Below are positions 1 to 35,958 of a stretch of DNA of 35,958 nucleotides, one piece after another. Both the position numbers and the translations under genes were made by a program. Numbering within the stretch: the first letter of the stretch is position 1; each line of letters opens with the position of its first letter. The notes beneath the pieces are model-generated. The model made no database searches and was not told where the DNA came from. It worked only from the letters and a program-made list of their open reading frames with translations. Source of the stretch: a virus; IMG/VR virus record IMGVR_UViG_3300031949_000004, positions 158,224 to 194,181 of that record; one strand, written 5' to 3'.

Positions 1-135
1 ACCCTCATGCACCTGCACGTGCTCGACCTCAATCAAACCATCGACATCATCAAACGCCACCTCGGCGTGTACGCAGTCCAAGAATTCCGCGCGCTGCTCG
101 ATGAAATTGCATGGCGCGAAACCCGCGAAAAATAA
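1..135 (+). CDS. 3' end of a gene starting upstream of the window (hypothetical protein, partial)
   Basis: Frame-1 reading frame is open from the window edge to TAA at 133-135. The translation (..VLDLNQTIDIIKRHLGVYAVQEFRALLDEIAWRETREK*) looks coding. It is absent from the ORF track only because it has no start. Confidence 0.35.
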   Translation, partial: TLMHLHVLDLNQTIDIIKRHLGVYAVQEFRALLDEIAWRETREK

Positions 136-153
136 TCAATACGGACCAAGATC

Positions 154-540
154 ATGAGGCGCGAAAAACTGATCTCTTCAAGATCACCAAGAGAATCGCT
201 GGTACTCGGACGATGCTACGCCTGGGCGCTCGAATACCTGCGCCAGCACCCTGGTGCGACCTTGGTTCACGGCACCGTGACAGAGCCGTTCAGTCGACCT
301 CCACGCAGCTTCCCCCACGCTTGGATCGTTCACGAGGGCACGGTCTATGACTGGCAGTGCATGGAAGCCGGCTGCGGCGGCAAGTGGAACGGCATCGGCT
401 ACCCGCTCGCGGTCTTCCTGAACCTATTTGCACCAACCCGCACATGGAAATACAACCAAGAGGAAGCCTTGATCTTGATGGTCAAAACCGGGCACAGCGG
501 CCCGTGGCCCGCCGCCAAGTCGAAAGGCAAACGCCGATGA
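154..540 (+). CDS. hypothetical protein (128 aa)
   Basis: ATG at 154. The stop overlaps the next start (ATGA at 537-540). Globular-looking sequence with a GRCYAW...HAWIVHEG Cys/His pattern. Confidence 0.55.
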   Translation: MRREKLISSRSPRESLVLGRCYAWALEYLRQHPGATLVHGTVTEPFSRPPRSFPHAWIVHEGTVYDWQCMEAGCGGKWNGIGYPLAVFLNLFAPTRTWKYNQEEALILMVKTGHSGPWPAAKSKGKRR

Positions 541-1418
541 ACCGCGAAGATCTGCAATCGATGATCTCGAAGTACAGCCGCCCGGCAAAGCGATCGTCCT
601 CGCCCGCGAAGCGATCATCCGTGCCCGCTCGACCTGCACAGCGAACCACGACACCCGCACCACGACTCCCCGCCATGGCACAAAGATCTCCGGCTCGCCT
701 CGACACGAAAGACCTGCAATGGGACACGGTACCCCTACGACTCGGAGGACGAGGCGAGTTGCACAACTACACCGGCCTTCGCATCGCCGACGAACCCTTC
801 ATCGCAATCCGCGCCGACGGCCCCCAGGGCACCTCCAACCGGTTCTACATCCACGACATTCGCGGTGGCCAGCAAACCAGCTTCGTGCGCGGCAACCGGA
901 CTGACATCTATCGGGCGCTCAAGCGAGCACTCAACGAAAGCCTGGCAACAGAAGAACGCGATCGACAACAAGCAATTCTCCGCTCGAAAGAAGAACGAGA
1001 AAAAGAACAAGAGCGCCTGGCCGAACACTTCAACAACCACGGTCCCGGCTTCTACATCACCCCCTTCTACTCCATCCCCGAAATCTCCGGCGGAAGCGAA
1101 CCCCTCGGTGCCGATGACCTCTATGGCGAAGCCGAGGGTGACTGCCTCGGCCCCTTCCCCCGCGACATCGAAAATCTCCCCGGCACCCGCTGGTCCAACG
1201 CCGTGGACGTATACGGCGTCCAAAACCTCGAAGACATCGAGAATCTCTACTGGGAACTTTTCAAGAAGTTGCCGGCCCAAAGTCCTACCTTCATGCTCAT
1301 CGAGGCCCAGAGCCGCCAGAACGCGCTCGCCGGTCGCGGACACGTCTGGATCGCCGACGGGCTCGAAAAAGGTCCGTCCGTGGATCCTCGACAAACCGGT
1401 TTCGCCTGGAGCAAGTGA
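537..1418 (+). CDS. hypothetical protein, paralog of 5541-6251
   Basis: ATGA coupling to the previous gene. Ser/Pro/Arg-rich N-terminal linker. The C-terminal domain (GPGFYITPFYS...GHVWIADGLEKGPSVDPRQTGF) is shared with 5541-6251. An alternative start at 675 is possible. Confidence 0.55.
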   Translation: MNREDLQSMISKYSRPAKRSSSPAKRSSVPARPAQRTTTPAPRLPAMAQRSPARLDTKDLQWDTVPLRLGGRGELHNYTGLRIADEPFIAIRADGPQGTSNRFYIHDIRGGQQTSFVRGNRTDIYRALKRALNESLATEERDRQQAILRSKEEREKEQERLAEHFNNHGPGFYITPFYSIPEISGGSEPLGADDLYGEAEGDCLGPFPRDIENLPGTRWSNAVDVYGVQNLEDIENLYWELFKKLPAQSPTFMLIEAQSRQNALAGRGHVWIADGLEKGPSVDPRQTGFAWSK

Positions 1419-1421
1419 ACC

Positions 1422-2651
1422 ATGGCTTATGATCTGTTTCGCGGACGCACGCGCGCCAACCACGCCATCTCGGGGCACCCGCCCATCGATTCCTACCAGT
1501 GGGACTTCGTGCGCGGCATCCCAAGCGAGGCAAAGCAGAAGAAGAGATCGCGGCCCACGGCTTCCAACATGGGCGCCAAGGTCTCGGTCTGGCCGCCGAA
1601 GTTCAAGCTCTACGAGATCTCCTCTACCGACTTCGACGCCGCGAAACGCTGGATGGCCAACATCGCCGAGAACGTGAAGTACCACCGCAAGGTCCACGGC
1701 GACAAGATCCTCACCACCGAAGACGAGGAGCTGTGGGGTGATCTGTGGCGTCGCTGGTTGCTGTTCGGCAACAAGCTCAAGGAGCTGGCCTCGAACAAAG
1801 GCCTGATGAACAAGGTCATCGCGGCCACGATCCCCGCCCTTCACCTCTCACGACTCTTCGCCGTGCATGCCCTCAACATCGGCATGATGTCCGAAGACAA
1901 CAAGCGCGAATTCGACGCCCTCCTGCATACGGCCCAGAGCCTCCAGAAGCGATTCGAGCTGCTCGGCATGGGCCAGGTCCCTGTCCCCTACATGGGTGAG
2001 CTGGTACTCATGATCCGCCAGATGCCTGCTCAGCTCACCTTGCAAGACATGGTCACCCGACTGCGATCCACGGCCAAGGTCGGATCGCGTCTGCTCGACG
2101 AGAACACCGCCTGGTGGCAATGGAAAGTTCGCCCGGAATCGGCGGGACTCCGTAGCGCAACCGCCGCCGCCGAGAAGCTCGCCGATGAGCTGGCGGCCGT
2201 CAGCAGGTTGCCCGAAGGCCAGGGCTTGCGCGAGCGCGATACCCCCGTCTACCAGCGATTCATGCGCACCATGTCCCTAGTCTACATCGAAGCGGCAAAG
2301 CTCTACGGCATCGAGGAGACCAAGACCACGGCCAGGGCCGAGCTGCACGAAGCAGGGCTCAATGCCCCCAAGAACGCGACCAAAATGGCGCTATGGATCC
2401 TCTTCGTAGCGGGCGTGGGCTACCTCGGTATCCGCCTGCTCGCGCGCAACAAGCAAATCGTGATCGTCGAGGCCCCCCGGCACAACGACCACACGAGCTA
2501 CCGCCCTGGCGACCACCCAAGCCGCGAGGCATCACAAACCTCCCATCATCATGATGGAGAAGTTGACACGGACGATGGGAGAGAAGAGAATATAAGTCAG
2601 GAACCGCGATACCAAGAACAACACCCTGACATTTACGAGGAGGAACGCTAA
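1422..2651 (+). CDS. hypothetical protein (409 aa) with a C-terminal transmembrane helix
   Basis: Long ORF. The stop overlaps the next start (TAATGA at 2648-2653). Hydrophobic segment MALWILFVAGVGYLGIRLLA near the C-terminus, followed by an acidic tail. Confidence 0.6.
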   Translation: MAYDLFRGRTRANHAISGHPPIDSYQWDFVRGIPSEAKQKKRSRPTASNMGAKVSVWPPKFKLYEISSTDFDAAKRWMANIAENVKYHRKVHGDKILTTEDEELWGDLWRRWLLFGNKLKELASNKGLMNKVIAATIPALHLSRLFAVHALNIGMMSEDNKREFDALLHTAQSLQKRFELLGMGQVPVPYMGELVLMIRQMPAQLTLQDMVTRLRSTAKVGSRLLDENTAWWQWKVRPESAGLRSATAAAEKLADELAAVSRLPEGQGLRERDTPVYQRFMRTMSLVYIEAAKLYGIEETKTTARAELHEAGLNAPKNATKMALWILFVAGVGYLGIRLLARNKQIVIVEAPRHNDHTSYRPGDHPSREASQTSHHHDGEVDTDDGREENISQEPRYQEQHPDIYEEER

Positions 2652-3196
2652 TGAGCTTCGACACTGATCAATCCGTGGTTACCGAGCTGGTCCAGTTCAC
2701 CGAGAATGATGGCGATATCTACCGCCAGACGACCACAAGCATCTTGAAGAACCTGGCGACCAAGAAGGCGCAAGGCAAGTACGACGCCGAGCTGGCCGTG
2801 CAAGCCTTCATGTACCTGGCCGAAGCCGGCGCCAAGAAGTACGCCAGGGATTTCGGCGGTGTCTGGCACGAAAGCTTCCCCGTTCCGATCCGCCGCATGG
2901 CCGCCACGCACTGGCGCGACGAGTTCGAGACCGAGTTTGCACTCGGCAACTACAACAACCTGCTGCCCCTCAAGTACCGGCAGCCTTCGCCCGAACAGGC
3001 CCTCGCGCTCGTCCGCTACGCCAAGAGCGAAGGCCGCGAATGGAAGCGCAAGCTCTCGGACTGCTGGGTGCTCGCCGACTACACCGGCACGCCCGACGAC
3101 ATCGCCGCGCTCTTGCAACAGGTGCGCAATCAATTCGGTCCGAGCTGGCTCGACAAAGCCTCGCTCGCGACCCTGCGCAAGATCGCCAAGCTCTAG
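2651..3196 (+). CDS. hypothetical protein (181 aa)
   Basis: Strong ribosome-binding site GAGGAGG 6 nt upstream. Contains an R-x4-H motif (RRMAATH), which is only weakly reminiscent of HEPN. Confidence 0.6.
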   Translation: MSFDTDQSVVTELVQFTENDGDIYRQTTTSILKNLATKKAQGKYDAELAVQAFMYLAEAGAKKYARDFGGVWHESFPVPIRRMAATHWRDEFETEFALGNYNNLLPLKYRQPSPEQALALVRYAKSEGREWKRKLSDCWVLADYTGTPDDIAALLQQVRNQFGPSWLDKASLATLRKIAKL

Positions 3197-3205
3197 CCAA
3201 ACCCC

Positions 3206-3787
3206 ATGCCGACCACCAAAGACGATATGCTCAGGTTCGTGCTCGGCATCGCCGACCGAACCGCTGTCCGGACCGCAATCGGCGGGGGAATCGCCGTCGC
3301 AGCCCATGGCTACCGGCGCGACACAGCAGATGTCGATGCCTTCTTCCACGACAACGACCGAAGCAAAATCTTGAAAGAAATACGCCGCTCAATCGGCCCG
3401 GACGACGTGTTGGATGAACTGGATCCTTCACACTTCATCCTCATCCCCGAAGGAAACCCGCCTGACGAACGCATCGACCTGATGTTCGCCATCGGGGATC
3501 CTGAAGAAAGCGCCATCGAGCTAAGCGTGCTCAAAAGCTACCATAACCTGATCGTGCCAGTGTTCCCCGTAGATCTACTCGTGGTCGCAAAGTTTCTAGC
3601 CGGACGGGAGGATCCAAAGGACGCCCTCGACATCCTTTCGCTCTTCCGGCGCGATACCTACGAAGTCAAGGGCATTCAAAACAGACTTCGACAAATGGGC
3701 TTCGATGAAGATGCCGAAGCCTTTCCCAAGCTGATCGAATACCTATCAAACCTCCCGCGACGAAAACCTCACCGACGAAAGGTATGA
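3206..3787 (+). CDS. putative nucleotidyltransferase-fold protein (Pol-beta/MNT/AbiEii-like motif)
   Basis: Motif IGGGIAVAAHGYRRDTADVDAFF fits hG[GS]-x9-13-Dh[DE]h, and the R-x-T-x-D-V-D pattern resembles AbiEii/MNT-type nucleotidyltransferases. 193 aa. Confidence 0.5.
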   Translation: MPTTKDDMLRFVLGIADRTAVRTAIGGGIAVAAHGYRRDTADVDAFFHDNDRSKILKEIRRSIGPDDVLDELDPSHFILIPEGNPPDERIDLMFAIGDPEESAIELSVLKSYHNLIVPVFPVDLLVVAKFLAGREDPKDALDILSLFRRDTYEVKGIQNRLRQMGFDEDAEAFPKLIEYLSNLPRRKPHRRKV

Positions 3788-3794
3788 TCCCACC

Positions 3795-4100
3795 ATGGCA
3801 ACCAAACCTTCCATCCCGGCGCCTCGTCTCCAACGGAGCTTCATCGTTTTCTTCACACGCGACGGTGGTCTCCATCCCGCCTGGCAAGCCGAGCAAGGTA
3901 CCTGCTACCGCAGCACCGAGAACCAGCTCGCCCGTGAGCTGGCCCAGATCGTGGCCAACACCGAGACCATGCGCGGCGCCTACGCCATCGGTGCCTACGC
4001 CGGCTACCACCCTGGCTACGAGAGCACCGAGCTGCTCGCTACCAACCACAAACCCGCGTTCTACATCCACGAAGGCGGTAGAATCGAGAAGGTCGCCTGA
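3795..4100 (+). CDS. hypothetical protein (101 aa)
   Basis: ORF directly after the previous stop. Coding-like composition. Confidence 0.45.
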   Translation: MATKPSIPAPRLQRSFIVFFTRDGGLHPAWQAEQGTCYRSTENQLARELAQIVANTETMRGAYAIGAYAGYHPGYESTELLATNHKPAFYIHEGGRIEKVA

Positions 4101-4125
4101 CCACCGTTTTCACGAGGAGTGATCC

Positions 4126-4503
4126 ATGACCAACCAAGAACTCGACACCAAGATCGCCGAGACCATGGCCGTCCTGCGCGGGGACAACCTCGTCGATGCA
4201 ATCCTCAAGGCTTGGAACATGTACACCGAGGACATCAAGGACCAAGCGCGGAGAACCAAGAAGAAGCGCGAAAAGCTCGCCGATGCCGTCGACCGGCTCA
4301 TGGAGTCCTCCCCGTGCGAGCTGTACTGCTACATCATGTTCGACGATGAAGGTGACCTTCGCGGCTGGACCATCGACCACCAGCAATACTGGCAAGGCAA
4401 CTCCGGTCCAACCTCGGCCATCTCGCTCGGCGAGACCACCTACGAAGCGATCGAACGAGAGATCGGCAACGATCTCGCCGAGGCCCTCGAAATCGAAGAC
4501 TAA
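4126..4503 (+). CDS. hypothetical acidic protein (125 aa)
   Basis: Ribosome-binding site GAGGAG 7 nt upstream of the ATG. Confidence 0.55.
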   Translation: MTNQELDTKIAETMAVLRGDNLVDAILKAWNMYTEDIKDQARRTKKKREKLADAVDRLMESSPCELYCYIMFDDEGDLRGWTIDHQQYWQGNSGPTSAISLGETTYEAIEREIGNDLAEALEIED

Positions 4504-4519
4504 CAACCACGAGGATCCC

Positions 4520-5023
4520 ATGACCCAGAAAATCAAGCTCGAAGACCAGCGCCGCGTGCTCCGGCAAGGCCAGTACCTCAACCTCATCCTCATCGGCAAC
4601 CACCTGGAGCTTTCCCCCACGGCGGAAGGCATGCACGCCGCCAACCTGCTCCGGACCCAAATGGGCACCGACGCCGCCCTCCAGGAGCTTCTCCAAGACC
4701 ACCTCGAAAACGGCTGGGAGTTCCTGGAGCCCACCGAAATCGGCGCCATGACCGAAGCTCCGATCATCTCCCAGGACGTTCTCCGCAACGAGCAAGGCGA
4801 CATCGTGCTCGTGGGCCAAGTCTTCTGGTTCTCCAACTACCAGGTCGAAGATCCCCTCGAAACGTTGGTCAGGAGCCGCCCGGTGTCCTTCGATGCCGTG
4901 GGCAAGGCGATCCCCAACGCGGCAGACGCGGAATACTGGCGCCTACGTGCGAAGGAAGACCAGGGCAAGAAAGCCAACTGGACAGCGTTCACCAAGAAGT
5001 GGTCCAAGAAACTCTCGAACTAG
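4520..5023 (+). CDS. hypothetical protein (167 aa)
   Basis: Internal ATG of track ORF 4196-5023, preceded by CACGAGGATCCC. The same start context is seen before the gene at 4126. Confidence 0.55.
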   Translation: MTQKIKLEDQRRVLRQGQYLNLILIGNHLELSPTAEGMHAANLLRTQMGTDAALQELLQDHLENGWEFLEPTEIGAMTEAPIISQDVLRNEQGDIVLVGQVFWFSNYQVEDPLETLVRSRPVSFDAVGKAIPNAADAEYWRLRAKEDQGKKANWTAFTKKWSKKLSN

Positions 5024-5028
5024 GCACC

Positions 5029-5532
5029 ATGAACACCTACGTCACGTCGTTTTGCAACTTCCCCCACGTGCTCAAGACGGGGCGCCCCATCGACCACGAG
5101 TGCTACATCCTGCCACCCGCGATGCTGGAGGCCGAGCGCAACGACAATCACGCTCTCGCCAACGAGATCTTGGCTCGCGTCGATTTCAAGCGCGCCGGCA
5201 TGGTCAAGGGTCGCCCGATGCCCCGCGCCCGGCTGGTTCAAGGCCAAGGCAACGTCTACGACAAGCCTTTCACCTACAACAAACAGCATCGCGCCTACGT
5301 CGTGAAAGTCCAGGACAAACCAGACATCTGGGAAGTAACACTGGAACACGGCGACCGCGCTCTTCCCCATGGCATGATTCACGCGACAAGCGGCCAACGC
5401 ACCTACAGGCACTACATCGCCTTCCTCTACAAACCCGATCGCGACAACCCCACGCGCATCGACGAGTTCAACTCGCGCGAACACGCTATCGGCGCCATTC
5501 GCCTCGCCTGGGAACAAATCGCACAACCATAA
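5029..5532 (+). CDS. hypothetical protein (167 aa)
   Basis: ATG 5 nt after the previous stop. The longer track start at 4999 would overlap the upstream gene. Confidence 0.5.
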   Translation: MNTYVTSFCNFPHVLKTGRPIDHECYILPPAMLEAERNDNHALANEILARVDFKRAGMVKGRPMPRARLVQGQGNVYDKPFTYNKQHRAYVVKVQDKPDIWEVTLEHGDRALPHGMIHATSGQRTYRHYIAFLYKPDRDNPTRIDEFNSREHAIGAIRLAWEQIAQP

Positions 5533-5540
5533 GGTGGCAC

Positions 5541-6251
5541 ATGGCCAAGCTCAAAGCACGCGGACGTGACGAGATCTACCGCATCGAAAAGTGGGAGGTT
5601 CCCGATCCTTCCCGCCCCTACGATCGGATCAAGGTCACCAAGGCCCTCATGTCCGACGGCAACATCCTCATCAAGCGCGACTCGGGCTCCTGGACCGTCC
5701 ACGGCAAGATCAAGCCCGACCTCACAGCCGAGGCCGCCCTCAAGATCAATCTCGGCAAGGGCTTTTCGATCGTCAACCTGAGCATGCGCTACTTCGATCG
5801 TCGCGGCGACACCATCACCATGCGCGAGGGCTACGACAAGCCCATCATCACCACCGCCAAAGCGGCGAGTCGCAAAAAGGCCGCCGCCAAGGGTGCCGAG
5901 AAACGCAAGGTCGAAGCCGAACGCCGAGATGGACCCGGCTTCTACGTCACCAACGTCTATTCCGGTCCCGGCCTGCGCTCGCGCATCGCCGACCACGAAA
6001 CCCCCTTTGCAACCTTCGAGCGCGCCGAGGAGTTCGCCTGGGATCGCCTCAACTACTTCCTGGGAATGAAGCTCAACTACCTCCTGCCGGTCGTCGTCAT
6101 CGAGACGGAATCACGCGAGGACGCCGAAGGCCACGTCTCCATCACCAGGGAAAATTTCGCGCACCCCTACGGCAAGGGGCACGTCTGGTGGATCGACGGA
6201 AAACGCAAAGGCCCGCCGGTCGACCCCCGCCAGACCTCCCTCTTCACCTGA
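5541..6251 (+). CDS. hypothetical protein, paralog of 537-1418
   Basis: Ribosome-binding site AAGGTGG. The C-terminal domain (GPGFYVTNVYS...GHVWWIDGKRKGPPVDPRQTSLFT) is shared with 537-1418. The 452-aa track ORF 4893-6251 is an out-of-frame artefact upstream of this start. Confidence 0.55.
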   Translation: MAKLKARGRDEIYRIEKWEVPDPSRPYDRIKVTKALMSDGNILIKRDSGSWTVHGKIKPDLTAEAALKINLGKGFSIVNLSMRYFDRRGDTITMREGYDKPIITTAKAASRKKAAAKGAEKRKVEAERRDGPGFYVTNVYSGPGLRSRIADHETPFATFERAEEFAWDRLNYFLGMKLNYLLPVVVIETESREDAEGHVSITRENFAHPYGKGHVWWIDGKRKGPPVDPRQTSLFT

Positions 6252-6263
6252 AAGGACTTCCCC

Positions 6264-6655
6264 ATGCCAAGAACCGTCACATCGAAAACCATCGTGCTGG
6301 AGCCCGATCTGGAAGAAATGTGCTCCCTCTGAAAGCAACATGGCCCTCTGGCAACCCATCAACGAAGATCTCGTCACGCAGCTCAAGGGAGCTGTCGTAC
6401 GGCGCGGAACCTTGCCCAACAACGTACTCCTCGCCTTAGCGCCAACCCCGACCTCGCCCAGAAGTTCTCCCCGGACAAGAACGGTAAAAAGGGCGCACTC
6501 CTATACGCGCGCATGCTCATCGATGAAGGACACGCCCTCCTCACCACCGTTCGCTACTCCGTGCGCTTTCCCTGGGATAGACAGCAACGCCTGGTCGAAG
6601 AACAGATGTTCAAGCGCGCAGATCTAGGACCAGCGATCGCACGAAAGGAAACCAC
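6264..6655 (+). pseudogene. degenerate copy 1 of a two-gene A-B cassette (A N-terminus 22 codons, B N-terminus about 34 codons, frameshifted A-like C-terminus)
   Basis: MPRTVTSKTIVLEPDLEEM.. matches the N-termini of 6656 and 7246 and stops after 22 codons. MALWQPINEDLVTQLKGAVVRRGTLPNNVLLALA matches the N-terminus of 7722. The tail reads as an A-like C-terminus in another frame. Confidence 0.45.
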
Positions 6656-7171
6656 ATGAACCCCATGTCAAAAATTATCATATTGGAGCCCGATCTGGAA
6701 GAACTGTACATTGAATACACAACGGCACAAAAGATTCCCAATCCACAGGAACGCGACGAGCGCGTCGCTGAAATTGTACTCGGAGATCCAATGTATGGAC
6801 GCCGTGTCATCTGGGTTCCCTTCTACAACAACAAACATAGCACCATCGCAACCATGCTTACGGAGCCAAGGGTCGCACTCCGCTACGGACAAAAGTGGGG
6901 CATCCCAATATCAAAAGATCACCACCAACAACGTGTTGAATACTTCCGCGACCTGGCCAAGCGATTCAACAACGAATCGGACGATGTCGTCAAGTGTGCC
7001 AACAAGCTCTACAACAAACACGACAATCTCATCTCCAACGACCCCCGCGACCACTTCCCACATGATGTGAAAAAACGTCTCCAGTTCCTAACTTACGGAG
7101 GCTTTATGATCGAACTCGCAACCAAAACACACGAATTCCTCTCAGACCGAACAGACGAATTCCTCCGTTGA
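6656..7171 (+). CDS. cassette gene A, copy 2 (171 aa hypothetical)
   Basis: Conserved N-terminus ..IILEPDLEELY.. and motifs GDPMYGRRV, VALRYGQKWGIP and EYFRDLAKRF shared with 7246-7719. GC is markedly lower (about 48%) than neighbouring genes. Confidence 0.55.
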   Translation: MNPMSKIIILEPDLEELYIEYTTAQKIPNPQERDERVAEIVLGDPMYGRRVIWVPFYNNKHSTIATMLTEPRVALRYGQKWGIPISKDHHQQRVEYFRDLAKRFNNESDDVVKCANKLYNKHDNLISNDPRDHFPHDVKKRLQFLTYGGFMIELATKTHEFLSDRTDEFLR

Positions 7172-7173
7172 CC

Positions 7174-7218
7174 ATGGCACTCTGGCAACCTGTCAACGAA
7201 GATCGCCACGATCTCTGA
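7174..7218 (+). pseudogene. truncated cassette gene B, copy 2 (14 codons: MALWQPVNEDRHDL*)
   Basis: Same start context and first 9 codons as 6340 and 7722, then a premature stop. Confidence 0.4.
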
Positions 7219-7245
7219 CCAACGATCGCACAAAAAGAACTCCCC

Positions 7246-7719
7246 ATGCCCAGTTCCAACCAAACCATCGTGCTAGAACCCGATCTCGAAGAGCTGTTCG
7301 CACGATACACACACGCCCAAAAATCCCGCAACAGCGGAGAAGAGACCGCCGAGGTCTTGCTCGGAGATCCGATGTACGGACGCCGCGTGCACATGCCCAA
7401 GGGGAACGTTGACGTGACCATACTCCAAGATCCTAAAGTAGCACTTCGCTACTGGCATAGCTGGGGGATCCCAACCTCGAAGGATGCTCACCGACAGCGC
7501 ACCGAATACTTCCGTGACCTGGCCAAACGATTCAGCGACGAATGGAACGATGTCGTCAGGCAAGCGAACAAAATCGGAATTCTCATCACAGGCCCCTATC
7601 ACGACCACCAGGATGTGAAAGAACGCCTCCGGTTCCTGACACACGGAAGCCAGATGATCAACGACGCCGCCGGGCTGCACGAATTTCTGTCCAAGACCCG
7701 CTCACCCTCCTTCCGTTGA
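7246..7719 (+). CDS. cassette gene A, copy 3 (157 aa hypothetical)
   Basis: Paralog of 6656-7171. The upstream context AAAAGAACTCCCCATG recurs at 6252 and 7232. Confidence 0.55.
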   Translation: MPSSNQTIVLEPDLEELFARYTHAQKSRNSGEETAEVLLGDPMYGRRVHMPKGNVDVTILQDPKVALRYWHSWGIPTSKDAHRQRTEYFRDLAKRFSDEWNDVVRQANKIGILITGPYHDHQDVKERLRFLTHGSQMINDAAGLHEFLSKTRSPSFR

Positions 7720-7721
7720 CC

Positions 7722-8387
7722 ATGGCGCTCTGGCAACCCATCAACGAAGATCTCGTCACGCAGCCCAAGGGAGCTGTCGTGCGGCGCGGAGCCCTGCCCA
7801 ACAACGTGCTCCTCGCCTTGGCCGATACCCCCGCCAACTCGACAGAGTTGCTCGGCTTGCGACTCACCGACGTTGCCACAACGGCAACCGGGCTCGTCGT
7901 CCCCTTCATGACGGGTGCTCCTGTCCGACTCGTGGCCGAACCCAACCTCGGCGACACCATCTACCTATCGGCCGCTACCGCAGGATCAGGGACCAATGCA
8001 CCTCCTGCGCTGCCCCGAACCCTGGGCTACGTCTACGAAAAATTCCTGGACACAGGAGTCTGGTACGGACGCCTCCTACCATCCTACGAAACCCTGTTCG
8101 GCTCTGGCACTGCCGGCTCCTTGCTCACCTACATCGAAAAGACCGCCAACTACACGCTCACGCCCAGTGACAGCGTCGTCAACTGCACGGCGAACTCGTT
8201 TTCAATCACCTTGCCAAGCGCCTCGGGCATGGCCAGCAAACCGTACGTCATCACCAACAGCGGCACGGGCACCATCACCGTGTTGCCGAACGGCGCCGAA
8301 AAGATCAATGGCATGAGCAGCCAGATAGTCGAATCCGGGAACTCCATGTCCATCATCTCAACCAACGCGGGTTGGATCATCGTGTGA
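7722..8387 (+). CDS. cassette gene B, intact copy (221 aa); Ser/Thr/Gly/Asn-rich beta-type protein, possibly fibre- or receptor-binding-like
   Basis: The N-terminal 35 aa are conserved with the B fragments at 6340 and 7174. The C-terminal portion (ITNSGTGTITVLPNGAEKINGMSSQIVESGNSMSIISTNAGWIIV) resembles fibre or adhesin beta-structure. Confidence 0.5.
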   Translation: MALWQPINEDLVTQPKGAVVRRGALPNNVLLALADTPANSTELLGLRLTDVATTATGLVVPFMTGAPVRLVAEPNLGDTIYLSAATAGSGTNAPPALPRTLGYVYEKFLDTGVWYGRLLPSYETLFGSGTAGSLLTYIEKTANYTLTPSDSVVNCTANSFSITLPSASGMASKPYVITNSGTGTITVLPNGAEKINGMSSQIVESGNSMSIISTNAGWIIV

Positions 8388-8394
8388 GGAAACC

Positions 8395-9603
8395 ATGAGC
8401 TACTTTGCAACACTACGGCAATTGCCCTCCATGCTCGACGCTTTCGGGCGCCTGCGCACCTCCGACCCGCACGCGCTGTTCTCATCCGCCCTGCTCTACG
8501 ACAACGCACCGTTGCTCTGGAACGACGTACAGATCTCCGGAGCTGGAACCTCCTCGACCTACAACACCAACCAGTCAAGCGTCACGCTCGCCGTCTCGGC
8601 CGCAACCGCCGGCCGCCGCGTGCGACAAACCTACCGGCGATTCCTCTACCAGCCCGGCAAAAGCCAGCTCGTCAGCCTGACGGGCATCATCGGCACCCCG
8701 GCTGCGGGCATCACACGCGGGCTGGGGATCTACGATGATGCCAACGGCGTGTTCTTCCAGTCCTCGCCCACGACCGTCAACGTCGTCATCCGTTCATCCA
8801 CAAGCGGGGCGCCGGTCGACACTGTCGTCACCCAGGCCAACTGGAACATCGACAAGATGGACGGCAGCGGACCATCCGGCGTAACCCTCGATCCAAGCAA
8901 GGCGCAGATCTTCTTCCACGACTTCCAGTGGCTCGGCGTGGGGCTCGTACGCTTCGGATTCGTGGTCGACGGCACCTTCTGGCCCGTGCATGCCGAACCA
9001 CACTCCAACCTCACAACCCTCGTCTACATGTCAATCCCGAACCTTCCGCTGCGCTACGAGATCGCAAACAGCGGCGCGGGTGGCGCGGCATCGCTGCTTG
9101 CAATCTGCAACTCCGTACTGTCGGAAGGCGGCATCGAATTCGTCGGACAAGTGCGCACGGCGAGTCGCAACATCACACCTCTCGTCACCCTGAACGACAA
9201 TGATCTCTATCCACTTGTCACAATACGACTGCAAGCAACAAAGCTATCAGCAATCGTTCAACCGTCATCACTATCCGTCCTGTCGACGACAAACGCCAAC
9301 CTAGAGCTGCAATTGTTGCTCAACCCCACGGTGACCGGCACCGCACTGGCATTCTCGGCAGTGACGAATTCCGCCGTCGAAGCCGACGTTGTCGCTACCA
9401 ACGCAACCAAAGTCTCCGCCGGCACCTTGCTCACCTCCGCCCTCGTGGCCGCTCAAGCCTCGATCACGCTCCCAAACCCGGTTGAGTTCCAACTCGGCTC
9501 CTCCATCGCGGGCGTAAGCGACATCCTCGTGCTTGCCGTACGAAGACTAACCGGCGCGGCTGAAACCATCTACGGCACTATCGGCTGGCGCGAAAGCAAC
9601 TAG
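8395..9603 (+). CDS. hypothetical beta-rich Ser/Thr/Gly/Asn-rich protein (402 aa), possibly structural
   Basis: Ribosome-binding site GAGGAAA. Composition typical of virion or surface beta-proteins. No recognisable enzymatic motif. Confidence 0.55.
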   Translation: MSYFATLRQLPSMLDAFGRLRTSDPHALFSSALLYDNAPLLWNDVQISGAGTSSTYNTNQSSVTLAVSAATAGRRVRQTYRRFLYQPGKSQLVSLTGIIGTPAAGITRGLGIYDDANGVFFQSSPTTVNVVIRSSTSGAPVDTVVTQANWNIDKMDGSGPSGVTLDPSKAQIFFHDFQWLGVGLVRFGFVVDGTFWPVHAEPHSNLTTLVYMSIPNLPLRYEIANSGAGGAASLLAICNSVLSEGGIEFVGQVRTASRNITPLVTLNDNDLYPLVTIRLQATKLSAIVQPSSLSVLSTTNANLELQLLLNPTVTGTALAFSAVTNSAVEADVVATNATKVSAGTLLTSALVAAQASITLPNPVEFQLGSSIAGVSDILVLAVRRLTGAAETIYGTIGWRESN

Positions 9604-9604
9604 G

Positions 9605-10054
9605 ATGCCTCGCCCCCGACAAAATCGTCCCGCAACGACGTTCACCTGCGGACACGGACATGTCCACAAGAGCCTCGACGATGCCCTCTACTGCAACCGC
9701 GACCTGCCGCTCACGGAAGAACAGGCCATCGCGCTCGGTCGAACGTGCTCACCAACCCAGATGGACATCTTGCGACACCTCATCACCGGCGACGAACCCA
9801 TGGCCTACTTCAAGGGAGGATTCTGGTCCCTGCCTTCCATCGGCCAGGATACCGATCCAACGTCCAACCGATCATGGGAGGGGCACTGGTACGTCCAAAT
9901 CCAGTCACTCATGGCCCTCGAAAGAAGTGGTATTCTGGGAAGACTCGAAACGGCAACCAACTACGACGCAACCCGGTATCCGGGCCTACGTGATTTCGTT
10001 CTCACCGAACGCGGCCTCCTGGTCGCGCGACTTCTAACAGGAGAAACCCCATGA
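9605..10054 (+). CDS. hypothetical protein (149 aa)
   Basis: ORF immediately after the previous stop. Overlaps the next start by 4 nt. Confidence 0.5.
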   Translation: MPRPRQNRPATTFTCGHGHVHKSLDDALYCNRDLPLTEEQAIALGRTCSPTQMDILRHLITGDEPMAYFKGGFWSLPSIGQDTDPTSNRSWEGHWYVQIQSLMALERSGILGRLETATNYDATRYPGLRDFVLTERGLLVARLLTGETP

Positions 10055-10920
10055 AAGAGCCAGTACAAGGCAAATGGCAGCAGGTCTCCGGCGACATGAG
10101 CTTCGATAGCCACGGCCTCGTGCTCGGCAAAGACGAGGGCAGCTACGTCGAGCTGGTCAAGATCGATCCATGGCTGGAAATGGACTCCGCCGCTCTGAGA
10201 GATGGCTACGGCTTCTGGGACGTCAGCACGACTTCCATCGACAAGGACGACATGGGCATCGATCGCGACGATGTCAAATCGGCCATGAGCTACGTCGGTA
10301 TGAAACCCGAAGAATACGAACAACTCGCACCGCTCTACAAAGCCGAGATCATCGCTAACGCCTCGGGCTACGAAGACAGCCGATCCACCTCGGACTACGC
10401 CGACGCCCTCCCCGCGCCCATCGAAGAGATCGAGTTCTGGGGAGGCCCCGGCTCGAAGTACAACGTGGCGAGCATCAACGACGAGATGCGCATGGCCGTG
10501 GTGAACAAGCTCTACGGCGGCGACTTCGACGAGGACGATCTCCCCGACGACGAGGCCCTGGAGCTGGCCTGGGGCGACGACGAACCTCGCACCTTCGAGA
10601 TCTCGGAAGACCAAGCACAAGCCGTGCGCTACGCCGTCGCCGTGGCCCAGAACACCTACGACTGGCCGGCACCCAAGCACGATGACACCAAACTCATCGT
10701 CGGCAAGGCCAACTTCCAGCAGCTCCTCGAATTCCTGAAAGCCGCACCCGAAAGCGCAGATCTACCTGCCGAAACCATCACCAGACTCCAGGCTGCCTAC
10801 GAGGACTCATTCAAACTCGACTGGGAAAACAAGCGCGAGCAGGTTGCCTACATGATCGACGAGGACGCCAAGGAAGCCAAGAACCTGATCAAAGACCTGC
10901 TCAGCACACTCGGATTCTGA
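10051..10920 (+). CDS. hypothetical highly acidic protein (289 aa)
   Basis: Asp/Glu-rich stretches (DFDEDDLPDDEALELAWGDDEP). Start coupled to the previous gene. Confidence 0.55.
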   Translation: MKEPVQGKWQQVSGDMSFDSHGLVLGKDEGSYVELVKIDPWLEMDSAALRDGYGFWDVSTTSIDKDDMGIDRDDVKSAMSYVGMKPEEYEQLAPLYKAEIIANASGYEDSRSTSDYADALPAPIEEIEFWGGPGSKYNVASINDEMRMAVVNKLYGGDFDEDDLPDDEALELAWGDDEPRTFEISEDQAQAVRYAVAVAQNTYDWPAPKHDDTKLIVGKANFQQLLEFLKAAPESADLPAETITRLQAAYEDSFKLDWENKREQVAYMIDEDAKEAKNLIKDLLSTLGF

Positions 10921-10932
10921 AAGGACACCATC

Positions 10933-11424
10933 ATGGCACGCAAGGTAACCGTTACCCTGTACCAGTTCAACGAACTATCAGCCAGGGCAAAAGAAAAAGC
11001 CCGCGACTGGTTCCGGGAAGCGAGCAGCGGCGACGAGTGGTGGGAGAACGTGTACGAGGACGCCAAGCAGATCGGACTCAGCATCACCAAGTTCGATCTC
11101 CAGGTCGACAAGATCAAGGGCAAGTTCACCATGCCCGCCGAACGCGCTGCCCACGTGATCACGATGGAGCACGGCAAGGACACCGATACCCACAAGCTTG
11201 CCACGGACTTCCTGAACACCAGGTTCGCTTTCCCACAAGACAGCGAACAGGATGAGGCCAATGAAGAGAAGGCACAGCAATTCCTTCTCGACATTCTCGG
11301 TTGCTACCTCTCGATGTTGAAGAGCGAACTCGACGACATCAACTCGGACTACTACATCGACGAAACAATTCGCGCCAACGAATACGAGTTCTACTCCGAC
11401 GGGAGACGCGCTCGCGATCACTAG
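10933..11424 (+). CDS. hypothetical acidic protein (163 aa); weak ArdA-like N-terminal pattern
   Basis: The N-terminus VTVTLYQFNELS loosely resembles the ArdA signature. Acidic composition. Confidence 0.5.
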   Translation: MARKVTVTLYQFNELSARAKEKARDWFREASSGDEWWENVYEDAKQIGLSITKFDLQVDKIKGKFTMPAERAAHVITMEHGKDTDTHKLATDFLNTRFAFPQDSEQDEANEEKAQQFLLDILGCYLSMLKSELDDINSDYYIDETIRANEYEFYSDGRRARDH

Positions 11425-11429
11425 CGATC

Positions 11430-11726
11430 ATGCCCCACAAGCTCACCACCACGGAAGTTCAGGAAATCCAGAAGGCGCTCGATGACGCCCGTGCTGGACG
11501 CGCGACCCTGTCACAGCTCGCGCACGCCCACGACCTGGCAACCCTGGCCGCGAAAGACGGCGTATACCTGAACGGCACCGTGGCGGAGCTGCGCCGGCAC
11601 ATCCACAACCTGGCCCCGGAGCCCGTCTCGAACAACGCGGGCGCGAACCTCATCAACGACACCGTCGTCGGCGTGATCTCGGGCATCGGGATCTACTACA
11701 TCCTGAAAAGCATGGACAAGGCATGA
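11430..11726 (+). CDS. small protein with C-terminal hydrophobic helix (98 aa)
   Basis: Internal ATG of track ORF 11301-11726, placed after the upstream gene ends. C-terminus VVGVISGIGIYYILK. Confidence 0.45.
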   Translation: MPHKLTTTEVQEIQKALDDARAGRATLSQLAHAHDLATLAAKDGVYLNGTVAELRRHIHNLAPEPVSNNAGANLINDTVVGVISGIGIYYILKSMDKA

Positions 11727-12277
11727 GCCTCCAACTCGAAATCTTCTTCGACGGTCCCGTCCCCATGGGCGCCCGCTCCGATCTGCTCGACCGCGAACGG
11801 AACCTCCCGCACGGCTTCGAGATCGTGCCAATCAGCGGCCGAAACTACCTTGCTCGCGCTCGTCGCGCCTGGAAAATGAGCAACTTCCGCCGCGCCGTCG
11901 GACAAAGGATCCAGGATGTCAACTTCCGGCACTACCAGCAAACCGGTACGCACCTGCCAACCTTTGAGCTTGATGTCAAGAGCCCCAAGACGGCTGCCTC
12001 CTGGCCCGGCGCCGAACTCGACTTCACCGCGCACGGTCTACCGCTCCAGGTTGCCAACCGGCTCATCCGAGACCTTGGCGAATGCTCCTTCATCGAACAG
12101 ATAGACATCGACCATCTCGATACAGTGGTCTACGTCATCGTGGTCAGATTCAGGGGCGACCAGCACATGTCATCCGAAGCCCCCTTGCAAGCCTACCTTC
12201 ACGCCCTCACGCGCGATTGGCTCGACGACAACGGGCATGACCGCACCGACTTCACCATCCGAGCACCACGGAGCTGA
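11723..12277 (+). CDS. hypothetical protein (184 aa)
   Basis: ATGA overlap with the upstream gene. Confidence 0.5.
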   Translation: MSLQLEIFFDGPVPMGARSDLLDRERNLPHGFEIVPISGRNYLARARRAWKMSNFRRAVGQRIQDVNFRHYQQTGTHLPTFELDVKSPKTAASWPGAELDFTAHGLPLQVANRLIRDLGECSFIEQIDIDHLDTVVYVIVVRFRGDQHMSSEAPLQAYLHALTRDWLDDNGHDRTDFTIRAPRS

Positions 12278-12281
12278 ACCC

Positions 12282-12557
12282 ATGGCCTACGACCTCCTCT
12301 GGAAGAAACAGATCCCATTCAACTGCGCCATCGGCGCCGTACAAGGGATCCCCGATAGCGGTCCCGTCATGAACGGCATCACCAAACTGTTCGTGCTCGG
12401 CGGAGCCGCCGCGATCGTCTACGGCATCCTCAGAAAAACCACCCAGATCGGAGAAGACAAGAAACTCGTGCAGTTCTACGCCTCCGACGATCCGAAAGTG
12501 ACGCAAGAAATGCCGGCCATGTCGATGAGCGAACTCAGACTGGAGGGAGACCAATGA
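12282..12557 (+). CDS. small membrane protein (91 aa)
   Basis: Hydrophobic segment ITKLFVLGGAAAIVYGIL. ATGA overlap with the next gene. Confidence 0.45.
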   Translation: MAYDLLWKKQIPFNCAIGAVQGIPDSGPVMNGITKLFVLGGAAAIVYGILRKTTQIGEDKKLVQFYASDDPKVTQEMPAMSMSELRLEGDQ

Positions 12558-13285
12558 CCGCGAAAACCGACTGGCGCGATGAAGTCGAGACCTGCGGCGA
12601 GGTGTACGTCTACCAGGCTGCGCTCTACTGTAACGACTGCGCCACGGAAATCATGAACCAACTCGCCAAGGACGGAAAACCCGGTGCTGATCCCAACGAA
12701 GCTGCCCCCGAGGACTCCGACCAATGGCCCCAGGGACCGCATCCCGACGGCGGCGGCGAGGCCGACAGCCCCAATCACTGCGACGCAGGCGATAGCTGCG
12801 AGCGCGCCGTCAAGCTTCCCTGCGGAAGCAAGATCGGCTGCCCGCTCGACCACACTCTGACGATCGAGGGCGCCCGGTACACGAACGAGGAGATCGCCAA
12901 AAACTTGTTCCGCAAGGACAAACACGCTCGCCAGGTCGGTCGGCTATGGGCCGTGCTCTTCCGTGAGTACCTCACCGACGAACTCTTCAAGATCAGCCTG
13001 GAAACCGAAACCCTACCCGAAGATCTCGTCGATCTCCTCTTCGAAATCAAGAACAAGGGTTTCCGGCTGCTGCCCGAGCTGTTCCTGGCCCCCGAAGGCT
13101 ACGAAGGCTACATCTACGGTGGCGGCCACGGCGACAAGACCGATGTCCTCTGGCGCGTGAACGTCTGCGAGAAAGGCGACTTCGTCGACTACAATCTCGT
13201 CGAGCTGCCGACCGGCGAGCTTGCCCAGTACCCGCTCGAAGACCACCTCAAGGAAGCCATCTCGAACGGTGCCTTCGACGACTAG
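12554..13285 (+). CDS. hypothetical protein with Cys-rich N-terminal region (243 aa)
   Basis: CxxC pairs (CNDC, then later C..C). ATGA coupling. Confidence 0.55.
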   Translation: MTAKTDWRDEVETCGEVYVYQAALYCNDCATEIMNQLAKDGKPGADPNEAAPEDSDQWPQGPHPDGGGEADSPNHCDAGDSCERAVKLPCGSKIGCPLDHTLTIEGARYTNEEIAKNLFRKDKHARQVGRLWAVLFREYLTDELFKISLETETLPEDLVDLLFEIKNKGFRLLPELFLAPEGYEGYIYGGGHGDKTDVLWRVNVCEKGDFVDYNLVELPTGELAQYPLEDHLKEAISNGAFDD

Positions 13286-13295
13286 GAGATCACCC

Positions 13296-13556
13296 ATGGT
13301 GAAAAAACAACCAACCGTCGTCATGTGGCAAGGGCTCGGGATCCTTTCACCCAAAGGGATCATCCTCGAAGGCTATGGCGAACACAGCAAGTTCGTGCTC
13401 GACAAACACAAGGCAGCGCCCAAGGGTAGCCGGCTCGTCCTCATCACAGCACGCCTGGAACACGTCTCGCAAAGACAGATCGCCTCTGGCGGCGACTTCA
13501 AGCTCGGCATCGTGCCCTCCAAGAAGTTGCCCCGACGAACCACTACCAAGAAATGA
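13296..13556 (+). CDS. hypothetical protein (86 aa)
   Basis: Ribosome-binding site GGAGATCACCC before the ATG. The same context precedes 14192. Confidence 0.45.
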   Translation: MVKKQPTVVMWQGLGILSPKGIILEGYGEHSKFVLDKHKAAPKGSRLVLITARLEHVSQRQIASGGDFKLGIVPSKKLPRRTTTKK

Positions 13557-14182
13557 ACATGCCATCGCGCGAAGACATGCTTGCCTGGGAACGGTTGCTT
13601 ACCAGCATCGGTGAACAACTCGATGGCGAATGGGAACTCAAACTCCCCGACGACAACAACTGGCACCGCTGGGGCAACCTATCGAACCACGCCGAGCAGA
13701 TCTACCTGACCTTCTACGTCGATAGCTACCGCAAGAAGCTCTGGGTCGGCGTGGAGTTGCCCAAGAACAACAAGGGCGAAAAACCGTACATCGGACACCT
13801 CGGACTCGGCGACGCGCCCAAGATCGGCATGTCACCCGACAAGCCAGCCGAGCAGATTGTACGCGACATCGAACGGCGCCTGCTGCCAGCCTACAGACCC
13901 TTGCTGGCCAAAGCCCTCCAGCTCATCGAGCAGGCCAACGCCTACCACAACAAGGTCGAGAGCATGGCCCAGCAGATCGCCGAGATCGTCGAAGTCGAAA
14001 TTCCTCAAGAACGCTCGGGTCGCCCCTCAGTCAAGTCCACGGTCAACTTCTACCACTCGCGGCTACCCGGCTTCCGCGACAACCTCGGCAGCGCCGAGGT
14101 CCACGACGACGATGTCAAGCTGGAGCTGCGCCTGAGCCACGCCGACACCATCGCCGTGCTCAAGTTCCTGACCGGCAAATAG
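13553..14182 (+). CDS. hypothetical protein (209 aa)
   Basis: ATGA overlap with the previous stop. Confidence 0.55.
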   Translation: MNMPSREDMLAWERLLTSIGEQLDGEWELKLPDDNNWHRWGNLSNHAEQIYLTFYVDSYRKKLWVGVELPKNNKGEKPYIGHLGLGDAPKIGMSPDKPAEQIVRDIERRLLPAYRPLLAKALQLIEQANAYHNKVESMAQQIAEIVEVEIPQERSGRPSVKSTVNFYHSRLPGFRDNLGSAEVHDDDVKLELRLSHADTIAVLKFLTGK

Positions 14183-14191
14183 GAGATCACC

Positions 14192-14560
14192 ATGAAGTCG
14201 TCCGACATGCCCGATCCATTCGACCCTCCCACGCAGCTCACGCCCGAAGAAAAAACCCGCATCGAGAAACTCGCCATCGTCGAAATGCGCGCCAGCAACG
14301 GCGACCCCGAAGCCAGCAAGAAGCTCGCCGAGATCAACGTCGCCTTGAACAATCTCGCCCGGCGCGCGAAAAAGGGCGACACCAAAGCGGCTCGCATCCT
14401 GGCGACGCTCGCTCCCACGGGCCTCGTTCAACAGATCGCCGCAACCTCGAAAAAGGGCAAGCCCCGCCTGGCCATGGCAGGTGGTCTTGGCGAGGAAGAA
14501 ATCACCCTAGCCATGGAAGGTGGAGCGTGCGAACGCGCCGCCCTTCGTCGTCGCCTCTGA
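14192..14560 (+). CDS. hypothetical protein (122 aa)
   Basis: Ribosome-binding site GGAGATCACC. Confidence 0.5.
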   Translation: MKSSDMPDPFDPPTQLTPEEKTRIEKLAIVEMRASNGDPEASKKLAEINVALNNLARRAKKGDTKAARILATLAPTGLVQQIAATSKKGKPRLAMAGGLGEEEITLAMEGGACERAALRRRL

Positions 14561-14576
14561 TCAACAGGAGAAAGTC

Positions 14577-15029
14577 ATGCCCAGAAACGACAATGTATTG
14601 CGACAACTGTGCGACATCAAGTTCGACAAGGCCCTGGAGGTGATGGGCGACGCCCGACAAAAGATGGAGACCGCCTTTCGCGAAAGCTTCATGACGGCCG
14701 CCCTGAATCTCGCCACGGCTGGTATACGGTTCCGTGACGACGAAGATGTCGTCCGGATGGTCGAAGGTGTGCGCCTGGGCAACGCGGAGCACGACCTGGC
14801 GCGCGTGGTTGGCGCGGTCAAGGATTTCGCCGGCAACGTCGAAACCGGCAACGTGGACTTCAGCAGCGGGCTGCCCGTTCCCATCTTCCTGTCCGCCGCT
14901 CTCGCGCTCCTCGATGCTGCCTGGGATCCGAAGCTCATCAAAGATCTATCGCCCCAGGAACTTGAAGATGCCTACCGCAACACGGTTCGCTGTCGAGCCG
15001 CGCTCCTGCCACTGCATCGCCAAAAATAG
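14577..15029 (+). CDS. hypothetical protein (150 aa)
   Basis: Ribosome-binding site AGGAGAAAGTC before an internal ATG of track ORF 14520-15029. Confidence 0.5.
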   Translation: MPRNDNVLRQLCDIKFDKALEVMGDARQKMETAFRESFMTAALNLATAGIRFRDDEDVVRMVEGVRLGNAEHDLARVVGAVKDFAGNVETGNVDFSSGLPVPIFLSAALALLDAAWDPKLIKDLSPQELEDAYRNTVRCRAALLPLHRQK

Positions 15030-15044
15030 CGAACCGGAGGACAC

Positions 15045-15227
15045 GTGCGCTACTTTCTGATCGACGAAGACGAGCTGGCCCGGCTGGAGAGACTCAAGCA
15101 GCGGCTCTATCAAGATCAGCGCCGCATGAACAGCGACGAGATGCGCGACAATGCGCAACGCCTCGACGGTGTCGTGCGGGCTGCAAGGAACTACGAAGTC
15201 TCCCTCGAAGACATCCACAGCAAATGA
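15045..15227 (+). CDS. small hypothetical protein (60 aa, GTG start)
   Basis: Ribosome-binding site GGAGGA before the GTG. Helical, charged sequence. Confidence 0.35.
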   Translation: MRYFLIDEDELARLERLKQRLYQDQRRMNSDEMRDNAQRLDGVVRAARNYEVSLEDIHSK

Positions 15228-15586
15228 ACTGGTCAACCAAACCAAGCCAACGACTCTACGGTGTACAACCCTGGTGGAAACGCCCGCTCGGCGAGGTATG
15301 CCCCCACGGCGCGGAGATCTTCCTGGTCAACGGCTCCTACGTGCGCAACACCTACGACAGCGACTTCACCCAGGGCGGGAATGAATTCGCATACACATTC
15401 ATACCAGCAGGAGAGATCTGGATCGACGAATTCATCCCCGTGGCCGAATGGCCCTTCGTCGCGTTCCACGAATGTCACGAAGCGGAAGACATGCGCCGAG
15501 GCATGTCCTACGACAAGGCCCACGACCGCGCCAAACGACTGGAAGACCACGAACGCCAGCTCATGCGTCCGGGCGAGGTGGCATGA
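15224..15586 (+). CDS. small putative zinc-metallopeptidase-like protein (HExxH)
   Basis: FHECHEAEDMRRGMSYDKAH contains HExxH. A possible third ligand Glu lies about 25 aa downstream. Confidence 0.45.
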   Translation: MNWSTKPSQRLYGVQPWWKRPLGEVCPHGAEIFLVNGSYVRNTYDSDFTQGGNEFAYTFIPAGEIWIDEFIPVAEWPFVAFHECHEAEDMRRGMSYDKAHDRAKRLEDHERQLMRPGEVA

Positions 15587-16701
15587 ACAAGATCGAAAAA
15601 CTCGTAGCCAAGGCCGCCGCGCTTCCCGACGAAGCGAAGAAACTACTCTTACTCAAGGTGCGCAAGGGCACCGACGCAACCATCACCCTCGCGCAGACCT
15701 TGCACCTCGTCGAGCTTGTCGGCGGCGACTGGGCGCTGGAGGCCGGCTTCGTGGCCATGAAGGGCGTCGATAGCAAAACTGGTCGCCCGTTCACGGATGA
15801 AATCCACACCGCGCGATCTGACGGGGAGGATTGGATCAACGACTGTCGCGCCGGGTACAAGGACAAGGAGATCTCGGAGCTACCAAGCCACGCCCAAGCC
15901 GGCGACCGGTTCATCACAGAGGTTTCACCAGTCGGCAAGAACGCCTACGACTGGCTCATTTTCACCTTCATCCAATGGTCAACCGTTTACGGAATCCGCA
16001 TCAACATGCCGGGCGGACAGTCTGCCCTGTTCCTACCCGATGGATCCGAAATCGCCCGCGCTCCCTACGACGCCTATGTCGCCGTCTCAAGCGCCAAGCC
16101 CTACGAACACGGTGTCTTGTATGACATCAAAAGATGGCTCAAGGACGAAACCGACTACAAGACGCGTGTGTGCCAACTCCTAGATATGGAAGAGCACGTA
16201 CCTGCGGCTCAACGAACACGGGACAACACCGGATGTTGTCCTGTGTGTTTCCGCGAAATGAAGCTCAAACCAGGTACGACCATCATGGTCTTGCATGGAT
16301 TCAAACGACCTCATCACGCTGGATATCTCGTCGGCAACTGCTACGGCGTTGGTCGTCCGGCCTACGAGATATCAAGCGAAGGTGTCACAGACTACATCAA
16401 GAACATGCTCCTGATCGAACTCTCCAATCTGGAGATGAGCATCTCGGACGTTGAGGGCAATGCTCTCGATGCCTACCCGAACACCTGGGAATGGCAGGGC
16501 AAACCCATCAAACGCGATCATCTCCGCTTCGAGGAAGCACGACGGCGATATCGCGATGCCCTTGAACGAGAACACGAATACATGACCAGGCACATTACGC
16601 TCTACCGAACGTTCGTGGATGAATGGAAACCGCGCGAGCTGCCCAGGGAAGGTGGACCCCCGCGCAAGTGGCTCAACGACATCGTTCGCAAGATCAAGTA
16701 A
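15583..16701 (+). CDS. hypothetical protein (372 aa) with CCPVC...H..HH..C metal-binding-like cluster
   Basis: ATGA coupling to the HExxH gene. Motif GCCPVCFREMK...HGFKRPHHAGYLVGNCYG. Confidence 0.55.
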   Translation: MNKIEKLVAKAAALPDEAKKLLLLKVRKGTDATITLAQTLHLVELVGGDWALEAGFVAMKGVDSKTGRPFTDEIHTARSDGEDWINDCRAGYKDKEISELPSHAQAGDRFITEVSPVGKNAYDWLIFTFIQWSTVYGIRINMPGGQSALFLPDGSEIARAPYDAYVAVSSAKPYEHGVLYDIKRWLKDETDYKTRVCQLLDMEEHVPAAQRTRDNTGCCPVCFREMKLKPGTTIMVLHGFKRPHHAGYLVGNCYGVGRPAYEISSEGVTDYIKNMLLIELSNLEMSISDVEGNALDAYPNTWEWQGKPIKRDHLRFEEARRRYRDALEREHEYMTRHITLYRTFVDEWKPRELPREGGPPRKWLNDIVRKIK

Positions 16702-16710
16702 GGAGACACC

Positions 16711-17154
16711 ATGCCCCGCAAAATGAAACGCGACAAGAAGGGCTTCGCCCACCATATCGGCTACACCAAAAAGCAGATCACCGAACTCCAGTACATGGAT
16801 CCGATCTTGTTTGGCATGGCCAAGGGGCCGTGGGCGCTCGAATGGTCCAACCGCGAAGAGGAGAAGGGACGCAGCTTCTCGGGACAGGACATCTACGAGC
16901 TGGCGCCCAATCCGCCTTCAGACGCCGTCGCCTGGGCCGAAGACATCGCCGCCCAGCTCAAACGTATGAACAACGTCGCGGGGCTCGAAGTCCTCTACGC
17001 CGTGGCCCAGCGTGAAGGTTTCAACAAAGATCGCGAGAACTTCGGCCTGTACCTCGGGTGCCAGGCCGCCGGCCACGGCATCTCCTGGTGCGACGATCTA
17101 CAACCGGGCACCGAAAAGCTGATCGACATTCCTCATCACGAGTTCTACATCTAG
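16711..17154 (+). CDS. hypothetical protein (147 aa)
   Basis: Ribosome-binding site AAGGAGA. Confidence 0.55.
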   Translation: MPRKMKRDKKGFAHHIGYTKKQITELQYMDPILFGMAKGPWALEWSNREEEKGRSFSGQDIYELAPNPPSDAVAWAEDIAAQLKRMNNVAGLEVLYAVAQREGFNKDRENFGLYLGCQAAGHGISWCDDLQPGTEKLIDIPHHEFYI

Positions 17155-17157
17155 ACG

Positions 17158-17451
17158 ATGAACTGCTCTCGCCCAAAATGCCCCGGCCATGGCGTCTGGC
17201 AACCCGTTCTCGGTCTCCGATCGTCCGTCAAGGGCAAAGAGATCTCCGCGCGCTTCGCCCAGCTCAACCTCTGCGAGATGCACAAAGACCAAAACCGGCT
17301 CGCCGACTACCTCACCCAGTCAACATGGGATAGAATCACACGGTTCATGCGCGAGAACGGCAAGCCCGCTCCCCAACGTAACCTGACAACCCTGACCTAC
17401 ATCCTCGTCGACTCCCCCAAATCGACCGACACCGAAGACCTCCCATTCTGA
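17158..17451 (+). CDS. hypothetical protein (97 aa)
   Basis: ORF 3 nt after the previous stop. Confidence 0.45.
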   Translation: MNCSRPKCPGHGVWQPVLGLRSSVKGKEISARFAQLNLCEMHKDQNRLADYLTQSTWDRITRFMRENGKPAPQRNLTTLTYILVDSPKSTDTEDLPF

Positions 17452-17462
17452 AAGGAACCACC

Positions 17463-17690
17463 ATGGCAAAGTCCGCAGGAACCAAGTACCAATCAAAACG
17501 CTATCCCAAGCCCGTGCGCGAAGCCGCCAAGGACTTCGCCGTAGCCAAGCGCGCCCGCAAAGTGGTCGGCTCGGCTGCCTACGGCAAGCCAGCCGGCTCC
17601 AAGGCCAAACGCGACTACGCGCAGGTCGACGCCGTCTACCAAAAGGCAGGACGCAAGCTGGCCAAGCTGACCGGCTACAAGTGGAACTGA
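17463..17690 (+). CDS. small highly basic protein (75 aa), possible nucleic-acid binding
   Basis: Lys/Arg-rich throughout. Ribosome-binding site GAAAGGAA. Confidence 0.45.
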   Translation: MAKSAGTKYQSKRYPKPVREAAKDFAVAKRARKVVGSAAYGKPAGSKAKRDYAQVDAVYQKAGRKLAKLTGYKWN

Positions 17691-17720
17691 CGATCAACAC
17701 CACCCCAACACCTGGTCATC

Positions 17721-17927
17721 ATGCCCGACAAGAACAATAAATCACAATACCGCAAACTGCGCGGAGGGACCAGGAAGCAGGCATCTCAATTCATTGCAGA
17801 GGAAACAAGGACGCAACAGTATTCCGGGAAACAAGCTGTTGCCATTGGAATATCTCGCGCCATTGCCGAGGAAAAGAAAAGAAACACAAGAACCATGCTC
17901 GGTAACATGGTTCGCAGGTACAAGTGA
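17721..17927 (+). CDS. small basic protein (68 aa) in a low-GC island
   Basis: Basic composition. GC drops locally over 17700-18030. Confidence 0.4.
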   Translation: MPDKNNKSQYRKLRGGTRKQASQFIAEETRTQQYSGKQAVAIGISRAIAEEKKRNTRTMLGNMVRRYK

Positions 17928-17997
17928 CCGACAATTGAATTGCAGCAATCGAATGGGTCGACTGTCGCGTTCTTTAGTAGTCCTACATACTGAACGC

Positions 17998-18025
17998 TTG
18001 ACACCCCATGCCTGGGGCTTAAACT
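17998..18025 (+). promoter_or_regulatory. sigma70-like promoter candidate (TTGACA-16bp-TAAACT) with embedded 5-bp inverted repeat, 8 nt upstream of the 18034 ATG
   Basis: TTGACA at 17998-18003 and TAAACT at 18020-18025. The spacer contains CCCCA..TGGGG. The downstream transcript would be near-leaderless. Confidence 0.3.
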
Positions 18026-18033
18026 GCTAATCG

Positions 18034-19122
18034 ATGCCCACCCCACCAGCATCGTCACCGCCTCCGGCGCTCATTGAGTACGATCATCCCGCCGCTCCCC
18101 AGATCGGCCAATGGCTGCGCCAGAACGTCCTCATCAAGGACGATGAGATAGGTCCTTGCGTCAAGCTCAAGATCATTCACTTTTCGGTCAACAAGAAGCC
18201 GCAGGGCGACCTTGGTCAAATCAAGATCGACCAAGAACGCGCCAACGACCTCGGCTTCGTCGACAACCTGATCAACGAAATCATCAAGCGCGCCCAGGCC
18301 GACGCCAACAACCTGCACAGCGGCATCCAGCTCTACGCGATCTTTGCCTACTTCGCCAAAAGCGGCACCAACTACACCCCCCGCTGCTACTTCCGCGTCT
18401 CGGCCGAAGAAGAATACGACCCGGAAGTGGCAGGCGGCGATCCAAGCGAACCAGCCGACGCCAAGGGCCTGGTTTCCCAGCTCATGCGACACGTTGAGGC
18501 AATCCAACGATCGTCACAGATGGGCAACGCCTACATCATCCAGTCGCTCCAAGCCGACAACGCCAGCCAGCGCAACCTGATCCAGTCGATGCAGCAGCAG
18601 ACCGTCGACTTCATGGCGCTCATCCAAGATTCCCTCGACAGCAGCGCCCGCCGACGCAACGAAGAGCGCGCCACCGAAACCAAACAGCAGATCATGGAAG
18701 GTGTCTTCGAGCAGCTCAAGCTCGTCGTCCCCATCATCATGAACAAGCTTGCAGGCCAGAAAATCGCCCCGGAAACGGACGCCAGCTTCACCCTGCTGGC
18801 CAGCCTCTTCGAGTCTTTGAGCCAAGAGCAGCAACAGACCCTCGTCACCGGATTCCTCAATCCTGCCCAGGCAGCAGTGTTCGCCGAATTCCTCGACACC
18901 TACGAGAAGCGCAAACGCAAGCTCACCGCCAAGGACGATCGTGCTCCCAACCCGCGCTTGAACCTCCCGGCCCTGTTCGACCCCCCGAGCAGCCGACGCG
19001 AGGATCCTCACCAATCCAGCGACCCAACCATCGATCGCATGGAGAAGAAAGCCAAATCATTCGCCGATGGCTTCCAGGGCCTCAAGCCCTTCCAAGGTCC
19101 AATCAAACCCGCCAAGTTGTAG
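18034..19122 (+). CDS. hypothetical Gln-rich, predicted helical protein (362 aa)
   Basis: Long ORF. Gln/Glu-rich coiled-coil-like middle region, of the kind seen in scaffold-type proteins. Confidence 0.55.
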   Translation: MPTPPASSPPPALIEYDHPAAPQIGQWLRQNVLIKDDEIGPCVKLKIIHFSVNKKPQGDLGQIKIDQERANDLGFVDNLINEIIKRAQADANNLHSGIQLYAIFAYFAKSGTNYTPRCYFRVSAEEEYDPEVAGGDPSEPADAKGLVSQLMRHVEAIQRSSQMGNAYIIQSLQADNASQRNLIQSMQQQTVDFMALIQDSLDSSARRRNEERATETKQQIMEGVFEQLKLVVPIIMNKLAGQKIAPETDASFTLLASLFESLSQEQQQTLVTGFLNPAQAAVFAEFLDTYEKRKRKLTAKDDRAPNPRLNLPALFDPPSSRREDPHQSSDPTIDRMEKKAKSFADGFQGLKPFQGPIKPAKL

Positions 19123-19149
19123 CTCCCCACCCCAGACGAAAGGCCAGCC

Positions 19150-19749
19150 ATGTCCACAGCCCCGACCGCCAAGCAACTCTTCCAGCGCCTCTGCCAATTC
19201 GACCGTATCGAGCTTCCGGTGATCCGCCGGGAGATCGAGAACCTCGGCTCCATCTTCAACGCGAAAGATCGCCTGAACGAACTGTGCTCGGTCATCTCCT
19301 ACCTCGTCCGCTACGTCGTGATGACCGATGCCGAGCGCCACGACATCAACATCAACGACCTCATCACCCTCTCGCAACACCAACAAAACCACGGTGTCGC
19401 CACCCAACCTTCCACCGCTTTCCCGGCCTCCGGAGCCATCGCCTTTCCCCAGCAAGCACCCCAGCCGGCAAGCCAGCCGGCGACCACACCTCCGGCCCTG
19501 GATGTCATGGTCGGCGCCCCCATCTCTCCCCCTGCGGGAGTCCTCGGCGTGCCCCTGGACGCCCCCGACCCCGAGCCCAGCAACGTGATCCAGACCGTGA
19601 TCACCCGCAACGGCAGCACCAAGGTGATCCCGCCCGTTGGCTCGCGTGCGCCCGTTCGCACCTTCGCGCCCGGCCAACCGGTCGACACAACCTACATCGC
19701 CATCGCCGACAGCGCCCCCACGGGCGATGGTGCCCAGAGCCCCCTGTAG
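19150..19749 (+). CDS. hypothetical protein with Pro/Ala-rich C-terminal half (199 aa)
   Basis: ORF with coding-like N-terminal domain. Confidence 0.5.
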   Translation: MSTAPTAKQLFQRLCQFDRIELPVIRREIENLGSIFNAKDRLNELCSVISYLVRYVVMTDAERHDININDLITLSQHQQNHGVATQPSTAFPASGAIAFPQQAPQPASQPATTPPALDVMVGAPISPPAGVLGVPLDAPDPEPSNVIQTVITRNGSTKVIPPVGSRAPVRTFAPGQPVDTTYIAIADSAPTGDGAQSPL

Positions 19750-19756
19750 CAACACC

Positions 19757-20002
19757 ATGAACATCGTCGACATTGCCCAGGGCCTCCAAGGCATCCTGAC
19801 ACTCTTCGCTGGCCACAGCGAGGCTCAGGAGCCCTGGGCACAAGACGAAGTGCTCTTCGCCGAGCACTTCGGCGCCAGTATCGAGGAGTTCGCCGAAAAG
19901 CTGGTCTTGCTGAGCGTCGACCAGCAACGGCGCTACGAGAAGACCCTGGAAGTGAACCCCGAGGCGGCAGTCCTCTGGGTCATCATGATGCAAAATGTTT
20001 GA
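19757..20002 (+). CDS. hypothetical protein (81 aa)
   Basis: Internal ATG 5 nt after the previous stop. Overlaps the next start by 8 nt. Confidence 0.45.
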   Translation: MNIVDIAQGLQGILTLFAGHSEAQEPWAQDEVLFAEHFGASIEEFAEKLVLLSVDQQRRYEKTLEVNPEAAVLWVIMMQNV

Positions 20003-20597
20003 CAACGACGAAAAACTCCGGCAACTGCTCGAACACCGCGCGACATACAACCGGCTTAGCATGCTCAACACTCCCAGGAAGCCACAGCAGCAATGCGTGA
20101 TACCCATATCCGCGAAACTCCAGCCTGGCGAAACGAAAGAGATCGCCGTCGAACCGACATGCATCTTCCGTCCCGAACGACTGATCATCGCCGAGGTTCA
20201 AAACACCTGGTTGGGTGCTATCTCAGCCTTCATGCGCAACCTGCCGATGGCCCTCATGGCGAATTTCCTTGCGCTGTGGAGCGAACATCATGCTTGTCCA
20301 GGTTGGAAACCTCCGCCCTACTTCCCGATAGACGTTCTCCAGTTCAAGGTAGGATCAGCCAACCAATTTCGCCCCAACTTCCAGATGATCCCTGGCGAGG
20401 TTTTCAGCCGATCAGCCAACCAATTTCGCCCCAACTTCCAGATGATCCCTGGCGAGGTTTTCAGCCTGCATGCCTTCGCTATCAACGGTCGATTCGACAC
20501 GTGCAAGATCGGTGAAAAACTGACCCTCACCATCCGGAGCCGCGCCAAATGGACCATCATGTTCCGTGCCGGCATCATCGGTACAACGATCGACTGA
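19995..20597 (+). CDS. hypothetical protein (200 aa) containing a duplicated 19-aa segment
   Basis: Contains the in-frame 57-bp tandem duplication at 20354-20467. Confidence 0.55.
   Translation: MFDNDEKLRQLLEHRATYNRLSMLNTPRKPQQQCVIPISAKLQPGETKEIAVEPTCIFRPERLIIAEVQNTWLGAISAFMRNLPMALMANFLALWSEHHACPGWKPPPYFPIDVLQFKVGSANQFRPNFQMIPGEVFSRSANQFRPNFQMIPGEVFSLHAFAINGRFDTCKIGEKLTLTIRSRAKWTIMFRAGIIGTTID
20354..20467 (+). repeat. perfect in-frame tandem duplication, 57 bp x 2
   Basis: ATCAGCCAACCAATTTCGCCCCAACTTCCAGATGATCCCTGGCGAGGTTTTCAGCC occurs twice consecutively. Only the base following each copy differs. Confidence 0.9.
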
Positions 20598-20610
20598 TCC
20601 CGCTGAGACC

Positions 20611-20997
20611 ATGAACAATCGCCGACCACATCCGTTCATCTACGACCACGAGTGGGTCGACGACTGCGCTACCTGCCCGTTCGACCACGCCTGGCCCCGT
20701 GGTGACCGCGAACGCCACTGCCGCAAGTGCGGCATCACACCCCACCGTGCGCGTGACCGCCAGGACGACATTGCCTTCGAGGCATGTCCCATGCGCGAGG
20801 TAAGCAGGTGCCGAAAATGTGGGAAGATAGCCCCTATATCAGGCGACAGCTCTCCTGAATACAGCCTATGCACCCTCTGCCAACACCCTCACGCTCTCCA
20901 CTTCAACACGGCGACCGAGGCGGTCGAGGCCATACGGGACATCAACGCGGGGAAACCTCCCGAACCTCCCTCTAAGCGGGACAAGAGACCGTCGTGA
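20611..20997 (+). CDS. Cys-rich zinc-finger-like protein (128 aa)
   Basis: Several CxxC pairs (CATCPF.., CRKCG, CRKCGK, CTLC). Confidence 0.5.
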   Translation: MNNRRPHPFIYDHEWVDDCATCPFDHAWPRGDRERHCRKCGITPHRARDRQDDIAFEACPMREVSRCRKCGKIAPISGDSSPEYSLCTLCQHPHALHFNTATEAVEAIRDINAGKPPEPPSKRDKRPS

Positions 20998-21032
20998 ACC
21001 TGTCCCCCGACCTGCCGTGATATACTTACACC

Positions 21033-21713
21033 ATGCTAGTCGCCTGGCATGCGATGGAAAAAGGCAAGTTCCTCTCGGGAGCACGCTGGCACGCCAAGAT
21101 CGGCCCCTGCACGCTCATCGTCGGCGAGGTTGACCCCTTCGTCAAAAGCGACCTCTGGCGCGAGCACCACCGCGACGGGGAAACGCTCTACAGCTACGAG
21201 ATCTGCATCTACGACCTCAAGGCTCAACCCATCGGCAAGGATATCTTGGCCTCCGGCACCATCAGCGACAGCTCCCGCGACCCTCAAGCCAACGCCGTGA
21301 AAGCCCGCGTGGTGGCCATCGCTCGCGCCAACCCACGCTGCAAACGCCCCCACCGGCAGCTCCAGTCGCCCTCCCCAGAACTGATGACTTGGCTCTCCGA
21401 GCTGATCATGAAGACCATCACACGTGCCTACGAAGTGTGGCACGAACGAACTGAATACTGGAAGGCGAACGCCTCAAAACTAAACCTTGGATCTACAAAC
21501 CCGTATCACGAACCCGTCGTCACTGTAGGCAACCTGCTGGCAGAAGTGGAAACCCACAGCATCAGTGACGATTGGTGGAACAACAACCCACGACGACGAC
21601 GAACCGCTATCGAGAGCGCGGTCAACAAGCTCGTGAAACAAGGACACCTAACGATATCGACAGCCTACGACCGCCGGCAAGATCGCGAAGTCAAGGCGCT
21701 CTCGCCAACCTAA
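21033..21713 (+). CDS. hypothetical protein (226 aa)
   Basis: Last gene of the rightward block. Its last about 9 codons and the following 20 bp are duplicated at 22566-22610. Confidence 0.5.
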   Translation: MLVAWHAMEKGKFLSGARWHAKIGPCTLIVGEVDPFVKSDLWREHHRDGETLYSYEICIYDLKAQPIGKDILASGTISDSSRDPQANAVKARVVAIARANPRCKRPHRQLQSPSPELMTWLSELIMKTITRAYEVWHERTEYWKANASKLNLGSTNPYHEPVVTVGNLLAEVETHSISDDWWNNNPRRRRTAIESAVNKLVKQGHLTISTAYDRRQDREVKALSPT

Positions 21714-21730
21714 CCGGGTGAGCTAACGAC
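21687..21730. repeat. direct repeat R1 (about 45 bp, about 85% identical to 22566-22610)
   Basis: GAAGTCAAGGCGCTCTCGCCAACCTAACCGGGTGAGCTAACGACG compared with GAAGTCAAGGCCCTCTCGCCAACCTAACCGGTCGAGCTAGCAACGG. Confidence 0.7.
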
Positions 21731-22024
21731 GAGTGACGAAACCCCTCCGCACCAAGCCATCAACTCGTCGTAGTTAAACTTGTCGCCCAGAGCCTCGCGA
21801 ATCGTAATCTTCTCCGTCTTGTCGAACTCCAAGACCGCGACGTTGTAGAGCAGAACGTGCCTCATATTCCGCGCCGGCATCATCGGCACAACGGCCGACC
21901 TAACCCACTCACTAAGCTGTGATGATAAGCCAAAACCGAAGATGATGGCAGTTCTTCGTCTTCGATTATACTTCTTGGCCCTCAACAGGTTCTTGAATCG
22001 GTCCAGCAAACAACGCAGTATCAT
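21710..22024 (-). pseudogene. chimeric ORF or gene fragment: novel AT-rich-encoded N-terminus fused to a copy of the C-terminal 40 aa of the 22994-23545 protein
   Basis: Positions 21750-21850 are about 85% identical to 23042-23143. Positions 21853-21889 match the 3' end of gene 19995-20597 (20558-20594). Confidence 0.35.
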
Positions 22025-22199
22025 CTATGTAACGAATGACACCGTTGATGAGCAGAGTATCTATCTGAGTACCATTTCCTCGAAAAGCTTGTACGACCGT
22101 TGTCTGACCACTCGTGTGCAACTTCGAGCGATAAAAGTACCATCCAGCTACCGTAGGTAACTCCCTCGTCCACACCAATTCCCCTTTGGCGTTCTTCAT
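21966..22199 (-). CDS. small hypothetical protein (77 aa) encoded in the AT-rich insert
   Basis: Ribosome-binding site AAAGGAAG before the ATG. Protein-like sequence (MKNAKGELVWTRELPTVAGWYFYRSKL..). Local GC about 45%. Confidence 0.35.
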   Translation of the reverse strand: MKNAKGELVWTRELPTVAGWYFYRSKLHTSGQTTVVQAFRGNGTQIDTLLINGVIRYIDDTALFAGPIQEPVEGQEV

Positions 22200-22214
22200 T
22201 GCTTCCTTTCATGC

Positions 22215-22421
22215 CTATCCGGTTGACACCCCATTCGGTTTAATTGAGTCTTTAACCATCAGGATACCGTACCCAGCGATGACCATTAGGACTATCGCGA
22301 CAAGGTTCGTTTCCCTCGCAGGCAAGACAGTCGCCACAATTATCGCAGAAATCCTCTCCACAAATTGGACTCGTTTCCACTTCCTCGGTAGAAACGATTT
22401 TACTCTTGTTATCGGTGACAT
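22215..22421 (-). CDS. small hydrophobic protein (68 aa) in the AT-rich insert
   Basis: A copy of the conserved upstream element lies at 22473-22490. No obvious ribosome-binding site. Confidence 0.3.
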   Translation of the reverse strand: MSPITRVKSFLPRKWKRVQFVERISAIIVATVLPARETNLVAIVLMVIAGYGILMVKDSIKPNGVSTG

Positions 22422-22472
22422 ATCTAAGCATGTCTTCGTTCGCTTTCTTTCCCTGTTGATTTGATGGTGGTT

Positions 22473-22490
22473 ATCAAATGGATAAGCATG
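22473..22490. promoter_or_regulatory. variant copy of the conserved leftward-block upstream element (ATCAAATGGATAAGCATG)
   Basis: The 26 bp TGGTGGTTATCAAATGGATAAGCATG parallels TGGTGGTTGTCAACCGGATAAGCATG at 26995-27020. Confidence 0.45.
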
Positions 22491-22552
22491 CTTCCTTTCC
22501 TACTCTACCAGTTCTTGTCGCCTGTACCTTTCACAGAAAAACAATCGTGAAG

Positions 22553-22963
22553 TCAAGGCCCTCTCGCCAACCTAACCGGTCGAGCTAGCAACGGGCAACG
22601 AAGCCCCTCCGCGCGTTTGTCGGGCTCCCCTAGACGCAACACCCCATCGTCGCCTTCGATGATCTTCGTGTCGTGTGGAAGACACGGCATCAGGTGCTCA
22701 GGATTTCTCAGGTGCCACACAGCGTGCCCGATCCAAACCGGCTCGAAATTCGGATTGCTGCGCACTTCATCCATATCCCGAGGACGCGCGCCTGTTCTTG
22801 GATCCTCATAGACTTGATGACACCCGCGAATCGCGTCGGCCAATTTAGTTATCTCATCGGCGGAGCATTCCATCGCAACTTCCCTGACGTGCTGTCCGTG
22901 CTTCTTGTAGGACACGAATCTCACCTGACCAAATGCCAACCCGACCACCTCGTTTATTCTCAT
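22553..22963 (-). CDS. hypothetical protein (136 aa), lower GC; its body is absent from the duplicated copy at 21687-21850
   Basis: The C-terminal 18 codons lie in repeat R1'. An HNH-like reading was considered and rejected. Confidence 0.45.
   Translation of the reverse strand: MRINEVVGLAFGQVRFVSYKKHGQHVREVAMECSADEITKLADAIRGCHQVYEDPRTGARPRDMDEVRSNPNFEPVWIGHAVWHLRNPEHLMPCLPHDTKIIEGDDGVLRLGEPDKRAEGLRCPLLARPVRLARGP
22566..22610. repeat. direct repeat R1' (partner of 21687-21730)
   Basis: See R1 at 21687-21730. Confidence 0.7.
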
Positions 22964-22993
22964 GGAAGCACCCTCGTTGCTCAGTCGTGCCTG

Positions 22994-23545
22994 TCAACCA
23001 GCCGAACCAAGTACGGACTCCGGAGCCTCTGCGCGCAAGCTCATCAACTCGTTGTAGTTGAACTTGTCACCCAGGGCCTCGCGAATCGTGATCTTTTCCG
23101 TCTTGTCAATCTCCAGGACCGCACCATTGTAGAGCAAGACGTACCTGGGTAACGCCAAGCTACCAGTCACGAACAGCTTCCCCGTCTCGGTGATCTTGTA
23201 CTTGCCAGCCTTACCACCGTCATCCCGCTTCTCGCCCTTGGCCTCGACAAGCCCCCAGTAGCGAAGCTTCTGGTACTCCCGCGACCGCAACACCGACACC
23301 AGCCCGTGCTTCGCGAGCAGGCGGGGCACGTCGATGAAACCTGCCTCGTCGGCCTCACTCGACAGCCGATGAAGACAGATGAGCGAGTAGGCCATGGCGC
23401 GGTTGAGCTTGCGCCTGTAGACCTTCGCCACCTGGTTGCAGCACGGGCAAATCGCTCCGGCCGGCGCATTCGCGCTCACCCAGGCCCTCGCCTCGACGAG
23501 CGTGGTGGTCATGCCCGGTAACGTCATGGTGTCAAACCGCTTCAT
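22994..23545 (-). CDS. hypothetical protein (183 aa) with CPCC motif and possible winged-helix region
   Basis: First gene of a coupled leftward chain. Its 3' 110 bp are duplicated at 21750-21850. Confidence 0.55.
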   Translation of the reverse strand: MKRFDTMTLPGMTTTLVEARAWVSANAPAGAICPCCNQVAKVYRRKLNRAMAYSLICLHRLSSEADEAGFIDVPRLLAKHGLVSVLRSREYQKLRYWGLVEAKGEKRDDGGKAGKYKITETGKLFVTGSLALPRYVLLYNGAVLEIDKTEKITIREALGDKFNYNELMSLRAEAPESVLGSAG

Positions 23546-23820
23546 GACGAACCTCCCGCTGTCTCCCAGGACAACGACAGAACGAAATCACGGGCACCGT
23601 GCCAGCGCAGAACGTCTTCCCTGGCCTCCGCGAGCAGGGCGCCGAGCGTCCGAGCGCCGCAAACCCGCGACTCGGAGAGATCATGCCCGGCACAGCCTTC
23701 CACCAGCATGGCATGCGTGCGCTCGGCCACGGAAATTCGCTGCTCCACCAACCCGAGCACCTCCTCCCTACCGCGCGCATAGATCTCCCCGACCTCCCCT
23801 TGCACCAGGGCCTCGATCAC
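23542..23820 (-). CDS. hypothetical protein (92 aa)
   Basis: ATGA overlaps at both ends (23542-23545 and 23817-23820). Confidence 0.4.
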   Translation of the reverse strand: MIEALVQGEVGEIYARGREEVLGLVEQRISVAERTHAMLVEGCAGHDLSESRVCGARTLGALLAEAREDVLRWHGARDFVLSLSWETAGGSS

Positions 23821-24059
23821 GACTCTCCCCCAACTGGGAAGTCAAGCATCAGCTTGCTCAGCCCGCGCAAGAGGCGTGACGACCGCACCCTTGCCCGGAC
23901 GTAGATCCCTCGCGCTCGAAGCCGGATCTCCGGCGATGCCTTAGCCATCTCCAGCAACATGGCAGCACGCTTCTCTGTGGCCTTCGCAGTCACAAGCGCC
24001 ACGCTCATGGCGTGAGCAATTCTCTTCAAGGACGGTTGTTCGCTGCCAACGATAACCAT
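23817..24059 (-). CDS. hypothetical small protein (81 aa)
   Basis: Ribosome-binding site GGAGG 4 nt before the ATG at 24059. The track start at 24101 has no ribosome-binding site. Confidence 0.45.
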   Translation of the reverse strand: MVIVGSEQPSLKRIAHAMSVALVTAKATEKRAAMLLEMAKASPEIRLRARGIYVRARVRSSRLLRGLSKLMLDFPVGGES

Positions 24060-24102
24060 TGATGCCTCCAGTTCTCCAGTTCTCACAGTTCCAGATCTCA
24101 TC

Positions 24103-24492
24103 CTACACCCGTGGGCCGCCTTGTCCAGAAACAGGCTTCTGGCGCTTCAGCAAGTTGGGACCTGGCGAATTCATGTCGGGCAACGTCACGGCAATAAGCC
24201 GCGACCGCTCGCACTGCCTCGCGCACCACCGATTCATGCGCGGGGCGTCCTTCTCGTCGAGCCAAACATCGCTAGGCTTAGGATCGCCACCCTCTTCGAT
24301 GGTAACCGTCGCTCCCGGCCCCGGCGCCGTACCCAGCAACGCGTCGCCGAGGAAGACGTAGTCATCGACATCCTTCGAGAAATGATGCTTCGGACGACCA
24401 TCGATTCCCCAAGCCTTGTTGCACCGACCGTCACACACGAGCACGCGCGGCTGCCCTAGAAACAAGATCGACTTGGCCAGCATCATAGGCAT
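24103..24492 (-). CDS. hypothetical protein (130 aa) with CDGRC motif
   Basis: Ribosome-binding site GGAGGAAG before the ATG at 24492. The upstream part of track ORF 24103-24705 is Arg/Gly-rich non-coding-like. Confidence 0.5.
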   Translation of the reverse strand: MPMMLAKSILFLGQPRVLVCDGRCNKAWGIDGRPKHHFSKDVDDYVFLGDALLGTAPGPGATVTIEEGGDPKPSDVWLDEKDAPRMNRWCARQCERSRLIAVTLPDMNSPGPNLLKRQKPVSGQGGPRV

Positions 24493-24494
24493 CG

Positions 24495-24803
24495 TCACTT
24501 CCTCCCCTTCGTGAAGGTGAACGTGGCCTCGTAGGTTTCGTTGAAACCAGGCTTGTCGTACGCAACCTTCCAGCCTGCCCGCTCGTACACGCTCATGACA
24601 TCGAGCAGACCACGATCGAAGACAGCCTGGCGAGAGATCTTGAGCCGCTCGGCGATCCGCTTGACGGCCTCGTTCTGCCCGACCACCGCCTCCCCATCGC
24701 TCCAATTCTCGGTGATGAGCCCATCGAAGATCTCGATCACCACCGAAGGGATCTCGCGAGCCTTGGCCTTCTCGACGCTCGCTGGCGACAACGGTTTGCG
24801 CAT
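24495..24803 (-). CDS. small helix-turn-helix DNA-binding protein (102 aa)
   Basis: VKRIAERLKISRQAVFDRG resembles a sigma region-4 / LuxR-type helix-turn-helix. Ribosome-binding site GGGGAGGA. Confidence 0.5.
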   Translation of the reverse strand: MRKPLSPASVEKAKAREIPSVVIEIFDGLITENWSDGEAVVGQNEAVKRIAERLKISRQAVFDRGLLDVMSVYERAGWKVAYDKPGFNETYEATFTFTKGRK

Positions 24804-25237
24804 CAGTCGTCCTCCCCCAAAGCGATCCCCAGCTTCTTGCCGAAATCCTCCCGCAGGCCTTCCATCATTGCATGAAAGATCTCGAAGTGATCCCCCAGTT
24901 TTTCCTTGAGAAGCCTACGAGCAGCACTGAGGACCAGTAGATCCCACTGCTCGTGAAACCTCCGCATGGTCTCCTCGAACGGCAAGGCCACGCCATTGAC
25001 GGAAAACACAATCTGTGCCTTCCGGCGCATGTCCCGCCCCGCCTCGCCGGGCAACCCGAACGCCCGAGTAACCAGATCGCCACCATTGTCACGATCTAGA
25101 GCAGCCATCGCGGCGCACAGGATAAAGTTCACGAAGCTCTCGAACGAATCGTCGTTCAGCCGGGCCTCGATGAACTTCTGCACGTCGACCAGGCAACCCA
25201 ACTCGTCCACTTCCTTGTTCGCATTGCTTGACATCAT
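24803..25237 (-). CDS. hypothetical protein (about 145 aa)
   Basis: ATGA overlap with the upstream gene. Ribosome-binding site GGGTGG. Confidence 0.5.
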   Translation of the reverse strand: MMSSNANKEVDELGCLVDVQKFIEARLNDDSFESFVNFILCAAMAALDRDNGGDLVTRAFGLPGEAGRDMRRKAQIVFSVNGVALPFEETMRRFHEQWDLLVLSAARRLLKEKLGDHFEIFHAMMEGLREDFGKKLGIALGEDD

Positions 25238-25545
25238 TCCACCCAACCCGTCGGCTTCCAGGGCAAACGCTCGTCGTCGTAACCCGTGATCTGCGTGGCT
25301 GTGAAAGCCAGACCACCCCAGAGTGCCGCGAGTATTTCCGCCTTCGTGTGATGGCCGTACAAGATCACGTGCTCGGGAAACCCAGGATGCATCTGAATCT
25401 GGAGAGCAAGATTCTTCAACCGTTCGTAATCGATACTACTCCAGGTGCCGCCCGACCGATGCAAGAGCGTCATCTTAAGCGACTTTCGAGCATCGACAGT
25501 CCTGCGAAACATCATAGCAGCAATCGTTGCATCTTCCTCTGACAT
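25234..25545 (-). CDS. hypothetical protein (104 aa)
   Basis: Internal ATG with a GGAAGCGAGGGGA ribosome-binding region. The track start at 25692 overlaps the upstream gene. Confidence 0.45.
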   Translation of the reverse strand: MSEEDATIAAMMFRRTVDARKSLKMTLLHRSGGTWSSIDYERLKNLALQIQMHPGFPEHVILYGHHTKAEILAALWGGLAFTATQITGYDDERLPWKPTGWVE

Positions 25546-25562
25546 GGATCCCCTCGCTTCCT

Positions 25563-26036
25563 TCACGTGTAAATCTTCACGCCCGACGGGCTCGGTAGAT
25601 CCGTCCGCAACACCTCGCGCGCCTTCTCCAAGAGAACCGTGCGCGACCACGACGAGAAAGCCAGCCCCTTGAGCCTGGCGGCGGCAAAGCACATCTCCCG
25701 CTCCTCGCTGTTGAGCTGAAGATGTGTCGAGGTGCGAGGATCGCTCACGCGCGGCCGTCCTCGCCCGCGAACCCTACCCAGGACGCGCGAGCACACGGAA
25801 AGCTGACCGGGCGAGAGCTTGACCCCCCGCTCGGCCAGCTTCGCGACAAGCTGCGCTAGCTCGTAGACACCATCATCTTTCACCCCCGCCATCAAGATCT
25901 CTTGCATGACGAGTGTGGCACCCTCGTACACCGCCACCTTCACGCCACCAGAGATCGGCGAAACGCGAACCTTCGGTGTCACCACCGCCGGAGCCTTGGA
26001 CTTCTGCTTGCGCACCTTGGTTTTCTGCTTTGCCAT
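25563..26036 (-). CDS. putative ribbon-helix-helix (CopG/MobC-like) DNA-binding protein with basic N-terminus (157 aa)
   Basis: C-terminal GRGRPRVSDPRTSTHLQLNSEEREMCFAAARLKGLAFSSWSRTVLLEKA matches the ribbon-helix-helix pattern (beta-strand, then LxxEExxxL..A...G.S.S). Confidence 0.5.
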   Translation of the reverse strand: MAKQKTKVRKQKSKAPAVVTPKVRVSPISGGVKVAVYEGATLVMQEILMAGVKDDGVYELAQLVAKLAERGVKLSPGQLSVCSRVLGRVRGRGRPRVSDPRTSTHLQLNSEEREMCFAAARLKGLAFSSWSRTVLLEKAREVLRTDLPSPSGVKIYT

Positions 26037-26157
26037 AACCTTCTCCTGTCGACGACCTATTGCAACCCATCAACTAGAGATCGGCAAGGACGACGAGGCA
26101 CCGGCTTTGGATCTCTGCCTGCGCACCTTCGTCTTTGCCATAACCTTCTCCCGTAAA
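25992..26157. repeat. imperfect tandem duplication, about 109-bp period, of the ribosome-binding site plus first about 17 codons of gene 25563-26036; creates a 22-codon upstream ORF
   Basis: 25992-26051 is about 85% identical to 26101-26157. The minus-strand copy reads GGAGAAGGTTATGGCAAAGACGAAGGTGCGCAGG...TAG. Confidence 0.7.
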
Positions 26158-26178
26158 ATCCTCCGCCCCAGGCACCAA

Positions 26179-26628
26179 CTACGGCTTAACCGCCCAGAGC
26201 ACCGCCGGTCTGCCAGCACCGTTCGTCACGAGCCGATCGGTGGCCTTGCCCCTGCGCTTCAAGTGCTTCAGGCAAGCATTGATCCTCTTGGCCGAAACCT
26301 TGTGACCCAGATGCCCGGAGATCACCTGACGGTTCATGGGCCGCCGATGCCGGCGCATGAATGACCAGACCTTCTCGCCCAACTCAGGGATCGTCATCGA
26401 CTTCACCGCCGGACTTGCGGCTTTCGGTCCTTCCCTCCTCGGGCGCTTCAAAATCTTCTCCAGGACCGTCTTGACACCTTCGACCTTCATCGGCCTGGCA
26501 AGCTTCTTGACCAACTTCACCGGCTTCGGAACCTCCACGAACACCGGCACCAAGCCCAGCAGACGGAAGAACAGGACGATCCTCTCGACGAAAAGATCCA
26601 CGGGCGACGAAACAACGTTCTTGGACAT
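26179..26628 (-). CDS. putative winged-helix DNA-binding protein (149 aa)
   Basis: Ribosome-binding site AAGGAG. The C-terminal segment TIPELGEKVWSFM..VISGHLGHKVSAKRINACLKHLKRRGKA is winged-helix-like. The conserved element sits 28 nt upstream. Confidence 0.5.
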   Translation of the reverse strand: MSKNVVSSPVDLFVERIVLFFRLLGLVPVFVEVPKPVKLVKKLARPMKVEGVKTVLEKILKRPRREGPKAASPAVKSMTIPELGEKVWSFMRRHRRPMNRQVISGHLGHKVSAKRINACLKHLKRRGKATDRLVTNGAGRPAVLWAVKP

Positions 26629-26657
26629 GACAGACTCCTTTCGACAACAGTTCAAAC

Positions 26658-26675
26658 CATGCTTATCCGGTTAAC
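26658..26675. promoter_or_regulatory. conserved upstream element (CATGCTTATCCGGTTAAC), 28 nt upstream of the 26628 start
   Basis: One of 5-6 copies of TTGTCAACCGGATAAGCATG and its reverse complement in the leftward block. Confidence 0.5.
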
Positions 26676-26977
26676 GACCCAGAGCCGCTTTTGCACGTGT
26701 TGCAGATGTCGCGTTCGCCGTGTGTCATAATAACGCGGCAACGGGCACACACCTCTTCATTCGTTTTCACCTTCCGTTTCCGTTTACGCAAGCAGCGCAG
26801 AATGGCCACCTTCGCCGCAAAGGTGATCTCCTGCATCTCGACATTGCTTAATGGAGGGGCAGGCGGGGAAAGTCCGACATCAGCCATTACCTCGCCTTGG
26901 CGAATTAGGTGATTTGGCAAACAGCTCCACGACACCCGCACCAAGAACTCTTCATGTGCCTCTGGCGCTTTCGGCAT
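26663..26977 (-). CDS. small protein with C-terminal zinc-ribbon (104 aa)
   Basis: CARCRVIMTHGERDICNTC. Ribosome-binding site GGGAG. Confidence 0.45.
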   Translation of the reverse strand: MPKAPEAHEEFLVRVSWSCLPNHLIRQGEVMADVGLSPPAPPLSNVEMQEITFAAKVAILRCLRKRKRKVKTNEEVCARCRVIMTHGERDICNTCKSGSGSLTG

Positions 26978-27002
26978 TTTTAACTCCCATTGATATTGTG
27001 GT

Positions 27003-27046
27003 GGTTGTCAACCGGATAAGCATGGTTCAAACCATATCTATCCGGT
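27003..27046. promoter_or_regulatory. conserved element in inverted-repeat configuration: GTCAACCGGATA-N20-TATCCGGTTGAC
   Basis: Perfect 12-bp arms at 27003-27014 and 27035-27046. Located 27 nt upstream of the 26977 start, overlapping the 3' end of 27027-27248. Confidence 0.5.
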
Positions 27047-27248
27047 TGACCCATTCTTTCACTTCTGCCAGATAGCCTTGCACCATGGCATCCGGACCTT
27101 CCACAGTGATACTGTATTCAGTCGTCAACCAACCACCATCATCAATACTACTAAAGCTAAGCCCTCGTACTTGTGCCGCTTTTTTCAATTGAAAAATGGC
27201 TTCCTTCCGAACGAGAGCCCCGGCAGAAAATGAAAATGTGACTTTCAT
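27027..27248 (-). CDS. small hypothetical protein (73 aa), low GC
   Basis: ORF with coding-like composition. Last gene of the AAA+ operon. Confidence 0.4.
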   Translation of the reverse strand: MKVTFSFSAGALVRKEAIFQLKKAAQVRGLSFSSIDDGGWLTTEYSITVEGPDAMVQGYLAEVKEWVNRIDMV

Positions 27249-27290
27249 AGCTATTATCCTATCGAGTTGGCGGAGAAAGCAATCTGAGCC

Positions 27291-27764
27291 TTATTGCAAC
27301 CCCTCCGGCTTCTTGCCCATCATCACCGGAACAGCAAAGGTAGTGATGGTTGCCTCGGGCTGCCCCGACTCGCGGCACATCTCTTCGTGAGCACCGAGAA
27401 AGGCTTCCATCGTTGCCAACGATACGGGACCATCCAACCGGATGTGGTTACCAGGCTTGAACGCCAGGCGCGCATAAACCAGGAAACGCGTTGGTGTTCC
27501 CTCTATCACACCTTCCGAAGTATCATCACCAACATCCAGAGCACGGTAGAGATCGTCTGTGACAGGGATCCACACCTCGACAAGACTCTGCGTGTCATAG
27601 AAGAGAAATGCAAGGCGAACCGCATCCGACCGTTCTGGGCGAGTCAGGTACAGCACCGAAAAGGCATCCGACTCCATCATGAGACCGCTTCGCCATCCCT
27701 CACTACGGGCACCATCGCCTATGCAATGAATCTTCCAAAGCTCCGCGTTCGATTCTGTTTCCAT
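27291..27764 (-). CDS. hypothetical protein (158 aa) downstream of the AAA+ ATPase
   Basis: First ATG of track ORF 27291-27779. Globular sequence. Confidence 0.5.
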   Translation of the reverse strand: METESNAELWKIHCIGDGARSEGWRSGLMMESDAFSVLYLTRPERSDAVRLAFLFYDTQSLVEVWIPVTDDLYRALDVGDDTSEGVIEGTPTRFLVYARLAFKPGNHIRLDGPVSLATMEAFLGAHEEMCRESGQPEATITTFAVPVMMGKKPEGLQ

Positions 27765-27817
27765 GTTCGACGATCTCAATCTTGAACGACCTGGATTTCT
27801 CTGTCCAGAAAATACCC

Positions 27818-29566
27818 CTATATCTTACGGAAAACCTCAGATCCCGAAAGTGCTCCACCCTCCCGCTCGTCCGGCACAACCCGAAGGTCGAGAAATCGCG
27901 ATGCACTCCGGAGCAGATCGATGTCGATCCTGTCCGTCTTCTTCGCGGTCGCCAGACGCTTGGCCAGCTTGAGCAGGTTCTTGATGTTCCTGCCCGAAAG
28001 CTTCCCCAGCGGATGCGTATGCAGCTCCCGGAGCGTCCCGTCAGCGAACACAATACGAAACTGATTGGCAAGGATCTGCCAGATCTCAATCGCCTCCACC
28101 ACGGTCGGCAGATTGTACCGGATCCAAGCCGTCGCCCTCGACATGATGGCATCGTCGATGATCGTCGCCCGGTTGCTCGTCAAGAACAAAATCCCTCGGT
28201 AGTATTCGAGCACGCGAAGGAACACACCCACGATGGCATTCTGCTGCACGTCGTTGCCACGCTCGTGGACATAGACATCCGCCTCGTCGATAAGCAAAAT
28301 CGCCCGCCAGCGCGCCGCCCGTTCGAGCACCTGACGAAGATGCTTCTCCAGAACTTGCTCGTTCGTGCCGAGCTGGGAGCACTGCACGACGTAAAGAGGC
28401 TTCTCGATCGTCTCGGAGAACACCTCGGCGGTGAGCGTCTTCCCGGTCCCTGGAGGTCCGGTTGCGATGATGATGGTCCCGCCCGTCTTGCCCGCCACGA
28501 TGTCGTCAAGTTGATCTACCGAACCCGACACCAGGATATGGATCAAGTCCTTCGTGTCGGTCGGCAACACGAGCTTGTCGAACAACGACTTGTCGTAGGC
28601 ATACGGTTCTAGGTTCCGGACATGAATGTCAACGTACTCATGCTTGTCCAGATCGAAGACCTGCACGTAGGGATGAAGTGGCAGGGAAACGGTGTACTTC
28701 TCATCATCATCGTCTTCGTCTTTGGCACTCCAGAACTTGCTGGAGACGATGCCACTATCAGCACGGTTATGCCGAGAGCGCGACCGCCCATCCTCATCAT
28801 CCTCATCATCCTCGTCCGCCAGATCGTCCATCACGACCTTCGCCGCCATGCCCTCACGCTCCATCGCGATGATACTCGCACCCCAACGATGCGCATAGTT
28901 GGAGATAGCCTGACCAACGGCGCGGAACTGATCACCCGTCCGTGGCTGGTACGACTTGTAGAGGGCAACGTCATCCTCGTACCTCGCCACGGCCTCCTGG
29001 GTCTCCAGGAAGTAACCCTTCTCCTCAAGCAACTCCACCACGTTGCAACCCTTGTCCAGATCCTTCCGATGCCACACCAGAGCGTCGTGCATGTTCTCCC
29101 CTCGCGAAAACCCCTTCAGCGAAACGCTCGTGCTCGCCGGATGCTCACCGCCGCGACTGTGCTCCGCCTCGTGAAATTCGATCTTGGAAACGAAATGGGG
29201 GACCACATGGCCATCCGACAGCTCGTGAAAGAGCCACTTGCGCGGACTCGGCGCGATGTACGTCTTGAGCACGGCCGCAAGAGCTTCGAGCGTCTTGATT
29301 CCCTTGCCCTTCGGATCTGCCTTCAAGGCAACGTAGGTGTTCGCCTTGCGAAACGCCCCAAGAAAAATCGTTTCACTCTTGCTCTCCTCCTTGAGCCACG
29401 CGACCAGGTTGTACAGATCACCGGGCGCCAGCTCTTCGAGCGACAATCGAATCCGACGCTCGTCGCCGCCATAATGCTGCTCCAGCTTGAGGGCGATGAG
29501 CTTCGACTTGCAACCGATATCCTTGACGAACCTCTGGAGGTGACTCTTCGCGATGTCGATGTTCAC
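27818..29566 (-). CDS. classic-clade AAA+ ATPase with unrecognised 350-aa N-terminal region (582 aa, GTG start)
   Basis: Walker A GPPGTGKT. Walker B ILLIDEAD. Sensor-1 FLTSN followed by a second-region-of-homology-like NRATIIDDAIMSRATAWIRYNLP. Acidic low-complexity linkers (DEDDEDDEDG, DEDDDDEKY). Ribosome-binding site GAGGAG 7 nt before the GTG. Confidence 0.8.
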   Translation of the reverse strand: MNIDIAKSHLQRFVKDIGCKSKLIALKLEQHYGGDERRIRLSLEELAPGDLYNLVAWLKEESKSETIFLGAFRKANTYVALKADPKGKGIKTLEALAAVLKTYIAPSPRKWLFHELSDGHVVPHFVSKIEFHEAEHSRGGEHPASTSVSLKGFSRGENMHDALVWHRKDLDKGCNVVELLEEKGYFLETQEAVARYEDDVALYKSYQPRTGDQFRAVGQAISNYAHRWGASIIAMEREGMAAKVVMDDLADEDDEDDEDGRSRSRHNRADSGIVSSKFWSAKDEDDDDEKYTVSLPLHPYVQVFDLDKHEYVDIHVRNLEPYAYDKSLFDKLVLPTDTKDLIHILVSGSVDQLDDIVAGKTGGTIIIATGPPGTGKTLTAEVFSETIEKPLYVVQCSQLGTNEQVLEKHLRQVLERAARWRAILLIDEADVYVHERGNDVQQNAIVGVFLRVLEYYRGILFLTSNRATIIDDAIMSRATAWIRYNLPTVVEAIEIWQILANQFRIVFADGTLRELHTHPLGKLSGRNIKNLLKLAKRLATAKKTDRIDIDLLRSASRFLDLRVVPDEREGGALSGSEVFRKI

Positions 29567-29617
29567 GGCAATTCTCCTCGATCGATTGTTCCTCGTCTAC
29601 CCACTCAACAACACCTG

Positions 29618-29872
29618 CTAATCGAAACGCCTCTCACACACCAGGTCGAATTCGTCTAACCCTTCCGTTTCAGACGATATCGGATGCAACTGCACGCATC
29701 GCGGATCAACAGCCTCACACTCTGCTCGCGAACCGTACCAGTATCCAACATGTGCATGATTGCCATATCCGCTTCCACCATCATCGTCCGTATAAACAAC
29801 CGCGCGGCAACCTCCAGCATCGTATTCGACATACTTTTTCAATACCTGCATCATCCCTGTCCTCGCGAACAT
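29618..29872 (-). CDS. small hypothetical protein (84 aa), first gene of the AAA+ operon
   Basis: The conserved element sits 25 nt upstream of the ATG. Confidence 0.4.
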   Translation of the reverse strand: MFARTGMMQVLKKYVEYDAGGCRAVVYTDDDGGSGYGNHAHVGYWYGSRAECEAVDPRCVQLHPISSETEGLDEFDLVCERRFD

Positions 29873-29898
29873 CGCGCCCCTCTAGCTAGCAAAGAAAG

Positions 29899-29916
29899 CA
29901 TGCCTATCCGGTTGAC
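29899..29916. promoter_or_regulatory. conserved upstream element (CATGCCTATCCGGTTGAC)
   Basis: See 26658 and 27003. Located 25 nt upstream of the 29872 start. Confidence 0.5.
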
Positions 29917-29927
29917 GACCATTCAGC

Positions 29928-30137
29928 CTATCTGAGCCGGTAATGCCTACTCAGATGCAGTCGGATAACTTCCTCGACGGTCGACGATGGGCAACCTTTG
30001 TCGTGGGCGCCGAAAGCCCTGAAGAACTTGCGGGCAATCGCAATAGTTACGCCTGTTTCCTCGGCAGCGTCCTTTGTCGAGGCGCCATTTGCCCAAAAAT
30101 GCCCGAGCTTGCGAATGATAGGTCCGTGCGTTCTCAT
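29928..30137 (-). CDS. small helix-turn-helix protein (69 aa)
   Basis: GASTKDAAEETGVTIAIARKFFRAFG is a helix-turn-helix similar to IS3 OrfA / terminase-small / excisionase-type N-terminal domains. Ribosome-binding site GAGAGGAG. Confidence 0.5.
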   Translation of the reverse strand: MRTHGPIIRKLGHFWANGASTKDAAEETGVTIAIARKFFRAFGAHDKGCPSSTVEEVIRLHLSRHYRLR

Positions 30138-30167
30138 CGTTGTTCTCCTCTCGAATCACTTGGGATT

Positions 30168-30185
30168 GTCAACCGGATAAGCATG
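30168..30185. promoter_or_regulatory. conserved upstream element (GTCAACCGGATAAGCATG), 28 nt upstream of the 30137 start
   Basis: Full 20-bp context GGGATTGTCAACCGGATAAGCATG. Confidence 0.5.
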
Positions 30186-30253
30186 AAAGAAAGCTCGCGG
30201 ATTCTGCTCTTCGCGCCCAACCTTGGCCTCCAGCTCCGCCACTCGCCAGGCAT

Positions 30254-30520
30254 CTACAAGACTCTTCGAGATCGCCCTCTCGAACAACGCCACCGGATCC
30301 ACGGCAAGCGCCCTGAAGAGCCTCCGCGCGTAACCGCCAAATCAATAACCTTCTCCCGATACACTGCCCGAACTTCATCCGAACACACCAACCAACACGG
30401 CGGTATCTCACCCTTGATCCGACTTTCGACCCGCATCAAGTCGTGCGCCGCCGCATCGAGCGCGGTCAAGATCTTCTTCTCCTCGACGGTGAATGTTACG
30501 GTCGCCTTCGGCATCGTCAT
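30254..30520 (-). CDS. hypothetical small protein (about 88 aa; C-terminal third may be non-coding read-through)
   Basis: Ribosome-binding site AAGGAGG. GTGA/ATG coupling to the upstream gene. The C-terminal 25 aa are Arg/Gly/Ser-rich and junk-like. Confidence 0.35.
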   Translation of the reverse strand: MTMPKATVTFTVEEKKILTALDAAAHDLMRVESRIKGEIPPCWLVCSDEVRAVYREKVIDLAVTRGGSSGRLPWIRWRCSRGRSRRVL

Positions 30521-30548
30521 CACGGCTTCCCTCCTTCCGGCTTCGACA
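30519..30548. repeat. 30-bp gene-junction module (C-terminal codons + ribosome-binding site + GTG start), copy 1; copy 2 at 30702-30731
   Basis: TCACGGCTTCCCTCCTTCCGGCTTCGACAA compared with TCACGGCTTCTCTCCTTCAGGCTTCGACAA. This gives two adjacent proteins the same ..SKPEG(G/E)KP C-terminus. Confidence 0.7.
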
Positions 30549-30705
30549 ACCTGGAATCCATCGAATCACGCAGAGGCATCACCTGATGCTCGGGTTGACC
30601 AACCCCAACACACTTCACACCGCCCGGCCCCACGTGCGGCTCCAACCGCCGACTCTTGGAGAAACCCACCACGCGCCCGCACCACGGACACTTGACGGTG
30701 TTCAC
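30520..30705 (-). CDS. small zinc-ribbon protein (61 aa, GTG start)
   Basis: CPWCG...C..G. GTGA overlap with the upstream stop. Confidence 0.4.
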   Translation of the reverse strand: MNTVKCPWCGRVVGFSKSRRLEPHVGPGGVKCVGVGQPEHQVMPLRDSMDSRLSKPEGGKP

Positions 30706-31046
30706 GGCTTCTCTCCTTCAGGCTTCGACAAATCCACGCCCCGCGATCCCACCCGGCGCAGCATACTGGCGGTCGCCGGAAACTCAAACATGACGGTGTC
30801 GGCCGCCTGCAAGCAGGTCACCTCCGCCAAGACACGCGCCTTCAACCGCCGCAAGATCTCGTGCTTGAGAGACTGACGAACCTGGTGGTTGAAATCGTCC
30901 GCGCCCGCCTTCCTCGCGCCCTCCAGGCACAGCACCGTGTACGACTCGACCAACTCCTCGTCCGCCATCACAGCAAGCGATTTGCTCACCAGATCGCCGC
31001 TCGCTGCCGTCACGAAGCTCGCAGCCTTATCCGTGGACACCATCAC
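30702..31046 (-). CDS. hypothetical protein (114 aa)
   Basis: GTGA/ATG coupling to the upstream GHKL gene. Confidence 0.45.
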   Translation of the reverse strand: MMVSTDKAASFVTAASGDLVSKSLAVMADEELVESYTVLCLEGARKAGADDFNHQVRQSLKHEILRRLKARVLAEVTCLQAADTVMFEFPATASMLRRVGSRGVDLSKPEGEKP

Positions 31047-32542
31047 GATTCCTCCCCACCAAAGAGACTGGGCGACTCCATCGCCACCCCCGCAGCCTCC
31101 GCGCCCAGGCGACAGAGAGACTGATGGTAGGCGCTGTCGAGATGCTGCCCCCAGTGGTGCCCCAACTCATGAATCAACAACTCGACCTGCGCTTTCCAGT
31201 TGATCTTGGTAACGAGCCACCTGTGACCAAGCAACCCCACGTTGAAGTAGAGCTGCCCGGAATCCTCTCCAAACCGCGAATAGGCCGCCCGGAACTTCCA
31301 GCCACGATCGGGCGTGAAAGCCACCCGCACAGCGAGACCCGCGCACCGGCTGGCGAAACACTTGACGAAGCTCTCGAATACCACCATCGCCAGCGTCCAC
31401 TGCTCGCGAGCGATGAGTTCCAGCGGCTCTCCGCCCGGCGAGAAGGGCTTCGGGCTCGGCGTCACCTGCCCGGCTGGCTTGAGCACGCCCATCTGGCGAA
31501 TGTTTGCCCACGCATCGGCCGAAAACGTCCCGCCCGGTACCACGGTGTACCCCTGCGCCACGGCCATGTGCGTCCCCTCGCGGTCGCTCGGATCCGAGAT
31601 CACGGCCCGCTCACCGAAGCGCGCCGTCACGATCGTCTCGACCGTCCTCGGCGCCACCACCTTCGAGCCGAGCACCGCACTCACCCAGGGCTGCTTCGCC
31701 AGCTCACTCGACAACGGCAGCTTGCGCATCACAACCTCGTTGAGCACGGCGACCAACAAGGCCAACAGGTACGAGGGCTTCACACCGTCGCGCTCCATGC
31801 TGAGCGGCACCTTCTGACCGATATCGATGTGCCAGGGAACGCCGGCCGGAAGATCCACCACAGGGATCCCCATCTCGTAGAGCTTCGCGCTTTCGTCCGC
31901 GAATCGATGGTAGAGAGAAACCCCGGTCTCCCGCTTGAACTCCCGAAGATTCCCGCCAGCATCGGCCTCGACGGTCGGCAACTGCATCCGGAAGGACAAC
32001 ACGATCTTCGGCGCCGGAATGGCGACACCATTCAAGTAGGTTCGACACGTGGACGGCGGGATCACATAGGAAATCTCGCGAATCATCACCTCGTACTCTT
32101 CGCGCGTCATCCGAACCTGACCAAAAAACTGAGTCCCCGACGATCGGCACTTGCGACGATTGATCTGCCGTCCTTCCGTCGTGAAGGACACCGTGCCCCT
32201 GGTCGTCGAGATCTCCGCCCGCTCACACAAGGCAAGCACCAACTTCTCGCCGAGATTGAAGCGGCCCCGCAGCTCGGGCGCGACCTTCTTGGCCGACGGA
32301 GCGAAGAGCGTAAATGCGTGAGTCAGATCTGAAAAACCGTCCGGATCCTCGTCGGTCACACGAAGAAAAATCTCGGGCTTGCCCGTCACGGGCTCCGTCA
32401 TGATCCGCACCGTACCCGCCGCCTTGCAGTCCCAGGCGTTTTGCAGAAGCTCGTGCAGAATGAAAACCTTGCCCTTGCGCTCGACGAGCTGGGCAAGCCC
32501 CGCCTTGTCGACCTCGAACCACGACGCTTGCTTTTTTGCCAT
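31043..32542 (-). CDS. GHKL/Bergerat-fold ATPase-like protein with C-terminal HExxH motif (499 aa)
   Basis: N-box FILHELLQNAWD fits ExxxNAxD. G-box-like TDEDPDGFSD and RGRFNLGEK. C-terminal IHELGHHWGQH is SprT- or ImmA-like HExxH. Ribosome-binding site GGGAGA before the ATG at 32542. Confidence 0.65.
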   Translation of the reverse strand: MAKKQASWFEVDKAGLAQLVERKGKVFILHELLQNAWDCKAAGTVRIMTEPVTGKPEIFLRVTDEDPDGFSDLTHAFTLFAPSAKKVAPELRGRFNLGEKLVLALCERAEISTTRGTVSFTTEGRQINRRKCRSSGTQFFGQVRMTREEYEVMIREISYVIPPSTCRTYLNGVAIPAPKIVLSFRMQLPTVEADAGGNLREFKRETGVSLYHRFADESAKLYEMGIPVVDLPAGVPWHIDIGQKVPLSMERDGVKPSYLLALLVAVLNEVVMRKLPLSSELAKQPWVSAVLGSKVVAPRTVETIVTARFGERAVISDPSDREGTHMAVAQGYTVVPGGTFSADAWANIRQMGVLKPAGQVTPSPKPFSPGGEPLELIAREQWTLAMVVFESFVKCFASRCAGLAVRVAFTPDRGWKFRAAYSRFGEDSGQLYFNVGLLGHRWLVTKINWKAQVELLIHELGHHWGQHLDSAYHQSLCRLGAEAAGVAMESPSLFGGEES

Positions 32543-32661
32543 GACCAGTTCTCCCAGTTCTCTACGTACCGTACCGCCGTTCAAATTACCTGTCCAGAAA
32601 AATCCATTTCTACGTCACAACACCTTGACGACCTAGCTCGAACTCTCTGACTGCTGCTTCA

Positions 32662-33069
32662 TCAATCTCCCTGGTCCACGGGCTTCCTCACCAGGACGAA
32701 CCTGTCGGAAGCGTCATCCCATTCGTACAGCCAGAACTTCGGGTAGTGCGTGATGTCCCCGGCGAACGCCAGCTCAACGTTCGTCCGGGTGAAGATCGCC
32801 TTGTCGAGTTCCTCCGGCTTGTTCTTCCCCCAAGCAGGATGCACGTACTCCTCATCCCACTCATCCGGATGAACGATGCTATCGATCGTATGCAGATCCT
32901 TCGCGCGCAACCCCAACGAATGCATGATCGACGTGGCCCCGCGAACGATGTCCCGCCATCGACTCTGATACTTCCGCTTCCCCGGCTTCCCCACCATGAG
33001 GATCCGGACCACGATAAACGGCATCTCGCTGATCAAGTTCAAGTAATGCCAGGGCTGTGGCTTGTCCAT
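32662..33069 (-). CDS. hypothetical protein (135 aa)
   Basis: Ribosome-binding site GGGAGGA 6-9 nt upstream of GTGATG. Confidence 0.5.
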   Translation of the reverse strand: MDKPQPWHYLNLISEMPFIVVRILMVGKPGKRKYQSRWRDIVRGATSIMHSLGLRAKDLHTIDSIVHPDEWDEEYVHPAWGKNKPEELDKAIFTRTNVELAFAGDITHYPKFWLYEWDDASDRFVLVRKPVDQGD

Positions 33070-33081
33070 CACATGTCCTCC

Positions 33082-33552
33082 CTATCGTTTTAGTGATCCA
33101 GATACCGGCGGCACATCGCGACAAGCCTTACCCGAACCACCAGTCGCATGAAACGGACAACAGAGTGGATAAACAACCTTCCCTGCCTTCTCCTCCCGCA
33201 GTCTCCTCGCCCGCGCGAAGAAAGCCTTCGCCGTCGCCGCATGGTGCGCCGCCGAGATTTCCAGCTCGCAAATCGCGCAGTAGTCCTTGGCGAACTCCCG
33301 TTCGCGATTGCAGGCCACCGTCACGGTGACATCACGAACATCCTGGCAACCCTTACAAGCCCGGCGCTCTTTGTACCGGCTGAGCTGCCCGTCCTCTTCC
33401 CGCCCGCAACCCGAACACGACTTGTGGAACGCCCCCGTCACGGCATCCGTGATCTTGACCGTCACGCGCGCCTCGGGGACATCACAACGATACGAACAAG
33501 AGCGCGCATCCTTGTCGACGATCCACCGCTTGGGTTGATTGATGAGCGCCAT
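33082..33552 (-). CDS. Cys-rich hypothetical protein (156 aa), multiple CxxC
   Basis: Internal ATG 2 nt after the upstream stop. The upstream part of track ORF 33082-33951 is Arg/Gly-rich antisense junk. Confidence 0.45.
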   Translation of the reverse strand: MALINQPKRWIVDKDARSCSYRCDVPEARVTVKITDAVTGAFHKSCSGCGREEDGQLSRYKERRACKGCQDVRDVTVTVACNREREFAKDYCAICELEISAAHHAATAKAFFARARRLREEKAGKVVYPLCCPFHATGGSGKACRDVPPVSGSLKR

Positions 33553-33554
33553 CA

Positions 33555-33923
33555 CTACCTCGTCGGATCGAGCCGCTCGCGATCTTCGTCCCGGCTCCCA
33601 CCCTCGCCCTCGCCCTCGCCCTCCTGACCTTCCTCGTCGAATCCACCTTCGAGAAGGTTCCAAACCGCCCGAGCATCGCGCGCCTGCCGCTCGAACTGCT
33701 CCTTCAACCGCACCGCCATGACCCGCTCGCCGCTCTCGGACGGTGACAACGGGGACTCCTCGGACTTCCGATCGTGCTCCGTGATGATGTCGACGAGGCC
33801 CTTCACGTCCTCGTCGAAACGGCTCGCCGCCACTCCCAGAGCGTGCGTGATCACGCCCATCTGGCTGCTCGACAGCTCCCGCCTCCGCGTATCCTCGTCG
33901 TCGATGATGATGAGTCTTGCCAT
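33555..33923 (-). CDS. hypothetical acidic protein (122 aa), first gene of the leftward block
   Basis: Ribosome-binding site GGAGGAA before the ATG at 33923. Contains EGEGEGEG from a GAGGGC hexamer repeat at 33601-33624. Confidence 0.45.
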   Translation of the reverse strand: MARLIIIDDEDTRRRELSSSQMGVITHALGVAASRFDEDVKGLVDIITEHDRKSEESPLSPSESGERVMAVRLKEQFERQARDARAVWNLLEGGFDEEGQEGEGEGEGGSRDEDRERLDPTR

Positions 33924-35123
33924 GTTCGTTCCTCCAGTTCGCACAGTTCACTGACAGCGCCTACAGTCTACACAAATCCGAATAAGCTGGCCAGAAAAAA
34001 CGCGGAAAATACCTGAACGTGTTATCAGTGTCGATAACCGGCACCCCGAGCCCACACCACCGCACCGAGAGCCCCCCAATACCGCGCCCGAGCACGCTTC
34101 TCACCGCAGCCGCACGGCATAAAATCGGAAACCCCTCGACATCGTTCAACAAACCACCACCAAACATTCAAACACCCTCCGACAGTAATCGCCGCTACAA
34201 TCCACAACCTAGCGACATCGCACAGGAATCCAGCACATTCTACCACGAAACCGCGTCATTCATCTTACGACGCAGCAGCGTTACGCGTGTAAGTAATTGA
34301 CGGCAATAGTGTTTTAGCAAGAAGGGCGGTTTTCTGCAACGTCCCATCGCCATCAACCCACTGCATTATACTGGCAGGAAAAACCACTAATAATTAATTC
34401 CCAAGCAATATCATCAACTTCTACTCCACCTCTCAACCAGTTTCGAGACCATAATCCCGCCGCACCGTCACATTTGTAACAACCCGGTACGTTACGAGTG
34501 TACCAAACCTCCCAATCTTTTCCTGACCGATTTAATACATGGTTGCCTACATTTCCGTCACACTTCACCACATGCCCCCACCTTTTGCCAATTTGGCAAT
34601 TTGTGACGCAACACAAACGCCGTTTGGCACAACCACCCACCTAGCAATTCCCACTACTTATACCATCGTATGACAAAAATTGTCATTGATGTGTGACGGC
34701 AAAACTGACAGACCACGCTGACTCACTAAATCAGGACATCTCCACTCCTTTTCCTACACCACCACACATCTCCCACCCCGACTTTGACACTCCCGCGTCG
34801 AAACCGGACAGAAATGTCGCGAAAATCGCGTCAATTCGCAAACTGAAAATGACTACATGAACCTACTTCACAAATGTTCAGTGACTACTCCTACATGTCG
34901 CACTACCCTCCGGCCTCCCTTGAACCTATCCCACTCAACCCGTTAACCTCCCACTAACTCCCACTCACTACTACACAAGCCTACTCCTACATCCGCTGTC
35001 CCATGCTACACTATCCCACTTACACCCTTACCCCCAGCCCTCCCCCCTCCTCCCCGCCACCCGCCCAACCCAGCGCGCCATCCCCCAGCCTCCGGCCCAG
35101 GCCACGCCCCACGGTCCCCCCGC

Positions 35124-35175
35124 CAACCGCCAACCGCAAACCACCAACCGCAAACCACCAACCGCAAAACTCCAC
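35124..35175. repeat. 3.5 tandem copies of a 14-bp unit CAACCGCAAACCAC in a G-depleted region
   Basis: CAACCGC|CAACCGCAAACCAC|CAACCGCAAACCAC|CAACCGCAAAACTCCAC. Confidence 0.7.
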
Positions 35176-35958
35176 CATCCCAACCCCACCAGCCTTCCCC
35201 CGGACCATTGCACCCCAAAACCCAAACCATTCCAGCCCAGCTCATTCCAGCAGGCAACCTCCAGCCGGCCACCTTCAACGAGACGCCTGCAACCAGCAGC
35301 CCCGCAACTGCACATAACCACTGCGCTTTATCCGCCACAGCCCGGCGCTCCTCCCCCGCCTCGCTCCCCACCGGCCGGGCCTTGGATCCCGGAGCACGAC
35401 AAGCGGGCTCCGGCCCCCTCGAAACACCGCACCCAAGCCGCCTGGCTGGCCCCTGGACGCCCGCCAGCCGGCTCGGGCTGCCCAGATAGCCTGTCCATGG
35501 ATAGGGCCTCTGGGCTCGCGGATAGCGCGCGAGCTGTCTGAAATCGTTGATCTGGGGGGTGGCCGGCGTAGAATACCCTCGCAATGGCCGGAAAAACCGC
35601 ATGGACAGCGTATCGGGATGTAGGCAAATGTGCCGAATCCCGAGATGCGCACCTACGGTTCGGACGGGCTGACGAAACAATGGGGACCGGGAAAAAGTCG
35701 AACGGGCAGCAAAGTGCTGATTTCGCTCGGGTTCTCGGCCGGAGGACGGTCCAAGCCTCCGAAACCGTGATTCGCGACTTCGCGATCATAGCGTTTTCCC
35801 CATCATTTACACGTCAGTCTTTGTCCCACATCGCGCAAGCGACCGTTACCATTAGCGTTTTCTAAAGAAGGACGGTTCCCGTTCTTCAAGAGGGAAAACG
35901 CGGGGGATGACGCAGGTCCGTCTTTTGTCGCTTTTTTCTCTCTTCCTATACCCATGGG

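Follow-up and report, generated by a model that had tools for sequence, protein, structure and literature searches.

The closest described relatives of the protein analysed here belong to the phage family phrog_29662, whose members in AR9 (BI022_gp082) and PBS1 (gp276) are annotated as 'ATP-dependent protease' or 'AAA family ATPase'. phrog_29662 is an uncharacterised family and the name 'protease' is therefore unsupported; literature searches returned nothing relevant on a characterised phage AAA+ protein of this type. In AR9, dRNA-seq identified two early promoters upstream of g083 (PMC5312081), a gene which should correspond to BI022_gp082, as the holin is g082 in that paper and gp081 in RefSeq, a numbering offset of one gene. 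An early promoter is also annotated directly upstream of BI022_gp082. Outside the family, the systems to which comparison is possible are the classic-clade AAA+ unfoldases (Cdc48/p97/VAT, FtsH, Yta7/ATAD2 and Vps4/spastin), the IetA protein of IetAS and the BCS1-like assembly translocases proposed for jumbo phages (PMC7824862).

The window, which is the whole 35,958-nucleotide stretch of viral DNA analysed (IMG/VR record IMGVR_UViG_3300031949_000004), contains a gene for a 582-aa AAA+ ATPase accompanied on the same strand by three small open reading frames, p84, p158 and p73, so that all four ORFs of the sequence-only reading (84, 582, 158 and 73 aa) are present, all on the minus strand. Features of the locus are collected in Table 1. 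Rfam and tRNA scans of the window gave no matches, megablast of positions 20000-35958 against phage records was likewise negative, and a look-up of the ORF at the right end (35006-35680) returned no record. On the evidence of its sequence, the 582-aa protein is a further member of the existing, uncharacterised family phrog_29662, matching the profile with an E-value of 1.6e-86 (292 bits) between protein residues 81-563 and profile positions 77-547 of 548. The PBS1, AR9 and Goe21 homologues align over residues 81-563, with 35% identity for PBS1 and AR9, homology that is near full-length and includes the common N-domain-plus-AAA layout. The window protein differs from the PBS1 and AR9 members in its source, a high-GC uncultured phage, and in its first ~80 residues, which lie outside these matches.

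Table 1. Coordinates of the features of the ATPase locus, numbered from the first letter of the window.
Feature	Position	Strand	Remarks
E1, 281-bp cassette	22210-22490	minus	cargo ~59-aa Cys-rich ORF (22242-22421); target duplication CTTCCTTT (+ strand)
E2, 367-bp cassette	26658-27024	minus	cargo p104 (26663-26977); target duplication GTTCAAAC (+ strand)
p73	27027-27248	minus	small ORF without a homologue found
Solitary cassette end	27033-27050	minus	2 mismatches to degenerate consensus
p158	27291-27767	minus	ATG start; 162 aa with TTG at 27779; lineage-specific, just downstream of the AAA gene
582-aa AAA+ ATPase gene	27818-29566	minus	GTG start, GAGGAG 7 nt upstream; phrog_29662 member
AAA+ module with lid, residues 336-565	27872-28561	minus
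AAA+ landmarks			Walker A 370-377; Walker B D427/E428; sensor-1 N465; Arg finger R477; conserved SGR 524-526
Family-specific N-terminal region, residues 1-335	28562-29566	minus
p84	29618-29872	minus	small accessory gene, not linked to the AAA family
E3, 287-bp cassette	29899-30185	minus	cargo p69 (29928-30137); 18-bp inverted-repeat ends
513-aa GHKL/sacsin-like ATPase-fold protein	31043-32584	minus	NCBIfam P_loop_sacsin E 2.6e-4, below curated cut-off

More than 3800 homologues of the 582-aa protein were recovered, the full-length ones being ~550 aa long and 45-55% identical, on contigs reaching 548 kb. A profile of the N-domain retrieved 906 clusters (about 900 at 50% identity), nearly all with the N-domain-plus-AAA layout. 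The family is thereby shown to be widespread in phage and jumbo-phage contigs, in phages of roughly 30 kb to >500 kb, with a fixed two-part layout of a ~330-residue N-domain followed by one AAA+ module. Comparison with the homologue in the closest relative, locus L007 (81% identity), gave a dN/dS of 0.15. In five cluster representatives an intein (Cys1 ... His-Asn, +1 Thr) interrupts the Walker A loop between K376 and T377. The family is conserved enough to host P-loop inteins, yet it has neither a Pfam N-domain nor a solved structure, and its 'protease' label is misleading.

Assignment of the protein to the classic AAA clade, proposed from its GPPGTGKT, IDEAD and TSN motifs and a degenerate second region of homology (SRH), is confirmed by the motifs, by the PF00004 score (59.7 bits against a cut-off of 21.2) and by invariance among homologues; the fold of the module is also closest to classic-clade members. 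Walker A is GPPGTGKT and Walker B is LLIDEAD (424-430), with K376, D427 and E428 invariant in 117 homologues and G370, G373, G375, N465 and R477 equally invariant. TSN at 463-465 contains N465, and R477 lies within DDAIMSRATA; the SRH is degenerate because only this one Arg is present. By these comparisons all catalytic residues, namely Walker A and B, the sensor-1 Asn and the trans-acting Arg finger, are intact, and the enzyme would be expected to be catalytically competent in each of these respects. The protein departs from the classic unfoldases in pore loop 1 (398-403), which in those enzymes is an aromatic-hydrophobic-Gly motif and here is a conserved, non-aromatic QLGT(D/N)E, GT(D/N)E occupying the position aligned to KYYG of VAT. 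Q398, L399 and G400 do not vary, and T401 and E403 reach a conservation of 90% or higher. Further differences are its single AAA module, the single Arg of its SRH, the replacement of the classic SGA motif by SGR, and the absence of double-psi barrel, MIT, transmembrane and peptidase domains. The N-terminal double-psi barrel and tandem D1-D2 AAA rings by which Cdc48/VAT proteins are recognised are both absent from the 582 residues. As a candidate identity, a housekeeping FtsH or Cdc48 fragment was rejected, scores being far below cut-offs with no accessory domains detected.

The claim that a long N-terminal region is fused to the AAA module and is explained by no curated domain or solved structure was borne out, as the ~335 N-terminal residues gave no Pfam or PDB family match. 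Its description as novel did not stand, since the region belongs to an existing full-length phage family (phrog_29662, with PBS1, AR9 and about 900 clusters). The region comprises a helical sub-domain and beta-rich sub-domains, including an SH3/Tudor-like barrel, together with two conserved disordered poly-acidic loops at residues 247-272 and 280-292. When its model, with the AAA module removed, was compared with BFVD, giant-virus 'AAA family ATPase' proteins were retrieved with E-values of 2e-7 to 1e-6 and a probability of 1.00, at TM-scores (query) of 0.41-0.48 over 270-390 columns. The matched proteins, from Klosneuvirus, Terrestrivirus, Homavirus, Hyperionvirus and Mimivirus LCMiAC01, are 437-757 aa long, are also uncharacterised and share only 10-13% sequence identity with the N-terminal region. 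These predicted structures suggest that the N-domain-plus-AAA layout is common to the giant-virus 'AAA family ATPase' proteins, a structural echo of the phage family in giant viruses.

Conservation of the gene neighbourhood was examined by tblastn of all window genes against 84 other loci containing an AAA homologue. p84 and p73 were found in none of the 84 and p158 in one. All-vs-all clustering produced a largest neighbour cluster, an SNF2 helicase, present in only 8 of 84 loci and at variable positions, and phmmer clustering of the immediately adjacent ORFs left 49 of 63 and 50 of 66 as singletons, although fast-evolving small partners could escape both BLAST and phmmer clustering. Occasional neighbours are genes of DNA metabolism (SNF2 helicase, 5'-3' exonuclease and DUF932). 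Homologues of the GHKL/sacsin-like gene lie upstream on the same strand in four of the 84 loci (L007, L008, L137 and L139), and no other neighbour keeps its upstream place next to the ATPase outside the closest relatives. Across the loci compared, the AAA family has no conserved neighbouring gene. As no conserved partner is needed, the ATPase lends itself readily to biochemical study, and its gene could be knocked out in the cultured systems PBS1 and AR9.

We propose, with moderate confidence, that the 582-aa protein is a stand-alone phrog_29662 enzyme which performs ATP-driven remodelling and that the adjoining genes are not parts of the machine. The protein would assemble into a ring through its AAA module and would spend ATP to remodel or dismantle a target recognised by the N-terminal domain. 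Within this proposal p84 and p73 are recent accessory insertions, p158 is a lineage-specific gene and the repeated element near these genes is a cassette end. The window ATPase is probably expressed early as in AR9, an analogy based on one 35%-identical AR9 homologue and the mapping of gene numbers, and would then act early in infection. Such timing would make host takeover, counter-defence or replication set-up likelier than virion assembly. The non-aromatic acidic pore loop 1, combined with the poly-acidic loops, favours gripping or prying of a basic target over threading by aromatic paddles; a nucleic-acid-binding protein may be one example of such a target. Owing to the missing aromatic pore-loop residue, the mechanism implied by the word 'remodeller' is not simply transferable from Cdc48, FtsH or Vps4, and the protein could instead be a switch or a loader. 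A wider version of the proposal, in which phrog_29662 is a pan-viral, stand-alone early AAA+ machine with an N-fold common to tailed phages and giant eukaryotic viruses, working without aromatic pore loops, its acidic pore and poly-acidic loops stripping DNA-binding or immune proteins of basic character from the DNA of host or virus, is speculative and we consider it unlikely; if true, host takeover or counter-defence would here take a new form.

Among other explanations, the protein may act as a chaperone or loader in the replication or recombination of phage DNA or in virion assembly, in the manner, for example, of the BCS1-like assembly translocases. This is a doubtful reading that nevertheless deserves some weight. 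Membership of the BCS1-like group itself was considered and rejected, there being no BCS1_N match and no fold support.

The PBS1 and AR9 annotation would make the 582-aa protein the ATPase component of an ATP-dependent protease, delivering substrates to a peptidase of the phage or the host much as in FtsH, Lon or ClpX. However, no M41 or other peptidase domain is present in the 582 residues, in which Pfam finds AAA-type domains only; FtsH models reach 18 bits where 600-1008 would be required, and over the AAA module only; no neighbouring peptidase is conserved and pore loop 1 has no threading aromatic. A role as a protease half is accordingly improbable.

In the sequence-only reading, the four genes formed a co-transcribed operon laid out like anti-phage or anti-defence modules, with p84, p158 and p73 as partners of the ATPase. 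Co-transcription is plausible, as the genes share a strand, are separated by gaps of only 51, 50 and 42 nt in the order p84, AAA, p158 and p73, and have no terminator-like site among them or elsewhere in 26500-30700; scans for sigma-70 promoters and terminators found nothing above shuffled sequences. As a conserved association, the partnership failed. Absence of co-occurrence elsewhere was one of the outcomes which that reading had named as refuting it, and the four genes never occurred together in the 84 other loci, in addition to which the homologues of p84 are found apart from any AAA gene.

The match to a defence system fared no better. Although the best defence-library matches of the AAA module are IetA (E 6.9e-17) and TRIP13 (E 1.4e-8), both are limited to the generic module, none of the 10 proteins scanned with PADLOC gave a system-specific match and no system model fits. 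IetA, the best PADLOC and NCBIfam match, covers residues 330-551, its profile leaving the N-terminal 330 residues uncovered, and it differs from the window ATPase, which is phage-encoded and alone, with no IetS partner in the genes scanned. Membership of IetAS was rejected, the NCBIfam IteA model scoring 51.2 bits over residues 331-550 only against an equivalog cut-off of 510; neither the IetS serine protease (PADLOC) nor a peptidase Pfam domain was detected in the 10 proteins between 26179 and 32584. The earlier judgement that this is not a TRIP13/HORMA system holds, as the TRIP13 model matches only residues 365-497 and the protein has 582 aa compared with ~300 aa for TRIP13-sized proteins; PADLOC detected no HORMA or CD-NTase cyclase among the neighbours scanned. 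The ATPase gene also lies in a phage, in accord with the mobile-element context of the sequence-only reading.

The coding status of p84 is supported by five homologues, 58-63% identical, which are located in other phage contigs and have no AAA gene closer than 5 kb; p84 gave no Pfam, PHROG or PADLOC match. In L007, ~25 bp stand in place of the 608-bp segment (29579-30186) that contains p84, and the segment lies outside the homology with L008 too. Similarly, p73 lies in a 629-bp segment (26658-27286) with ~28 bp at that position in L007, again outside the L008 homology, and has no homologue in the phage collection, PDB or any fetched locus. Its last seven codons (VNRIDMV) are encoded by a solitary transposon end which overlaps the ORF at 27033-27050. 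From this arrangement, p84 and p73 are best interpreted as recent accessory insertions adjoining IS1595-type cassettes, although a search for degenerate second cassette ends around both, allowing up to 5 mismatches, found none. p158 has two matches among 5.8 billion proteins, itself and the L007 homologue at 64% identity, with no family or PDB match. The dN/dS of 0.22 in that comparison indicates purifying selection and therefore a real gene. The corresponding place in L008 is occupied by a 308-aa gene unrelated to p158. A functional link to p158 restricted to this lineage may exist, as the AAA gene of the window could still share a transcript with p84, p158 and p73.

The view that p84, the AAA protein, p158 and p73 constitute one anti-phage or anti-defence module, with the small proteins as sensors, effectors or adaptors, draws on the shared strand and short gaps, the IetA and TRIP13 matches and the purifying selection on p158, which L007 also keeps beside its AAA gene, but it is already largely refuted by missing co-occurrence and, with p84 and p73 in insertions absent from L007 and L008, is highly improbable. 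As this locus shows, adjacency can be a false guide in the accessory regions of phages, two of the three supposed partners having come by insertion.

The 'shared conserved upstream element' behind which the operon was said to sit proved to be the terminal inverted repeat of an IS1595-type cassette with an 8-bp target duplication. The pattern GTCAACCGGATARGCATG has seven matches at ≤3 mismatches, against 0.05 expected by chance, and the repeated element is the 18-bp terminal inverted repeat of three cassettes of 281-367 bp. A promoter, operator or terminator reading of the element was discarded, the sigma-70 and terminator scans being null, and is replaced by that of a transposon end. All three cassettes have perfect 8-bp target duplications, that of E3 being AAAGAAAG (+ strand) at 29891-29898 and 30186-30193. 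The boundaries of homology with L007 coincide precisely with the cassette ends, and L007 retains empty sites for two of the three: a single CTTTCTT at the position of E3, where homology ends at 30187, and a single GTTTGAAC at that of E2, where homology restarts at 26657. A 44-bp palindrome downstream of p73 consists of the solitary end and the E2 end at 27007-27024, and arises because E2 inserted into the 8 bp adjoining the solitary end.

These ends recur in more than 100 viral contigs, where they border IS1595-family transposases and numerous further cargo cassettes. In other viral contigs, duplications matched at 7 or 8 of 8 positions in 74 of 99 candidate end pairs, and 64 distinct elements had perfect duplications. 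Autonomous elements are 1.65-2.6 kb long with ORFs of ~340-350 aa, one of which, from L057, was scanned and matched DDE_Tnp_IS1595 (E 6.5e-34) and Zn_ribbon_IS1595 (E 5e-12); no transposase-like sequence is present in the window. An 8-bp target duplication is documented for ISApl4 of the IS1595 family (PMC12561309). The window cassettes resemble mobile insertion cassettes and MITEs in having IS-type inverted-repeat ends, a family-typical target duplication and cargo ORFs with no transposase. The mobile insertion cassette concept is represented by MIC231 of Bacillus cereus and the qnr MICs, and mycobacteriophage MPME elements are a phage precedent for such small elements. Unlike the MICs named, cassettes of the window type occur in phage genomes and have very diverse small cargo. 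A limited literature check found no description of this cassette family, and a separate study of IS1595-type cassettes that move small cargo genes from one phage genome to another may be worthwhile. In L021, a 256-bp cassette carries a homologue of p104 (70% identical), and several of the diverse small cargo genes in the cassettes are DNA-methyltransferase-like.

The 582-aa ATPase is flanked by three small ORFs of 84, 158 and 73 aa (p84, p158 and p73), the minus strand carrying every gene from ~21.7 kb to the right end of the window. The four-ORF layout described in the sequence-only reading and the AAA motifs quoted there were borne out, GPPGTGKT being located at residue 370 of the protein, IDEAD at 426 and TSN at 463, with gaps of 51, 50 and 42 nt separating p84, the ATPase gene, p158 and p73. 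Co-transcription of the four genes is plausible, because a site scan found no terminator-like site within them and promoter-like sites around them were not above shuffled controls.

Minus-strand genes and mobile cassettes in the window
Feature	Coordinates	Strand	Length	Target duplication (+ strand)	Description
p84	29618-29872	minus			ORF
582-aa ATPase	27818-29566	minus			ORF, GTG start, GAGGAG seven bases upstream
p158	27291-27767	minus			ORF
p73	27027-27248	minus			ORF
Cassette E1	22210-22490		281 bp	CTTCCTTT	cargo ~59-aa Cys-rich ORF
Cassette E2	26658-27024		367 bp	GTTCAAAC	cargo p104 (26663-26977)
Cassette E3	29899-30185		287 bp	AAAGAAAG	cargo p69
Solitary cassette end	27033-27050				overlaps C-terminus of p73

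A Pfam AAA match covers residues 368-480 of the ATPase (E 5.4e-16) and the first ~335 residues have no Pfam match. The match to the phage family phrog_29662 extends over the whole protein and not the AAA module alone (residues 81-563 of 582, E 1.6e-86), and tblastn detected 35%-identical proteins across the same span in the Bacillus jumbo phages PBS1, AR9 and Goe21, with matches to the C-terminal part in Rhizobium phages. More than 3800 homologues are present in a large protein database, the best 120 of which are almost all 540-600 aa in length and 45-81% identical; contigs carrying the best homologues reach 548 kb and resemble very large phages, encoding Ku, HU and extended series of hypothetical genes. 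A profile built from only the N-terminal 340 residues recovered 906 cluster representatives at E <= 1e-3. The N-domain is tied to the phrog_29662-type ATPase, since nearly all 906 have a length of 540-600 aa and carry the domain in residues 1-330. The novelty initially assigned to this region thus holds in that the domain is new to Pfam and PDB, yet it is not confined to the window, being common to 906 homologous representatives. The 582-aa protein is a previously unseen member of a phage family that was already known, though not characterised, and that merits study.

G370, G373, G375, K376, D427, E428, N465 and R477, corresponding to Walker A, Walker B, sensor 1 and the Arg finger, are invariant across 117 homologues. 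Inteins occur in five cluster representatives of ~900 aa (P0093, P0113, P0160, P0175 and P0215), each as an insert of 340-362 aa in the Walker A loop at the K376-T377 junction (GPPGTGK/T), beginning with Cys and ending in His-Asn followed by Thr; precomputed Hint and homing-endonuclease Pfam domains are present in two of the five. Intein insertion usually marks a conserved, functionally important site. Pore loop 1 reads QLGT(D/N)E, a conserved motif with no aromatic residue, in place of the KYYG of VAT, and the lid contains SGR whereas classic-clade members have SGA, features which set the ATPase apart from typical classic-clade unfoldases. The N-terminal region contains acidic runs at residues 251 and 283, and two disordered N-domain loops are acidic family-wide (median D+E fractions 0.44 and 0.42). 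The protein is a catalytically complete classic-fold AAA+ module joined in a fixed layout to a private N-domain.

An early promoter is annotated immediately upstream of the AR9 homologue, BI022_gp082, and dRNA-seq located two early promoters before AR9 g083 (PMC5312081). We infer from a one-gene numbering offset that g083 is BI022_gp082, because the holin is g082 in that study and gp081 in RefSeq. The ATPase would assemble into a ring with the Arg finger acting in trans, and ATP would drive remodelling of a target held by the N-domain, presumably early in infection. More speculatively, a basic target might be gripped or pried, a mode favoured over canonical threading given the acidic character of both the pore loop and the N-domain loops and the lack of an aromatic residue in the former. 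That the protein is instead a chaperone for replication, recombination or assembly, a BCS1-like role included, is considered unlikely. A role as the ATPase component of a protease is very improbable, as neither a peptidase domain nor a peptidase partner was found.

Neighbouring genes were compared across 84 other loci encoding an ATPase homologue, obtained from protein look-ups and a first viral scan (7), species-representative genomes (6) and viral contigs (71). In tblastn searches with all minus-strand window genes, the ATPase was detected in 84/84 loci, p158 in one (L007, the locus with the closest ATPase) and p84 and p73 in none. BLASTP clustering of all ORFs showed that no family of neighbours extends beyond 8 of the 84 loci, the largest, in 8, being an SNF2-type helicase at variable positions, and phmmer clustering classed 50/66 upstream and 49/63 downstream adjacent ORFs as singletons. 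Among 5.8 billion proteins p158 matches only itself and the L007 copy. Five homologues of p84 were found; those whose contigs were inspected lie amid series of small phage genes, the nearest 5 kb being free of AAA genes. For p73 the phage collection, PDB and the fetched loci yielded no homologue. Pfam, PHROG and PADLOC gave no match to any of the three, and p158 and p73 have no significant PDB sequence match. Across these loci the ATPase lacks a conserved partner gene, the proposed four-gene partnership fails by the refutation test set for it in the sequence-only reading, and the operon as one functional system is not supported; a four-gene defence or anti-defence module is scarcely credible.

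In L007 and L008, whose ATPases are 81% and 77% identical, homologues of the window's 513-, 114- and 89-aa genes immediately precede the ATPase gene. In L007, ~25 bp takes the place of each of the window segments 29579-30186 and 26658-27286. p84 and p73 are recent insertions, because both segments are absent from L007 and also lie outside the homology with L008. The sole neighbour with any persistence, although loosely linked, is the 513-aa GHKL/sacsin-like gene (31043-32584, minus), upstream of the ATPase gene on the same strand in 4/84 loci (L007, L008, L137 and L139), two of which have an ATPase only 40-44% identical. Its product contains the ATP-binding motif ELLQNAWDC and has a below-cut-off match to NCBIfam P_loop_sacsin.

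Seven copies of the 18-mer GTCAACCGGATARGCATG lie in the window versus 0.05 expected. Read on the minus strand, three pairs form the inverted-repeat ends of short segments (E1-E3), each flanked by a perfect 8-bp direct repeat. L007 has empty sites at the E2 and E3 positions, with the duplicated octamer in single copy, and its homology stops exactly at the element ends. No transposase was found in the window. The exact 18-mer is present in at least 118 IMG/VR contig stretches; among the candidate end pairs in the stretches listed, 74/99 have a duplication with 7 or 8 identical positions out of 8. At least 64 distinct elements with perfect 8-bp duplications fall into size classes of 235-1284 bp and 1653-2636 bp. 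The long elements encode an ORF of ~340-350 aa; in the single such ORF scanned, Pfam identified DDE_Tnp_IS1595 (E 6.5e-34) and Zn_ribbon_IS1595 (E 5e-12); IS1595-family elements produce 8-bp target duplications (PMC12561309). Because of the inverted repeats, duplications, empty sites and IS1595-transposase-bearing long copies, the repeat, taken previously for a shared conserved upstream element, is the end of IS1595-type mobile insertion cassettes and not a regulatory site of the operon.

The short elements carry diverse small cargo ORFs, several with a DPPY motif. This motif is typical of DNA methyltransferases. In two p84-homologue contigs (L209 and L211) an N6/N4 DNA methyltransferase gene is directly preceded by an IS1595-family transposase gene, an adjacency that matches the methyltransferase-like cargo. 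A 70%-identical homologue of p104, the E2 cargo, is carried by a 256-bp cassette (L021, 5658-5913) whose viral contig is unrelated; cassettes of unequal size therefore move the same passenger gene. p69 resembles a helix-turn-helix protein, the E1 ORF and p104 are Cys-rich, and none of the three has a family match. The 44-bp palindrome that follows p73 arose incidentally when E2 inserted beside the solitary end. These cassettes may be a more original observation than the ATPase.

The window is part of a large phage genome or large phage-derived region, since genes identical to its own are found on 140-kb and 194-kb contigs. Its plus-strand half encodes a virion protein, and the DNA to its left, on a 59-kb contig (L206), is phage-like, encoding SLT, a 1404-aa protein and, at 6298-7081, an MNT/HepT-type toxin-antitoxin pair (NTP_transf_2 and HepT-like); L206 also has a faint AbiEii match. 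In one Verrucomicrobia genome, the ATPase homologue lies at the border between hypothetical genes and a housekeeping set (PBP, ClpX, YchF). At 20353-20466, where the block of plus-strand structural genes nears its end, a 57-bp sequence occurs as two identical tandem copies. Direct repeats of 40-155 nt with 74-93% identity are present at 6282-7831 and between 21682-21862 and both 22544-22612 and 22996-23146. Those at ~6.3-7.8 kb suggest tandemly duplicated paralogous genes, and the minus-strand genes 21710-22024, 22553-22963 and 22994-23545 appear to have common C-terminal ends.

Follow-up and report, generated by a model that had tools for sequence, protein, structure and literature searches.

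To our knowledge, all well-studied ATP-dependent proteases couple proteolysis to an AAA+ unfoldase, and in one of them, FtsH, the protease is an HExxH zincin. Wss1 and SPRTN are DNA-dependent proteases. Here we describe a protein in which a GHKL ATPase and a Wss1-like zincin are joined on a single chain. It is encoded in the window, that is, the whole stretch of 35,958 nt of virus DNA that was analysed (positions 158,224 to 194,181 of the IMG/VR record IMGVR_UViG_3300031949_000004), and it belongs to a large and apparently undescribed family of phage proteins. Our best explanation, held with moderate confidence, is that the fusion protein is a stand-alone phage enzyme, a self-contained ATP-gated protease that would act early in infection on a DNA-associated or host target.

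The gene (31043..32542 on the minus strand, stop codon included) encodes 499 aa from an ATG start (MAKKQASW...). An alternative TTG at 32584, upstream of this ATG, would give a protein of 513 aa; the homologs start at MAKKQ. The AlphaFold model (pLDDT 88.5, pTM 0.77) is divided into a GHKL (Bergerat) ATP-binding domain (aa 1-145, 32108..32542), a putative transducer domain of the ribosomal-S5-domain-2-like type (aa ~146-252, 31787..32107) that contains the Q243-K244 loop (31811-31816), a middle alpha/beta-helical domain (aa ~253-355, 31478..31786) and a zincin-like metallopeptidase domain (aa ~381-499, 31046..31402), all on the minus strand. The middle domain has conserved positions at W286, G310, D317-P-S-D320-x-E322, G331 and W345. 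Between it and the peptidase lie a conserved linker, P356-A-G-Q-V-T-P-S-P364, and then a flexible stretch (together 31403..31477, minus strand): P356, A357, G358, V360, T361, P362 and S363 are invariant in the family alignment (A1), and the pLDDT drops to ~65 over aa 361-370. A promoter and terminator scan around the window genes gave no signal above shuffled expectation.

A sequence-only reading of this DNA had pointed to an N-box, LHELLQNAWD, and to a terminal HExxH, IHELGHHWGQH, and both were found in the 499-aa protein, at aa 29-38 and 457-467, respectively. The N-box has the ExxxNxxD form (E31-L-L-Q-N35-A-W-D38, nt 32429-32452), which in this superfamily supplies the catalytic Glu and the Mg-binding Asn, with E31, N35 and D38 conserved in 100% of 256 sequences. 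The G1 (DxGxG) and G2 (GxxGxG) boxes appear in variant forms, D64-E-D-P-D-G69-F70 and R92-G-R-F-N-L-G98-E-K100, which are 96-100% conserved in the family alignment of 256 members, D64, G69, G93 and K100 being 100% conserved among these diverse sequences. Further motifs of the GHKL domain are the lid HAxTLFAxSxKK and G116-T, and the ATP lid between G1 and G2 is modelled with lower pLDDT (63-75). The N-terminal domain adopts the Bergerat alpha/beta sandwich, so the predicted structure bears out the earlier assignment of a GHKL fold, and the structural alignments to GHKL-plus-transducer enzymes span two domains (200-270 aa), with the Q243-K244 loop conserved, which fits a second domain whose conserved Lys would reach the ATP gamma-phosphate. 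At the profile level, HATPase_c_3 (PF13589; MutL/MORC/Hsp90-like), with a Pfam gathering threshold of 25 bits, gave no match to the window protein and matched three homologs (P0026, P0047 and P0101) at 27-28.5 bits, barely above the threshold. The scores for the sacsin domain, 21.5 bits for the window protein and 17-29 bits for homologs, lie below the cut-offs of 32.8 (PF25794) and 50 bits (NF047352). As part of the whole explanation, the N-terminal domain is predicted to be a catalytically competent GHKL ATPase.

At the other end of the protein, the zinc motif H458-E459-x-x-H462...H467 (nt 31142-31171) has its H458, E459, H462 and H467 99% conserved among the 256 diverse members, with H473 and C477 as additional conserved residues; the HExxH is located in a conserved domain and not in a variable tail, which the sequence-only reading had named as one of two findings that would refute it. 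HExxH was present in 263 of 266 family members, and the third His is at +6, as in Wss1, in 191 of them; the window clade has it at +5, unlike the Wss1 type. A minimal zincin fold with a zinc motif of the HExxHx5H kind, the mark of Wss1/WLM and SprT-like metalloproteases, was found, and Wss1, minigluzincins, M48 and Spartan, all of them peptidases, are the top matches of the C-terminal domain. From the earlier label of SprT/ImmA-like peptidase, the motif and fold of the Wss1/SprT type were upheld and the ImmA part was not, as neither Pfam nor NCBIfam gave an ImmA/IrrE (COG2856) match for the window protein; HTH genes, the usual partners of ImmA/IrrE, are immediate neighbours in just 2 of 150 cases. 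The WLM and SprT-like Pfam models did not match the window protein (E<=1) or five homologs (E<=0.1), and no DNA-binding domain was identified in the fusion protein. The conservation indicates that both active sites are under strong purifying selection, and that the GHKL and zincin motifs are far from chance.

Scans of the fusion protein against Pfam, PADLOC, PHROGs and NCBIfam gave no match above threshold, with just a weak DUF3143 and a weak sacsin-domain hit, and none of these collections has a model dedicated to the family. Sequence searches of the PDB, either with the single sequence or with a profile, were uninformative, and weak matches to ParA/ParF and myroilysin were treated as noise or as limited to a motif. 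More than 2000 full-length homologs were detected, and clustering at 50% identity gave 2362 groups. Nearly all of these are 470-520 aa long and align over their full length, and both domains are kept together in a uniform architecture. Five homologs are interrupted by inteins, whose insertion points fall precisely on the G1 box and in front of the Q-K loop. Motifs essential for function are the typical homing sites of inteins, and the site before QK supports the importance of the Q243-K244 loop. Members occur in phages from eight or more bacterial phyla, with enrichment in huge phages: the gene was found at 90 IMG/VR loci, many of them in phages of 200-460 kb, and one carrier among deposited phage records is an uncultured 485-kb phage. 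Copies are also present in the cultured Roseomonas oleicola ROY-5-3 (L098), Falsiroseomonas sp. HW251 (L105) and Piscinibacter sp. MQ-18 (L133). One homolog stands alone beside serS in an Acidobacteria chromosome, where the surroundings show no evident phage genes. A literature search found no description of the GHKL–zincin architecture, and the available parts of three Aravind-group papers do not mention it, in agreement with the sequence-only reading, which had not recognised the combination.

The window is of phage origin, as established by a virion protein (phrog_1645, 3e-93), and the fusion gene lies in a minus-strand non-structural block, apart from the virion genes, which occupy 1-21.7 kb. 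Its downstream neighbour (27818..29566, minus strand) encodes a classical, IetA-like AAA+ ATPase of 582 aa (Pfam AAA 5e-16, PADLOC IetA 7e-17, phrog_29662 1.6e-86), a homolog of which is near the GHKL–zincin gene in just 4 of 109 lineages; the remaining minus-strand genes of the window had no informative Pfam matches. Small proteins of two distant AAA-linked loci (L049 and L050) were compared with the small proteins of the window and are not homologous to them. For the survey of neighbours, all the ORFs within 5 kb were clustered at 144 loci, corresponding to 109 lineages, and no conserved partner gene was found across them, the best cluster, an SNF2 helicase, reaching 7 of 109. When 150 immediate neighbours of family genes were classified by Pfam, integrase came out as the top family, with three occurrences. 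The annotated contexts include DNA polymerase exonuclease, SNF2, ParB, thymidylate synthase, DNA ligase, RecA and dUTPase. The makeup of the neighbourhoods varies and most of their genes lack an annotation, so the early or DNA-associated setting is drawn from the annotated minority. In some jumbo phages a 448-aa GHKL...HEVAH protein is encoded in the neighbourhood. hhalign joined only the N-box and the G2 region (E 0.022, probability 2%), and this protein is treated as a separate observation.

Three short ORFs follow the fusion gene on the minus strand with overlaps of 1-4 nt, as had been noted before, and each has a GGAGG-type Shine-Dalgarno directly upstream. It had been proposed that the four coupled genes constitute one signalling, immunity or DNA-processing module whose repeated junction records the duplication of a gene-plus-coupling unit; the overlaps and ribosome-binding signals favour this, as does the fact that relatives with 72-89% identity have the first and third small genes beside the large one. 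Beyond that clade the small genes are absent, and no neighbour is common to more than 7 of the 109 lineages. The first of them (30702..31046, minus strand; 114 aa from GTG, 113 from ATG) is lineage-specific, with homologs only in the close relatives L005-L008 and no Pfam, PHROG, PADLOC or NCBIfam match. The second (30520..30705, minus strand) encodes a C2HC zinc ribbon of 61 aa (KCPWCG...H...C) and is a recent insertion, absent in L005, L006, L007 and L008; eight homologs of its product exist elsewhere, with different tails (without SKPEGGKP) and without the GHKL gene, one of them in an unrelated context. The last (30156..30523, minus strand) is apparently frameshifted near 30315-30330, where the window has 2 nt more than L005, L006 and L008 (DNA alignment A2). 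The 88-aa protein of the earlier reading does exist as an ORF (30254-30523, 88/89 aa), but it is just the 5' part of a gene of ~113 aa in relatives, whose conserved C-terminus continues in ORF 30156-30302; the intact L005 counterpart, of 112 aa, matches both ORFs.

The proposed 30-bp module is indeed present twice, with 28 of 30 bases identical and both proteins ending in SKPEG(E/G)KP, and a 27-nt degenerate pattern of the junction matched at these two places only, with 0 matches in 100 shuffles. Copy 1 (30702..30731, minus strand) contains the last nine codons (LSKPEGEKP), a GAAGGAG Shine-Dalgarno and a GTGA stop/start overlap, and copy 2 (30520..30549, minus strand) contains LSKPEGGKP, a GGAAGGAGG Shine-Dalgarno and GTGATG, being the counterpart of the single ancestral junction of the relatives. 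In L005, L006 and L008 there is one junction and no 61-aa gene, which the window carries in a 182-bp insertion, and the 114-aa and 61-aa proteins are not paralogs, as they align over the shared tail only. It was this insertion that gave rise to the duplicated junction; what had been taken for a duplicated unit is instead the arrival of an unrelated mobile gene, and the 30-bp repeat is, judging from the alignments, the scar left by the zinc-ribbon gene at the gene junction, a clean example of a small accessory gene inserted at a translationally coupled boundary. As the insertion is recent and the homologs lack the SKPEGGKP tail, a role of the zinc ribbon as functional partner of the ATPase-peptidase is unsupported. 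The small genes downstream are not partners but cargo, specific to the lineage and located in a stretch prone to insertions, and the four-gene module is largely refuted and highly improbable. It is unlikely too that the protein is an Hsp90/sacsin-like chaperone-protease for phage folding or virion maturation, trimming structural or scaffold proteins with no DNA or anti-host role: in the window the gene is set apart from the virion genes, the annotated neighbours elsewhere belong to replication, recombination, nucleotide metabolism and integrases and not to heads or tails, and GHKL enzymes that act on DNA give the best structural matches. We regard as quite unlikely a prophage-encoded defence or exclusion factor benefiting the host, in the manner of GHKL/MORC proteins from restriction-modification islands, or an rIIA-like function, with the peptidase as effector. 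Some copies do adjoin integrases, DNA methylases or Mrr-like genes, Foldseek matched rIIA-like phage proteins (E ~1e-8), and GHKL/MORC ATPases are known from restriction-modification contexts (PMC2292703). Against this, no defence component of PADLOC-DB v2 was matched at E<=1, the family is common among huge phage genomes of lytic appearance, with just 55 matches in 185,579 species-representative genomes, and no sensor or effector partner recurs among the 109 lineages or the 150 immediate neighbours. Finally, the HExxH could belong to a YbeY-like metal-dependent nuclease or to a structural or regulatory zinc site, making the protein an ATP-dependent nucleic-acid enzyme, which is very unlikely in view of the peptidases at the top of the C-terminal matches and of the 99% conservation of the HExxH Glu. 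In zincin peptidases this Glu serves as the catalytic base, and the YbeY motif, H-x3-H-x5-H, has no such residue.

The explanation of an ATP-gated protease brings together the four parts of the chain, namely the GHKL ATPase, the transducer with its putative ATP-sensing Q-K loop, the helical middle domain and the predicted zinc metallopeptidase (HExxHx(4-5)H). From the homologous folds we infer ATP-dependent dimerisation, protease activity and the kind of target. ATP binding would probably cause dimerisation through the N-terminal domains, as in Hsp90, MutL, MORC and the type II topoisomerase ATPase, so that a nucleotide-gated clamp would be formed, which may capture or position the substrate for the built-in protease, or gate the protease itself. 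The protein would then be an ATP-regulated protease in which the driving part is a GHKL domain and not an AAA+ domain. Given the DNA dependence of Wss1 and SPRTN and the presence of the family gene among early, replication and nucleotide-metabolism phage genes, also near prophage integrases, the likeliest target would be a protein that is bound to DNA or belongs to the host (for example a defence protein, a nucleoid protein or a covalently trapped one), cleaved in early infection. More tentatively, these proteins might be ATP-dependent proteases of a new class, with a Wss1-like zincin that is gated by a dimerising clamp of the GHKL type and not by an AAA+ ring; phages, above all huge ones, would use them to grip DNA or a client and strip off host proteins that are DNA-bound or covalently trapped. 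If that were true, defence nucleases, nucleoid proteins and DNA-protein crosslinks would be the candidate substrates, and prokaryotic viruses would have, in this family, a counterpart of the Wss1/SPRTN pathway of eukaryotes. The likeness to Wss1/SPRTN raises the possibility that phages bring machinery of their own to clear proteins from DNA, which, if so, bears on phage replication, on counter-defence and on how the eukaryotic DNA-protein crosslink proteases arose in evolution.

Compared with Wss1/SPRTN (WLM, SprT-like), the fusion protein lacks a WLM or SprT Pfam match at sequence level, the window clade has its third His at +5, and a GHKL ATPase is fused instead of SHP/VIM/SIM/UBZ or DNA-binding modules. 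Compared with the GHKL-plus-transducer ATPases (ParE/GyrB/T6 gp39, MutL, MORC, Hsp90/TRAP1 and sacsin SRR), its C-terminus is a peptidase in place of Toprim, endonuclease, CW or Hsp90-type client/co-chaperone modules, and its G1 box is DxxPxGF and not DxGxG, fitting no named subfamily. The T4 rIIA-like proteins are also phage-encoded and have an N-terminal GHKL ATPase domain (Foldseek E 1e-8 to 1e-6), but TM-scores are low (0.2-0.37), and rIIA proteins are 600-850 aa long, lack an HExxH domain and have C-terminal regions that are variable and unrelated. ArdC, the anti-restriction protein of conjugative plasmids, is likewise borne by mobile elements and has a Wss1/SPRTN-like zincin domain at its C-terminus, and by analogy a counter-defence role is plausible, although the N-terminal ArdC ssDNA-binding domain that precedes the zincin in ArdC is not part of the fusion protein. 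As in FtsH and Lon, the ATPase and the protease are on one polypeptide. The ATPase is here a GHKL clamp and not a hexameric AAA+ unfoldase, so no processive unfolding or translocation is expected, and this conserved clamp–zincin fusion would couple ATP to proteolysis by a different mechanism.

The GHKL-zincin gene occupies 31043-32542 of the minus strand and encodes 499 residues from the start MAKKQASW, with LHELLQNAWD at aa 29-38 and IHELGHHWGQH at aa 457-467; an alternative TTG start at 32584 would give 14 extra residues, and the homologs all begin at ATG. It is followed on the same strand by three small ORFs of 114 aa from a GTG or 113 from an ATG (30702-31046), 61 aa (30520-30705) and 89 or 88 aa (30254-30523), with stop/start overlaps of 1-4 nt along the four genes and GGAGG-type ribosome-binding sites directly upstream. 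The 499-aa ORF, its two motifs, the coupled small ORFs and the junction repeat claimed by the sequence-only reading are all present. The window itself is phage DNA. Its plus-strand block encodes a structural protein of the virion (phrog_1645, E 3e-93); the minus-strand block (around 22.5-34 kb) holds small unannotated genes and one AAA+ ATPase. GC skew is negative in all the 1-kb bins of the window (1-35958; -0.07 to -0.40) and persists although the genes lie on the plus strand at 1-21.7 kb and on the minus strand at 22.5-34 kb. The bin at 34001-35000 is extreme, with a GC content of 0.50, a skew of -0.40 and few long ORFs.

In Pfam, PADLOC, PHROGs and NCBIfam, no model scored the 499-aa protein above its threshold. 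A confident AlphaFold2 model (pLDDT 88.5, pTM 0.77) was obtained from an alignment of 37 homologs. The two-domain reading made from the sequence stands because the N-terminal region does have a GHKL fold and the HExxH does not lie in a non-globular, non-conserved tail. Motifs and fold were both tested and both are those of the GHKL superfamily, of which the protein is a member, and no placement in the MutL, MORC, Hsp90, sacsin or topoisomerase subfamilies was obtained; some homologs barely exceed the HATPase_c_3 threshold, and matches to sacsin domains stay below theirs. The peptidase had been described as SprT/ImmA-like, and the first half of this label holds, the C-terminal domain being Wss1/SprT-like by fold and, in most family members, by motif too, whereas no ImmA/IrrE signal was found. 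At the sequence level, the domain showed no membership in WLM, SprT-like, ImmA/IrrE or ArdC. Directly before the zincin domain, aa 356-380 (nt 31403-31477, minus strand) comprise an invariant proline-rich segment, P-A-G-Q-V-T-P-S-P, that passes into a low-confidence linker; the proline-rich segment might be auto-inhibitory, a site of self-cleavage or a docking motif.

A word-indexed search detected more than 2,000 homologs, nearly all of 480-510 aa, with 95-100% query coverage, and an exhaustive profile search at E<=1e-3 matched 2,362 clusters (50% identity) from end to end, 1,218 of them with E<=1e-30. The homologs keep both domains, being full length with conserved ATP and zinc sites. Among 256 members, E31, N35 and D38 of the N-box, D64 and G69 of G1, and G93 and K100 of the G2-like RGRFNLGEK are 100% conserved, Q243 of the Q-K loop in the predicted transducer domain 98%, and the zincin residues H458, E459, H462 and H467 99%. 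The HExxH is found in 263 of 266 members, with the third His at +6 in 191 (the Wss1-type HExxHx5H) and at +5 in 54, the window protein among them. Strong purifying selection thus acts on both catalytic centres, within one fixed architecture.

Independent evidence comes from five longer homologs (750-823 aa), which are interrupted by canonical inteins containing LAGLIDADG-type inserts. In four proteins of the family (P0148, P0225, P0227 and P0251) a C...SHN|C insert lies between WHVDV and (C)QKVP, directly before the invariant Q-K loop (the equivalent of window Q243-K244, nt 31811-31816), and in the fifth (P0223) an A...THN|C insert directly follows the G1 box DxxPDGF (the equivalent of window G69-F70). 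The usual homing sites of inteins are the best-conserved functional motifs in proteins that bind ATP or act in DNA metabolism, and the insertions therefore mark the Q-K loop and the G1 box as critical for function. Six further members have Cys-Gln-Lys at the Q-K loop site without an intein.

Deposited phage genomes gave a single match, in a 485-kb uncultured phage, and IMG/VR gave 90 confirmed loci, many on contigs of 200-460 kb. Another 55 loci were found in species-representative genomes of Proteobacteria, Acidobacteriota, Verrucomicrobiota, Planctomycetota, Chloroflexota, Actinobacteria, Bacteroidota and Saccharibacteria, a few of them in cultured strains (Roseomonas, Falsiroseomonas, Piscinibacter, Solirubrobacter). 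Annotated neighbours are mostly genes of replication, recombination or nucleotide metabolism, typically a DNA polymerase exonuclease, SNF2 helicase, ParB, thymidylate synthase, DNA ligase, RecA, dUTPase or an AcrVA2-like gene; prophage-edge neighbours (integrase, methylase, HTH) are also seen, and one Acidobacteria copy stands alone next to serS. On the phage contig of family protein P0019 (JGI 3300078620, gene at 9472-10506), the GHKL-zincin gene shares its last 8 nt with an AcrVA2-like gene (PF26125), which is an isolated hint of an anti-defence setting. When every ORF located up to 5 kb from the gene was clustered for 144 loci (109 lineages at 65% identity), the commonest neighbours were an SNF2 helicase (7 lineages), a tyrosine integrase (6) and a PAPS-reductase-like protein (5). 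Among the 150 ORFs immediately upstream and downstream of the gene in 75 lineages, no Pfam family appeared more than 3 times. The GHKL-zincin protein is a stand-alone unit without a conserved partner.

The 61-aa gene, one of the small genes that the sequence-only reading had taken as plausible partners of the large gene, is absent from four relatives of 72-89% identity (L005-L008). In these, the large gene is followed by an ORF of about 105-114 aa and another of about 112-113 aa, with an AAA+ gene directly after them in L005-L007. The junction is present as two direct copies of 30 nt that agree in 28 of 30 bases (30520-30549 and 30702-30731), a 27-nt degenerate version of which matches only at these two places and in none of 100 shuffles, and it encodes the common tails LSKPEGEKP and LSKPEGGKP. 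It had been read as a duplicated gene-plus-coupling unit. DNA alignment showed instead that the two copies flank a 182-bp insertion, present in the window and in the identical ENA contig L001, while the junction is single in the relatives. The inserted 61-aa gene belongs to a small C2HC zinc-ribbon family with the core KCPWCGRxVGFSK...LEPHVGPGGVKCVGVGQP, of which one member is in an unrelated phage context; a relationship as copies between the 114-aa and 61-aa proteins was rejected, the tail being all they have in common. Because the other zinc-ribbon members end differently, the SKPEGGKP tail must have been supplied by the junction that received the insertion. The repeat is the scar left where a small gene entered a translationally coupled boundary; in formal terms, deletion of the 61-aa gene in the relatives could also have used the repeat as its substrate.

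The last small gene (30156-30523, minus strand), intact with 112-113 aa in the relatives, is frameshifted in the DNA alignment by 2 additional nt near 30315-30330 with respect to L005, L006 and L008, in such a way that its conserved C-terminus (DPVALFERAISKSLVDAWR...) continues in the ORF 30156-30302. The frameshift, which the independent ENA contig L001 has too, could mark a pseudogene, could be programmed, or could stem from an assembly error common to both sequences. Between the frameshifted gene and the AAA+ gene there are two further minus-strand ORFs, of 84 aa (29618-29872) and 69 aa (29928-30137), which L005-L007 lack. The stretch between the large gene and the AAA+ gene is evidently insertion-prone and looks like a hot spot for small genes.

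The AAA+ gene itself (27818-29566, minus strand) encodes a 582-aa classical, IetA-like ATPase (phrog_29662, 'ATP-dependent protease'). It is near the GHKL-zincin gene in only 4 of 109 lineages, the window clade and loci L049 (9220-10857), L050 (7806-9557) and L062 (8307-10151), where it lies 0.4-1.8 kb downstream with around 40% identity; in L050 the ATPase and the GHKL-zincin protein each share about 40% identity with their window counterparts. Residual synteny could explain this recurrence, as could a loose functional link. The proximity recalls the pairing of Wss1/SPRTN with Cdc48/p97, an analogy on which we do not rely. In some huge phages, a second protein of 450-460 aa (448 aa in some) is encoded no more than about 1 kb away from the family gene (L024, 3495-4874; L026, 8535-9974; similar in L009 and L037). 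It combines the N-box and G2 box of GHKL ATPases (ELVQNAKDAE...GKFGEGLK) with HEVAH at the C-terminus, and hhalign linked its N-terminus alone to the family (E 0.022). This protein may be a distant paralog of the same architecture, and GHKL-HExxH combinations may extend beyond the GHKL-zincin family.

The GHKL-zincin protein has a complete GHKL-type ATP site, including the lid and the Q-K loop of the predicted transducer, and an intact zincin site with its catalytic Glu, in a single phage-carried chain of fixed architecture that has no obligatory partner. In Hsp90, MutL, MORC and type II topoisomerases, the lid closes once ATP is bound, the N-terminal domains pair to form a clamp, and a transducer Lys senses the gamma-phosphate. 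By analogy, ATP binding would close the lid and dimerise the N-terminal domains of the GHKL-zincin protein, its transducer Lys sensing the gamma-phosphate, and the clamp cycle would capture or position the substrate that the C-terminal protease cleaves, or gate the protease itself. A DNA-bound or host protein would be the favoured target, because the nearest peptidase folds are those of Wss1 and SPRTN, which are DNA-dependent proteases, and because the gene accompanies DNA-metabolism and early genes. We consider less likely an Hsp90-like chaperone-protease working in phage protein maturation, an exclusion function encoded by prophages, or a non-peptidase, YbeY-like activity of the zincin site.

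The sequence-only reading did not recognise the combination as a described architecture, and its novelty is supported by the lack of family-model hits and by full-text literature searches and targeted reading of papers on jumbo phages, polyvalent proteins and MORC, in which no GHKL-zincin fusion was found described. The C-terminal domain resembles Wss1 and SprT in fold and, for most members, in motif, although the WLM and SprT-like sequence models are not matched, and the rIIA-like phage proteins have only the N-terminal GHKL domain in common with the GHKL-zincin protein. Sequence and model together point to a new architecture and family, assembled from two known catalytic folds, whose function we infer.
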